A DNA stretch of 43,536 nucleotides from an uncultured Candidatus Saccharibacteria bacterium (GTDB lineage Bacteria > Patescibacteriota > Minisyncoccia > Minisyncoccales > CAZJYT01), in assembly GCA_964550325.1 (NCBI GenBank), contig CAZJYT010000002.1, positions 1 to 43,536 on the forward strand, written 5' to 3'. Under the pieces are notes generated by a model, which ran no database searches, was not told the origin of the DNA, and saw nothing but the letters and a program-made list of their open reading frames with translations. Position 1 is the stretch's first letter; every line of letters starts with the position of its first letter. The translations under genes were made by a program, and so were the position numbers. Below are positions 1-43,536 of the stretch, in pieces.

Positions 1-643
1 CTTCCACATCCATTTCTTCTATGGTGTTTCCTTCAAACTCCATTGCCATATAAGTGGCTCCATCAAATTTTATATCACTTAAAATTTTTAAAATTATGTC
101 TTTTGCAGTAAGATAATCTGGCATTCTGCCATCAATTTTAATTAAAATGGTTTCAGGTACCTTCAATAAAATCTCACCTGTAGCCATCACAAAGGCAGCG
201 TCAGTGTTGCCGACTCCTGTAGCAAAAGCTCCAAAAGCTCCGGCAGTAACGGTGTGTGAATCTGTGCCAATAATTACTTTTCCTGGCTTGATATGACCTT
301 CTTGGGCTAAGGTAATATGGCACACTCCTTTATAGTTCTCGCTTCCTGGATTGTAAAAATATTTTATTTTTTGTTTTTGGCAAAATTCTCTAATGAAATC
401 TATATTTTGGTTTGCCTTTAAATCGGTAGTATAAATAAAATGATCAGGGACAATGACAATCTTCTCATTGTCCCAAACCTTAGCCTCTTTCCCTATCTCT
501 TTGTGAAAAATGCTAATAGTCCCTGGGGCACAGGGATCATGGGTCATTAATAAATCAACCTTTGCCCAGACAAATTCTCCTGCTTTTACTCTTTCTTTTT
601 GAGAAGAGCTTGCCAAAATTTTTTCAGTAAGGGTCATTCCCAT
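1..643 (-). CDS. Aconitase-family hydro-lyase large subunit (LeuC/HacA-like), N-terminal part; gene runs off the left window edge
   Basis: Reverse-strand translation from the ATG at 641-643 reads MGMTLTEKIL...VDLLMTHD...IIGTDSHTVTAGAFGAFATGVG, typical of 3-isopropylmalate/homoaconitate dehydratase large subunits. It is absent from the ORF track because it is truncated by the edge. Confidence 0.8.
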   Translation of the reverse strand, partial: MGMTLTEKILASSSQKERVKAGEFVWAKVDLLMTHDPCAPGTISIFHKEIGKEAKVWDNEKIVIVPDHFIYTTDLKANQNIDFIREFCQKQKIKYFYNPGSENYKGVCHITLAQEGHIKPGKVIIGTDSHTVTAGAFGAFATGVGNTDAAFVMATGEILLKVPETILIKIDGRMPDYLTAKDIILKILSDIKFDGATYMAMEFEGNTIEEMDVE

Positions 644-647
644 ATTT

Positions 648-1187
648 TTAAATTTTTCCAATACTTCTTGCAAAATTGAAAATTCCTCCCTTTTCAAAAA
701 TTTCCAAAATTTCTTGGGGTATGGGCTTTAAATGGGAAATTATTTTTTCGTCTTTCTTTACCACATTTTGAGATATCTCAACTATTACCTCATCTCCTGT
801 TTTCAGTTCATCGCAGATTCTTTCTTTTGTTTCCAAAAGCAAGATTCCTCCTGTATTTAGACAATTTCTGTAAAAAATTCTGGCAAAGCTTTCAGCAACA
901 ATTATTTTTACTCCCGCAGATTCCAAAGCCTTGGGAGCGTGTTCTCTTGAAGAACCACAGCCAAAATTCCTTCCCGCCACAATAATAGGAAAAGGAGTTT
1001 TCCCTATCTTTTCATTGACAAATTTTGGATAATCCTCTGAAAGACCAGACATAGCATAACATCCCAGTTTTTTAAAATCTTCGGGATTGGCAGGATTGTA
1101 TTTTAAATATTCTCCCCTTAGAATATGGTCTGTGGTAATATTGTCTTTTAAAACATAAATCTTTCCTGAAAATTTATCTTCAACCAT
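648..1187 (-). CDS. Aconitase-family hydro-lyase small subunit (LeuD-like swivel domain)
   Basis: The 179-aa ORF contains [14 protein letters not shown] and [10 protein letters not shown] motifs of LeuD-type small subunits. It lies 4 nt upstream of the large-subunit start. Confidence 0.8.
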
Positions 1188-1237
1188 AGTCTTTTAATTT
1201 CTCTTTTTATTTATTAATATAATATTAACAAAAATTT

Positions 1238-2611
1238 ATGAAAATAGAAGTTGATCCAAAAATTTTCAGGGCTTATGATATCAGGGGGGTTTATCCTTCT
1301 GAGATTAATGAAAAGATTGCCTTTTTGGTTGGAAGAGCCTTTGTCAAATTTTTAAAGAAAGGAGCTCAAAAAAGAGAAATAATAAAAATTGGAATTGGAA
1401 GAGACAACCGAATTTCTTCTCCCTATCTTTTAAGGGGATTAAAAAGGGGTATTTTAACTGAGAGGGTAAAGGTTTTTGATTTTGGGCTTTCTACTACTCC
1501 TCTTTTTTATTTTGGAATTTCTCATTTGAAATTGACAGGTGGAATTCAGATTACAGCCAGCCATAATCCTCCTCAATACAATGGATTCAAGATAGTAAAA
1601 AAGGGAGCTTTTCCAGTGGGCGAAGCAAGTGGATTGGAGGAGATAAAAAAACTAGTCTTTTCTGAGGAAACCTTGGAAAGAGAGAGAAAAGGAAATTCAA
1701 TTAAAAAGAAAATTTTAAAAGAATATATAGATTTCAATCTTAAAGAATTTAACCTAAAAGACTTTCTTCCATTAAGGATTGTGGTAGATACCGCCAATTC
1801 TGTTTCTGGAATTTTGTTTCCAAGACTTTTTGAAAAGACCAAAATAAAAATTTTCCATCTCTTCTCGGAATTAGACGGAGCCTTCCCAAACCATCCTCCA
1901 GATCCTTTGGTGAAAGAAAATCTAAAAGTGATTCGTGAAAGGGTAAAAAAAGAAAAGGCTACCCTTGGGGTGGCATTTGATGGAGATGGCGACAGGATAA
2001 TATTCATTGATGAAAAAGGGGAAATCATTTCTGGGGATCTAATTTTGGCTTTTTTGGCAAAAACAATTTTGGAAAAAAAGCCAAGGCAAAAAATTGCTTA
2101 TGATATTCGCTCAAGTAATATCGTCCCAGAAACTATAAAGAGATATGAAGGAATCCCTTTGGTGAGCAGAATTGGACATTCTTTTATCAAACAAAAAATG
2201 AGAAAAGAAGATATAGTTTTTGGAGGAGAACTTTCTGGACACTATTATTCAAAAAATCATTATTTTTGCGAAGCTCCTATCTTTGTTTTGCTAAAGATTA
2301 TAGAGAAAATTTCTCAAACAAAAAAACCTCTCTCAGAATTAATAAAGCCCTTTAAAAAATATTTCCATTCTGGAGAGATTAACTTTAAAACAGAAAAAAA
2401 AGAAGAGATAATAAGTGAACTGGAAAGAAGATACAAAAAAGGAAGAGTTACAAAGTTAGATGGAATTAGGATTGATTTTCGAGACTGGTGGTTTTTGGTA
2501 AGACCCTCCAACACTGAGCCTGTCTTAAGATTAGTAGTAGAGGCAAAGGAAAAAAGGCTATTGAAAGAAAAGATAAGAGAGGTAAAAAAAATAATTCAAT
2601 CATTTTTATAA
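1238..2611 (+). CDS. Phosphomannomutase/phosphoglucomutase (alpha-D-phosphohexomutase family)
   Basis: Active-site loop TASHNPPQYNGFK, metal loop FDGDGDR and sugar loop GGELSGH are present. Confidence 0.85.
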   Translation: MKIEVDPKIFRAYDIRGVYPSEINEKIAFLVGRAFVKFLKKGAQKREIIKIGIGRDNRISSPYLLRGLKRGILTERVKVFDFGLSTTPLFYFGISHLKLTGGIQITASHNPPQYNGFKIVKKGAFPVGEASGLEEIKKLVFSEETLERERKGNSIKKKILKEYIDFNLKEFNLKDFLPLRIVVDTANSVSGILFPRLFEKTKIKIFHLFSELDGAFPNHPPDPLVKENLKVIRERVKKEKATLGVAFDGDGDRIIFIDEKGEIISGDLILAFLAKTILEKKPRQKIAYDIRSSNIVPETIKRYEGIPLVSRIGHSFIKQKMRKEDIVFGGELSGHYYSKNHYFCEAPIFVLLKIIEKISQTKKPLSELIKPFKKYFHSGEINFKTEKKEEIISELERRYKKGRVTKLDGIRIDFRDWWFLVRPSNTEPVLRLVVEAKEKRLLKEKIREVKKIIQSFL

Positions 2612-3687
2612 TCTCCTATTATTAAGAAATTGTCTCCAAATCTCTTAAAAGAGAGCTTTTGAAAATAAAAGGCTTCTCTTAGTGTCTTTGCTCCTTCTCC
2701 AGAAACAGCAGAAACAGCATTTCTCCCCCCAATAATGATAGGGGAATAAAAGGCGTAAATCCTATCTACTATTTTTTCATCAAAAAAGCTCCCAATTGTT
2801 TCACCTCCTCCTTCTACCAATATACTGATAATTTCTCTTTTCCATAAATCCTCCAAAAGCCTTGAGATAGAAAATTTTGCTCTCTGATAAAGAAGATATG
2901 GAATTTTTAATTTTTCTATTTTCTTTAGTTTTTCTCTTTTAGCAAATTTACTAATTACCAAAATTACATTATTTTTAGTCAGAACATTACTCTTTAAGGG
3001 AATTTTTAAAAAGGGGTCTAAAATAATTCTAATTGGATCTCTCTTCCCTTTCTCTCTCACTCCCAAATGTGGATCATCTTCAATGATGGTATTTACTCCC
3101 ACCAAAATTGCCTGATAAAAAAGTCTTAACTTTTTGCCATAATTTCTTGCTTTTTCGTTGGTAATCCATTTTGAGACTTTTAACTTGGTAGCAATCTTAC
3201 CATCTAAGCTGGAAGCAAATTTTATTGCTACAAAGGGTCTTTTCTTTTCCCAAAAGGTGAAATATCCTTCATTTAAAGCCTTGGCAGGCTTTTCCAAAAG
3301 CCCCACCTTTGTCTCAATATTGGCTTTTTTTAATATTTCAATTCCTTTTCCATTTACCTTAGGGTTGGGATCTAAAGTAGAGCAAACAACCCTTTTAATT
3401 CCTGCCCTTATAATTTCTCTTACACAGGGAGGAGTTTTACCAAAATGACAACAAGGTTCTAAATTAACATAGAGAGAGGCTCCTTTTGGACTTTCTTTTG
3501 TTGAATTTAAAGCTGAAATCTCTGCATGGGGAAAACCAAATTTTTTATGATATCCCTTTCCAATTATTCTTCCATTTTTGACAATTACTGCCCCCACCAA
3601 GGGATTGGGAAAGGTGTGATTTAGTCCCCTTTTTGCCAATTTCAAGCACTCCTTCAAAAAGAAAATGTCTTTTTCTTCTTCAGACAT
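2596..3687 (-). CDS. ribD: Bifunctional riboflavin biosynthesis deaminase/reductase RibD
   Basis: Deaminase zinc motifs HAEISAL and PCCHFGKTPPC, followed by a C-terminal reductase domain. The ATG overlaps the ribBA stop (ATGTCTGA). Confidence 0.9.
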   Translation of the reverse strand: MSEEEKDIFFLKECLKLAKRGLNHTFPNPLVGAVIVKNGRIIGKGYHKKFGFPHAEISALNSTKESPKGASLYVNLEPCCHFGKTPPCVREIIRAGIKRVVCSTLDPNPKVNGKGIEILKKANIETKVGLLEKPAKALNEGYFTFWEKKRPFVAIKFASSLDGKIATKLKVSKWITNEKARNYGKKLRLFYQAILVGVNTIIEDDPHLGVREKGKRDPIRIILDPFLKIPLKSNVLTKNNVILVISKFAKREKLKKIEKLKIPYLLYQRAKFSISRLLEDLWKREIISILVEGGGETIGSFFDEKIVDRIYAFYSPIIIGGRNAVSAVSGEGAKTLREAFYFQKLSFKRFGDNFLIIGDYKND

Positions 3688-4897
3688 TTTTGATTAAATG
3701 ACCCAATTTTTCTTTTTTAGCTTTTAGATATTTTTTGTTTTGGAGATTAAGACACTCTATCGGAATTCTCTTTACTACTCTTATCCCTCCTTTCTCTAAT
3801 TCTGAGATTTTCTGAGGATTGTTGGTTAAGATTTCAATTTTTTTAATATTTAAATCTTTTAAAATATCTACTGCCATCTGATAGTCTCTAGCGTCTGGGG
3901 GTAAGTTTAATAACAAGTTTGCTTTGACAGTGTCTATTCCTTTTTCTTGAAGAGAGTAAGCCCTTATCTTGTTTACCAATCCTATTCCTCTTCCTTCTTG
4001 ATTGAGATAGATTAAAACTCCTTTTTTTCTCTTTTTAATCAACTGGAAACTCCTTTCTAATTGCTCTCTGCAGTCACATTTTAAAGAAAAAAATACCTCT
4101 CCTGTTAGGCATTGGGAATGGATTCTCACTAAAATGGGTTCTTTTGGGTTTATTTTCTCTTTTTCATAGATTAGAGCTAAGTGCTCTTTTCCATCAACTG
4201 CCCTATAAACCCGTAAAAGAAATTCCCCATATTTTGTAAAGAGTTTTGACTCTGCTTCTTTTAAAATGCTTTTTGTTCTGGGATAAGTGAGGGGATGGAT
4301 TTTAAGATATTCAACTATCTCATTGATTGTTAAGATAGGAATTTTAAATTTTTGAGAAAATCTTTTCAATTGAGAAAAGTTTGCAGGATTCCCTTTTTCA
4401 TTAAGGACCTCGCATAAGACAGCGCAAGGAGAAAGTTTAGCCATTCTCATCAAATCTACTCCCGCTTCAGTGTGCCCCCTTCTCTCTAACAATCCCTTAT
4501 CCCTTGCTAAAAGTGGGAAAACATGACCTGGTCTCACTAAATCCTCTGCTCGAGATTTGGGATCAGCCAAAACCTTAATCGTCTCTGCCCTATCCTTGGT
4601 AGATATTCCAAAGGAGCTGACATTTTTACTATCACAGCTAATGGTAAATTGTACTTTTGTCTTCTCAGTCGTTGAAAGAGGTGGAACCATCAAGGGTAAT
4701 TTCAGTCTGAGAGCTTTTTCTTTAGTAATAGCGGTGCAGATTATCCCCCGACAGTTTTTAAGTAAAAAATTGACCTTGTCAGGGGTTACCTTCTCTCCGG
4801 CAAAAATGACATCCCCCTGATTTTCTCTCTTTGGATCATCAACAACAATTACCATCTTTCCTTCTCTCAGTCTTTCAATTGCAAAATCAACCTTCAT
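3680..4897 (-). CDS. ribBA: Bifunctional 3,4-dihydroxy-2-butanone-4-phosphate synthase / GTP cyclohydrolase II
   Basis: N-terminal DHBP synthase pattern (VVDDPKRENQGD, RGHTEA). C-terminal GCH-II pattern (HSQCLTGEVF, CDCREQL, NQEGRGIGL). Confidence 0.9.
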   Translation of the reverse strand: MKVDFAIERLREGKMVIVVDDPKRENQGDVIFAGEKVTPDKVNFLLKNCRGIICTAITKEKALRLKLPLMVPPLSTTEKTKVQFTISCDSKNVSSFGISTKDRAETIKVLADPKSRAEDLVRPGHVFPLLARDKGLLERRGHTEAGVDLMRMAKLSPCAVLCEVLNEKGNPANFSQLKRFSQKFKIPILTINEIVEYLKIHPLTYPRTKSILKEAESKLFTKYGEFLLRVYRAVDGKEHLALIYEKEKINPKEPILVRIHSQCLTGEVFFSLKCDCREQLERSFQLIKKRKKGVLIYLNQEGRGIGLVNKIRAYSLQEKGIDTVKANLLLNLPPDARDYQMAVDILKDLNIKKIEILTNNPQKISELEKGGIRVVKRIPIECLNLQNKKYLKAKKEKLGHLIKNV

Positions 4898-5325
4898 ATT
4901 TTTTCTAAAATCTCTATCATCTTGAGGCAGGTCTCTACAGCCTCCCTTGCTCTTTTTTTAATCCTTTCCTTTGCCTGTTTTTTAGAAAAGACAGACAACA
5001 CCTCAAAAATAACAGGAATCTCAAAATCATAAGCCACCCTTTGACAACCTTTCACGCACTCTATTGAAACCTGTTCAAAATGAAAGGTCTCTCCTTTTAA
5101 AACACAGCCTAAAGCAATTAGGGCCTTATATTTTTTCTTTTTTGCCAATTTTTTTGCCAAAAGAGGAATTTCTAAAGCTCCCGGCACCCTGAAAATATCA
5201 ATTTCTTTTTCTGAAATTCCTTTTTCTTTAAAAAGAGAAAGACACTCTTTTAAAAGAGGGCTGGTTATCTCTTTCCAATAGGTAGCCACTAAAATGGCAA
5301 GGGGAAGGTTTTTTTTCTTTTTCAT
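4894..5325 (-). CDS. ribH: 6,7-dimethyl-8-ribityllumazine synthase
   Basis: The size and the VPGALEIP and KGETFHFE motifs fit. It has ATGA overlaps with both neighbouring rib genes. Confidence 0.85.
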   Translation of the reverse strand: MKKKKNLPLAILVATYWKEITSPLLKECLSLFKEKGISEKEIDIFRVPGALEIPLLAKKLAKKKKYKALIALGCVLKGETFHFEQVSIECVKGCQRVAYDFEIPVIFEVLSVFSKKQAKERIKKRAREAVETCLKMIEILEKI

Positions 5326-5906
5326 CTTTTTGATAAAAATTTTTTTATATATTTTGCAATTATATCTATCTCAACATTCACTTTATCGCCCGCCTTTGTA
5401 AATTGAAGCTGGGTATTCTTAAAGGTATGGGGAATTATTCCCACTGTAAAAAAATTATCTTTCACTTCAATTACAGTTAAAGAAATGCCATTTACAGCTA
5501 CCCCTCCCTTCTCCACTAAATACCTTAAAATTCTTTTTGGCACCTTAAATTTAAAAATCCAGCTATTTTTTTCTTTTTTGATTGAAAGTATCTCACCTTT
5601 TCCATCCACGTGTCCTTGGACAAAGTGCCCTGACAAAAAAGAATTGGGAGTAAGGGGTTTTTCTAAATTGACATAATCCCCAATTTTTAAATCAGCCAAA
5701 TTTGTCTTTTTTAATGTTTCTGGCATTACCTCCACCGAAAAGGTATTTTTTTGGGGAGGAGAAACCAATGTTAAGCAAACTCCATTGACTGCCACACTAT
5801 CTCCCTTTTTAAGATTCTTTAAAAAATCTTTTTGAGTGGAAAATGTAAAAAAGGAGTTTTTTATTTTTTCTAATTTTCCCAAATGGGTGATAATTCCAGT
5901 AAACAT
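5322..5906 (-). CDS. ribE: Riboflavin synthase alpha chain
   Basis: MFTGII N-terminus, with two lumazine-binding repeats (VAVNGVCLT and VAVNGISLT). Confidence 0.9.
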   Translation of the reverse strand: MFTGIITHLGKLEKIKNSFFTFSTQKDFLKNLKKGDSVAVNGVCLTLVSPPQKNTFSVEVMPETLKKTNLADLKIGDYVNLEKPLTPNSFLSGHFVQGHVDGKGEILSIKKEKNSWIFKFKVPKRILRYLVEKGGVAVNGISLTVIEVKDNFFTVGIIPHTFKNTQLQFTKAGDKVNVEIDIIAKYIKKFLSKR

Positions 5907-5935
5907 AATAAAAATCTCCCTGCCGAGATAGGGAG
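5907..5935 (-). terminator. Riboswitch expression platform: terminator/SD-sequestering hairpin directly upstream of the ribE ATG
   Basis: The minus-strand RNA reads CUCCCU-AUCUCGGC-AGGGAG followed by AUUUUUAUU and then AUG. The 3' half, AGGGAG, is also the only SD-like sequence. An alternative pairing of GGGAGAAGGAAGA (aptamer 3' end) with UCUUCUUAUCUCCC looks like an antiterminator. Confidence 0.6.
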
Positions 5936-5947
5936 ATAAGAAGAAAA

Positions 5948-6085
5948 AAATCCTCTTCCTTCTCCCTTCCCGACTTTACGGTCGGCTCTGGAATTCCACC
6001 AGCTCCACCCTCCTAAAAATTTTTAGAAGGGCTCGTGGGCTTTCACCACCGATTGGGGAATTTCACCCCACCCCGAAGGAAGCCT
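5948..6085 (-). promoter_or_regulatory. FMN riboswitch (RFN element)
   Basis: The minus strand reads CUUCGGGGUGGGGUGAAAUUCCCCAAUCGGUGGUGAAAGCCCACGAGCC...GGUGGAAUUCCAGAGCCGACCGUAAAGUCGGGAAGGGAGAAGGAAGAGG. This matches the conserved RFN core blocks and sits upstream of the rib operon. Confidence 0.9.
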
Positions 6086-6094
6086 TTATACTTT

Positions 6095-6123
6095 TTAATA
6101 TCAAAATTGAAAATCTTTGTCAA
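6095..6123 (-). promoter_or_regulatory. Candidate sigma70-type promoter of the rib operon (TTGACA-17-TATTAA)
   Basis: On the minus strand, TTGACA lies at 6118-6123 and overlaps the trpS stop codon. TATTAA lies at 6095-6100, which places the start site just before the riboswitch. Confidence 0.45.
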
Positions 6124-7103
6124 TTTATTGGTAAACCAATTTTTTCTTTTACTTCAAAAATAGTCTCTTTAGCAATCGCTTGAGCCTTTTCTTTTCCTTC
6201 CTTCAAGATTCCTTTGATAAATTCTTTTCTTTTTAAAAATTCTTCTCTTTTTTTTCTAAAGGGTTCTAATTTTTTTATCACTACCTCTGCTAATTTTTGC
6301 TTAAACTCTACATAGGTTTTATTTTCAAACTCTTTTTCTATTTTCTCAATAGGGAGTTGAGTACAAAGAGAATAGAGGGTCAAAAGATTGGAAATTCCAG
6401 GCTTTTTTAAAGGATGGTATCTGATCTCTCTTCCAGAATCAGTAACTGCACTTTTAATTTTTTCTCTTATTTCTTCTGGAGAGTCAAAAATACCAATACA
6501 TCCTCTGGGATCCTCTGTCTTTGACATTTTTTTGTGGGGATTTTGCAAAGACATAATTTTCTCTCCCTTTTCAGACAAAAGAATTTCTGGGATTTTAAAC
6601 ACCTTTCCAAATCTTCTGTTAAATCTCCGAGCAAGCTCTCTTGTAAATTCTAAATGCTGTTTTTGATCAATTCCCACTGGTACTAACTCTGTCTTGTAAA
6701 GCAAGATATCAGCAGCCATCAAAAGAGGATAATTTAGAAGCCCAGCATTTACATATTCAGGATGCTTCTTAGATTTTTCTTTAAACTGGGTCATTCCTTT
6801 TAACTCACTTAAGGGAGAAATGGTTCCCAAAATCCAAGCTAATTCAGTATGCTCTTTCACTTGGGACTGAATGAAAAGAATAGACTTCTTGGGATCTATC
6901 CCTGCTGCCAAAATGGCAATTGCCAGTTCTAAAATATTTTTTTTGAGTTTTTCGGGACTAAAGGGAGTAGTAATTGCATGGAGATCTACAATACAAAAAA
7001 CACATTCCTTTTCCTCTTGAAGTTTTACCCACTGCGCAATTGCTCCAAAATAATTTCCAAGATGAAGATCCCCGGTTGGTCTAATTCCACTAAATACCCT
7101 CAT
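6120..7103 (-). CDS. trpS: Tryptophan--tRNA ligase
   Basis: HIGH-type motif (TGDLHLGNY) and KMSKT motif. I start it at MRVFSGIRPTG (ATG 7101-7103). The 22 extra residues in the track ORF read into the repeat element. Confidence 0.9.
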   Translation of the reverse strand: MRVFSGIRPTGDLHLGNYFGAIAQWVKLQEEKECVFCIVDLHAITTPFSPEKLKKNILELAIAILAAGIDPKKSILFIQSQVKEHTELAWILGTISPLSELKGMTQFKEKSKKHPEYVNAGLLNYPLLMAADILLYKTELVPVGIDQKQHLEFTRELARRFNRRFGKVFKIPEILLSEKGEKIMSLQNPHKKMSKTEDPRGCIGIFDSPEEIREKIKSAVTDSGREIRYHPLKKPGISNLLTLYSLCTQLPIEKIEKEFENKTYVEFKQKLAEVVIKKLEPFRKKREEFLKRKEFIKGILKEGKEKAQAIAKETIFEVKEKIGLPIN

Positions 7104-7145
7104 AAGTAAGATGTATTTACTAACCAATTTGGCAACAAATCTCCT

Positions 7146-7307
7146 GAGGCATCTTATCTCGGGGAGCACGGAGTCGCCTTAAGTGCTGAAATAGGGAGTT
7201 TATTTACAGGCGCTCCTATACCTCGCCGAGCCTTACAGAGTCCCTACTGAAATACAATGCCTCTACTCGGGCTCGGCTGCGGTATGCTCCCCGAGACAAG
7301 ATGCCTC
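7146..7307 (+). repeat. Structured GC-rich repeat, copy 1 (core; degenerate arms extend to about 7112..7338)
   Basis: It starts GAGGCATCTTATCTCGGGGAGCA and ends TGCTCCCCGAGACAAGATGCCTC. The interior is near-identical to the copies at 9092, 14123 and 25864. Confidence 0.9.
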
Positions 7308-7334
7308 AAAAAAATTATCAAGTAAAATATTATA

Positions 7335-9014
7335 CTACACCTCAATCACCACTGGTAATATCATGGGTCTTCTTTGAGTTCTTCGAAACAGAAACTTTCC
7401 AATTTTCTCTCTAATTTCGTTTTTAATATACATCCAATTTACTGCTCTTCCAGATCCCGTTGCTCTTTCTACAATGTTAATAACTTTTTTCCTTGTATCT
7501 CTTAATAAATCCTTGGACTCCTTCAAATATACAAAGCCCCTTGAGATGATATCTGGAGAGGTTCTTACTCTTCCTGTCTGTTTATCTACCACCGTAATAA
7601 TCACAAACATTCCATCCTTCACCAACATCTGTCTATCTCTTAAAACTACCTCCTCTACGTCTCCAATTCCCAGTCCATCAACCATGATATAATTCGAGGG
7701 AACAGTTTCTTTTTCTATGGTAATTTTATTTTTTGTTAAAGTAATCACCTGTCCATTTTCAGCAATAACAATATTTTTTTCGGGAATTCCTACCTCCCTT
7801 GCTATTTCACCATGTAAGACCAACATTGAATATTGCCCATGAATAGGCATAAAGAATTTTGGCTTCATTATCTCAATCATTTTCTTTAATTCCTCTCTCC
7901 GGGCATGACCTGAGGCATGGATATCCATCATTTTGTAATGAATAACCTTAGACTTTTGGCGGTAAAGTGCATCTTTTAAATTTTGAACTGTTCTTTCATT
8001 TCCTGGAACAACTGAAGAGGAGAAAATCACTATATCTTCCTTTTTCAATTTCAAATGAGGATATTCCCTATTGGCTATTCGCATCAAAATTGCCTCTGAT
8101 TCTCCTTGAGCGCCGGTACATAACAAGGTAATCTTATCATCAGGAAATTTATGAATCTCTTTTGGTTTAATAAAGGTACCCTCTTTTGCCCGGATATATC
8201 CCCAAATTTTACAAAGTTCTACATTCTTCCTCATAGTGTAACCATCAACCGCAACTTTTCTGTGGTATTTTTCAGAAAGAGAAATAATCTGCTGAATCCG
8301 ATTTATTAAAGAGGCAAAAGTAGCAGCAATAATCTTACCTTTGGCAGATTTAAATATCTTATCTAAATTTTGGAAAATTGCCCTTTCAGAAAGAGAATGT
8401 CCCTCCTCTTCGGCACCGGTAGAGTCTGAAAGCAAAAGTAAGATCTTTTCTTTTGAGATTGCCTCTAATTTTTTAAAGTCAGTAGGTAAATCATAAACGG
8501 GATCCTCATCAAATTTAAAATCAGAGGTATGCAAAATATTCCCAATAGGGGTTCTAATAATCAATCCTAAGTTGTCGCTAATATTATGATTTTGTCTAAA
8601 AAATTCAATTTCAAAGGGCGGTAGATCTACAATGGAACCGGATCTTACCTCTTCAATATTTAGCTTTGGTTGACCAGGGAAGTCTTCCTGACGAGTTAAA
8701 ATTATCGCTTTTGTTAATCTGGAAGCAAAAAAGGGATATTGATGAAAGGGAAATCTGTAAAGCAAATAAGGAATAGCTCCAATGTGATCATAATGGCCAT
8801 GAGTAAAAACTACTCCCAAGATATCCTTTTCTCTTCCTTTTAAATAAGAAATATTGGGAATAAGATAATCTATCCCTGGCATCGTTTCTTCTGCCATTCT
8901 TAAAACCATATCAACAATCAAGATCTTCTTTCTATATTCAAAAAGAAGCATATTTCTTCCTACCTCACCAAGACCACCTAAGGGAATAATTCTTAAATTA
9001 GAAACCTTAGCCAT
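7335..9014 (-). CDS. rnj: Ribonuclease J (metallo-beta-lactamase / beta-CASP RNase)
   Basis: HGHYDHIG motif, a beta-CASP region and the C-terminal domain length (559 aa) typical of RNase J. Confidence 0.9.
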   Translation of the reverse strand: MAKVSNLRIIPLGGLGEVGRNMLLFEYRKKILIVDMVLRMAEETMPGIDYLIPNISYLKGREKDILGVVFTHGHYDHIGAIPYLLYRFPFHQYPFFASRLTKAIILTRQEDFPGQPKLNIEEVRSGSIVDLPPFEIEFFRQNHNISDNLGLIIRTPIGNILHTSDFKFDEDPVYDLPTDFKKLEAISKEKILLLLSDSTGAEEEGHSLSERAIFQNLDKIFKSAKGKIIAATFASLINRIQQIISLSEKYHRKVAVDGYTMRKNVELCKIWGYIRAKEGTFIKPKEIHKFPDDKITLLCTGAQGESEAILMRIANREYPHLKLKKEDIVIFSSSVVPGNERTVQNLKDALYRQKSKVIHYKMMDIHASGHARREELKKMIEIMKPKFFMPIHGQYSMLVLHGEIAREVGIPEKNIVIAENGQVITLTKNKITIEKETVPSNYIMVDGLGIGDVEEVVLRDRQMLVKDGMFVIITVVDKQTGRVRTSPDIISRGFVYLKESKDLLRDTRKKVINIVERATGSGRAVNWMYIKNEIREKIGKFLFRRTQRRPMILPVVIEV

Positions 9015-9091
9015 AGTTGGGAATGGTAATTTTTAAAATTGTTTGGACTATCCTAACCATTTCAGTAACAACTCCTAATAATTTCTTTACC

Positions 9092-9252
9092 GAGGCATCT
9101 TGTCTCGGGGAGCACGGAGTCGCCTTAAGTGCTGAAAGAGGAAGTTTATTTTCAGGCGCTCCTATACCTCGCCGAGCCTTACAGAGTGCCTACTGAAATA
9201 CTATCTTTCTTTTGGGCTCGGCTGCGGTATGCTCCCCGAGACAAGATGCCTC
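9092..9252 (+). repeat. Structured GC-rich repeat, copy 2 (core; arms about 9045..9287)
   Basis: Perfect 23-nt terminal inverted repeat GAGGCATCTTGTCTCGGGGAGCA / TGCTCCCCGAGACAAGATGCCTC. My hand count gives 85 G+C in 161 nt. Confidence 0.9.
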
Positions 9253-9298
9253 TACTAATTCGTTACTAAATTGGTTAGTAAATGCATTTTATTTTTAG

Positions 9299-9385
9299 TG
9301 CGGATGGTGGGATTTGAACCCACACGCCCAAAAGCTGGGCATCAGCTCCTGAAGCTAACGCGTCTTCCAGTTCCGCCACATCCGC
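9299..9385 (-). tRNA. tRNA-Leu (anticodon CAG)
   Basis: The reverse complement GCGGATG...TTCAGGA...long variable arm...GGGTTCAAATCCCACCATCCGCA folds as a class II cloverleaf. The anticodon loop is UUCAGGA and no CCA is encoded. Confidence 0.9.
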
Positions 9386-9431
9386 ATTTTAATTTTTAAA
9401 TTAACTTAATTTTTGTTAAAATAATCTTGAT

Positions 9432-10562
9432 ATGAAAAAGGTAGTTCTACTTGGTTTTAAAGGAGATGCCTGTGGAAGGATTTATAATAAAATTCTGATT
9501 GATTTGGCAAAAAAGGGGAAAATCAATTTAACCTGTGTTGATATGGGACTGCCAGAAAATGTTTTGGGTGTACCTTCTTTGAAAGAAATGGAAGAATTGA
9601 TTAAATTTAGAAAACTTTCTTATTTAGACCTTTCTGATCCCTCTGAGAAAGAAATTTACCAAAGCCTCTCTGATATTGATGTGGTATTTGTAGTTACTCC
9701 TGACATTACTCATTCTCAGGTCACCAAAGATTTTTTAGGAAAAGCCAAAAGAATCTTTATTGAAAAACCTTTAGATGCCATTTTAAGAAATGTAAGAGTG
9801 TTAGAAGATTTTCCAAAGGCTAAAGAAACCATTTTTGGATACGATCATTATCTGGCGAAATTTTATCCATTTCAGGTAAAAACTGACCAATGGTTGAAAG
9901 AAAAGATCATTGGAGAGCTAAGAAAAATTGAATTTCGCCTTTTGGAACCTGGAAGAATCCCTTCTCATCGGATTAAGGCTTTGGATCGAGGGATGATTTA
10001 TGACTTCTTTCCCCATGGATTAGCTACCATTATTGCTGTCCCCAGCCCTTTTGCTTATCCTGATCCAAAACTTTTGAAAAAGGTTTCCCTACAAGAAGTA
10101 TTGGTGGCAAGATATGTTGGCTGTAAAATTAGTGGGGTTACCTTTGTAAAAATTAACTTTGAAATTCCTTGGAAAAATAAAATTTTTTGTGAGGCTATCA
10201 TTGGAAAGGGTATAGGGAAAGAATTTGAAAAAACCTTACGAATAATAGGAACTGAAGGAGAGATTTTTGTCAATATCCCGAATTTCTATTACTCTATTTT
10301 AGATAAAAATGGAAAAAAAGTCAAGGAAGATAAACTCTTACATGATTTTGCAAAAGAATTCATCTTCTCTGCCTTAGATTTCAAAAAGGGTATCTCCCAA
10401 ATTCCAGGGGCTTTACCATTTGAGTCAGCAAAAGAAATCCTTTATATATTAGATGAGGCAAGGTGGAAGAGTAAACCGGTAGGTAAGGCGCCTATTTACC
10501 GAGTTGGGGCTACTGTCTCTGAGGTAGAAAAAATTATTGAAGAAAGGCTCTCTAAGAGTTAA
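9432..10562 (+). CDS. Gfo/Idh/MocA-like NAD(P)-dependent oxidoreductase (tentative)
   Basis: The N-terminus is Rossmann-like, and VVFVVTPDITHSQV...IFIEKPL resembles the EKP motif region of this family. The C-terminal half is not recognisable. Confidence 0.5.
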   Translation: MKKVVLLGFKGDACGRIYNKILIDLAKKGKINLTCVDMGLPENVLGVPSLKEMEELIKFRKLSYLDLSDPSEKEIYQSLSDIDVVFVVTPDITHSQVTKDFLGKAKRIFIEKPLDAILRNVRVLEDFPKAKETIFGYDHYLAKFYPFQVKTDQWLKEKIIGELRKIEFRLLEPGRIPSHRIKALDRGMIYDFFPHGLATIIAVPSPFAYPDPKLLKKVSLQEVLVARYVGCKISGVTFVKINFEIPWKNKIFCEAIIGKGIGKEFEKTLRIIGTEGEIFVNIPNFYYSILDKNGKKVKEDKLLHDFAKEFIFSALDFKKGISQIPGALPFESAKEILYILDEARWKSKPVGKAPIYRVGATVSEVEKIIEERLSKS

Positions 10563-10568
10563 ATACAA

Positions 10569-11651
10569 TTAAGAATTAACTTTTATATTCTGTAAAATCC
10601 CTAAGGCTATAAAATTTGCGAGCAAATTTGAACCTCCATAACTTATAAAAGGCAGGGGAATTCCAATTACCGGAAGAAGACCTAAATTCATTCCAATATT
10701 AATAAATACCTGAAAAAACAAAAGGGCACAAAAGCCTCCCGCAAAAAGTTTTGGAAAATTCTCATTAGTAGAAAGGGCAATCTTCATTATCCTCCAAAAC
10801 AAGATTAAAAATAAAGCGAGGATTAAGAAAACCCCTATTAATCCCATTTCTTCAGCAATTACTGAAAAAATAAAATCTGTTGTGGGGGCGGTTAAAAATC
10901 CTAATTGGGTCTGGCCTCCTTTTTTAATTCCTTGACCAAAAATTCCTCCAGAACCGATAGCAATCTTTGATTGATTTTGACTCCATGAAACCCCCAAAGG
11001 ATCATAAGGAAATAAAAAAGCCAAGATTCTTTCTTTCTGATATTCTTTCAAGAAGGTGGACCAAGAGAAAATAAAGAGCAAGACAAATATTAGCATTAAT
11101 AATAAAAAGTGTTTTAATCTTATTCCAGAAAGAAACAAAATTACCAACCAAATCAGCACTATCACTATTACCTGACCCAAATCGGGCTGAAAAAAGATAA
11201 TGGCAGAAGGAAAAAAAACATAAATAGCTGAAACAAAAATATGCTTTGGTGTATACATTTCAATATGTTTGGAGGAGAAATATTTCGCCAAGAGCACTAT
11301 CAAGACAATCTTTAAAAATTCAGTAGGATTAAAGGTAAAACCTCCTGTTTTCAGCCAGGTATGAACTCCTCTTCTCTCTGGAAAAAAATAGGTAGAAATT
11401 AAAAGAAGACAAAAAAGGAAATAAAGGAACAAAATCAGATAGGGATTTTCTTTAAAATCTCGCCAATTAAAAAGACTGAGCAAAAAAAAGAGGAAGATAC
11501 CAAAGACAAAAAACAAAATTTCCTTTTTAAAATTTAAAAAATTGCCTTTTGAACTACTATAAATAGCTAAAAGCCCAATTCCTCCCAAAATAATTACAGA
11601 AAAAAACATTATCCAATCTATCTTTTTTAAAAAAGAGAGAATCCTTTTCAT
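10569..11651 (-). CDS. rodA: FtsW/RodA/SpoVE (SEDS) family peptidoglycan polymerase
   Basis: A multi-pass membrane protein with the conserved C-terminal block GLLPVIGIPLPFISYGGSN. I prefer the ATG at 11649-11651, which overlaps the upstream stop as ATGA, over the TTG used by the ORF track at 11663. Confidence 0.85.
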   Translation of the reverse strand: MKRILSFLKKIDWIMFFSVIILGGIGLLAIYSSSKGNFLNFKKEILFFVFGIFLFFLLSLFNWRDFKENPYLILFLYFLFCLLLISTYFFPERRGVHTWLKTGGFTFNPTEFLKIVLIVLLAKYFSSKHIEMYTPKHIFVSAIYVFFPSAIIFFQPDLGQVIVIVLIWLVILFLSGIRLKHFLLLMLIFVLLFIFSWSTFLKEYQKERILAFLFPYDPLGVSWSQNQSKIAIGSGGIFGQGIKKGGQTQLGFLTAPTTDFIFSVIAEEMGLIGVFLILALFLILFWRIMKIALSTNENFPKLFAGGFCALLFFQVFINIGMNLGLLPVIGIPLPFISYGGSNLLANFIALGILQNIKVNS

Positions 11652-12520
11652 TGTTGAAAACAATAAATATAAGCTGAGTTATGACAAATATTGCTACTAC
11701 TGCTCTCTGTCCAGTGTTTATCTGTTTTTAAGGTGGAAATTATTCCATAGTTAACTCCACCTCCACCTTTCCAATCATTACAACAATCGTTATTTTTATT
11801 TCCTGTCTGAGTGCCATCAAAATTGGTATTTGTAAATACCTTAGAATCATCTGAGATAGTGTTTCTGTCTTCATCTTTGTTTATCGGAGCTAAAATGTTT
11901 CCATCTGTAAGGTCTCTCCAGCCACGAGCTACTATTGTGCAATCTGTCCTAATATAAGGAAGGGAAGAGGTAGTAAATCTTTTTGCCGGAGCAGTGGAGG
12001 AGGAAGTGTCGGTAATCCAGGCTTTATAGGTACCTGGTAAACCGGCAGCACTTGCTCTATTCCGGCAAATGGTATCTGCGCCACTAATCCCACCTAAGTT
12101 ACCATTTGAAACCTGTGTAGCAAATACCATTTTATAAGAAAGACCCCTTCCCTCTATTGCCCGGGTAACGCCTCTGAATCTTCCCTGGCTTCTAAACAAA
12201 TGGCATTTTGGTACCTCCACTGAAAGTTCCCCTTTGCCTACCAGACTGGAGGTGGTAAAATTTAAGGGAAGCCCTTGGCAATTTGATAAACAAAAAGAGG
12301 GACAATTTTCTTGGTGACATTTAGAATTTAAATATAAAATATATTCCATCCCACTATCACCAACAAAAAAGGCAGAAAGGGAATTTTCTATCTCTTTTAA
12401 ACCAATTTTTTGAAAAATTAAGATGGAATTTAGTCCCAAAACTATAGCAAATAAAAGAGAAGTTATAATTATTACCAAATAAAGTGCGCTTCCTTTTTGA
12501 TTAAATATCTTTCTTTTCAT
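11648..12520 (-). CDS. PilX-like minor pilin fused to a Cys-rich endostatin/DUF1554-like (C-type-lectin-fold) domain
   Basis: The N-terminus KGSALYLVIIITSLLFAIVLGL resembles PilX. The C-terminal half has GNLGGISGADTICRNRASAAGLPGTYKAWI and ends NICHNSAYIYCFQQ. This parallels the endostatin/DUF1554 pattern RGADxxC...AGLxGxxxAxLS...CHHAYIVLC. Confidence 0.65.
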   Translation of the reverse strand: MKRKIFNQKGSALYLVIIITSLLFAIVLGLNSILIFQKIGLKEIENSLSAFFVGDSGMEYILYLNSKCHQENCPSFCLSNCQGLPLNFTTSSLVGKGELSVEVPKCHLFRSQGRFRGVTRAIEGRGLSYKMVFATQVSNGNLGGISGADTICRNRASAAGLPGTYKAWITDTSSSTAPAKRFTTSSLPYIRTDCTIVARGWRDLTDGNILAPINKDEDRNTISDDSKVFTNTNFDGTQTGNKNNDCCNDWKGGGGVNYGIISTLKTDKHWTESSSSNICHNSAYIYCFQQ

Positions 12521-13089
12521 TATCTCTCAAAATCTAAATTTCTTTGGGAAATGGTGGTTTGAATTCTCATTTTTGAGTTAGAGGTTCCTTTCTTTTTCAC
12601 TTCCAAAAATAATGTTATTTTGGGTTGAGAATAATCAGCAGGCGGTTGTTCTTCTCCAGAGATATAAATATTAAATTTTTCTACAAAGATATCGGGAGAG
12701 GTCAAAAATGCCTCTGATGTTGTCACTCCAGAAATAACCTTGATCTCCTTTAGCCTATGATTTTCTAGTCTAAATTCTTGGCACTCATTTTTATAATTTC
12801 TAAATCTCACCCCAGAAGGGGTAGCCTCATAGTTTACCTTATCTCCTGTTAAACAATCAACACCATTGATATCATCTTTTGTTGCCATTCTAATAGCCCG
12901 GCTCATATATTCCATTACATAAGAGAGCTCTCTAATTATTTGTTGGCTTGAGAGAACCTGGGTCTGGGTTTTAATTACAGAAATAAAAAGAGAGGTGGCA
13001 GTAACAATTATTATCGAAAAAATAAAAATAGAAACCATAACCTCTGATAAGGTAAAGGCTTTTTTTCTCTTTTGCTCTTTTTTGTTCAT
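12520..13089 (-). CDS. Prepilin-type N-terminal cleavage/methylation domain protein (minor pilin)
   Basis: KKAFTLSEVMVSIFIFSIIIV is a class III signal sequence. I prefer the ATG at 13087-13089 (ATGA overlap) over the TTG at 13098. Confidence 0.75.
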   Translation of the reverse strand: MNKKEQKRKKAFTLSEVMVSIFIFSIIIVTATSLFISVIKTQTQVLSSQQIIRELSYVMEYMSRAIRMATKDDINGVDCLTGDKVNYEATPSGVRFRNYKNECQEFRLENHRLKEIKVISGVTTSEAFLTSPDIFVEKFNIYISGEEQPPADYSQPKITLFLEVKKKGTSNSKMRIQTTISQRNLDFER

Positions 13090-13583
13090 TGAACCCAATT
13101 ATAAAGAAATTCTTCTACCTTTACCTGATGGTCTCCTCTTTTTTTCCAACTTACAATCACCGTCACTTTTATTTTATCAGTTGTGGGTCTCTCAATTTTT
13201 ATCTCTCTTTTAAAAATGCTAGGATTACCAGAAGAATAATTATAGAAGTTACCATCAAACAATAAGGAAGAGGTGGCGTAATCTGCTACTAAAGAGTGGC
13301 TCTGATAATCTGCTCCCCAGCTTCCTACAGCTAACCCTTTATCCCAACTCTCTCCTTCTATCCAATTAGTATCTCTAATATTTCTCACGATTTCAATTCC
13401 TTCTTGAGCTAAATAAAGAGCGGTTAATTTATAAAGAGAAAGCTCATTCCAAACAATAATTTGTTGATATAAGACTAAGACCCCAGTAATAATAACAGCG
13501 ATAAAGAATATCGCAGTTAAAATCTCAATAAGGGTAAAACCCTTTTCTTTATTTATTAAAAGATTCCTTATTCTACTCAGCAT
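13086..13583 (-). CDS. Prepilin-type minor pilin
   Basis: Contains KGFTLIEILTAIFFIAVIITGV (G-FTLIE cleavage/methylation motif). Confidence 0.75.
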   Translation of the reverse strand: MLSRIRNLLINKEKGFTLIEILTAIFFIAVIITGVLVLYQQIIVWNELSLYKLTALYLAQEGIEIVRNIRDTNWIEGESWDKGLAVGSWGADYQSHSLVADYATSSLLFDGNFYNYSSGNPSIFKREIKIERPTTDKIKVTVIVSWKKRGDHQVKVEEFLYNWVQ

Positions 13584-14088
13584 AAATTAAACCCGTAGGT
13601 AAAATTTTAATAGAAGTAGTAGAATTTTTGCTTTGGAGAATAATCTCTGCCAGGGTACTGGTTGTGTGGTTTACTTCAGTAATGGGATCAGGCGGCAAGA
13701 AAATAACAGTTAAGGGAGAGGAAGGAGAGAGAGAAGAAATTTTAACCTCCTTTTCAATTTCAACTTTCTTTATTTTCTCTGGGAAACCATTACAAGGGTT
13801 TCCAACTTTATCATAATCTCCGTCGCTATCACAGTCTGCAAATAGGGTGTACTCTGAATGGGAAAGATTAAAATACACCCCGTATCCGCGAGGAATTATT
13901 CCCCTAAATTCTTTAGTGGCAATAGCCATTTCTTGGACCCTTTTAATATCTTGAACTATTTTATTAGCGGTTCTTTGTAAATTTATTTTTACCTCTCCTT
14001 GTTTGTAGATTTGAAATGAAATTGAACTCATAACAGCAATTATCAAAACCACAAGGAGCATTTCAACAAGAGTAAAGCCTTTTTCCAT
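13573..14088 (-). CDS. Prepilin-type minor pilin (GspH/FimT-like)
   Basis: The N-terminus is MEKGFTLVEMLLVVLIIAVMSSI. It is the first gene of the minor-pilin/rodA operon. Confidence 0.75.
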   Translation of the reverse strand: MEKGFTLVEMLLVVLIIAVMSSISFQIYKQGEVKINLQRTANKIVQDIKRVQEMAIATKEFRGIIPRGYGVYFNLSHSEYTLFADCDSDGDYDKVGNPCNGFPEKIKKVEIEKEVKISSLSPSSPLTVIFLPPDPITEVNHTTSTLAEIILQSKNSTTSIKILPTGLIYAE

Positions 14089-14122
14089 AATCTTTACTAT
14101 ACTAAGTAATAATTTTTTTATC

Positions 14123-14283
14123 GAGGCATCTTATCTCGGGGAGCACGGAGTCGCCGTAAATACTGAAATAGGGAGTTTATTTCCCGGGCGCTCCTATACG
14201 TCGCCGAGCCTTACAAAGTTCCTACTGAAATACAATTTTCTACTGGGCTCGGCTGCGGTATGCTCCCCGAGACAAGATGCCTC
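14123..14283 (+). repeat. Structured GC-rich repeat, copy 3 (core; arms about 14092..14319)
   Basis: It has the same termini and interior as copies 1 and 2, and lies between the pilD stop and the minor-pilin start. Confidence 0.9.
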
Positions 14284-14323
14284 TCCTAATTTATTATCAA
14301 ATTGGTTAGTAAATATACAATAA

Positions 14324-15085
14324 TCAAAATAAATTCAAATACCATCCAAAAATCTTCTCACCAATGAAAACTGCAATTAAACCTCCTGTAACTAAGAAAG
14401 GTCCTAAAGGAAGTTCTGATCTTAAGGTCTTTTTCTTCAAAAGAATTAGCCCTATTCCTATTATAGCACCAAAGAAAAAGGAAAAAAAGAAGGCAATTAA
14501 AAAATTTGGAAATCCAGAGACTAAACCTATTAAGAATCCCAATTTTATATCTCCAAATCCTATCCATTTTCCTTGAGAGATAAAAAATATTAAAAAAAAG
14601 AAACCACTTATCATTACTCCACTTAAAAAGCTTAAGAGGAAATTGGGAGAAAGAAAAAGATTGAAAATTAAAGAAATAATGATGGGAGGATAAACTATCT
14701 TGTCGGGAATTAAGTAATATTTGGCATCAAAAACAAAGATTAAAATGAAAAAAGAGAAAATTATCCAATAATAAATTAGAGTAATAAAACCAAAAGAAGA
14801 AAACTTCTTAAAAGCTAAAAAGAACAAAATCCCGGTAATGAATTCAACAAAAGGATACCAAAAAGAAATTCTCTGGTGACAATATCTACATCTTCCCTTT
14901 AAATAAAAAAAACCAAATAAAGGGATTAGCTCTAAAAAGGAAAGGGGATGCTTGCAATGGGGACAAAAAGACCTTCCCCTAATAAAGCTTTTTTTTGTCT
15001 CTAATCTATAAATTACACAGTTTAAAAAAGAACCTATTAAAGTACCTAAAATAAAACTAAAGATAGTAAACACTATAAAAAACAC
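14324..15085 (-). CDS. pilD: Prepilin peptidase / N-methyltransferase (A24 family)
   Basis: Polytopic membrane protein with the CPHC...CRYC zinc motif and the GFGDIKLG aspartyl-protease motif. The apparent start is GTG (15083-15085). Confidence 0.85.
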   Translation of the reverse strand: MFFIVFTIFSFILGTLIGSFLNCVIYRLETKKSFIRGRSFCPHCKHPLSFLELIPLFGFFYLKGRCRYCHQRISFWYPFVEFITGILFFLAFKKFSSFGFITLIYYWIIFSFFILIFVFDAKYYLIPDKIVYPPIIISLIFNLFLSPNFLLSFLSGVMISGFFFLIFFISQGKWIGFGDIKLGFLIGLVSGFPNFLIAFFFSFFFGAIIGIGLILLKKKTLRSELPLGPFLVTGGLIAVFIGEKIFGWYLNLF

Positions 15086-15116
15086 CCAAGGCCAAGAAAA
15101 ACCTGACCTCAGGTGG
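15073..15116 (-). terminator. Intrinsic terminator/attenuator downstream of pilA
   Basis: In the minus-strand RNA, CACCUGAGG pairs with CCUUGGGUG (9 bp including two G.U pairs, 15-nt loop). A UUUUUUAU tract follows. Confidence 0.5.
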
Positions 15117-15135
15117 AAAGATTAAAAATTAAATC

Positions 15136-15594
15136 CTATTGACAAGTAGAAGTAGCGTCAGAACAGGGATTAGTAGTTGTTACTAAGGCGTTTCCATCAT
15201 CATCAATACAAAAGTAGTTTCCTCCTACTATTAACTTAGCTGAGGCACAAAAACTACTCGTAGCACTGTAGCAATTAATCTCATCAGTAGGTTGCTGGTT
15301 AAATATATCAGCTTCTAAGGTATTTAATTGATTTGCATAATCAGCACTCAAGTTAGCATCATCAGAAAATCCATCATTGGTAGTTTGACAGAAATACCGA
15401 TATCCCTCGCTTGGATAGTCGTCATAAATCAATTGAGCTATTGTTCTTGCCTGGCTCATTGCAGATTTAATTCTTGTATCTTTTGCTCTATCTGTCATAT
15501 TCCTCAAACTAATCAAGACAATGCTAGCTAAAATTCCAATAATGGCAATTACAACCAATAACTCAATTAAAGTAAAACCTCTATTTTTTCTCAT
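15136..15594 (-). CDS. pilA: Major type IV pilin
   Basis: The N-terminus MRKNRGFTLIELLVVIAIIGILASIVL is a canonical type IVa prepilin leader and helix. The C-terminal part is Cys-rich, and the gene has its own promoter and terminator. Confidence 0.85.
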   Translation of the reverse strand: MRKNRGFTLIELLVVIAIIGILASIVLISLRNMTDRAKDTRIKSAMSQARTIAQLIYDDYPSEGYRYFCQTTNDGFSDDANLSADYANQLNTLEADIFNQQPTDEINCYSATSSFCASAKLIVGGNYFCIDDDGNALVTTTNPCSDATSTCQ

Positions 15595-15653
15595 AATTAT
15601 TTTCTCTGAAAATATATCTTTTTTCGCTTCTCGACCTTTCTAATTTATTTTTT

Positions 15654-15683
15654 ATTATAGAAAAATAATTGTTTTTTTGTCAA
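15654..15683 (-). promoter_or_regulatory. Candidate pilA promoter (TTGACA-18-TATAAT)
   Basis: Consensus hexamers lie on the minus strand at 15678-15683 and 15654-15659, about 60 nt upstream of the pilA ATG. Confidence 0.5.
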
Positions 15684-15690
15684 GAAAAAA

Positions 15691-16899
15691 TTAAGGTCCC
15701 TGGCCCATCATTTTATAAATTGGAGTGATTACTGCTACTGCAAAAATCCCCACACCCACAGCAATAGTCGCTAACAAGAGGGGCTCTAACATTTTCAGAA
15801 AGGACTCTATTGCCCGATTTACTTCTTTCTGATAGAATTCAACTAAATGCATTAGGGTAGTATCTAAGGTTCCTGTTTTTTCTCCCACTAATATCATTTG
15901 GCCAAAAAGAGGAGGGAAAAGATTGGGAAAAGATTTAACTGCGGTATTTATTTGCTCTCCTCTTTTTACCTCTTCCTGAACAGCCAAAACAGCTTTTTTG
16001 TAAATTTCATTTCCTACAACCTCACTTGTAATTTCTAAAGAGGTAGTAATTGCTAAACCAGCGGAAACCAAAGTAGAAAGGTTCTCAGCAATTCTTGCTA
16101 AATAAATCTTTTTAAAAAATTCTTTTAAAAAAGGGATATTTAGACTAAGCCAACTAAATATTTTTTTTCCTTTAGGGGTGTTTTTAAAGGAAAGGGAGAG
16201 AACCAAAAAAGATAAAGAAAACAAAATTAAAATTTTTAATTTCTCTCTTATAAAGTCACCAATTGTAAATATTATCTTAGTAAGTAAAGGAAGCTCAACA
16301 TTACTTGATTCAAAAATTGCTTTAATCTGGGGAAGAATGAAAAATACCATTAAAGAAAAAATGGCAAGGGCAATAAATAAAATAAAGAGAGGATAAATCA
16401 TTGCTCCTTTTAATTTACCCATAAATTCATATTCTCTTTCAATATGATTAGCTAAATATTCTAAGGATTCAGAAAGCTTACCTGAAAGCTCTCCTGATTT
16501 TACAACCGCTATAATAAAAGGAGAAAATATATCTTGATGAGAAGAAAGAGCGATAGAAAGAGAATTACCTCCTTCTACCTCCTCCACTATTTTTAAAATC
16601 TTGCTTTTAAAATATTTATTTTTAATCTGCTCACCAACTGTTTCTAAGGCTTCTACCAAAGGAACCTTTGATTTAAACATTATTGTTAATTGACGGAAAA
16701 ATAAAACTAATTCTTTTTTTGATACCCCCCGAAAGAGAGAAATCTCTCTCATATAAAAAGGAGTAGACTTTTCTTCCAAAAAAGTAACATAAAGGTCGTA
16801 TTTTTGAAGTAAATCTAAAGCGGCTTCTTTAGAAGAGGCTTCAACTATTCCTTCCTTAAATTTCCCCTCTTTTGTTCTTGCCTGATAGACAAATTTCAT
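15691..16899 (-). CDS. pilC: Type IV pilus platform protein (GspF/PilC family)
   Basis: 402 aa with duplicated GspF domains and three TM segments. Confidence 0.85.
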   Translation of the reverse strand: MKFVYQARTKEGKFKEGIVEASSKEAALDLLQKYDLYVTFLEEKSTPFYMREISLFRGVSKKELVLFFRQLTIMFKSKVPLVEALETVGEQIKNKYFKSKILKIVEEVEGGNSLSIALSSHQDIFSPFIIAVVKSGELSGKLSESLEYLANHIEREYEFMGKLKGAMIYPLFILFIALAIFSLMVFFILPQIKAIFESSNVELPLLTKIIFTIGDFIREKLKILILFSLSFLVLSLSFKNTPKGKKIFSWLSLNIPFLKEFFKKIYLARIAENLSTLVSAGLAITTSLEITSEVVGNEIYKKAVLAVQEEVKRGEQINTAVKSFPNLFPPLFGQMILVGEKTGTLDTTLMHLVEFYQKEVNRAIESFLKMLEPLLLATIAVGVGIFAVAVITPIYKMMGQGP

Positions 16900-16908
16900 C
16901 TTTAATAA

Positions 16909-17976
16909 TTACTTTAATAGGTTTTGTAATTCCACAGGATCCAAGGAATAGACTAAAGCATTCTCTAAAGAGATCTCACCCTTTTTTACTAATTCAGCTA
17001 AAGAACGATTTAGAGAGATCATTCCTGTTTCTGCCGAGGTTTCGATTACCAAAGGAATTTCATGAATTTTATTTTCTCTAATTAAATTAGCCACAGCAGG
17101 AGTATTGATCATTATCTCGGTTGCTGGAATTAAACCTCCTTTTTCCCGAGGAATTAATCTTTGAGAAATTACTCCCAATAAAGAGCCTGATAACTGAGCC
17201 CTTATTTGGGCCTGCTGAAGAGAAGGGAAAGAGTTAACGATTCGGTGAATGGTCTGGGCAGCTGAGTTGGTGTGAAGGGTAGCAAAAACCAGGTGTCCAG
17301 TCTCAGCAGCAGTAATAGCGGTAGCCATTGTTTCAATATCTCTCATTTCTCCTACCATAATTACATCAGGATCCTGACGGAAGGTAGCGCGTAATGCTTT
17401 CGCAAAACTTTGAGTATCTTGATAAACCTCTCTTTGGTCAATAATACACTTATCTGGAGAAAATATATATTCAATAGGGTCTTCGATCGTTATAATATGC
17501 TCTGTTCTAGTATGATTTATCTCATCAATTAAGGCAGCTAAAGTAGTAGATTTACCATGGCTTGAGGGGCCAGTTACTAATACAAATCCTTGAGTAGGCT
17601 TGGTAAATTTATGAAGAATTGGAGGAAGATTTAATTCCTCAATGGTTCTAATTTTAGAAGTAATAACCCTTAAAGCGATACTAATGTTACCCTTTTCAAA
17701 AAAAACATTCGCCCTTAACCTAAATTTGTTTTCAAAATTAAAAGAAAAATCAATTTCTTTCTCTTTAGCAAACCGTTTAATCTGTTCCTCTGTCATTATT
17801 ACAAAAGCCAAAGCTTGAGTATCATCAGGAGAGAGAATCTCTTTTTGCTTTAGGAAAAACAGTTCTCTATTTATCCTTAAAATAGGAGGTTGACCTACTG
17901 AAAGATGAATATCAGAAGCTCCTTTAGCCAAAGCCTCCTCAATAAGTTCTTTAATCTCATTCTTATAATTTTTCAT
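16909..17976 (-). CDS. pilT: Twitching-motility retraction ATPase PilT
   Basis: 355 aa with Walker A GPSSHGKST, Asp box and Walker B (DPDVIMVGEMRD), and the AIRNLIRE-like helix ANLIRENKIHE. Confidence 0.9.
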   Translation of the reverse strand: MKNYKNEIKELIEEALAKGASDIHLSVGQPPILRINRELFFLKQKEILSPDDTQALAFVIMTEEQIKRFAKEKEIDFSFNFENKFRLRANVFFEKGNISIALRVITSKIRTIEELNLPPILHKFTKPTQGFVLVTGPSSHGKSTTLAALIDEINHTRTEHIITIEDPIEYIFSPDKCIIDQREVYQDTQSFAKALRATFRQDPDVIMVGEMRDIETMATAITAAETGHLVFATLHTNSAAQTIHRIVNSFPSLQQAQIRAQLSGSLLGVISQRLIPREKGGLIPATEIMINTPAVANLIRENKIHEIPLVIETSAETGMISLNRSLAELVKKGEISLENALVYSLDPVELQNLLK

Positions 17977-17986
17977 AAATTTGTAA

Positions 17987-19708
17987 CTATTCTTCTGTGA
18001 CTCTTAACACCTCTTCTATTGTAGTTATTCCTTCTAACACCTTTAAAATTCCGTCTTGCCTCATTGTAAGCATACCCTGTTTTTGAGCCTCTTCCATAAT
18101 TTTTGCTTCAGATGGTTCTTTTAAAATAATTTCTCCTAACCTATTATTCATCTCAAGTACCTCAAAGACTCCTGTCCTTCCACTATATCCTATCTGATTA
18201 CACTTTTTACACCCCACTGGTTGGTAAATATAAAGAGGCTTAGGAATTTTTATTTCCTTTCTCACTTTTTGGGGAAAATTATCAATTTCTTTGAAAATCA
18301 TTTCTTCTATTTCTTTTACGGGTTTTACCTTTTTTTTACAATAAGGACAAAGGATTCTTACTAGTCTTTGGCTTAAAGCCACAGAGAGGGTTGGGGGAAT
18401 GAGGTAGGGCTTTATTCCTAAATCGATCAATCTCGGAATTACTCCTGCAGTATTAGTAGCGTGAAGAGTAGATAAAACCAAATGCCCGGTAAGAGCGGCA
18501 TGAATTGCTAAAGAGGCTGTTTCTTCATCTCTGATTTCTCCTACAAAAATTATATCTGGATCTTGTCTTAAAATATGCCTTAATCCCTGGGCAAATGTAT
18601 ATCCAATTTCTGGTCTTATTTGAGATTGATTAATTCCTTCTAAATAATATTCAATCGGATCCTCTAAGGTTACAATATTCACTCCTTCTTTATTTAAGGT
18701 TCGTAGGGCAGCATATAAGGTAGTGGTTTTTCCACTGCCGGTAGGACCTGTTACCAAAATCATTCCATAAGGTTTCTTTATTGTGGATTTCAAAATCTCA
18801 AATGCTCGCCCTTTTAAACCAAGCCTATCAAAAGATTTTAATCCCATAGCTGGATCTAAAACTCTTAATACTACCTTTTCTCCAAATGCGGTAGGGAAGG
18901 TAGAAACTCGAAAATCAATCTGTTTTCTCTCCATTTTAATAGAAAATCTTCCATCTTGAGGAATCCTTGTTTCATCAATCCTTAAATCAGAAAGGATTTT
19001 GATTCTGGCTACTATCGCTGGATGAATATTAAGAGGAAGAAAAAAGGAAGAATATAAGACTCCCAACAGTCTAAATCTTATTCTTAACCTTTCTCTTAAT
19101 GGTTCTATGTGGACATCTGAAGCATTGGATTCAATGGCATATCTCAAGATTACTCCTACTACCTTTGAGATAGGAGCCTCTTCTGCCAATTTGGTCAATT
19201 CTTCTCTCCCAGGAGGAGAGGGTCTTTTTTCTACCTTCATTTCAGCCTCCAACTCCTCCAAGGCACTAGCTACCTCTTTTTTAGCAGCCCGGTATTTCTT
19301 TAGAATTTCCTTAAAATTTGAAATGGTAATTAGAAAAATTTTATAAGAAAAGTGCTGCTGTCTTGCTAAAAATTTAATCGCCTCCCAGGCTCTTAAATTT
19401 TCAGGATAGACCATTCCAATCTCTAAAGTATTATCCCTTTTTTTTAAAGGAACTATTGAGTAAAACTTTGCGCATTCTTCTGAAATTAATTCCAAGGTGC
19501 TTAAAGAAATCTCATCAGGAGAAATCTTTTTTAAGGGAATATTTAGCATTTCGCTTTTTAAATGAAAAAGAAAATCTTCTGAGACAATACCTTTTTCTAA
19601 AATCAATTCATCTTCCTTTTTTCCAGAGCTCTCAAGCTCATAACTTAAATTCATGGCTTGAGCCTTATCTATAATTCCTTTCTCAACAAGTTTTTGAATT
19701 AGACTCAT
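17987..19708 (-). CDS. pilB: Type IV pilus assembly ATPase PilB/GspE
   Basis: N-terminal GSPII domain, Walker A GPTGSGKTT, and the tetracysteine motif CPYC...CKKC. Confidence 0.9.
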   Translation of the reverse strand: MSLIQKLVEKGIIDKAQAMNLSYELESSGKKEDELILEKGIVSEDFLFHLKSEMLNIPLKKISPDEISLSTLELISEECAKFYSIVPLKKRDNTLEIGMVYPENLRAWEAIKFLARQQHFSYKIFLITISNFKEILKKYRAAKKEVASALEELEAEMKVEKRPSPPGREELTKLAEEAPISKVVGVILRYAIESNASDVHIEPLRERLRIRFRLLGVLYSSFFLPLNIHPAIVARIKILSDLRIDETRIPQDGRFSIKMERKQIDFRVSTFPTAFGEKVVLRVLDPAMGLKSFDRLGLKGRAFEILKSTIKKPYGMILVTGPTGSGKTTTLYAALRTLNKEGVNIVTLEDPIEYYLEGINQSQIRPEIGYTFAQGLRHILRQDPDIIFVGEIRDEETASLAIHAALTGHLVLSTLHATNTAGVIPRLIDLGIKPYLIPPTLSVALSQRLVRILCPYCKKKVKPVKEIEEMIFKEIDNFPQKVRKEIKIPKPLYIYQPVGCKKCNQIGYSGRTGVFEVLEMNNRLGEIILKEPSEAKIMEEAQKQGMLTMRQDGILKVLEGITTIEEVLRVTEE

Positions 19709-19710
19709 AA

Positions 19711-19974
19711 TTAAGGATATGGTAAGAAGGGATTGGTTCTCCCGCTGGAATACTGTAAGGGCTTTATCTCTTCGATTGGGAAAGGTGACCTCTTTAATTT
19801 CTCTAAAATGTCAAAATTTATTTGAACCAATCGGGGCTTATAAACCGGAGGTGAAAAGAATGGCTCTTTCTTTCTTAAAAGACCAAAATAAATTATTAGA
19901 AGAATAATAAATAATAAACATAGAAAAATGAAAAGCAGATATCTTTGTCTTTTTTCTTGAAAAACAATTGCCAT
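19711..19974 (-). CDS. Small single-pass membrane protein in the pilus operon (possible PilP-like role)
   Basis: 87 aa with one TM helix and a C-terminal GRTNPFLPY motif. It is tightly packed between pilO and pilB. The function is inferred from position only. Confidence 0.5.
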   Translation of the reverse strand: MAIVFQEKRQRYLLFIFLCLLFIILLIIYFGLLRKKEPFFSPPVYKPRLVQINFDILEKLKRSPFPIEEIKPLQYSSGRTNPFLPYP

Positions 19975-19982
19975 TTTATTTT

Positions 19983-20486
19983 TTATTCATTATAATACAC
20001 CTTTAATTTCACATTGAAATCACTAAATTTTGCCTCTTCTGAAACAGAAAAAGAAATATGACTGATTTTAATTAACTTTTCACTGTTTTCCAACTCTGAG
20101 AGAAAATTTAGAAAAGATTCGTAATAGGGAGTTGAAAGAGAAAGAGTATAATCTATAGTGTTTTCTTTTTTATTTAAAGAATAACTATAATTTTTTAAAA
20201 TTAATCCCTTCCTCTTGCTGAGCCCTTCTAAATAATTTAAAAAGGAGAGTAAAGAAATAGGCTTTAGGGCAATATCTATTCTTTTTAATTGGTCAGAATA
20301 ACTATCAACCTTTTCTTTAAGAGAAAAAAGTTTTTCTCTGTATTGTGTTTGGAGCTGAAGCTCTTTCTTTTTAAGAAGAAGCTGTTGTCTTTTCTCTCTA
20401 TATTCTTGATATTTAGGCCAAACCAAAAATAATCCTATTAAGAAGCTTAGAATTATCATCAAAATTGCAGAAGTAGTTTTTTTCAT
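19983..20486 (-). CDS. pilO: PilO-like pilus alignment protein
   Basis: 167 aa with an N-terminal TM helix followed by a coiled coil, and positioned after the PilN-like gene. A GGGAG SD lies 7 nt upstream. Confidence 0.6.
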   Translation of the reverse strand: MKKTTSAILMIILSFLIGLFLVWPKYQEYREKRQQLLLKKKELQLQTQYREKLFSLKEKVDSYSDQLKRIDIALKPISLLSFLNYLEGLSKRKGLILKNYSYSLNKKENTIDYTLSLSTPYYESFLNFLSELENSEKLIKISHISFSVSEEAKFSDFNVKLKVYYNE

Positions 20487-20489
20487 AAA

Positions 20490-21047
20490 TTACTCCCTAA
20501 ATACTTTTGGATCAAATTCTATCTCAAAAGTAAAATTCATTTTTTTATCTTTTCTCTTTCCAAAATTTTTAAGAGATACCTTTTTGATCAATGGTTTTTC
20601 ATTTTCAAAAATTAACTTTTGTTGCTCTAAGGTAATGTAATTTTGTGTAATTCCAGAAATAAGGAGTTCATTTTTTTCCAAATCAAGAGAGAAATTTAAA
20701 ATTTGAACCTTTGGATGAATTAAGGTTGAGAATTTTCTTGTTTTAGAAAAATCACCCTTACCTAAGGCTAAAAACTTGGAGGGATACACCTTTTCATTAA
20801 AAATTTCTGAAAAAGTATTAATTTTTTGAGAAATCATCCTTAAATATTTTTCAGTTTCTTTTACCTCTGGGGCCTTAGCCTTTGATATTTCTTGTTCTAT
20901 TTCTTTAATCTCTTGGGGAATTTTTTTCTCAAGAAAAATTAAGAGCCCATAACTTAGCATTGAAGCAATCAGCAAAATTGCAGCCAGAGCGGAAAGAGAC
21001 AACTCAAGAGAGGATTTTTTTTCCGTCTTTGGAATAATCTTAATCAT
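20490..21047 (-). CDS. pilN: PilN-like pilus alignment protein
   Basis: 185 aa with one TM helix, located immediately downstream of pilM. Confidence 0.55.
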   Translation of the reverse strand: MIKIIPKTEKKSSLELSLSALAAILLIASMLSYGLLIFLEKKIPQEIKEIEQEISKAKAPEVKETEKYLRMISQKINTFSEIFNEKVYPSKFLALGKGDFSKTRKFSTLIHPKVQILNFSLDLEKNELLISGITQNYITLEQQKLIFENEKPLIKKVSLKNFGKRKDKKMNFTFEIEFDPKVFRE

Positions 21048-21050
21048 AAT

Positions 21051-22100
21051 TCATTTAAGGCTTCTTAAAGCAGCCCCTATCGCAATAGCAAAAGAGGGGG
21101 CTAATATTTTTAATTGTGGTTCCAAAGCCTGAGGATAGCTGATATCCAGAAAGGGATTGATTATTTCTACTTCCTTTTTCAGTCTTCTTTTTGCACACTC
21201 CTTTAATCCAGCTAGGAGAGCTCCTCCACCACTCAAAATAATTTTTTGAACCGGCTTCAATTCCAATTGATAGAACTCATCCATAACTCTTTTGATTTCT
21301 TGTAAAATTGCTTCCAGCCAGGCTTCAAAAATTTTATTTATCTTTTTATCAAATTTTTCCTTTTCCAGATAGTTATATTTTTTTTTCAATTCCTCAGCCT
21401 CATTATAATCTATCTTTAGGGAGTTAGCAAGGCTATCAGTGAGTTTACCGGCTGAGATGTCAAAGCTATAGCTTCTTTTCAAAACTCTTTTATCTAAAAT
21501 ACTACAGGTACTACTACGAAATCCTATATCTACTAAGGCAATTGGAATATTTTCTTTAATAGAAAAAGCTCTTGCTAAGGCAAAAACTTCTGCTTCTAAG
21601 GCGGAAAGTTGAAGTTGGCTACTATTTGCGATTTTTAAGTATTGATCAATAGTTTGATTAGAAACTACTACCAAAAGAATTTTTATTTTTCCTCCTTTTT
21701 CTGTTCCCTCAATTATTTCCCAATCTAAGGTTACTTCATTTAAGGGGAAGGGGATTTGTCTTCTTGCTTGGTGTCTTACCGCCCCCGGAATTTCTCCTTT
21801 CTTCATTGGAGGTAGTTCAAACCAAGTAAAGAAAATGGAAAAATCAGGAAGGGTGAATACTACTCTTTTTGCTTTAATTTTTGCTTTTGAGAGAACCTTT
21901 TGAAGAAGGTCTCCTAATTTTGGGGTTAAAGAGTTGTTTTTGAAAAAACTAAATTCTGATAACTTTTTTAAGTTTCTTTTAATTTCAATATAATTTACAA
22001 GAGTAATCTTCCCCCGTGCTTTAGAAAGCTCAACTATCTTAATTGAAAAAGAGCCTATATCAATACCCAATCCTTGTTTTTTAAAAAGGGAAATGATCAT
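21051..22100 (-). CDS. pilM: Actin-like pilus assembly ATPase PilM
   Basis: GIDIGSFSIKIV phosphate-1 motif and VDIGFRSST. I start it at MIISLFKK (ATG 22098-22100), because the longer track ORF reads into tRNA-Ser. Confidence 0.8.
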   Translation of the reverse strand: MIISLFKKQGLGIDIGSFSIKIVELSKARGKITLVNYIEIKRNLKKLSEFSFFKNNSLTPKLGDLLQKVLSKAKIKAKRVVFTLPDFSIFFTWFELPPMKKGEIPGAVRHQARRQIPFPLNEVTLDWEIIEGTEKGGKIKILLVVVSNQTIDQYLKIANSSQLQLSALEAEVFALARAFSIKENIPIALVDIGFRSSTCSILDKRVLKRSYSFDISAGKLTDSLANSLKIDYNEAEELKKKYNYLEKEKFDKKINKIFEAWLEAILQEIKRVMDEFYQLELKPVQKIILSGGGALLAGLKECAKRRLKKEVEIINPFLDISYPQALEPQLKILAPSFAIAIGAALRSLK

Positions 22101-22111
22101 ATTCCATTTTG

Positions 22112-22197
22112 CGGCGGGTGCAGGACTCGAACCTGCAAGGGAAAAATTCCCAGCTGTTTTCAAGACAGCCCCCTTACCAGATTAGGGATAACCCGCC
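22112..22197 (-). tRNA. tRNA-Ser (anticodon UGA)
   Basis: The reverse complement GGCGGGT...CTTGAAA...long variable arm...GCAGGTTCGAGTCCTGCACCCGCCG folds as a class II tRNA. Confidence 0.85.
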
Positions 22198-22198
22198 T

Positions 22199-22290
22199 TG
22201 GCGGAGAGGGTGGGATTCGAACCCACGAGGGGATTTTAGTCCCCCAGCACATTAGCAGTGTGCCGCTTTCGACCACTCAGCCACCTCTCC
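22199..22290 (-). tRNA. tRNA-Ser (anticodon GCU), CCA encoded
   Basis: The reverse complement is GGAGAGGTGGCTGAGTGG...CTGCTAA...long variable arm...GTGGGTTCGAATCCCACCCTCTCCGCCA. Confidence 0.9.
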
Positions 22291-22299
22291 TTTAATTTT

Positions 22300-22327
22300 A
22301 TTTTACTTTATTAATTCATTAAGTCAA
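22300..22327 (-). promoter_or_regulatory. Candidate promoter for the tRNA-Ser pair (TTGACT-16-TAAAAT)
   Basis: Hexamers lie on the minus strand at 22322-22327 and 22300-22305. The -10 ends 9 nt before the tRNA 5' end. Confidence 0.45.
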
Positions 22328-22380
22328 ATTGATTGTTTGAAACAATTATGTTAAGAATATAAGGGCTAAGCTTTAGCTCT

Positions 22381-22453
22381 GCCCTCGTAGTTTAATTGGA
22401 AAAAACAGAAGCTTGCGGAGCTTCAGATAGGGGTTCGAATCCCTTCGAGGGCA
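22381..22453 (+). tRNA. tRNA-Arg (anticodon GCG)
   Basis: GCCCTCG TA GTTT..AAAC A GAAGC TTGCGGA GCTTC ... AGGGGTTCGAATCCCTT CGAGGGC A folds as a cloverleaf, with G at position 37. Confidence 0.8.
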
Positions 22454-22460
22454 CTTTTTA

Positions 22461-24062
22461 TTAAAGCTCAAATGGTCTCAAAAATGTCCCATCTACACAG
22501 CTTCTTAATCCTTTTGAAGTGGCGCAAGAGCCACAGAGACCTATACCGCATCTTGTCAAAAAATCAGTGGAAGAATAAATCTTTTTTAAATCCAAAAAAT
22601 TTTTTTCTATTTCAATTACACTCTCTACCATCTCTTTGGAACCACAATTTAGACAATAATGAGGCTGAAATTTTTTTATGATTCTTTCTAAGACTGACAA
22701 AAATCTCTTTTTATAGTCTCTTACTTTTTCTGGGCTAACCAAAAACACATCTTCACAGTTTTTTTTAAATTCTTTTAGACAAGGAAGGAAGGTTCTTTCT
22801 TTTCCTGCCAGAAGGATAATCGTTTTTTTATATCTTTTAGCAAAGAGAGAGATACCAGCTACACCTGTTCCTCCTCCTACCAGAAGTAATTTTCCTTTGA
22901 GTTGTGGAGAATTCCCATAAGGACCCCTTAGATAAACAACATCTCCTCTTTTTAACTCTGATAATTGTTTGGTGAAATAACCTCTTATTTTAATTAGAAA
23001 GGTTAAGGGCTCATCATCCAAAACTGAAAAGGGTTTCTCTCCCTTTTCTGGTAGCCATAAAAAAACAAATTGACCTGGTTTTATTTCTATTCCTCCTTCT
23101 AATCTTAAAAGAAAAATATCTTTGTCTAAGAATTTATTTTGAATCACCTTATATCTCTTATAACTTCTACTTCCATTGTCCTTTAAAAACTTCTCTGCGT
23201 TGTTGGTACCATGTTTAAAATCTTGGAGCAACTCTTTAAAATATAGCTTTATCTCTTCTGTAGTCATTCCTGCTAAAGCAGAACCAATGCCAAAAAAATT
23301 AGCCCCCGCTTTTTCATATTCTCTGATCTCTTTAGCAGTAAGGATACCACCACAGGCAATAATAGGTAAACTGGTTAATTTTCTTATTTTTTTTACACAT
23401 TCTATTCCAATTGGAAAAATTCTCTTTCCAGAGATCCCTCCTCTTTTATTAGAGAGCACTGGGTAGCCATCTTGAAGATAAAGTTCAGGACCTTTCGTGT
23501 TGATGGCAGTAATTCCTGAAATTCCAGCCTTGATGGCTCTCTTTAAAAGATTTTCTATATCTAGGTTTGGAGAAATCTTCAAAAATATAGGTTTTCCTAA
23601 GGGAGATAATCTTTTCACAATTCTTTCTACTAATTTATCTTCTTTTCCTACTACCTCTCCATACTTTGTGCTATGAGGACAAGAAATATTTAATTCAAGT
23701 CCATCAGCAAATTTCACCAATTTCTTAGCTACCTTTTCGAATTCTCCCTCATCTTTCCCAAAAATGGAAACCAACAAAAACTTAAAGGGAGGGATTTTTA
23801 CCTGAGAGATTTCCTTGGTAAACTCCTCTACTCCCGGGTTTCTCAACCCCACTGCATTAATAAAGGTAAAGGGGCTTACCTGGGCTATAATAGGTTCCTT
23901 GTTTCCTTCTCTTTTTTCTAATCCAATACTTTTTGTGGTGAGAATACCAATTTCAGGAATCTCTTTTGCTATTTTTTCTAAGACCGGAACCTCAGTAGTA
24001 ATAATACCCGAGGGAATAGTAAAGGGACCTGTAATTTTCTTGCCAAATATTTGATAAGCCAT
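22461..24062 (-). CDS. pyrD: Fusion of class-1 dihydroorotate dehydrogenase (PyrD-like) with a PyrK-like FAD/[2Fe-2S] electron-transfer domain
   Basis: Residues 1 to about 290 form a TIM-barrel DHOD pattern (NAVGLRNPG, LNISCPH, ACGGI). Residues from about 300 to 533 form a ferredoxin-reductase-type domain (GQFVFL, LLLVGGGTGVAG) that ends with CGIGLCGSC. Confidence 0.75.
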   Translation of the reverse strand: MAYQIFGKKITGPFTIPSGIITTEVPVLEKIAKEIPEIGILTTKSIGLEKREGNKEPIIAQVSPFTFINAVGLRNPGVEEFTKEISQVKIPPFKFLLVSIFGKDEGEFEKVAKKLVKFADGLELNISCPHSTKYGEVVGKEDKLVERIVKRLSPLGKPIFLKISPNLDIENLLKRAIKAGISGITAINTKGPELYLQDGYPVLSNKRGGISGKRIFPIGIECVKKIRKLTSLPIIACGGILTAKEIREYEKAGANFFGIGSALAGMTTEEIKLYFKELLQDFKHGTNNAEKFLKDNGSRSYKRYKVIQNKFLDKDIFLLRLEGGIEIKPGQFVFLWLPEKGEKPFSVLDDEPLTFLIKIRGYFTKQLSELKRGDVVYLRGPYGNSPQLKGKLLLVGGGTGVAGISLFAKRYKKTIILLAGKERTFLPCLKEFKKNCEDVFLVSPEKVRDYKKRFLSVLERIIKKFQPHYCLNCGSKEMVESVIEIEKNFLDLKKIYSSTDFLTRCGIGLCGSCATSKGLRSCVDGTFLRPFEL

Positions 24063-24068
24063 AAAAAT

Positions 24069-25823
24069 TTACTCACTAATTACTCTCAACACCTCCTCAA
24101 TTGAGGTTATACCCTTAGCTGCTTTTACAAAACCGTCTTCCACCATGGTAAGCATACCCTCTTTCTTTGCCTGATTCTCAATCTCATCAGAGGTGGCATT
24201 TTTTATGATTAGTTCTTTTATACTCTCTGTAATTGGTAATGATTCATATATTCCAATTCTTCCCCGATATCCCTCTGGGCATTCTTTTGTAATTTTTGGT
24301 TTATAAAAGGGAATATCTTTTATGGTTTGATCTTTTTTAAGCAATTTTTCTTTTTTTAAAATATCTTCAATTCTTTTAAGACTGCAATACTTAGATAAGT
24401 CTTTTATCTCTGGCTCCTTTAAAAAATATCTCTCTCTTTCTGAGCAAAACCTTCTTACTAATCTTTGACCAATAATTAACCTAAGGGTAGAAGAAATAAG
24501 GAAGGGTTCTACCTTCATATCAATCAGTCTTGGAACAGCTCCAGCAGCATTATTAGTATGGAGGGTAGACAAAACTAAATGGCCGGTCAGGGCAGCATTT
24601 ATGGCTAAGGAAGCGGTCTCATTATCCCTAATCTCTCCTACCATAACTATATCAGGATCCTGTCTTAATAAGCTTCTTAATCCAGCTGAGAAGGTTAATC
24701 CAATTTTTGGATTGACCTGAGTCTGATTTATCCTTGGCATTCTATATTCTATTGGATCCTCAATGGTAGAAATATTCACTTGAGGAGTATTTAGGATTTC
24801 CAAGATGGAATACAGGGTAGTTGTTTTCCCAGAACCAGTAGGTCCTGTTACTAATATCATCCCAATAGGCTTTCTCAAATTTGTTTCCACCACCTCCAAG
24901 GCCCTTCCCCACAATCCTAAACCTTCTAAGGTATAACCCTTGCTAGTTTCTGGTAATATCCTCATTACAATTTTCTCTCCATCAAAGATTGGCAAGATAG
25001 AAACTCTAATTGAATATTTTTCATCTTCCAATTCAATTTTGAATCTCCCATCTTGGGGAAGCCTATGTTCATCTAATTTAAGATTGGATAGCACTTTTAT
25101 TCTTGCTACTACTCCCGAATGAACAGTTTTGGGTAAGACCATAGCATCGTGTAAAATTCCATCTATACGATAACGGACAATCAGTTCTTTTTCTTGGGGT
25201 TCAATGTGAATATCTGAAGCTCTTTGTAAAATAGCGTGTTTAATCAAGGTATCTACTATCCTTACAATAGGTAGCTCCTTGGCAATTTTCTGAAGTTCTG
25301 TTTTTTTCTCTTTTAATTCTGCTTCTTCTTTAGTGGTCTCAATTACTTTTATCTCTTTGTCAATAATTTCTCCAAACTCTACCTCTAAGGTTTTTTGATA
25401 CTGTCTTAATACATTTTTCAGGGATTCTGAAGTAGTTAATCTGGGAAGAATTCTCAAATGAGGATATCTTTTTTTAAGAAATTCAATTGTTCCCAAATCT
25501 TCGGGATCAAGCATTGCCACTTCTAAATTATTTTCTTTTTTTCTAAAAGCAACAATATTGTGCTTTCTGGCAATGGGTTCAGGAATAATCTTTAGAATCT
25601 CTGGAGGAATAACCTCTTTTTCCAAATTGACAAAAGGAATACCTAATATATAAGCTTTTAGCTTCACTAATTCATCTGAAGTCAAAATTCCTTCGGCAAT
25701 TAAAACATCATCTAATTTCTTCTGCTTCTCTTTTGCTTTCTCTAAACATTCATTAAATTTTTCTTCAGTAATCAAATTGGCATCTAATAAAAAAGATTTT
25801 AATTGTCCTGGCTCTACTCTCAT
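24069..25823 (-). CDS. Second PilB/GspE-family secretion ATPase
   Basis: 584 aa and paralogous to 17987..19708 (GPTGSGKTT, DPDIVMVGEIRD). It lacks the CxxC...CxxC zinc motif. Confidence 0.85.
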   Translation of the reverse strand: MRVEPGQLKSFLLDANLITEEKFNECLEKAKEKQKKLDDVLIAEGILTSDELVKLKAYILGIPFVNLEKEVIPPEILKIIPEPIARKHNIVAFRKKENNLEVAMLDPEDLGTIEFLKKRYPHLRILPRLTTSESLKNVLRQYQKTLEVEFGEIIDKEIKVIETTKEEAELKEKKTELQKIAKELPIVRIVDTLIKHAILQRASDIHIEPQEKELIVRYRIDGILHDAMVLPKTVHSGVVARIKVLSNLKLDEHRLPQDGRFKIELEDEKYSIRVSILPIFDGEKIVMRILPETSKGYTLEGLGLWGRALEVVETNLRKPIGMILVTGPTGSGKTTTLYSILEILNTPQVNISTIEDPIEYRMPRINQTQVNPKIGLTFSAGLRSLLRQDPDIVMVGEIRDNETASLAINAALTGHLVLSTLHTNNAAGAVPRLIDMKVEPFLISSTLRLIIGQRLVRRFCSERERYFLKEPEIKDLSKYCSLKRIEDILKKEKLLKKDQTIKDIPFYKPKITKECPEGYRGRIGIYESLPITESIKELIIKNATSDEIENQAKKEGMLTMVEDGFVKAAKGITSIEEVLRVISE

Positions 25824-25863
25824 TATAACTGTATTTGATAACTAATTTGGTAACGAATTAGTA

Positions 25864-26026
25864 GAGGCATCTTGTCTCGGGGAGCATACCGAGAGCTAAG
25901 CCCGAGAGGAAAATTGTATTTCAGTAGGAACTCTGTGAGGCTCGGCGAGGTATAGGAGCGCCTGTGAAATAAACTCCCTATTTCAGCACCTAAGGCGACT
26001 CCGTGCTCCCCGAGACAAGATGCCTC
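25864..26026 (-). repeat. Structured GC-rich repeat, copy 4, inverted relative to copies 1-3 (core; arms about 25830..26072)
   Basis: Its reverse complement aligns with copies 1-3 along its whole length, and both 23-nt termini are perfect. Confidence 0.9.
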
Positions 26027-26082
26027 GGTAAAGAAATTATTAGGAGCTGTTAATGAATCGGTTAGATAGGACATTATAATTT

Positions 26083-26460
26083 TTACTCTTTTTCGCCCAA
26101 GGCTTTCTTAATTTTTTCTACCACTTCCTCTAAAGAATAATGGGCTTTTACTAAATATGTGGTCGCTCCTAAATTAATTGCTTTTTCCACGTCTCCAATT
26201 CCTTCTAAATTAGTCAAAATAATTATAGGAATATCTTTTGTCTCTTTATCTTCTTTTAGCTTCTTTAGAACCTCAAATCCATGCATTTTTGGCAAAATCA
26301 AATCTAACAAAATTAAATCTGGCTTTTTTAACTTAGCTAATCTCAAGCCTATCTCTCCATCTAAGGCTGAAATCATCTCATAACCCTCTTGCCTTAGTAA
26401 ATCACCAAAGGTCTTTTGAAGAGCTGACTCATCTTCAATAAAAAGTATAGTTTTTCTCAT
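26083..26460 (-). CDS. Stand-alone response-regulator receiver protein (CheY-like)
   Basis: 125 aa with the acidic pocket (IEDE), phospho-acceptor context LILLDLILP and a conserved K (YLVKA). Confidence 0.85.
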   Translation of the reverse strand: MRKTILFIEDESALQKTFGDLLRQEGYEMISALDGEIGLRLAKLKKPDLILLDLILPKMHGFEVLKKLKEDKETKDIPIIILTNLEGIGDVEKAINLGATTYLVKAHYSLEEVVEKIKKALGEKE

Positions 26461-26466
26461 AGAAAT

Positions 26467-27438
26467 TTATTTTATTGGTAATAAAAACCAGAAGACCGAC
26501 CCTTTATTTTCCTTTGACCTAAATCCTATTCTCCCACCTAATTGTTTGATAATCTCTTTACAAATATACAGACCGAGACCAGCACCTTTGGTCTGGTATC
26601 TTAAAGTATTTTCTGCCCGGAAAAATTTTTGAAAAATATATTTTTGAGCTTCTTTAGAAATTCCTATTCCCTTATCTTCTATTTCAAAATAGAAATTCTT
26701 TCCTCTTTTTTCTAATCTTATTCTCACCTCTCCCTTACCCTTATTATATTTAATAGCATTTTCTAAGAGATTCTCAATTATTATTTTAACCTTAAAGGGA
26801 TCACTAAAAATGTTTGGAAAATTCTCTGGAAACTCAAACCTAACATCTGTATTAAAAGCCTTGGCAAAAGGGGAAAATTCAGAAATAACATTCTTTATAA
26901 GTTCTATCAAAGAAAACTCTTTCTTTTTAAATTCTAATCCTTGGGATTCAATTTTAGAGACTGTTAATAGATTAGAAATAAGACTGCCCATTCTCTGGGT
27001 ATTTTCTTTCAGAATTTTAAAATACTCTACCTGGGTTTTCTCAATTTTTCCTGCTCTCCCTGACATTAAAAATTCAAGAGCCCATTTTAAATTAGAAATT
27101 GGAGAGCGAAGCTGATGAGAGACAATCCTAATAAACTCTGACTTTAGTTTATTTGCTTCTGCAATTTTTTCAAAGGAATGACAAATTAGAAAGGCAATGG
27201 TAAATAAAATTACCACTGTAAGAAAGACTATTAATAAGACTACTTCTATTTGAGGAATGTAATGGGTGCCAAAATAATAGGTACACAAGATGACTCCAAT
27301 AATGATTATTCCCATTACCAGAAACAGGAATTGAGGACATTGCCAGAGAGAAAGGTTATATTTTCGGCAGCTCTTAACAATGTTTAACTGCTCAAAAAAA
27401 TCCCTTTTCTTCATCATTTCCATTATATCATCAATCAA
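26467..27438 (-). CDS. Membrane sensor histidine kinase
   Basis: Two TM helices, an H-box (FIRIVSHQLRSP), an N-box (ENLLENAIKY) and G-boxes (DKGIGI, GAGLGL). The track start is TTG, and an ATG at 27421-27423 is an equally good start. Confidence 0.85.
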   Translation of the reverse strand: MIDDIMEMMKKRDFFEQLNIVKSCRKYNLSLWQCPQFLFLVMGIIIIGVILCTYYFGTHYIPQIEVVLLIVFLTVVILFTIAFLICHSFEKIAEANKLKSEFIRIVSHQLRSPISNLKWALEFLMSGRAGKIEKTQVEYFKILKENTQRMGSLISNLLTVSKIESQGLEFKKKEFSLIELIKNVISEFSPFAKAFNTDVRFEFPENFPNIFSDPFKVKIIIENLLENAIKYNKGKGEVRIRLEKRGKNFYFEIEDKGIGISKEAQKYIFQKFFRAENTLRYQTKGAGLGLYICKEIIKQLGGRIGFRSKENKGSVFWFLLPIK

Positions 27439-30213
27439 TTAATTTTTGAAAATCTTTCTTAAGAATTTACCAGTAAAAGAAAGGGGGTTCTTAGCTACTT
27501 CTTCTGGAGTTCCTTCTGCGATAATTTTTCCTCCTTTCTCTCCTCCTTCTGGTCCCAGGTCAATTATATAGTCTGCATTTTTTATCACCTCTAATTCATG
27601 CTCTATACAAACTACCGTATTCCCTCTTTTTACCAGCTCTTTTAAGATATATAAAAGTTTTTTTATATCGTCAGGATGGAGCCCGGTAGTTGGCTCATCT
27701 AAAATGTAGAGAGTCCTTCCAGTAAACCTCTTAGAAAGTTCAGCTGCTAATTTTATTCTCTGAGACTCTCCTCCAGAGAGAGAAAGAGCAGATTGGCCTA
27801 ATTGTAAATAACCCAAACCCACATCATTTAAAATTTTTAATTTATAAGAAAGTCCCGGAATATTCTCAAAAAACTCCAGGGCTTTCTTTACTGTCATCTC
27901 TAAGATCTCTGAAATATTTTTTCCTTTGTATTCAATTTTTAGGGTTTCTTGGTTAAATCTTTTCCCCTTACATTCAGGACACTGAATATAAACATCTGGT
28001 AAGAAATACATTTCAATTTTTTTTACTCCCTGCCCTTGGCAAAATTCACATCTTCCTCCCTTTACATTAAAGCTAAATCTTCCCGGTCTATATCCTCTCA
28101 TCCTTGCCTCTTTTGTTTTAGAAAATAATTCTCTGATATAACTAAAGGCTCCGGTATAGGTAGCAGGATTTGAACGAGGGGTCTTTCCAATTGGTGATTG
28201 ATCAACTATTATTACCTTATTAAGATTTTCTGTCCCTAAAATGACTCTATGTTTACCAGGAATTTCTTTGGATTTATAAAATTTTCTCATTAAGGCTTTA
28301 GCTAAAACATCAACAACCAAAGAACTCTTTCCAGAACCAGAAACCCCAGTGACACAGACAAATTTTCCTAAAGGAATTTTTACATCAATATTTTTTAAAT
28401 TGTGTTCTTTGGCTCCTTTAATCATTAAATACTCTTTAGCAAAAGAATTTTCTACTCTTTCTATTTCTACCTTTTTTCTCTTTGAAAAATACTCTCCGGT
28501 TAGGGTATTAGCTTTTAATAATTCTTCTGGCTTTCCTTGAAAAACCACCCTTCCTCCTTCCTCCCCTGCTTTGGGCCCCAAATCAATTATCCAGTCTGCT
28601 TCTTTTATTATCTGAAAAGAATGCTCTACCACTAAAATGGTGTTTCCTAAATCTCTTAATTTCTTTAAACTCTCAATCAATCTTTTTTGATCTCTGGGAT
28701 GAAGTCCAATTGAGGGCTCATCTAAAATGTATAAGACCCCGCTTAGTTTTGAACCTATCTGGGTAGCCAGTCTTATCCTTTGTTCTTCTCCTCCTGCTAA
28801 GGTATTAGCCTTTCTTTCTAAGGTTATATAGTTCAAACCTACATCAATTAAAAATTGCAATCTATTTATAATCTCTTTAATTATCAATTTTCCAATTTTT
28901 AACTCGGCCTCTGATAAAACCTTCTTTTTCAAAAGATCCTCAAAAAATTCTTTTAATTGAGAAATTTCCATTTCTACTAAATCTGCGATTGATTTTTGAT
29001 TAATTTTCACCGCCAAGGCTTCCGGTCTCAATCTTCTTCCTTTACAAACCTCACATTTTTTCACTACCATATATCTTTCAATCTCTTCTCTTGTATATTC
29101 AGAATCCGTCTCATGATATCTATTTTCTAACCAGGGAACCACTCCTTCAAAAATCCCATCTCCATACAAAATTAAATCTATCTCTTCTTTTGAAAGCTCT
29201 TTTACCGGGCAATACAAATCTATTCCATTTCTCTCAGCCATGCTCTTTAACATATACCAAAAGAATCTCTGTCTTCCTATCTTGTGAGAGGCATGGGCCC
29301 AGGGGAAAATAGCTCCTTCTGCAATTGATAAATTGGGATTAGGAATTACTAATTGGGGATCAATAATTAATTTCTCACCCAAGCCCTGACAAGCAGGACA
29401 AGCTCCATAGGGAGAATTAAAAGAAAAAAGGCGAGGTTCTATCTTGGGTAAAGAAATTTGACACTTCTCACAGGCAAAATGTTCAGAAAATATTAAATCA
29501 TTTACCATTACTATTCCCTTACCCAATTTTAGAGCGGTCTCTAAAGAATCAACCAGTCTAAATTTATCCAGATCTTTTTCCAGAATTAGCCTATCTACCA
29601 CTACTTCTATATTATGCTTCTTATATCTTGATAATTCTTTCTCCAAAGCCTCCTCTACCCGATAAATTATTCCATCAATTCTTACTCTTACAAATCCTGA
29701 CTTTTGAATTTCTTCTAAGATTCCTTTGTGTTCTCCCCTTTTCCCTCTGACTACGGGAGCAAAAATTGTCACCTCTGTATTCTCTGGCAATTCCAAAACC
29801 TTCTGAGTAATTTGGTCTATTGTCTGTCTGGAAATAGGACTACCGCACCTTGGGCAATAGGGTCTTCCAATTTTTGCAAATAAAAGCCTTAAATAATCAT
29901 AAATCTCAGTAATTGTGCCCACCGTAGAACGAGGGTTGTGGCCACCTTTTCTTTGATCAATGGCAATAGCTGGGGAAATTCCCTCAATTTTGTCAACATC
30001 AGGCTTTTCCATTACTCCCAAAAATTGACGGGCATAGGCAGAAAGAGACTCAACATACCTTCTTTGACCTTCTGCATAGAGGGTATCAAAGGCTAAAGAA
30101 CTCTTTCCAGAACCAGAAACCCCAGTGATTACTACCAGTTTATTTTTGGGAATATCAAGAGAGATGTTTTTTAAATTATGGGTTCTTGCTCCCCGAATTT
30201 TGATGCAATCCAT
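27439..30213 (-). CDS. uvrA: Excinuclease ABC subunit A
   Basis: Two ABC ATPase modules (GVSGSGKSS occurs twice), zinc modules, and LSGGE signatures. I prefer the ATG at 30211-30213 ([17 protein letters not shown]). Confidence 0.9.
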
Positions 30214-30221
30214 ATTCTCTC

Positions 30222-30431
30222 TCAATTTTTTGATAAAGCTCTTGAATCAATCTTTCTTTTTCTTTTAAATCCAAAACTGCTTTCTGGATTTTTGCTTTCT
30301 CCCTTCTTAAATATTTCCTTATACTCTTTGGAAGTCTTTTTCTTACCTTCTTCATCTTTTAAAGAATTAAAAAATATTAAAGCAAAAAGAAGATTTTTTA
30401 GCGTCTGTAGAATAAAAGAGATTTTATTCAC
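30222..30431 (-). CDS. Hypothetical small lysine-rich protein (69 aa), uncertain
   Basis: It exactly fills the space between rtcB and uvrA on the same strand and overlaps the rtcB stop by 8 nt. It has a GTG start and no recognisable domain. An antisense ORF of similar size also exists. Confidence 0.3.
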
Positions 30432-31866
30432 CTTTGATCACTGTTAAAGGTAACAATCTTGCTACCTTTTTTGCCAAGCCCGCATTATGCACAACTTCTA
30501 TAACGTCTTCTATATCTTTGTAGGCTTGGGGGGCTTCCTCGGCAACTCCTCTCATTGACCAAGATTTCACAATTATCCCTCTTCTCTCTAAACCTTTTAC
30601 TATCTCATATCCAGAAAATTTTCTAATTGCTGCGTGGCGAGACATCATTCTTCCGGCACCATGACAAACAGTATACCAACTCTCTTTTGACTGCTCTGTT
30701 CCCACCAACACATAGGAAGCAGTACCCATAGAGCCTGGAATTAATGATGGTTGTCCCGTTTTTTGATATTTTTTGGGAAGCTCCCTATGACCTGGAGGGA
30801 AAGCACGGGTTGCACCCTTTCTATGGACAATTAGTTTCATTCTCTTTCCATCTATCTCATGCTCTTCAATTTTGGCAATATTGTGGGCAACATCATAAAG
30901 GAGTCTCAGTTTTACTCTTTCTCCTAAAATTTTTTTCCATGCCCTCCTCACATAGTAAGAAATCATATGTCTATTTGCCCAGGCAAAATTACAAGCACAA
31001 GACATCGCCTTAAAAAATCTTTGACCTTCAGGAGAATTAAAGGGAACACAGCAAAGTTCTTTATCTGGCAATTTTATTCCATATTTTGGATAAATTGGCA
31101 TTAAAGTCCTTAAATAATCAGTGCAATTTTGATGGCCGAGACCACGAGAACCTGTATGAATCATTACTACAACTTGATCTTTAAATAATCCGAAAATTTT
31201 AGCTACCTCCTCATCAAAAATCTCTTCAACTTTTTGTATTTCTGCAAAATGATTCCCCGAGCCGAGAGTGCCTACTTGATCTCGGCCTCGATTTTTTGCC
31301 CTCTCTGAAACACAAGAGGCATCGGCTTGCTCCATTCTTCCTCGATGTTCACAATTTTCAATATCTTCTTTTTCTCCATAACCTTTTTCAACTAAATAAG
31401 GGACACCGCCCTCTAAAATTTTGTTAATTTGTTCAACAGACAATTTTATCTGCCTTCCTCTTCCAAGTCCTGAGGGTACTTCCTTTTGAATTTCAGTAGC
31501 CAATTTATCTAAATAAGGCCTAATTTCTTTTTCAGTATATTCTGATTTTAACAATCTCACGCCACAGTTCTGGTCAAAGCCGATCCCGCCAGGAGAAATC
31601 GCACCATCTGGATATTTTGTGGCCATCACTCCTCCAATGGGCATACCATAGCCTTCGTGGATATCTGGCATAGCAATCGCATATTTTACAACTCCGGGAA
31701 GAGTAGTAGTATTAATAAGCTGAGCAATTGATTTATCTCTAAAACAATTTTCTAACATCTTCTCAGAAACATAAATTCGCGCCGGGACTCTCATATCTGA
31801 CCTAAAAGATTTGGGAATCTCCCAAAGATAATCTGAAATTTTTTTGAAGTCCTTTTTAGAAATCAT
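30424..31866 (-). CDS. rtcB: RNA-splicing/repair ligase RtcB
   Basis: 480 aa with the metal and GMP-histidine motifs of RtcB (PDIHEGYG, GSGNHF, HTGSRGLG, CHGAGR). Confidence 0.9.
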   Translation of the reverse strand: MISKKDFKKISDYLWEIPKSFRSDMRVPARIYVSEKMLENCFRDKSIAQLINTTTLPGVVKYAIAMPDIHEGYGMPIGGVMATKYPDGAISPGGIGFDQNCGVRLLKSEYTEKEIRPYLDKLATEIQKEVPSGLGRGRQIKLSVEQINKILEGGVPYLVEKGYGEKEDIENCEHRGRMEQADASCVSERAKNRGRDQVGTLGSGNHFAEIQKVEEIFDEEVAKIFGLFKDQVVVMIHTGSRGLGHQNCTDYLRTLMPIYPKYGIKLPDKELCCVPFNSPEGQRFFKAMSCACNFAWANRHMISYYVRRAWKKILGERVKLRLLYDVAHNIAKIEEHEIDGKRMKLIVHRKGATRAFPPGHRELPKKYQKTGQPSLIPGSMGTASYVLVGTEQSKESWYTVCHGAGRMMSRHAAIRKFSGYEIVKGLERRGIIVKSWSMRGVAEEAPQAYKDIEDVIEVVHNAGLAKKVARLLPLTVIKGE

Positions 31867-31873
31867 ATTTTTT

Positions 31874-31901
31874 ATTTTACTTTTTTATTTCAAAAATTCA
31901 A
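31874..31901 (-). promoter_or_regulatory. Candidate rtcB promoter (TTGAAT-16-TAAAAT), with the -10 ending 7 nt before the ATG
   Basis: Hexamers lie on the minus strand at 31896-31901 and 31874-31879. There is no SD. The AT-rich context makes a chance match possible. Confidence 0.35.
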
Positions 31902-32163
31902 CATTCTTAATTTTTAAAATGTTTAAAAATTAAAAATTGATTAAAAATCAAAAATTAAGAATTAAAAAATTTACCCCGTTAGAAACCTCGTTTCCAAACT
32001 TATCCAGGACAATTTATCGCCAAACCTTTTTATATAAAATTTTATATAAAAAAGTTTCTAATGGGGTTTCGAATTTCGATTTAGGAGTTCAAAATACGAT
32101 AGATTCTGAAAGTCTGGAGTGCTACTGATGTATCTCATTTTCTTCACCTATTACACTAATCGG

Positions 32164-32193
32164 TTGACATATAGACCTATTAAAGGATATACT
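32164..32193 (+). promoter_or_regulatory. Candidate promoter of the 32205-35587 operon (TTGACA-18-TATACT)
   Basis: TTGACA lies at 32164-32169 and TATACT at 32188-32193. The ATG follows 11 nt later. Confidence 0.5.
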
Positions 32194-32204
32194 TTAAGTA
32201 AAGA

Positions 32205-32792
32205 ATGAAAAACAAATTTTTAATTTTAGCAATAGGGGGAATTTTGGGAGTATCTATTGGATTCTTGATAGAATACTTTTTTGCCCAAAAGGCAGTTTCA
32301 AGATTGACAAAAGAAAAAAAAGAATATGAGCTTGAAATTCAAAAAGCGGAAAAAGAAATTAAAAGGTTAGAAAAAATAATCAAAGAAGTTCTACCGCTCC
32401 CAAAAGAAATCTTTGCTTTAGGAGGTGAGGTAACAAGAGTAAAAGCAAATTCTTTGATAATTGAAGTTCCTCAAGTTCATCCTCTTGAAAAAACGCCTTC
32501 TCAAAGAGAGGCAATGGTGACCAAAGAAACGAAAATTGTAAAGGTGGTTCCAAAATCTCTAGAACTCTACGAGCAAGAGATGAAACAATACCATCTCAAA
32601 GAAAAAGAGCTCTTTGAAAAAGAAAAAAGAGGAATAGCAATTAAAAGCTGGCCCTCTCCGCCAGAGCCTTTTGAAGAAAAAGAAATTGAATTAAAAGAAA
32701 TCAAGGTAGGAGATGAGGTCTCGGTAATTGCTCAGGAAGATATTAAATTTGCCGAGAAATTTAAAGCAGTGAAAATAAAAATAGAAGAATAA
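32205..32792 (+). CDS. Hypothetical membrane-anchored coiled-coil protein
   Basis: 195 aa with an N-terminal TM helix and a KE-rich coiled coil. No recognisable domain. Confidence 0.6.
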   Translation: MKNKFLILAIGGILGVSIGFLIEYFFAQKAVSRLTKEKKEYELEIQKAEKEIKRLEKIIKEVLPLPKEIFALGGEVTRVKANSLIIEVPQVHPLEKTPSQREAMVTKETKIVKVVPKSLELYEQEMKQYHLKEKELFEKEKRGIAIKSWPSPPEPFEEKEIELKEIKVGDEVSVIAQEDIKFAEKFKAVKIKIEE

Positions 32793-32794
32793 TT

Positions 32795-33043
32795 ATGAAG
32801 GTTAACTTGAAAATAGCAGGCTATTTTTTAATTATTTTGTGGATAATTTTTTCTCTTGTTTATATTCTCAATGACATTTGGCAAGATTTTAAAAGCCAAC
32901 AATTAAAAAAAGCTTATGAGCAAGGAAAAATAGATACCATAAATCTTTTAATTAAAGAGGCAGAAAAATGCCAACCTGTTCCTATATTTGGTGGAGAAAA
33001 AGAAATTAGGGTAATAAAAGTAGGTTGTCAAATTAATCAATAA
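32795..33043 (+). CDS. Hypothetical small membrane protein
   Basis: 82 aa with one TM helix. It starts 3 nt after the upstream stop. Confidence 0.55.
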   Translation: MKVNLKIAGYFLIILWIIFSLVYILNDIWQDFKSQQLKKAYEQGKIDTINLLIKEAEKCQPVPIFGGEKEIRVIKVGCQINQ

Positions 33044-33051
33044 AATTTTTT

Positions 33052-33420
33052 ATGAATTTCATAATTTTTCTTCAGGTTATTAGTTTTGAACCTGTTTTTG
33101 AAAAAATTAAAGCTCTTACCTTAGAGGGATTAATTAGCAATTTAAAAACCATTGCTTCTTGGCTTGCTCTTTCTTTGGCGGTCTTAATGATTGTTGTTGC
33201 TGGATATTATATTTTACTTTCCGCTGGGAAAGAAGAAAAATTAAGAAAAGGAAAAAGAATAATCCTTTGGGTTTTAATAGGTCTGCTTTTGGTAATAATA
33301 TTTGGTGGATTAAGTTCTACTCCCTCTCCACCCTCTCCTCCCCCTTCTCCTCCTATTGGTAATGTTTGTGGATGTCTTTGCACTTCTTGTGCTCCTGGAA
33401 CTGTTAGCCCTTGCCCTTAA
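33052..33420 (+). CDS. TrbC/VirB2-like (T4SS-pilin-like) two-TM protein with a Pro-rich linker and a Cys-rich tail
   Basis: The hairpin of two TM helices around AGYYILLSAGKEEKLRKGKRIILWVLIGLL resembles the small pilin family common in Patescibacteria. The tail reads SSTPSPPSPPPSPPIGNVCGCLCTSCAPGTVSPCP. Confidence 0.5.
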   Translation: MNFIIFLQVISFEPVFEKIKALTLEGLISNLKTIASWLALSLAVLMIVVAGYYILLSAGKEEKLRKGKRIILWVLIGLLLVIIFGGLSSTPSPPSPPPSPPIGNVCGCLCTSCAPGTVSPCP

Positions 33421-33445
33421 ATTTAGAGAATGTTAAAATAAAAAT

Positions 33446-35587
33446 ATGAAAAACAAGAAAAAAAACTACTATTTTTTAGAAGGGTTAATTTTCATTTTAT
33501 TTGCTCTGGTAATTTGCTTTTTAATACTTCAGCGAAACCTTAACTTTCAAAAAGTAAGTGCCCATCCAACCTGCACTGTAAATGATGACTTAAGTATTCA
33601 GGGCAATATCAGTTGGACAGGAACACTTACAGGAGGAGAGGTTCCCTGGAATAGATTAACTCACTTCCCAGGGGGTTGTGGGGCAGATGAAGCTGTCCAA
33701 GCTATTGGTGCCTCTCTTACTTGTGTCTCCTTGCCAAGCGGTGGAATTCAGTGTTCAGATTGTGATGATGACTTTGTTAATGAAAGTGGTGATACAATGA
33801 CAGGAGATCTTTCTTTTCAAGGAGGCACCAGAAGAATTGGCACTTCAGATAATAATGATTTTATAATAAAAACCGACAATCAAGATAGAATTATAATTTT
33901 GTCAAATGGTAACATTGGTATTGGTACTAGCACTGCAACAGAAAAATTACAAATAGATGGAAATATCAATCTTTATGGTAATTTACTTTTGAAAGGAGGA
34001 GATAGATATATTGAAGGTGACCAAAAGGTAAAAATAAAAAGTGCCGGGTTAGATGTAATTACAATTTTACCATCTGGTTATGTGGGTATTGGAACTACTA
34101 CTCCTTCTACAACCTTAGTAGTTCAAGGCTCAACCTGGATAACTGGACATTTATACGATTCTGAAGGAAATCAAGGAACAATTGGCTCTGTCTTAACCAA
34201 AACTGCAACAGGCCAAAGATGGGAAGATCCTACAAGCACCATTTGGTGTTCTACCTGCGATGATAGATTTGTTAATGCAACCGGTGACACAATGACCGGA
34301 GATTTATTTTTTAGGGCTCCAGGAAGAAAAATTAAAATTGGAACTATAAACCCTTACGGGATTAAATTTATTGTCAGTAGCACCATACCTGTAATGACCT
34401 TGACTACAAGCACCAGAGTAGGAATTGGAACTACTACTCCTGCAGAATCTCTTCATTCTATTGGATATATAAGATCTGACCAAGGCTTTTGTATAGGAAC
34501 AGATTGTTTTACTTCTTTACCAGTTACTGGTGGTGGAACCCCTGATTATGTTCCAAGATGGATAAGTGTTTCTACCTTAGGAGATAGCGTTATTCGGGCT
34601 ACTGATAAGTATGTAGGAATAGGAATTTCTCCTGGTACTTATCGCCTTCAGGTAAAGGGGAAGAGCGGAGGTGCAAATCAATGGACAGCAAAATTTACAA
34701 GTGGGGGACCAGGACCTAATACTTCTTATGTCTATTTAGCTAAAGGTAACGGTTATGGTATTTTCGTAGATACTGACCGTAATGATAACAATGGATATTA
34801 TATTGCTCAATTTAGTAATAACTCTGGGGTAGCTTTGTATATCCGGGGAAATAGGAGAGTAGGAATCAGAACTACTAATCCTTCTGAAGAACTTACAGTT
34901 TCAGGAGATATCAAAGCAACAGGTGATATTTGTAGTGCTAACAAATGTCTGGAAGACACTCAAGAAGATATTGGAAGCGATTGTGGAGCAGGTAAATATG
35001 TTTATGGAGTCAGAGATGATGGGAGCTTGAAATGTAGAACAGATCAAGTAGGAATTACTTCTGAATCAGACCCTCAAGTGAGAACATTAGATACAAGTAA
35101 ATGGTGTAAGAGTGATAACACGAAGTCATTCATTGATTGTACATATGATCTTCCTATAGGGACCTTAAATGCAGGTAAGTGGTGCACTTCAGATGGAAGC
35201 AAAATAAATTGTACCTCTAACAATCCAGATACTACCGTAGATGGATGTAGTGGATGTTTGAAAATTGGGAGTGAAGTCTCTGCGAGCACTTTAGGTGGTT
35301 TAACTGTTAACGGTAATTTAACTGTTAACGGAAAAGTTAATTCAACAGGAGGTTGTGATCCTCCCTATGTAGCTTATGAAATGCAAACAAGAGAAAAGAT
35401 TGTGGAGAGGGTAGCTAAAGAGATTCCAAAAGAGAAATTAAACCAAGCAATATTATTTTGGAATGAAAACACTAATCAATTTGAAGTTTATCTTCCTACT
35501 AAGAAAGAATTTAGAAATTTACAAGGCGAGGTTTTAGCGAGAATAACTTCTTTTAAACCTCTTAAAATAATAAACATCACTCATTGA
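33446..35587 (+). CDS. Large membrane-anchored surface protein with phage-tail-fibre-type repeats
   Basis: N-terminal TM anchor, and two CS(D/T)CDD(D/R)FVNxxGDTMTGDL motifs. There are five (V/I)GI(G/R)TxxPxxxLxVxG-type motifs (IGIGTSTATEKLQIDG, VGIGTTTPSTTLVVQG, VGIGTTTPAESLHSIG, VGIGISPGTYRLQVKG, VGIRTTNPSEELTVSG). KWC(K/T)SD repeats are also present. Confidence 0.7.
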   Translation: MKNKKKNYYFLEGLIFILFALVICFLILQRNLNFQKVSAHPTCTVNDDLSIQGNISWTGTLTGGEVPWNRLTHFPGGCGADEAVQAIGASLTCVSLPSGGIQCSDCDDDFVNESGDTMTGDLSFQGGTRRIGTSDNNDFIIKTDNQDRIIILSNGNIGIGTSTATEKLQIDGNINLYGNLLLKGGDRYIEGDQKVKIKSAGLDVITILPSGYVGIGTTTPSTTLVVQGSTWITGHLYDSEGNQGTIGSVLTKTATGQRWEDPTSTIWCSTCDDRFVNATGDTMTGDLFFRAPGRKIKIGTINPYGIKFIVSSTIPVMTLTTSTRVGIGTTTPAESLHSIGYIRSDQGFCIGTDCFTSLPVTGGGTPDYVPRWISVSTLGDSVIRATDKYVGIGISPGTYRLQVKGKSGGANQWTAKFTSGGPGPNTSYVYLAKGNGYGIFVDTDRNDNNGYYIAQFSNNSGVALYIRGNRRVGIRTTNPSEELTVSGDIKATGDICSANKCLEDTQEDIGSDCGAGKYVYGVRDDGSLKCRTDQVGITSESDPQVRTLDTSKWCKSDNTKSFIDCTYDLPIGTLNAGKWCTSDGSKINCTSNNPDTTVDGCSGCLKIGSEVSASTLGGLTVNGNLTVNGKVNSTGGCDPPYVAYEMQTREKIVERVAKEIPKEKLNQAILFWNENTNQFEVYLPTKKEFRNLQGEVLARITSFKPLKIINITH

Positions 35588-35760
35588 TTCCACCTTTTTA
35601 AAATAGTTAAATTGGGGAAAATTAGAGATGTGGACATTTTTTCCTTTTTGTTGCCATGTGGGGATAGTTTGCTTAGCTAAAACAGCTAAGCACAGCAGGA
35701 AAATATCCAGGGCAAAGCTGAATTTAAGGTAAGGACAATTAATGGGTTATAATAAAAACC

Positions 35761-36141
35761 ATGGCAAAGGCTAGTTTTCTCAAAGAAAAAGCAGAAGCAT
35801 TTTTAGAGAATGCGAAATACAACATTTCCAAAAAGCAATGGTTTTTGGCTGCTTTTCATTTGGAGCAAGTTTGCCAACTTTATCTTAAATATTATTTGTT
35901 CTTGAAATTAAGAAGATACCCTAAAACCCATTCTTTGAGAAATCTTTTGGAAGGAATAGGTGAGGTTTATAACAAGAAAAAAGATATCAAAAAAATCATT
36001 AAAGAAAACGCCAATATTATTTCCGATTTAGAACAGGTCTATATTACCTCAAGATATTTACCAGTAGAATTTTTTGAAGAGCAGGTTAAAAACATGGAAA
36101 GGTTTACTAAAAAGGTTATCAAATTTTTGAAAAATTTATGA
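35761..36141 (+). CDS. HEPN-domain protein (toxin of a HEPN-MNT module)
   Basis: 126 aa, all-helical. YPKTHSLRNLL fits the HEPN Rx4-6H region, and an ATGA overlap links it to the downstream nucleotidyltransferase. Confidence 0.65.
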   Translation: MAKASFLKEKAEAFLENAKYNISKKQWFLAAFHLEQVCQLYLKYYLFLKLRRYPKTHSLRNLLEGIGEVYNKKKDIKKIIKENANIISDLEQVYITSRYLPVEFFEEQVKNMERFTKKVIKFLKNL

Positions 36142-36491
36142 AAGGAGAAATAGGTCAATTGATAAAAGAAGCAAAACGAGAGGAGAAATATTTTCAAAAT
36201 TATCTAAGGTATGCCAAAGAAATAAAAAAAGAGGCGGAAAAATTTTTAGGTAAAGGTAAGGTTAGATTAATGGTTTTTGGTTCAATCTTAAGAAAAGATG
36301 AGGTAGCCCAAGATATTGATATTTTAATCGTCTCTCCGAAACTAAAAGATTATAAGATAAGAAGTTTCCTTTTGGCTAAAATTTTTAAAAAACTAGGGAA
36401 TTTTTCACCTTTTGAGTTTCACTTAATAACACCAGAAGAATATCAAAATTGGTATCAAAACTTTATAAAAAAAGAATTTATTGAGATATAA
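36138..36491 (+). CDS. Minimal nucleotidyltransferase (MNT antitoxin-type)
   Basis: VFGSILRKDEVAQDIDILIV matches the GS...DxD pol-beta-type NTase motif. Confidence 0.7.
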   Translation: MKGEIGQLIKEAKREEKYFQNYLRYAKEIKKEAEKFLGKGKVRLMVFGSILRKDEVAQDIDILIVSPKLKDYKIRSFLLAKIFKKLGNFSPFEFHLITPEEYQNWYQNFIKKEFIEI

Positions 36492-36569
36492 ATGGTTTTT
36501 CTCTTCTTTGAAAGAAAGGGGAAAAATCAGGAAAAGTTAGGAAAAATTAGGGGCGGGCACATTTCTGAT

Positions 36570-36598
36570 TTGACTTCCATTTTAAAGAAGAATATAAT
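36570..36598 (+). promoter_or_regulatory. Candidate promoter of the antitoxin/RelE module (TTGACT-17-TATAAT)
   Basis: TTGACT lies at 36570-36575 and TATAAT at 36593-36598. The ATG at 36607 is only 8 nt after the -10. Confidence 0.5.
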
Positions 36599-36606
36599 AA
36601 AAGTGT

Positions 36607-36828
36607 ATGGTAAAAGTAATTGGAAAAGAAAATGTAATAAAAATCGGCAAAGAGCCAGTGGTAATCTTGCCCTTAAAAGAATATCAAAAACTGTGTGAAA
36701 GAGCAGTGCCAACTTATTATTTGAAAGGAAAAGAGGCTGAGAAGTTAGATAAATTAGTTGAAGAGGGGCTGAGAAACCATCGCTTAAAAAAAACAAGAAA
36801 GATTAAATCGCTAAGTGATTTAGATTAG
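36607..36828 (+). CDS. Putative type II antitoxin
   Basis: 73 aa located directly upstream of the RelE/YafQ-like toxin. The N-terminal PVVILPLKEYQKL resembles Phd/YefM-type antitoxins. Confidence 0.55.
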   Translation: MVKVIGKENVIKIGKEPVVILPLKEYQKLCERAVPTYYLKGKEAEKLDKLVEEGLRNHRLKKTRKIKSLSDLD

Positions 36829-36833
36829 AATAG

Positions 36834-37115
36834 ATGGACTTCTCAAATATAAGGATAAAGACTATTTTTACTCATCCGAGGTTTGATAAGAGTTACAGAA
36901 AACTACCAACCGAGGTAAAGGAAAAGGCTAAAAAGAAAGAGAAGATCTTTAGAAAAAATTGTTTTGACCCAAGATTAAAAACTCATAAACTGCATGGTAA
37001 AGAAAAAGAGGCCTGGGCTTTTGATATAGACTATCATTACCGTATCAAATTCATCTTCCTTTCGAATAGGGAAGTTTTATTTTTAGACATCGGACCTCAC
37101 GATATCTATAAATAA
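36834..37115 (+). CDS. RelE/YafQ-family mRNA interferase toxin
   Basis: The 93-aa pattern F(D)KSYRKL...DPRLKTHKLHGK...WAFDIDYHYRIKF...LDIGPHDIY is typical of this family. Confidence 0.75.
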   Translation: MDFSNIRIKTIFTHPRFDKSYRKLPTEVKEKAKKKEKIFRKNCFDPRLKTHKLHGKEKEAWAFDIDYHYRIKFIFLSNREVLFLDIGPHDIYK

Positions 37116-37238
37116 CTAAAGTTTTGCCAAAAAATAAAAAACGGGGGAAAATAGTAGGGGAAAAGAGGGGCGTGCCCATTTTTGGAAAAGAGGTATGGAG
37201 TCATTACCTGCTGAAGGAGGTAGTCGCTCAATAGACCT

Positions 37239-37874
37239 ATGTATTGGAATGTACTTAGTAAAAAACAATCTAACCTACTAAAAAAAATGGGGTTTTTGAA
37301 AAGATATGGTTTTTATCTGGCTGGTGGTACTGCTTTGGCTTTACAGATTGGCCATCGGACTTCAGTAGATTTTGATTTTTATACTGAAAAGAAATTTGAT
37401 AATAGAAAACTTCTGAGAGATTTAGAAATCCACTTTAGAAATATTAAACTGATTCAAATTCCAGAGCAAACCCTGATTGTAAAGATTGAGGGCAGAGAAG
37501 TTAGCTTCTTTCACTATCCTTACCCTTTGGTTTATCCTCCTCTAAAAGAAAAAGAATCTCCTCCTTTAGCTTCCAAAGAAGATATTGCCGCAATGAAGAT
37601 AATATCTATAATTCAGCGAGGAAGCAAACGGGATTTTGTAGATATTTATTTTTTAATTAAAAATTTTGGCTTAAAAAAGATATTTGAGATAACAGAAAAA
37701 AAATACCCCAGCTTCAATCCTTATTTAGGCCTTCAGGCTTTAACCTATTTTAAAGATGCTGAAGAGGGAAAAGTAAAAAGAAAAATTACTTACCTTCAGC
37801 CAATTAATTGGAAAGAGATTAAGAAATTTTTGATAAAAACATGTAATAATTTCAAAAAACTTTATCTTAAATAA
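37239..37874 (+). CDS. AbiEii/AbiGii-like nucleotidyltransferase toxin family protein
   Basis: FYLAGGTALALQIGHRTSVDFDFY matches the N-terminal NTase motif of this family. RGSKRDFVDIYFL matches the second conserved block. Confidence 0.65.
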   Translation: MYWNVLSKKQSNLLKKMGFLKRYGFYLAGGTALALQIGHRTSVDFDFYTEKKFDNRKLLRDLEIHFRNIKLIQIPEQTLIVKIEGREVSFFHYPYPLVYPPLKEKESPPLASKEDIAAMKIISIIQRGSKRDFVDIYFLIKNFGLKKIFEITEKKYPSFNPYLGLQALTYFKDAEEGKVKRKITYLQPINWKEIKKFLIKTCNNFKKLYLK

Positions 37875-37884
37875 AGTCCTAGAT

Positions 37885-38202
37885 ATGAAAAATAAAAAAT
37901 TTAAAATTTTACAAAAGCTTCAAGGGGTTCTCTGGTCTTACGATGTGAGAGATCTAGATTTAAAGAAAGACAAAAAATATATTATCACCCAGGTTTTGAA
38001 TTATGGAACCTGGGAAGATATAAAATTGCTTTACAAACTCTATCCTGAAAAAGATATTAAGGAAGTAGTAAAAAATCCTAGGCGAGGGGTTTGGTTTGAA
38101 AAGGTTCTTAATTTCTGGACATTAATGTTTAACATCCGCCTGAAAAAAGATGTCTGGAAAAAAGCAATTTTTTCCCTTAAACTAGGAAAAAAGAAAAAAT
38201 AG
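37885..38202 (+). CDS. Hypothetical small protein, possible partner of the AbiEii-like gene
   Basis: 105 aa located 10 nt downstream of the NTase gene. The motif LWSYDVRDLDLKKDKKYIITQVLNYGTWEDI is not one I can name with confidence. Confidence 0.5.
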   Translation: MKNKKFKILQKLQGVLWSYDVRDLDLKKDKKYIITQVLNYGTWEDIKLLYKLYPEKDIKEVVKNPRRGVWFEKVLNFWTLMFNIRLKKDVWKKAIFSLKLGKKKK

Positions 38203-38265
38203 AATTAAATAAAAAAGAAAATTCCTTAAAAGAGACAATTTTGTGAACTATCAGCGAGTAAAAGG

Positions 38266-38294
38266 TTGATAAATCTGAAAGAAGGTAGTATAAT
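38266..38294 (+). promoter_or_regulatory. Candidate promoter (TTGATA-17-TATAAT) for ferredoxin/methyltransferase
   Basis: Hexamers lie at 38266-38271 and 38289-38294. The ATG follows 9 nt later. Confidence 0.45.
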
Positions 38295-38303
38295 TAAATT
38301 GTT

Positions 38304-38495
38304 ATGAAGGTTAAAGTTAATAAAGAAAAATGTATTGGTTGTGGAATGTGTATCAATCTACTACCAGAGGTTTTTGAATTTGGTGATGACAATAAATCAC
38401 AGGTAAAAGAGGGAGTAGATTTTGAGAGTAAAAGAAAAGAGATTGAAGAAGCAAAAAAATCTTGTCCCGTGAGAGCGATTGAGGTTGAAGAATGA
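38304..38495 (+). CDS. Small ferredoxin (single [3Fe-4S]/[4Fe-4S] cluster type)
   Basis: 63 aa with CIGCGMC near the N-terminus and CP near the C-terminus (SCPVRAI). Confidence 0.8.
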   Translation: MKVKVNKEKCIGCGMCINLLPEVFEFGDDNKSQVKEGVDFESKRKEIEEAKKSCPVRAIEVEE

Positions 38496-39055
38496 GAATC
38501 TTCTATTTTTTGTTTTCTTCTTTGTATCAGAGAGAGGCTAAAAGAATGTGTAGGTTATGTGGAGAATTTATTGAGCTTCATTCTAAGATTTTAGATTTGG
38601 GTTGTGGTTCTGGAATAATTGGAAAAGAATTTCAAAAATATTTTAAAAGTGAGCTCTTAGGGGTAGATATTAAAAAAAACCTAATAAAGGATATTCCCTT
38701 TCAATTGGCGAGTGGAGAGTACCTTCCCTTTAAAGAAAAGAGTTTTGATGTAGTTTTGCTAAATTTTGTTTTGCATCATACTAAAGATCCGGAACAGGTT
38801 TTAAGAGAGGCAAAGAGGGTGGGAAAAAAAATAATTATCTTTGAGGATCTACCAAAAGGTTGGCTGGGAAGATTGTTTTGTTTGATTCATGGAGAGAGCT
38901 TTGCTATTTTCTTCCAAAAAACCAGAAATTATGGTAATTTTAAGAGTGAAAGAGAGTGGGAAAATATTTTTGAAAAATTAAAATTAGAGGTTATATATAA
39001 AAAGAGAGTAGCAAATTTTCCTATAAGAAAAGAATTATTTGTCTTGCGCACGTAG
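38492..39055 (+). CDS. Class I SAM-dependent methyltransferase
   Basis: Motif I ILDLGCGSGIIG and a motif II-like FDVVLLNFVLHH. It has an ATGA overlap with the ferredoxin gene, and its last 10 nt overlap tRNA-Ile. Confidence 0.8.
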   Translation: MRIFYFLFSSLYQREAKRMCRLCGEFIELHSKILDLGCGSGIIGKEFQKYFKSELLGVDIKKNLIKDIPFQLASGEYLPFKEKSFDVVLLNFVLHHTKDPEQVLREAKRVGKKIIIFEDLPKGWLGRLFCLIHGESFAIFFQKTRNYGNFKSEREWENIFEKLKLEVIYKKRVANFPIRKELFVLRT

Positions 39056-39117
39056 TTCAGCGGTAGAACGCCTCTCTGATAAAGAGGAGGTGGTAGGTTC
39101 GACTCCTACCGTGCGCA
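39046..39117 (+). tRNA. tRNA-Ile (anticodon GAU)
   Basis: GCGCACG TA GTTC AGCGGTA GAAC G CCTCT CTGATAA AGAGG AGGTG GTAGG TTCGACT CCTAC CGTGCGC A folds as a cloverleaf. No CCA is encoded. Confidence 0.85.
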
Positions 39118-39130
39118 CAAAACAATTTTG

Positions 39131-39170
39131 AGAGACAGAGTTTGAGTTTTTCCTGTCTCTTATTTTTCTT
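39131..39170 (+). terminator. Intrinsic terminator after tRNA-Ile
   Basis: AGAGACAG pairs with CTGTCTCT (8 bp), followed by TATTTTTCTT. Confidence 0.6.
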
Positions 39171-39179
39171 AAGACTTTT

Positions 39180-40256
39180 ATGATATCTGAAAAACCTTCT
39201 TTTACTATTCTTTGTTCAGGTTTTGGCTCTTTTTATCAACAGGCTTTGGGACTATTGGCAGGGTTTAAAAAGTTAAATTTTAGGGCAGAATTAGAAGTAT
39301 TGGTAAAGAAAGAAAGAGAGGATTACTCAAAATGTAAGGGAAACTGGGTAATTGGGATAGGTTCTTGGAGAGATTGGGAAATTTTATATCAAAAGCCAAA
39401 GAAATTGGGAATTGAGGTTTTCCCGTGGTTGGTTTCTGATGACAAGGTTTTGAAGTATGTAGAAGAAATAAATAAGGCTAAAGTGATCTTTGTCACGAGT
39501 AATTTCTGCAAAAACACTTTTTTGAAGGCAGGAGTGAAGAAAGAGAAGATGGAATTAATCTATGAGGGAATAGATACTCATTTTTGGAAACCAATTTCTA
39601 AGAATAAAATTGAGAGGATGAAAAAACTTTTGAATTTACCAAATGATAAGGTTATTTTGTTGACTATTGGAGGAGATGCTACCAGTAAAGGAGCCCAAGA
39701 GACCTTGAGAGCTTTAAAATCTCTTTCCCATCTAAATTTTTTATATGTTCTAAAGACAATGGTGGGAGGGGATGCCTTTTTTGAAGGAGAAAAAGAAGAA
39801 AGAATTTACTCTGGGAATCCCTTAGAAAAAAAAGTGAGATATTTTATGGGAAATTTCTCAAATGAGTTCATTCTCTCTTTGATAAATTTATGTGATATTT
39901 ATGTTGCTCCTTCAAGACATGAAGGCTTTGGCCTTCCCCATGTTCAGGCAATGGCGTGTAAGAAACCTGTAATTACTTGCAAGGGGACGGCAGCTGAGGA
40001 AACCTCAATTGATGGGGTAACAGGATTTGTTGTTTCGAGTAGACCCTTTCACTGGAAAAATGCAAAAGGATATTTGGTTGATGGGGTGAGGGCTAATATC
40101 TCTGAATTAAAGTTAGCAATAGAAAAACTAGTTAAAAATAAAAGATTAAGAGAGAAAATGGGAGAAGATGCCAGAAGGCACGTGGTAAAAAATTTTGAAG
40201 CAAAGGAAACAGCAAAAAATTTTATTGAGAAATTAAAAAAATATGAAAGAGATTAA
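39180..40256 (+). CDS. GT4-family (GT-B fold) glycosyltransferase
   Basis: C-terminal EGFGLPHVQAMACKKPVI (E-x7-E region) is typical of group-1 glycosyltransferases. Confidence 0.8.
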   Translation: MISEKPSFTILCSGFGSFYQQALGLLAGFKKLNFRAELEVLVKKEREDYSKCKGNWVIGIGSWRDWEILYQKPKKLGIEVFPWLVSDDKVLKYVEEINKAKVIFVTSNFCKNTFLKAGVKKEKMELIYEGIDTHFWKPISKNKIERMKKLLNLPNDKVILLTIGGDATSKGAQETLRALKSLSHLNFLYVLKTMVGGDAFFEGEKEERIYSGNPLEKKVRYFMGNFSNEFILSLINLCDIYVAPSRHEGFGLPHVQAMACKKPVITCKGTAAEETSIDGVTGFVVSSRPFHWKNAKGYLVDGVRANISELKLAIEKLVKNKRLREKMGEDARRHVVKNFEAKETAKNFIEKLKKYERD

Positions 40257-41376
40257 AATTTTGTATCTCTCAACCTTTCCTCCTCAAAAATGCGGAATTG
40301 CCCGATTTTGCTGGCATCTGGCAGAAGCTGTTGAGAAGGTAAACCCTAAAGTCTATTGGCGAGTAATTGTCCCTGTTTTAAAAAATCAAAGATTTAAGTT
40401 CCCAAAAGAGGTATTTTTTGTTTTTGAGAAAGAGAATTTAAAAAAATATAAAGAAATAGCCCAATTTTTTAATTCCTCTTCCTTTCAGATTTTGCTTTTA
40501 CAGCATGAATTTGGACTCTTTGGCGGAGAATCTGGAGAATATTTGATTTCTCTTTTAGAAAATGTTAAAAAGCCTGTAATCTCTGTACTGCACTCTATTC
40601 CATCTTCTCAAAAAGAAAGACATCACATCTTAATCTTAAAACAGCTCTCTCCATTTTTTCAAAGGATGATAACAATGTGTGAGATAGGGAAAAAACGCCT
40701 CCAAAAAATTTGCAAGGTCCCAAGCTCAAAAATTTTAGTCATTCCTCATGGTACTATTTCTTTTCCAAGGATTTCTCAAAAGGAAGCCAAAAAGAAATTA
40801 GCCCTTGACAAAAATATTTTGATTTTGGTATTTGGGTTTATCACTCCCAAAAAGGGTTACGAAGAAACAGTTTTTGCCTTTTCTAAAATTTTACCCCATT
40901 TCCCAAAAGCAAAATTAGTTTTTCTGGGGGGGCCACACCCTCTCCACCCAGATAAAAATTATCTCCAAAGATTCAGATTATTTGTTAAGAAAATGAAATT
41001 AGAAAATTCAGTAAAAATCTTCACTAAATTCGTTCCCTTGGAGCTCTTTAAAATTTACTACAAAGCAGCAGATATTTTTATTTCTCCCCATTTGAAAAAA
41101 GATCAAATCTCAAGTGGTCCCCTAACCTTTGCCTTAGGAGCAGGGAAGGCTATCGTCTCTACCAATTATGATTATGCCAAGGATTTATTAAGAGGAAAAA
41201 GAGGAATTTTAGTCCCTATTGGAAATGTAAATGCTATGGCAAAGGCAATTTTAAAGATTTTAAAGGAGCCGAAATTAAAGAAGGAGCTTGAAAAAAGAGC
41301 TTTTGAGTTAGGGAGAAGATTATCTTGGGAAAAAGTTGTAGTAAAATATTTAAAACTATTTGAAAAAGTCTTATGA
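40243..41376 (+). CDS. GT4-family glycosyltransferase (paralog A)
   Basis: N-terminal ILYLSTFPPQKCGIARF and LQHEFGLFGG blocks are shared with the next gene. Confidence 0.75.
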   Translation: MKEIKILYLSTFPPQKCGIARFCWHLAEAVEKVNPKVYWRVIVPVLKNQRFKFPKEVFFVFEKENLKKYKEIAQFFNSSSFQILLLQHEFGLFGGESGEYLISLLENVKKPVISVLHSIPSSQKERHHILILKQLSPFFQRMITMCEIGKKRLQKICKVPSSKILVIPHGTISFPRISQKEAKKKLALDKNILILVFGFITPKKGYEETVFAFSKILPHFPKAKLVFLGGPHPLHPDKNYLQRFRLFVKKMKLENSVKIFTKFVPLELFKIYYKAADIFISPHLKKDQISSGPLTFALGAGKAIVSTNYDYAKDLLRGKRGILVPIGNVNAMAKAILKILKEPKLKKELEKRAFELGRRLSWEKVVVKYLKLFEKVL

Positions 41377-42554
41377 AAAGAAGAAATGAAGACCTAAGGA
41401 TTTTACATCTCTCTTCTTTCCCGCCAAGGCTTTGCGGGATTGCGAACTTTTGCAAACAAATTGTCTCTGCTATTTCTAAAATTGATACCTCCGCGCATCA
41501 AAAAGTAATAGCATTGGAGGAAAATGAAAATGTGAAAAGGGAATACCCTCCTCTTGTCTCTCTCCGAATTATCCAAGAAGATTTGTCTTCTTATGAGAAA
41601 GCAGGGAAATGGATTGGAAAAAGCGGGGCTAATGTTTTATTTCTACAGCACGAATTTAATCTCTTTGGAGGGTTTGATGGAATATTTATTTTAGAATTAT
41701 TAAAGAGAGTAAAAATTCCCATTATTTCTTTTCTCCATACGGTGCCGGTATTGAAGAATTCCATGAGGAGGAATTACCGGTTAAGAATTTTAAAAGAAAT
41801 CGCCAAAAAAAGTAAATTTTTGTGTTTGCCCTCTAGAAAGGCAATAGAGTTCTTAAACCAGGAATGTAAGATTAAAAAAGAGAAAATGATTTTTTTACCC
41901 CACGGGGGTTTTGAGCTTCCTTTTGCAAATGAAAAAGAAAGAGAGGAGTTAAAGAAGAAATATAATTTTTCGGGGAAATTCTTAGTCCTGAGTTATGGAT
42001 TAATTATTAAGAGTAAAGGTTTTGAATATGCAATTGAGGCTATCGCTAAAATAAAAGGAAAATTTCCTCATTTAAGATATCTTATTTTAGGAGTTCCCCA
42101 CCCTCTTCTTCAAGAAAGCCCCGAGAATAACTATTATTTAGGTCTAAAAGAGAAGGTAAAAAAACTTAAATTAGAAGAGAGAGTAATTTTCCTTCAAAAA
42201 TTCATTACTCAAAAAGAACTCATTGACTATCTAAGGATGGCAGATGTGGTTTTGCTTCCTTATACTACCAAATACCAGATTTCAAGCGGAGTCTTAACTC
42301 ATGCTATGACAGTAGGAGCTTGCATAGTTTCTACCCCATTCATTTACGCCAAAGAAATTTTGGGTAATGGGAGAGGGATCTTTATAGAGTTTGAGAATCC
42401 AGACTCTATTGCTAAAAAGCTTATCTTTTTGATTAAGAACCATCAAGAGATAGAAAAACTTAGAAAAAAAACCTGGGAATTTGGGAGAAATTTTGGTTGG
42501 AAAAAAATAAGTGAAAAAATTCTTTTGATTTTCAGTCAGGCAAAAAAACATTAG
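41373..42554 (+). CDS. GT4-family glycosyltransferase (paralog B)
   Basis: ILHLSSFPPRLCGIANF and LQHEFNLFGG blocks make it a clear tandem paralog of 40243..41376. It has an ATGA overlap with that gene. Confidence 0.75.
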   Translation: MKRRNEDLRILHLSSFPPRLCGIANFCKQIVSAISKIDTSAHQKVIALEENENVKREYPPLVSLRIIQEDLSSYEKAGKWIGKSGANVLFLQHEFNLFGGFDGIFILELLKRVKIPIISFLHTVPVLKNSMRRNYRLRILKEIAKKSKFLCLPSRKAIEFLNQECKIKKEKMIFLPHGGFELPFANEKEREELKKKYNFSGKFLVLSYGLIIKSKGFEYAIEAIAKIKGKFPHLRYLILGVPHPLLQESPENNYYLGLKEKVKKLKLEERVIFLQKFITQKELIDYLRMADVVLLPYTTKYQISSGVLTHAMTVGACIVSTPFIYAKEILGNGRGIFIEFENPDSIAKKLIFLIKNHQEIEKLRKKTWEFGRNFGWKKISEKILLIFSQAKKH

Positions 42555-42562
42555 GAAAAAAC

Positions 42563-42592
42563 TTGACAAAAATTTTCTTAATGAGATATAAT
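42563..42592 (+). promoter_or_regulatory. Candidate rRNA promoter (TTGACA-18-TATAAT)
   Basis: Consensus hexamers lie at 42563-42568 and 42587-42592, about 115 nt upstream of the 16S 5' end. Confidence 0.55.
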
Positions 42593-42618
42593 TACTTACG
42601 GCAAATTAAGACAAAATA

Positions 42619-42631
42619 TGCTCTTTGAAAA
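42619..42631 (+). promoter_or_regulatory. boxA-like rRNA antitermination element
   Basis: TGCTCTTTGAAAA matches the boxA core TGCTCTTTAACAA in its first 8 positions. It lies in the leader between the promoter and the 16S. Confidence 0.5.
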
Positions 42632-42706
42632 AAGATGAAATGGACAGGAATCAAATCCATAAATGACTCTTTGAGGCTGAATTTGGAAGGAGAATGATTG
42701 AAATCT

Positions 42707-43536
<830 letters not shown>

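Follow-up and report, generated by a model that had tools for sequence, protein, structure and literature searches.

Several families of interspersed repeats are known which resemble the element described below in one respect or another. The Correia elements of Neisseria (CREE or NEMIS) are likewise short (~100–200 bp) non-coding MITEs with long inverted repeats and many intergenic copies, which form long hairpins when they are co-transcribed; their target duplication is TA. BOX elements of Streptococcus pneumoniae, which are composites of sub-modules, and ERIC/IRU of enterobacteria share with our element that they are modular interspersed intergenic repeats with stable transcript structures affecting mRNA fate. 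REP and REPIN sequences are GC-rich palindromes at 3' gene ends inside operons as well, and REP hairpins stabilise the upstream mRNA against 3' exonucleases, a role that we propose here too. Invertons finally contain a segment edged by ~20-bp inverted repeats which occurs in both orientations relative to fixed flanks, as it does here. For the Correia elements RNase III cleavage at the terminal inverted repeats (TIRs), outward promoters and inversion are described in PMC10969869 (Elbeyioglu et al. 2017 cited there).

The window, by which we mean the whole 43.5-kb stretch of DNA that was analysed, holds four GC-rich cores of ~161 nt each, edged by 23-nt inverted repeats. Three of them lie on the forward strand (copy 1, 7146–7307; copy 2, 9092–9252; copy 3, 14123–14283) and one on the reverse strand (copy 4, 25864–26026), and re-mapping placed all four where a first-pass annotation of the sequence had seen them. 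Their G+C content is 0.52–0.54 against 0.28–0.39 elsewhere in the window, and the earlier hand count for copy 2 (85 G+C in 161 nt, in AT-rich surroundings) was correct. The right arm of the inverted repeat reads TGCTCCCCGAGACAAGATGCCTC in all four copies and position 11 of the left arm is either G or A, a variant that had already been noticed, so that copies 2 and 4 have perfect 23-bp inverted repeats and copies 1 and 3 one A.C mismatch. The annotation had called these repeats perfect and terminal; they are real, but they are perfect in copies 2 and 4 only and they are internal to a larger unit. The number of four copies also applies to the window alone, whose 43.5 kb hold about one copy in every 11 kb, between essential genes. 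A scan of metagenomes gave 22 loci with the element and more loci were reached via spurious ORFs, making at least 25 distinct copies in total from Guaymas Basin and vent metagenomes, which have the element alone in common. A protein-database search with a spurious ORF gave three matches, which led to extra element loci and to no autonomous element.

That the repeat arose as a palindrome by chance or as an artefact of assembly, or that it is part of a known RNA or insertion sequence, is hardly conceivable, as the window contains the 21-mer GGCATCTTRTCTCGGGGAGCA eight times, two in each copy, where 100 shuffles gave an expectation of 0.00, and as the sequence of the element is identical in independent JGI and ENA assemblies; copy 4 is unchanged in three independent assemblies. 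The database searches also speak against such an origin. With Rfam 15 at the gathering threshold nothing overlapped any copy in the whole window, so the failure to assign the repeat to an Rfam family, at first a matter of inspection, now has a covariance-model search behind it; at E ≤ 10 copy 2 gave two chance matches only, both in the arms. A blastn search with the full unit gave no match in plasmid and phage collections, and the exact 21-mer had 0 matches in the GTDB representative genomes and IMG/VR.

The mobile unit measures ~243 bp (individual units ~225–245 bp) and ends in imperfect TIRs of ~25 nt within AT-rich arms (TGTAYTWNCTAACCAATTYRGTAAC). The degenerate outer inverted arms that had been suspected do exist, and the outer TIR arms TGTACTATCTAACCAATTCAGTAAC and GTTACCAAATTGGTTAGCAAATACA are present in every complete copy. 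The arms are asymmetric, with a spacer of 22 nt on one side and of 9 nt on the other side, and one flank type is the reverse complement of the other. Copy 2 (9044..9286, forward strand) is a complete unit of type A with the order long arm, core, short arm, and its arms match the family consensus. Its long (L-type) arm (9044..9091) is composed of the outer TIR TGGACTATCCTAACCATTTCAGTAAC and the 22-nt spacer AACTCCTAATAATTTCTTTACC, which carries the best-conserved arm motif, AATAATTTC; the mean pairwise identity of the left arm is 0.73, that of the AATAATTT stretch ~0.9. The core starts with the 5' arm of the internal inverted repeat, GAGGCATCTTGTCTCGGGGAGCA (9092..9114; identity across copies 0.967), ends with the 3' arm TGCTCCCCGAGACAAGATGCCTC (9230..9252; 0.985) and is followed by the short (R-type) arm (9253..9286; right-arm identity 0.77) with the 9-nt spacer TACTAATTC and the outer TIR GTTACTAAATTGGTTAGTAAATGCA. 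Copy 4 is also of type A, with the whole unit on the minus strand (25830..26073; long arm 26027–26073, core 25864–26026, short arm 25830–25863), and so is copy 3 (14093..14319, forward strand), in which a long arm with a ~16-nt internal deletion (14093–14122) precedes the core (14123–14283) and the short arm (14284–14319). Copy 1 (7112..7339, forward strand) is of type B, its core (7146–7307) being inverted relative to its arms when compared with copies 2, 3 and 4; the short arm lies at 7112–7145 and the internally deleted long arm at 7308–7339. Both arms are retained in copies 1 and 3, one arm of each being shortened by internal deletion. Independent deletions in either arm were considered and rejected, because the L-type TIR always occurs with the long spacer and the R-type TIR always with the short one. 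Arms away from a core, i.e. solo arms or core-less 'empty' MITEs, were found neither in the window nor in L001–L022.

The arms are flanked by AT-rich target-site duplications (TSDs) of 7–9 bp, for example CTTTAAA, AAACAAAA, CCCTTAAT, GGTTTATT, GATTATA and TTATAA(TG). The best exact flanking direct repeat had a mean length of 6.2 nt against 2.15 ± 0.52 nt for mismatched flanks (maximum of 3.7 in 200 permutations); among the 18 copies checked four have only a 4-nt match, which is near the permuted background, and two have none. No clear TSD was found at copy 2. With its unit of ~243 bp, its AT-rich arms with outer TIRs and its TSDs of 7–9 bp the element is a MITE, and the four repeats represent this small parasitic element in an uncultivated lineage of Paceibacteria (Patescibacteria) from hydrothermal sediment.

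The flanking genes in the window have housekeeping functions or belong to the type IV pilus. The left end of copy 1 is 8 nt from the start (7103) of a tRNA-synt_1b gene (TrpRS/TyrRS family) and its long-arm end overlaps the stop codon (7335–7337) of an RNase J gene (7335–9014, minus strand); copy 2 lies between the latter gene and a tRNA-Leu(CAG) gene (9298–9385, minus strand), copy 3 between a pilin-like gene (start 14088) and a prepilin peptidase gene (end 14324), and copy 4 between a PilB-type ATPase gene (24069–25823) and a response-regulator gene (26083–26460). In most copies the unit fills the intergenic gap to within ~0–35 nt, a few gaps being larger, and its orientation relative to the flanking genes is about 12:9 in a tally by eye. 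At copy 4 one TSD copy (25821..25828; CATTATAA on the plus and TTATAATG on the minus strand) includes the start codon of the ATPase gene and the second one (26072–26079) contains the duplicated ATG; the TSD proper may be only TTATAA, since 26072–26073 coincide with the terminal CA of the element. The duplicated ATG opens an ORF of 83 codons (26074..25823) that crosses the element and ends in TAATG, where its stop overlaps the ATPase start codon. Coding or translational read-through as a feature of the family was rejected, since a stop-free frame is present in only 5 of the 22 copies and is not common to them; indels shift the reading frame between copies, and there is no conserved ORF across the element.

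A transposase acting in trans would cut and paste the unit at its outer ends, and the insertions would land in the tiny intergenic spacers of the compact genome. Among the 42 window ORFs that were scanned against Pfam (a few ORFs of ≥60 aa lie outside this set) no transposase, integrase, reverse transcriptase or Cas protein was present, in agreement with the first-pass annotation, and an autonomous partner with matching TIRs was not found in ~0.3 Mb of this lineage.

The occurrence of the core both ways round relative to the asymmetric arms led to the distinction of types A and B. As an explanation two old subfamilies were rejected in favour of inversion, because both types are intermixed in the core tree (mean distances A-A 0.119, B-B 0.139 and A-B 0.130) and junction features are mixed in L010 and L020. 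The module has changed its orientation relative to the arms repeatedly, and such flips may arise via recombination or gene conversion through the 23-bp repeats, within or between copies. Same-locus flips or empty sites were not found, exact-protein look-ups giving only identical or same-orientation loci. Copy 4 (three assemblies) as well as L107/L108 and L110/L111 show one orientation per locus, where consensus assemblies can hide minority orientations, and a recombinase gene was not seen among the scanned window ORFs. In contrast to invertons, the two orientations are found at different loci and never at one locus, an invertase is not present nearby, and the segment is GC-rich without an evident promoter.

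For copy 2 we predicted a fold in which a 22-bp terminal stem (P1; 9092–9113 and 9231–9252) closes a three-way junction with two hairpins. P2 (9116..9162) has the stem GGAG-U-CGCC/GGCGCUCC in which one U is bulged, and its apical part is variable and AU-rich; P3 (9164..9230) has the base AUACC/GGUAU, the conserved CUCG...CUGCGG and the stem GCCGAGCC/GGCUCGGC, capped by a variable loop of ~35 nt. The folding energy is −87.2 kcal/mol (z = −9.7) and that of the opposite strand −84.0 kcal/mol (z = −9.9). A nested hairpin CTGAAA...TTTCAG, which had been postulated for the interior, pairs exactly in copy 2, but not in the other copies. We also considered a retron ncRNA (msr-msd) and rejected it: the architecture has a superficial likeness, but none of the copies lies next to a reverse-transcriptase gene, and the copies are many and dispersed.

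The mean pairwise identity of 17 copies is 0.73 and 0.77 for the left and right arm, 0.80 for the loops, 0.97 and 0.985 for the internal inverted repeats and 1.00 for the junction and the base of P3. Stems and junction are thus 92–100% identical between copies, against ~80% for the loops and only 73–77% for the transposon arms with their outer TIRs, and the differences between copies are gathered in the two apical loops, much as the earlier reading of a variable loop had suggested. This pattern is reversed relative to an ordinary MITE: purifying selection keeps the stems and the junction, and loops and transposon arms drift. Conservation is lowest in the outer TIRs, although a transposase should depend on them, and this counts against the reading as a composite MITE. 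The direction in which the host genes are transcribed makes no difference to how well stems and junction are conserved. The orthologous copies L107 and L108, whose flanks are 95% identical, differ at 15 sites, all of them outside the inverted repeats, the stems and the junction. In its P2 apical tract L107 is almost the same as L017b, a likeness of sequence that makes gene conversion between copies likely and weakens the orthologue pair as a test of selection in situ.

Distant homologues of the core were found in other Paceibacteria, as single insertions after rpoC and a recA-like gene. Those in L024, L045 and L055 were detected by nhmmer (E-values of 1.5e-15 to 8e-9) and score 109–133 bits with the covariance model, and a further one, in L077, was retrieved with the model although L077 had no part in its construction (82.6 bits, E = 2e-20). 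Their sequences differ and the three-way-junction fold is common to all four. Compensatory changes are present in 25 of the 33 base pairs and 97.8% of the cells are paired, in an alignment that was fitted to the model; none of 500 shuffles reached the observed level of covariation, and slid controls gave at most 8 pairs. Across the homologues 7 of the 8 modelled pairs of P2 are compensatory, as are 8 of the 13 pairs of helices 4 and 5 of P3. The internal three-way-junction module therefore predates the Guaymas MITE and exists with the same fold and a different sequence elsewhere in Paceibacteria. It had been reasoned that TSDs together with a lack of covariation would make the repeat an ordinary MITE; the TSDs were found, but the interior fold has been kept in distant genomes through many compensatory changes, so that only one half of this reasoning applies. 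In Rfam the four loci with distant homologues gave tRNAs only, and a loose regular expression for the junction, applied to 1.2 Mb of Paceibacteria loci, retrieved nothing but noise besides the four homologues already known. One IMG/VR match to a gapped pattern of the P3 stem (L106) was discarded as chance, being a GC-rich coding region with only 12.6 bits. The spurious ORFs across the distant homologues are too dissimilar to serve as search queries.

These homologues are not part of a MITE and are flanked by perfect target duplications of 35–55 nt. In the rpoC-linked copies one boundary is fixed 1–3 nt after the stop codon and the other is variable, and truncated non-MITE copies keep the end adjoining the fixed boundary. 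All five non-MITE copies are sense to the upstream gene, representing at most two or three independent events. The non-MITE homologues are similar to eukaryotic SINEs in being structured units, here of ~160 nt at the 3' ends of highly expressed genes, with target duplications of variable length (here 20–55 nt), one fixed boundary and truncated copies that keep the end next to it. It is conceivable, though rather doubtful, that the module is an independently mobile structured nucleic acid of a type so far undescribed from bacteria. The insertions at the 3' ends of rpoC and the recA-like gene would then be recent and independent and would show the pattern expected from target-primed reverse transcription of the module's antisense RNA, i.e. 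a bacterial SINE-like retroposon, and an integrase with a long ruler-like stagger would fit too. Capture of the module by a DNA transposon would have given rise to the Guaymas MITE, and the fold would be selected for the life cycle of the module itself or for an activity of ribozyme-like or protein-binding kind. SINE-like elements are, to our knowledge, not established in bacteria. Unlike SINEs, the module is not linked to a reverse transcriptase and has neither an A-rich nor another defined tail, and the MITE copies have TIRs and short uniform TSDs, which are typical of DNA transposition.

From the other described systems the element differs as well. By inspection its TIR and core are not similar in sequence to the 26-bp TIR of Correia elements, and its TSD is 7–9 bp and not TA as in Correia. 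The conserved inverted repeats of Correia are its termini, whereas here the internal 23-bp repeats are best conserved and the true termini least, and what inverts is a module inside the MITE and not the whole element. We know of no description of a three-way-junction interior with covariation in distant genomes for Correia. The resemblance to Correia is one in mode of action only. BOX elements are unrelated in sequence, occur in a different phylum and are without clear TIRs and TSDs, both of which the Guaymas element has, and conservation of a fold across genera with compensatory change is known to us neither for BOX nor for ERIC. REPs have only 20–40 nt and REPINs are doublets without TSDs, moved by HUH (RAYT) enzymes, whereas the Guaymas element has TIRs, TSDs of 7–9 bp and a branched fold of 160 nt; a RAYT/HUH (Y1) transposase gene was not seen in the sequence at hand.

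Taking the data together we consider it probable that the element is a composite non-autonomous MITE with an older structured module inside, which flips via its 23-bp repeats and which is co-transcribed as an RNA-level insulator. The inserted unit would be transcribed together with its neighbour genes, and its perfect duplex of 22–23 bp plus the junction could serve as insulator in the RNA, either as a substrate of RNase III and/or as a barrier to exonucleases including the 5'-exonucleolytic RNase J. Such a role would resemble that of Correia, ERIC and REP elements, and it would account for the tolerance of the element at operon junctions as well as for the selection on pairing in both orientations. 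The MITE copies are not classical terminators because no U-tract follows the stem, and a promoter/terminator scan gave no terminator at the copies. The alternatives offered by the first-pass annotation, a Correia-like MITE or a structured RNA module at operon junctions, are both partly right at once.

Conservation that is independent of orientation fits a structure-only role as RNA, and a role at the DNA level equally well. To the latter we assign a smaller but real probability: as folded single-stranded DNA or as a cruciform the module would be the site in cis at which a recombinase or transposase acts, in mobility, in inversion or in both, and its structure would be selected because only intact copies move or recombine, similar to the subterminal hairpins of IS200/IS605, to integron attC or to invertase sites. 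Such a site could account for stems and junction being conserved irrespective of host transcription direction, for both strands folding equally well and for the flipping of the module between its own 23-bp repeats, which are far better conserved than the outer TIRs; the TSDs, however, are located at the outer arms and not at the module, and the three loci with several samples or strains show one orientation only, with nothing to suggest fast switching. The perfect direct repeats of the target that surround the non-MITE homologues indicate DNA transactions at the module itself, but elements of the IS200/IS605 type make no TSD and are without TIRs, and neither a HUH transposase nor a tyrosine or serine recombinase nor an integron integrase was found among the scanned window ORFs. 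One specific strand is moreover suggested by a U.G pair that is kept in 4 of 5 lineages and by the excess of G.U over A.C in the modelled helices (39 against 5, with 26 of the G.U from one conserved pair). In the outer part of the 23-bp stem of the MITE copies, however, every one-sided change gives A.C on the forward strand of the core, so that the wobble evidence is mixed.

We regard it as very unlikely that the ~160-nt module is a multi-copy small RNA gene that acts in trans and is expressed from its own promoter, for which the conserved AATAAT box 7–9 nt upstream of the module in the long arm would be the candidate. The AATAATTT stretch is indeed the best conserved one of the arms and a similar TTAATAATTTTAC precedes the distant homologue in L077 by the same distance, but the homologues after rpoC are without such a box, and in type B copies, which are equally conserved, it faces the opposite strand of the module. 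Loop motifs common to the distant homologues (AAUUNAUUYYC in P2, AAU(A/U)CAA and UUCUUGG in P3, all by eye) would suit a trans-acting RNA as well; nevertheless a matching −35 element and a terminator are missing and promoter-like sites are not enriched (69 against 58 ± 7.7 expected).

In a targeted full-text literature search no MITEs or structured repeats described from Patescibacteria/CPR were found. The presence of a MITE in the tiny and gene-dense genome of a member of this phylum means that active or recently active mobile DNA is still carried there, and that hairpins of 240 bp inside operons are tolerated, or used, by such reduced genomes. In its interior the element behaves as a functional molecule would: the fold is kept in dozens of insertions while the transposon ends decay, which makes the module a candidate for a new family of structured RNA (or structured DNA) in a phylum from which few non-coding RNAs have been described. 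All genomes of the candidate phyla radiation (CPR) can be searched with the covariance model from this analysis. Flipping through the 23-bp repeats would add a second case to the inversion known from Correia, this time from an unrelated phylum, and the long target duplications at the non-MITE copies may point to an uncharacterised mechanism of insertion.

The four repeat cores lie at 7146-7307 (copy 1), 9092-9252 (copy 2, the copy under study) and 14123-14283 (copy 3) on the forward strand and at 25864-26026 in inverted orientation (copy 4), exactly where the first-pass annotation had placed them. The 21-mer GGCATCTTRTCTCGGGGAGCA occurs eight times in the window, twice per copy, with no occurrence expected from 100 shuffles. 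The right arm of the 23-nt repeat bounding each core does not vary among these copies and the left arm carries G or A at position 11, so that the perfect inverted repeats previously ascribed to every copy are present in copies 2 and 4 (23 bp), while copies 1 and 3 have one A.C mismatch each. The cores are, as had been noted by hand count for copy 2, GC-rich in an AT-rich window (G+C of 0.52-0.54 versus 0.28-0.39). Copy 2 is predicted to fold into a 22-bp terminal stem (P1) closing a three-way junction with two hairpins, P2 and P3 (-87.2 kcal/mol, z = -9.7), and its complementary strand folds nearly equally well (-84.0, z = -9.9). The sequence had not been assigned to any Rfam motif, and Rfam searches of the window at the gathering threshold, of copy 2 at E<=10 (no meaningful match) and of the loci with distant homologues described below likewise gave no match to the module.

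Using the 21-mer as query a metagenome scan returned 22 loci, two of which are the window itself, and the element is the sole sequence that the remaining loci share with the window. Including extra loci found with a spurious ORF crossing copy 4, at least 25 distinct copies were recovered. With all copies aligned so that their core interiors point the same way, the sequences next to the cores also proved to be conserved and to fall into two types which are reverse complements of each other, type A with a long arm at the 5' end of the core and type B with the long arm at its 3' end. The long arm is TGTACTATCTAACCAATTCAGTAAC plus the 22-nt spacer AACTCCTAATAATTTCTTTACC, the short arm is the 9-nt spacer TACTAATTC plus GTTACCAAATTGGTTAGCAAATACA, and their outer 25 nt are inverted repeats of one another; no arms without a core were found. 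AT-rich direct repeats are located directly outside the arms, e.g. CTTTAAA, AAACAAAA, CCCTTAAT, GGTTTATT and GATTATA, with a mean best exact match of 6.2 nt compared to 2.15 +/- 0.52 nt (maximum 3.7, 200 permutations) when left and right flanks from different copies were paired. These repeats are target-site duplications, about 7-9 bp long. The 23-nt repeats, which the first-pass annotation had taken as termini, are internal, as the arms with their outer inverted repeats and the target-site duplications lie outside them, and it is the larger unit of ~243 bp that is by structural definition a MITE, one of the two explanations offered there. Complete units are copy 2 (9044-9286, type A) and copy 4 (25830-26073, reverse strand, type A), and the long arm has an internal deletion in copy 1 (7112-7339, type B) and copy 3 (14093-14319, type A). 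The limited sequence at hand yielded no autonomous partner.

Most units take up the intergenic space so fully that ~0-35 nt are left to the neighbouring ORFs, a few leave more, and in several cases the target-site duplication includes the downstream start codon. The orientation relative to neighbouring genes is about 12:9 (counted by eye) and there is no conserved reading frame across the element. An 83-codon ORF (26074-25823, reverse strand) starts at the ATG duplicated by the copy 4 insertion, spans the whole copy and stops in a TAATG overlapping the start codon of a PilB-type ATPase gene, which could preserve translational coupling at this locus alone; an ORF through the element as a family feature was rejected, the frame being open in 5 of 22 copies. 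As many metagenome contigs start or stop within the element (L006, L013, L014, L018, L105), the element breaks short-read assemblies and its copy number per genome is therefore probably well above the recovered count.

The window encodes housekeeping genes (a riboflavin operon, a class-I TrpRS/TyrRS-family tRNA synthetase, RNase J, UvrA, RtcB and a partial 16S rRNA), a large type IV pilus cluster and toxin-antitoxin-like genes. The reported absence of transposase, integrase, reverse transcriptase and Cas proteins was borne out by a Pfam scan of 42 window ORFs, including all but a few of those of 60 aa or more. The nearest match of the RNase J among 185,579 GTDB species representatives is 76% identical, and its relatives are all Patescibacteria of the Paceibacteria/Nealsonbacteria group. 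Parts of the window are matched exactly by contigs from the JGI samples Ga0190363 and Ga0190361 and from ENA assemblies, and the source labels of related contigs name Guaymas Basin sediment and hydrothermal-vent metagenome. An FMN riboswitch (5953-6084, reverse strand, 108 bits) precedes a complete riboflavin operon encoding a lumazine-binding-domain protein (5322-5906), DMRL synthase (4894-5325), a DHBP synthase/GTP cyclohydrolase II fusion (3680-4897) and RibD (2596-3687), a pathway not to be taken for granted in a reduced Patescibacterium. The type IV pilus cluster, within which copies 3 and 4 are positioned, contains three paralogous T2SSE/PilB-type ATPase genes (16909-19708 and 24069-25823, DNA repeat families D5 and D6) along with PilM, T2SSF, a prepilin peptidase and several pilins. 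A defence or toxin-antitoxin-like cluster (35761-38202) comprises a HEPN and nucleotidyltransferase (MNT) pair (35761-36491), an AbiEii-type nucleotidyltransferase toxin (37239-37874) and DUF6922 (37885-38202). The RtcB RNA ligase gene (30424-31866, reverse strand, 567 bits), found in the same window as RNase J, may be relevant for RNA end-healing if the hairpins are cleaved.

In both types of copies the L-type and R-type TIR variants are constant partners of the long and short spacer, respectively. This fixed pairing shows that types A and B differ by having the core inverted with respect to the arms, and it rules out independent arm deletions as the source of the difference. Types A and B are fully intermixed in a neighbour-joining tree of core interiors (mean distances A-A 0.119, B-B 0.139, A-B 0.130), almost every B copy has an A copy as nearest neighbour, and two copies (L010, L020) show mixed junction-proximal bases; from the intermixing and the mixed bases it follows that the core orientation changed many times. 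At three loci covered by several samples or strains the orientation is unchanged, so we regard this as evolutionary flipping and not as demonstrable phase variation. The apical P2 tract of L107, a copy with an orthologue in L108, is near-identical to that of L017b, which suggests that copies have exchanged sequence by gene conversion. Conversion tracts ending within the 23-bp repeats, whose sequence is identical when read from either end, would also account for the flips, and efficient RecA-dependent exchange in E. coli needs a minimum of about 23 bp. Correia elements have likewise been reported to invert (PMC10969869). In three copies (L016 1270-1292, L021 948-970, L006 162-184) one arm of the 23-nt repeat carries a 4-nt micro-inversion, CGAG to CTCG, of the kind expected from template switching within a palindrome.

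Among 17 copies of the window lineage the mean pairwise identity is 0.73 in the long arm, 0.77 in the short arm and 0.80-0.81 in the loops, and reaches 0.905-0.965 in the P2 stem, 0.92 in the P3 3' strand, 0.967 and 0.985 in the 23-nt repeats and 1.00 in the junction plus P3 base. In a normal MITE the opposite is seen, the termini being conserved and the interior free to vary. The orthologues L107 and L108, whose flanks are 94.6-96.1% identical, differ at 15 of 241 positions, of which 13 fall in loops and two in arms, with repeats, stems and junction identical, a test that taken alone is likely weakened by patchy gene conversion. Loops and arms have diverged to a similar degree, so the conserved stems cannot be put down to blanket homogenisation, and purifying selection on pairing is the simplest reading.

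A profile HMM built from 25 cores was run on 80 Paceibacteria loci (1.2 Mb) taken from the vicinity of RNase J and matched L024, L045 and L055 (E-values 1.5e-15 to 8e-9) as well as a truncated core copy in L027. A covariance model scored the first three with 109-133 bits and detected one more complete copy, the fourth, in L077 (82.6 bits, E = 2e-20), which did not contribute to the model and is free of the lean of the alignment towards it. These distant homologues have little sequence in common beyond the junction and are predicted to adopt the identical three-way junction fold. Examples of compensatory change are found in the terminal stem, where GAGGCATCTTGTCTC / GAGACAAGATGCCTC of the MITE copies is replaced by CAGAACTGA / TCAGTTCTGC or GGCGAATCG / CGATTCGCC, in P2 (GGAGUCGCC / GGCGCUCC by GCAGUCAGC / GCUGCUGC, GGCGUCGGC / GCCGCGCC or GCCAUUGGG / CCCAUGGC) and in P3 (GCCGAGCC / GGCUCGGC by GCCAAACAU / AUGUUUGGC or GGCAGGCU / AGCCUGCC). 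The covariation that the first-pass annotation had proposed to look for appears in an alignment of 29 sequences, with 97.8% of cells paired and both-sided changes in 25 of 33 pairs, values that lean towards the model to which the alignment was fitted; none of 500 shuffles scored as high, and shifting the structure by 1-3 columns left no more than eight such pairs. The diverged MITE lineage L012 adds GGAG/CUCC to GAAG/CUUC and ACC/GGU to AUC/GAU. Conserved unpaired features are the junction linkers J12 (AC) and J23 (U), a bulged U in P2 and CUCG...CUGCGG at the P3 base. Judged from sequence comparison and modelled folds, the core is an older conserved structure than the MITE.

The rpoC 3' end is present in 42 of the 80 loci and carries the module in only four of them; many module-free ends have an ordinary terminator hairpin followed by a U-run. 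Module carriers are scattered in the RNase J tree and close relatives have the same site without the module, indicating that the modules outside the MITE lineage are insertions. Perfect direct repeats of target DNA flank them in L077 (35 nt, 14494-14753, intergenic, recA-like/ssb-like genes), L024 (37 nt, 13720-14012, rpoC 3' end including the stop codon) and L055 (55 nt, 14674-15013, rpoC 3' end, with a truncated second copy of the module behind it), L027 has 20 nt at 90% around the truncated module (19981-20076) and L045 a 7-nt repeat only (by eye). In rpoC-linked copies the boundary at the module 5' end is fixed 1-3 nt past the stop codon and the other one is variable, and truncated copies (L055, L027 and the L024 leader) retain the 5' part beside the fixed boundary. 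Such long repeats and boundaries would be expected if the antisense strand had undergone target-primed reverse transcription, and a long-stagger integrase or hairpin-stimulated slippage could equally be the source of this pattern. A different long palindrome with arms of ~23 bp (TTGCTTAGCTAAGCTAAGCAACT), enclosing a terminator-like hairpin, occupies ~130 nt directly after the rpoC stop codon in L079 (reverse strand), and in Paceibacteria hairpin elements may have landed at the rpoC 3' end repeatedly. L098 has two near-identical GC-rich structured segments of ~175 nt (1738-1913, reverse strand, and 6041-6216, forward strand) ending in a tRNA-like 3' half (GTTCGAATCCTGTCGG), which may represent tRNA genes interrupted by an intron or by an inserted element.

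With respect to the strand on which the core acts, a U.G pair kept in four of five lineages, the excess of G.U over A.C among the modelled pairs (39 vs 5) and the sense orientation of all non-MITE copies to their upstream gene count towards one specific strand. Against a one-strand reading, a single pair supplies 26 of the 39 G.U, every single-sided change in the outer part of the 23-bp stem is an A.C on the same strand, and the conservation of MITE copies is independent of the strand transcribed by the host. On this mixed evidence the RNA role of the core is taken as an inference, and a serious rival is that the core serves at the DNA level as a site of recombination or transposition. If the RNA role holds, a polycistronic transcript carrying the perfect 22-23-bp duplex, a textbook RNase III substrate, could be cut by this enzyme and the duplex would act as a barrier to 3' exonucleases and to the 5'-exonucleolytic RNase J. 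By analogy, such a role would have precedent in Correia (PMC10969869), ERIC and REP elements. A promoter-driven small-RNA gene is unlikely because the long-arm AATAAT box, although conserved, is directed at one core strand in A copies and at the other in B copies, and because promoter-like sites are not enriched.

Correia/CREE, ERIC, BOX and REP are the nearest known systems in their mode of action, but they are unrelated in sequence to the ~243-bp element and its target-site duplication differs from theirs; REP-type elements possess neither TIRs nor TSDs, whereas the element has both. Membership in any of them was rejected on these differences in sequence, TSD and TIRs, and targeted full-text literature searches found no paper describing a MITE in Patescibacteria. 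It seems to us rather improbable that the module is a mobile structured nucleic acid of a categorically new type. The ~243-bp element is a new MITE family, and its conserved three-way-junction module deserves a family model of its own.
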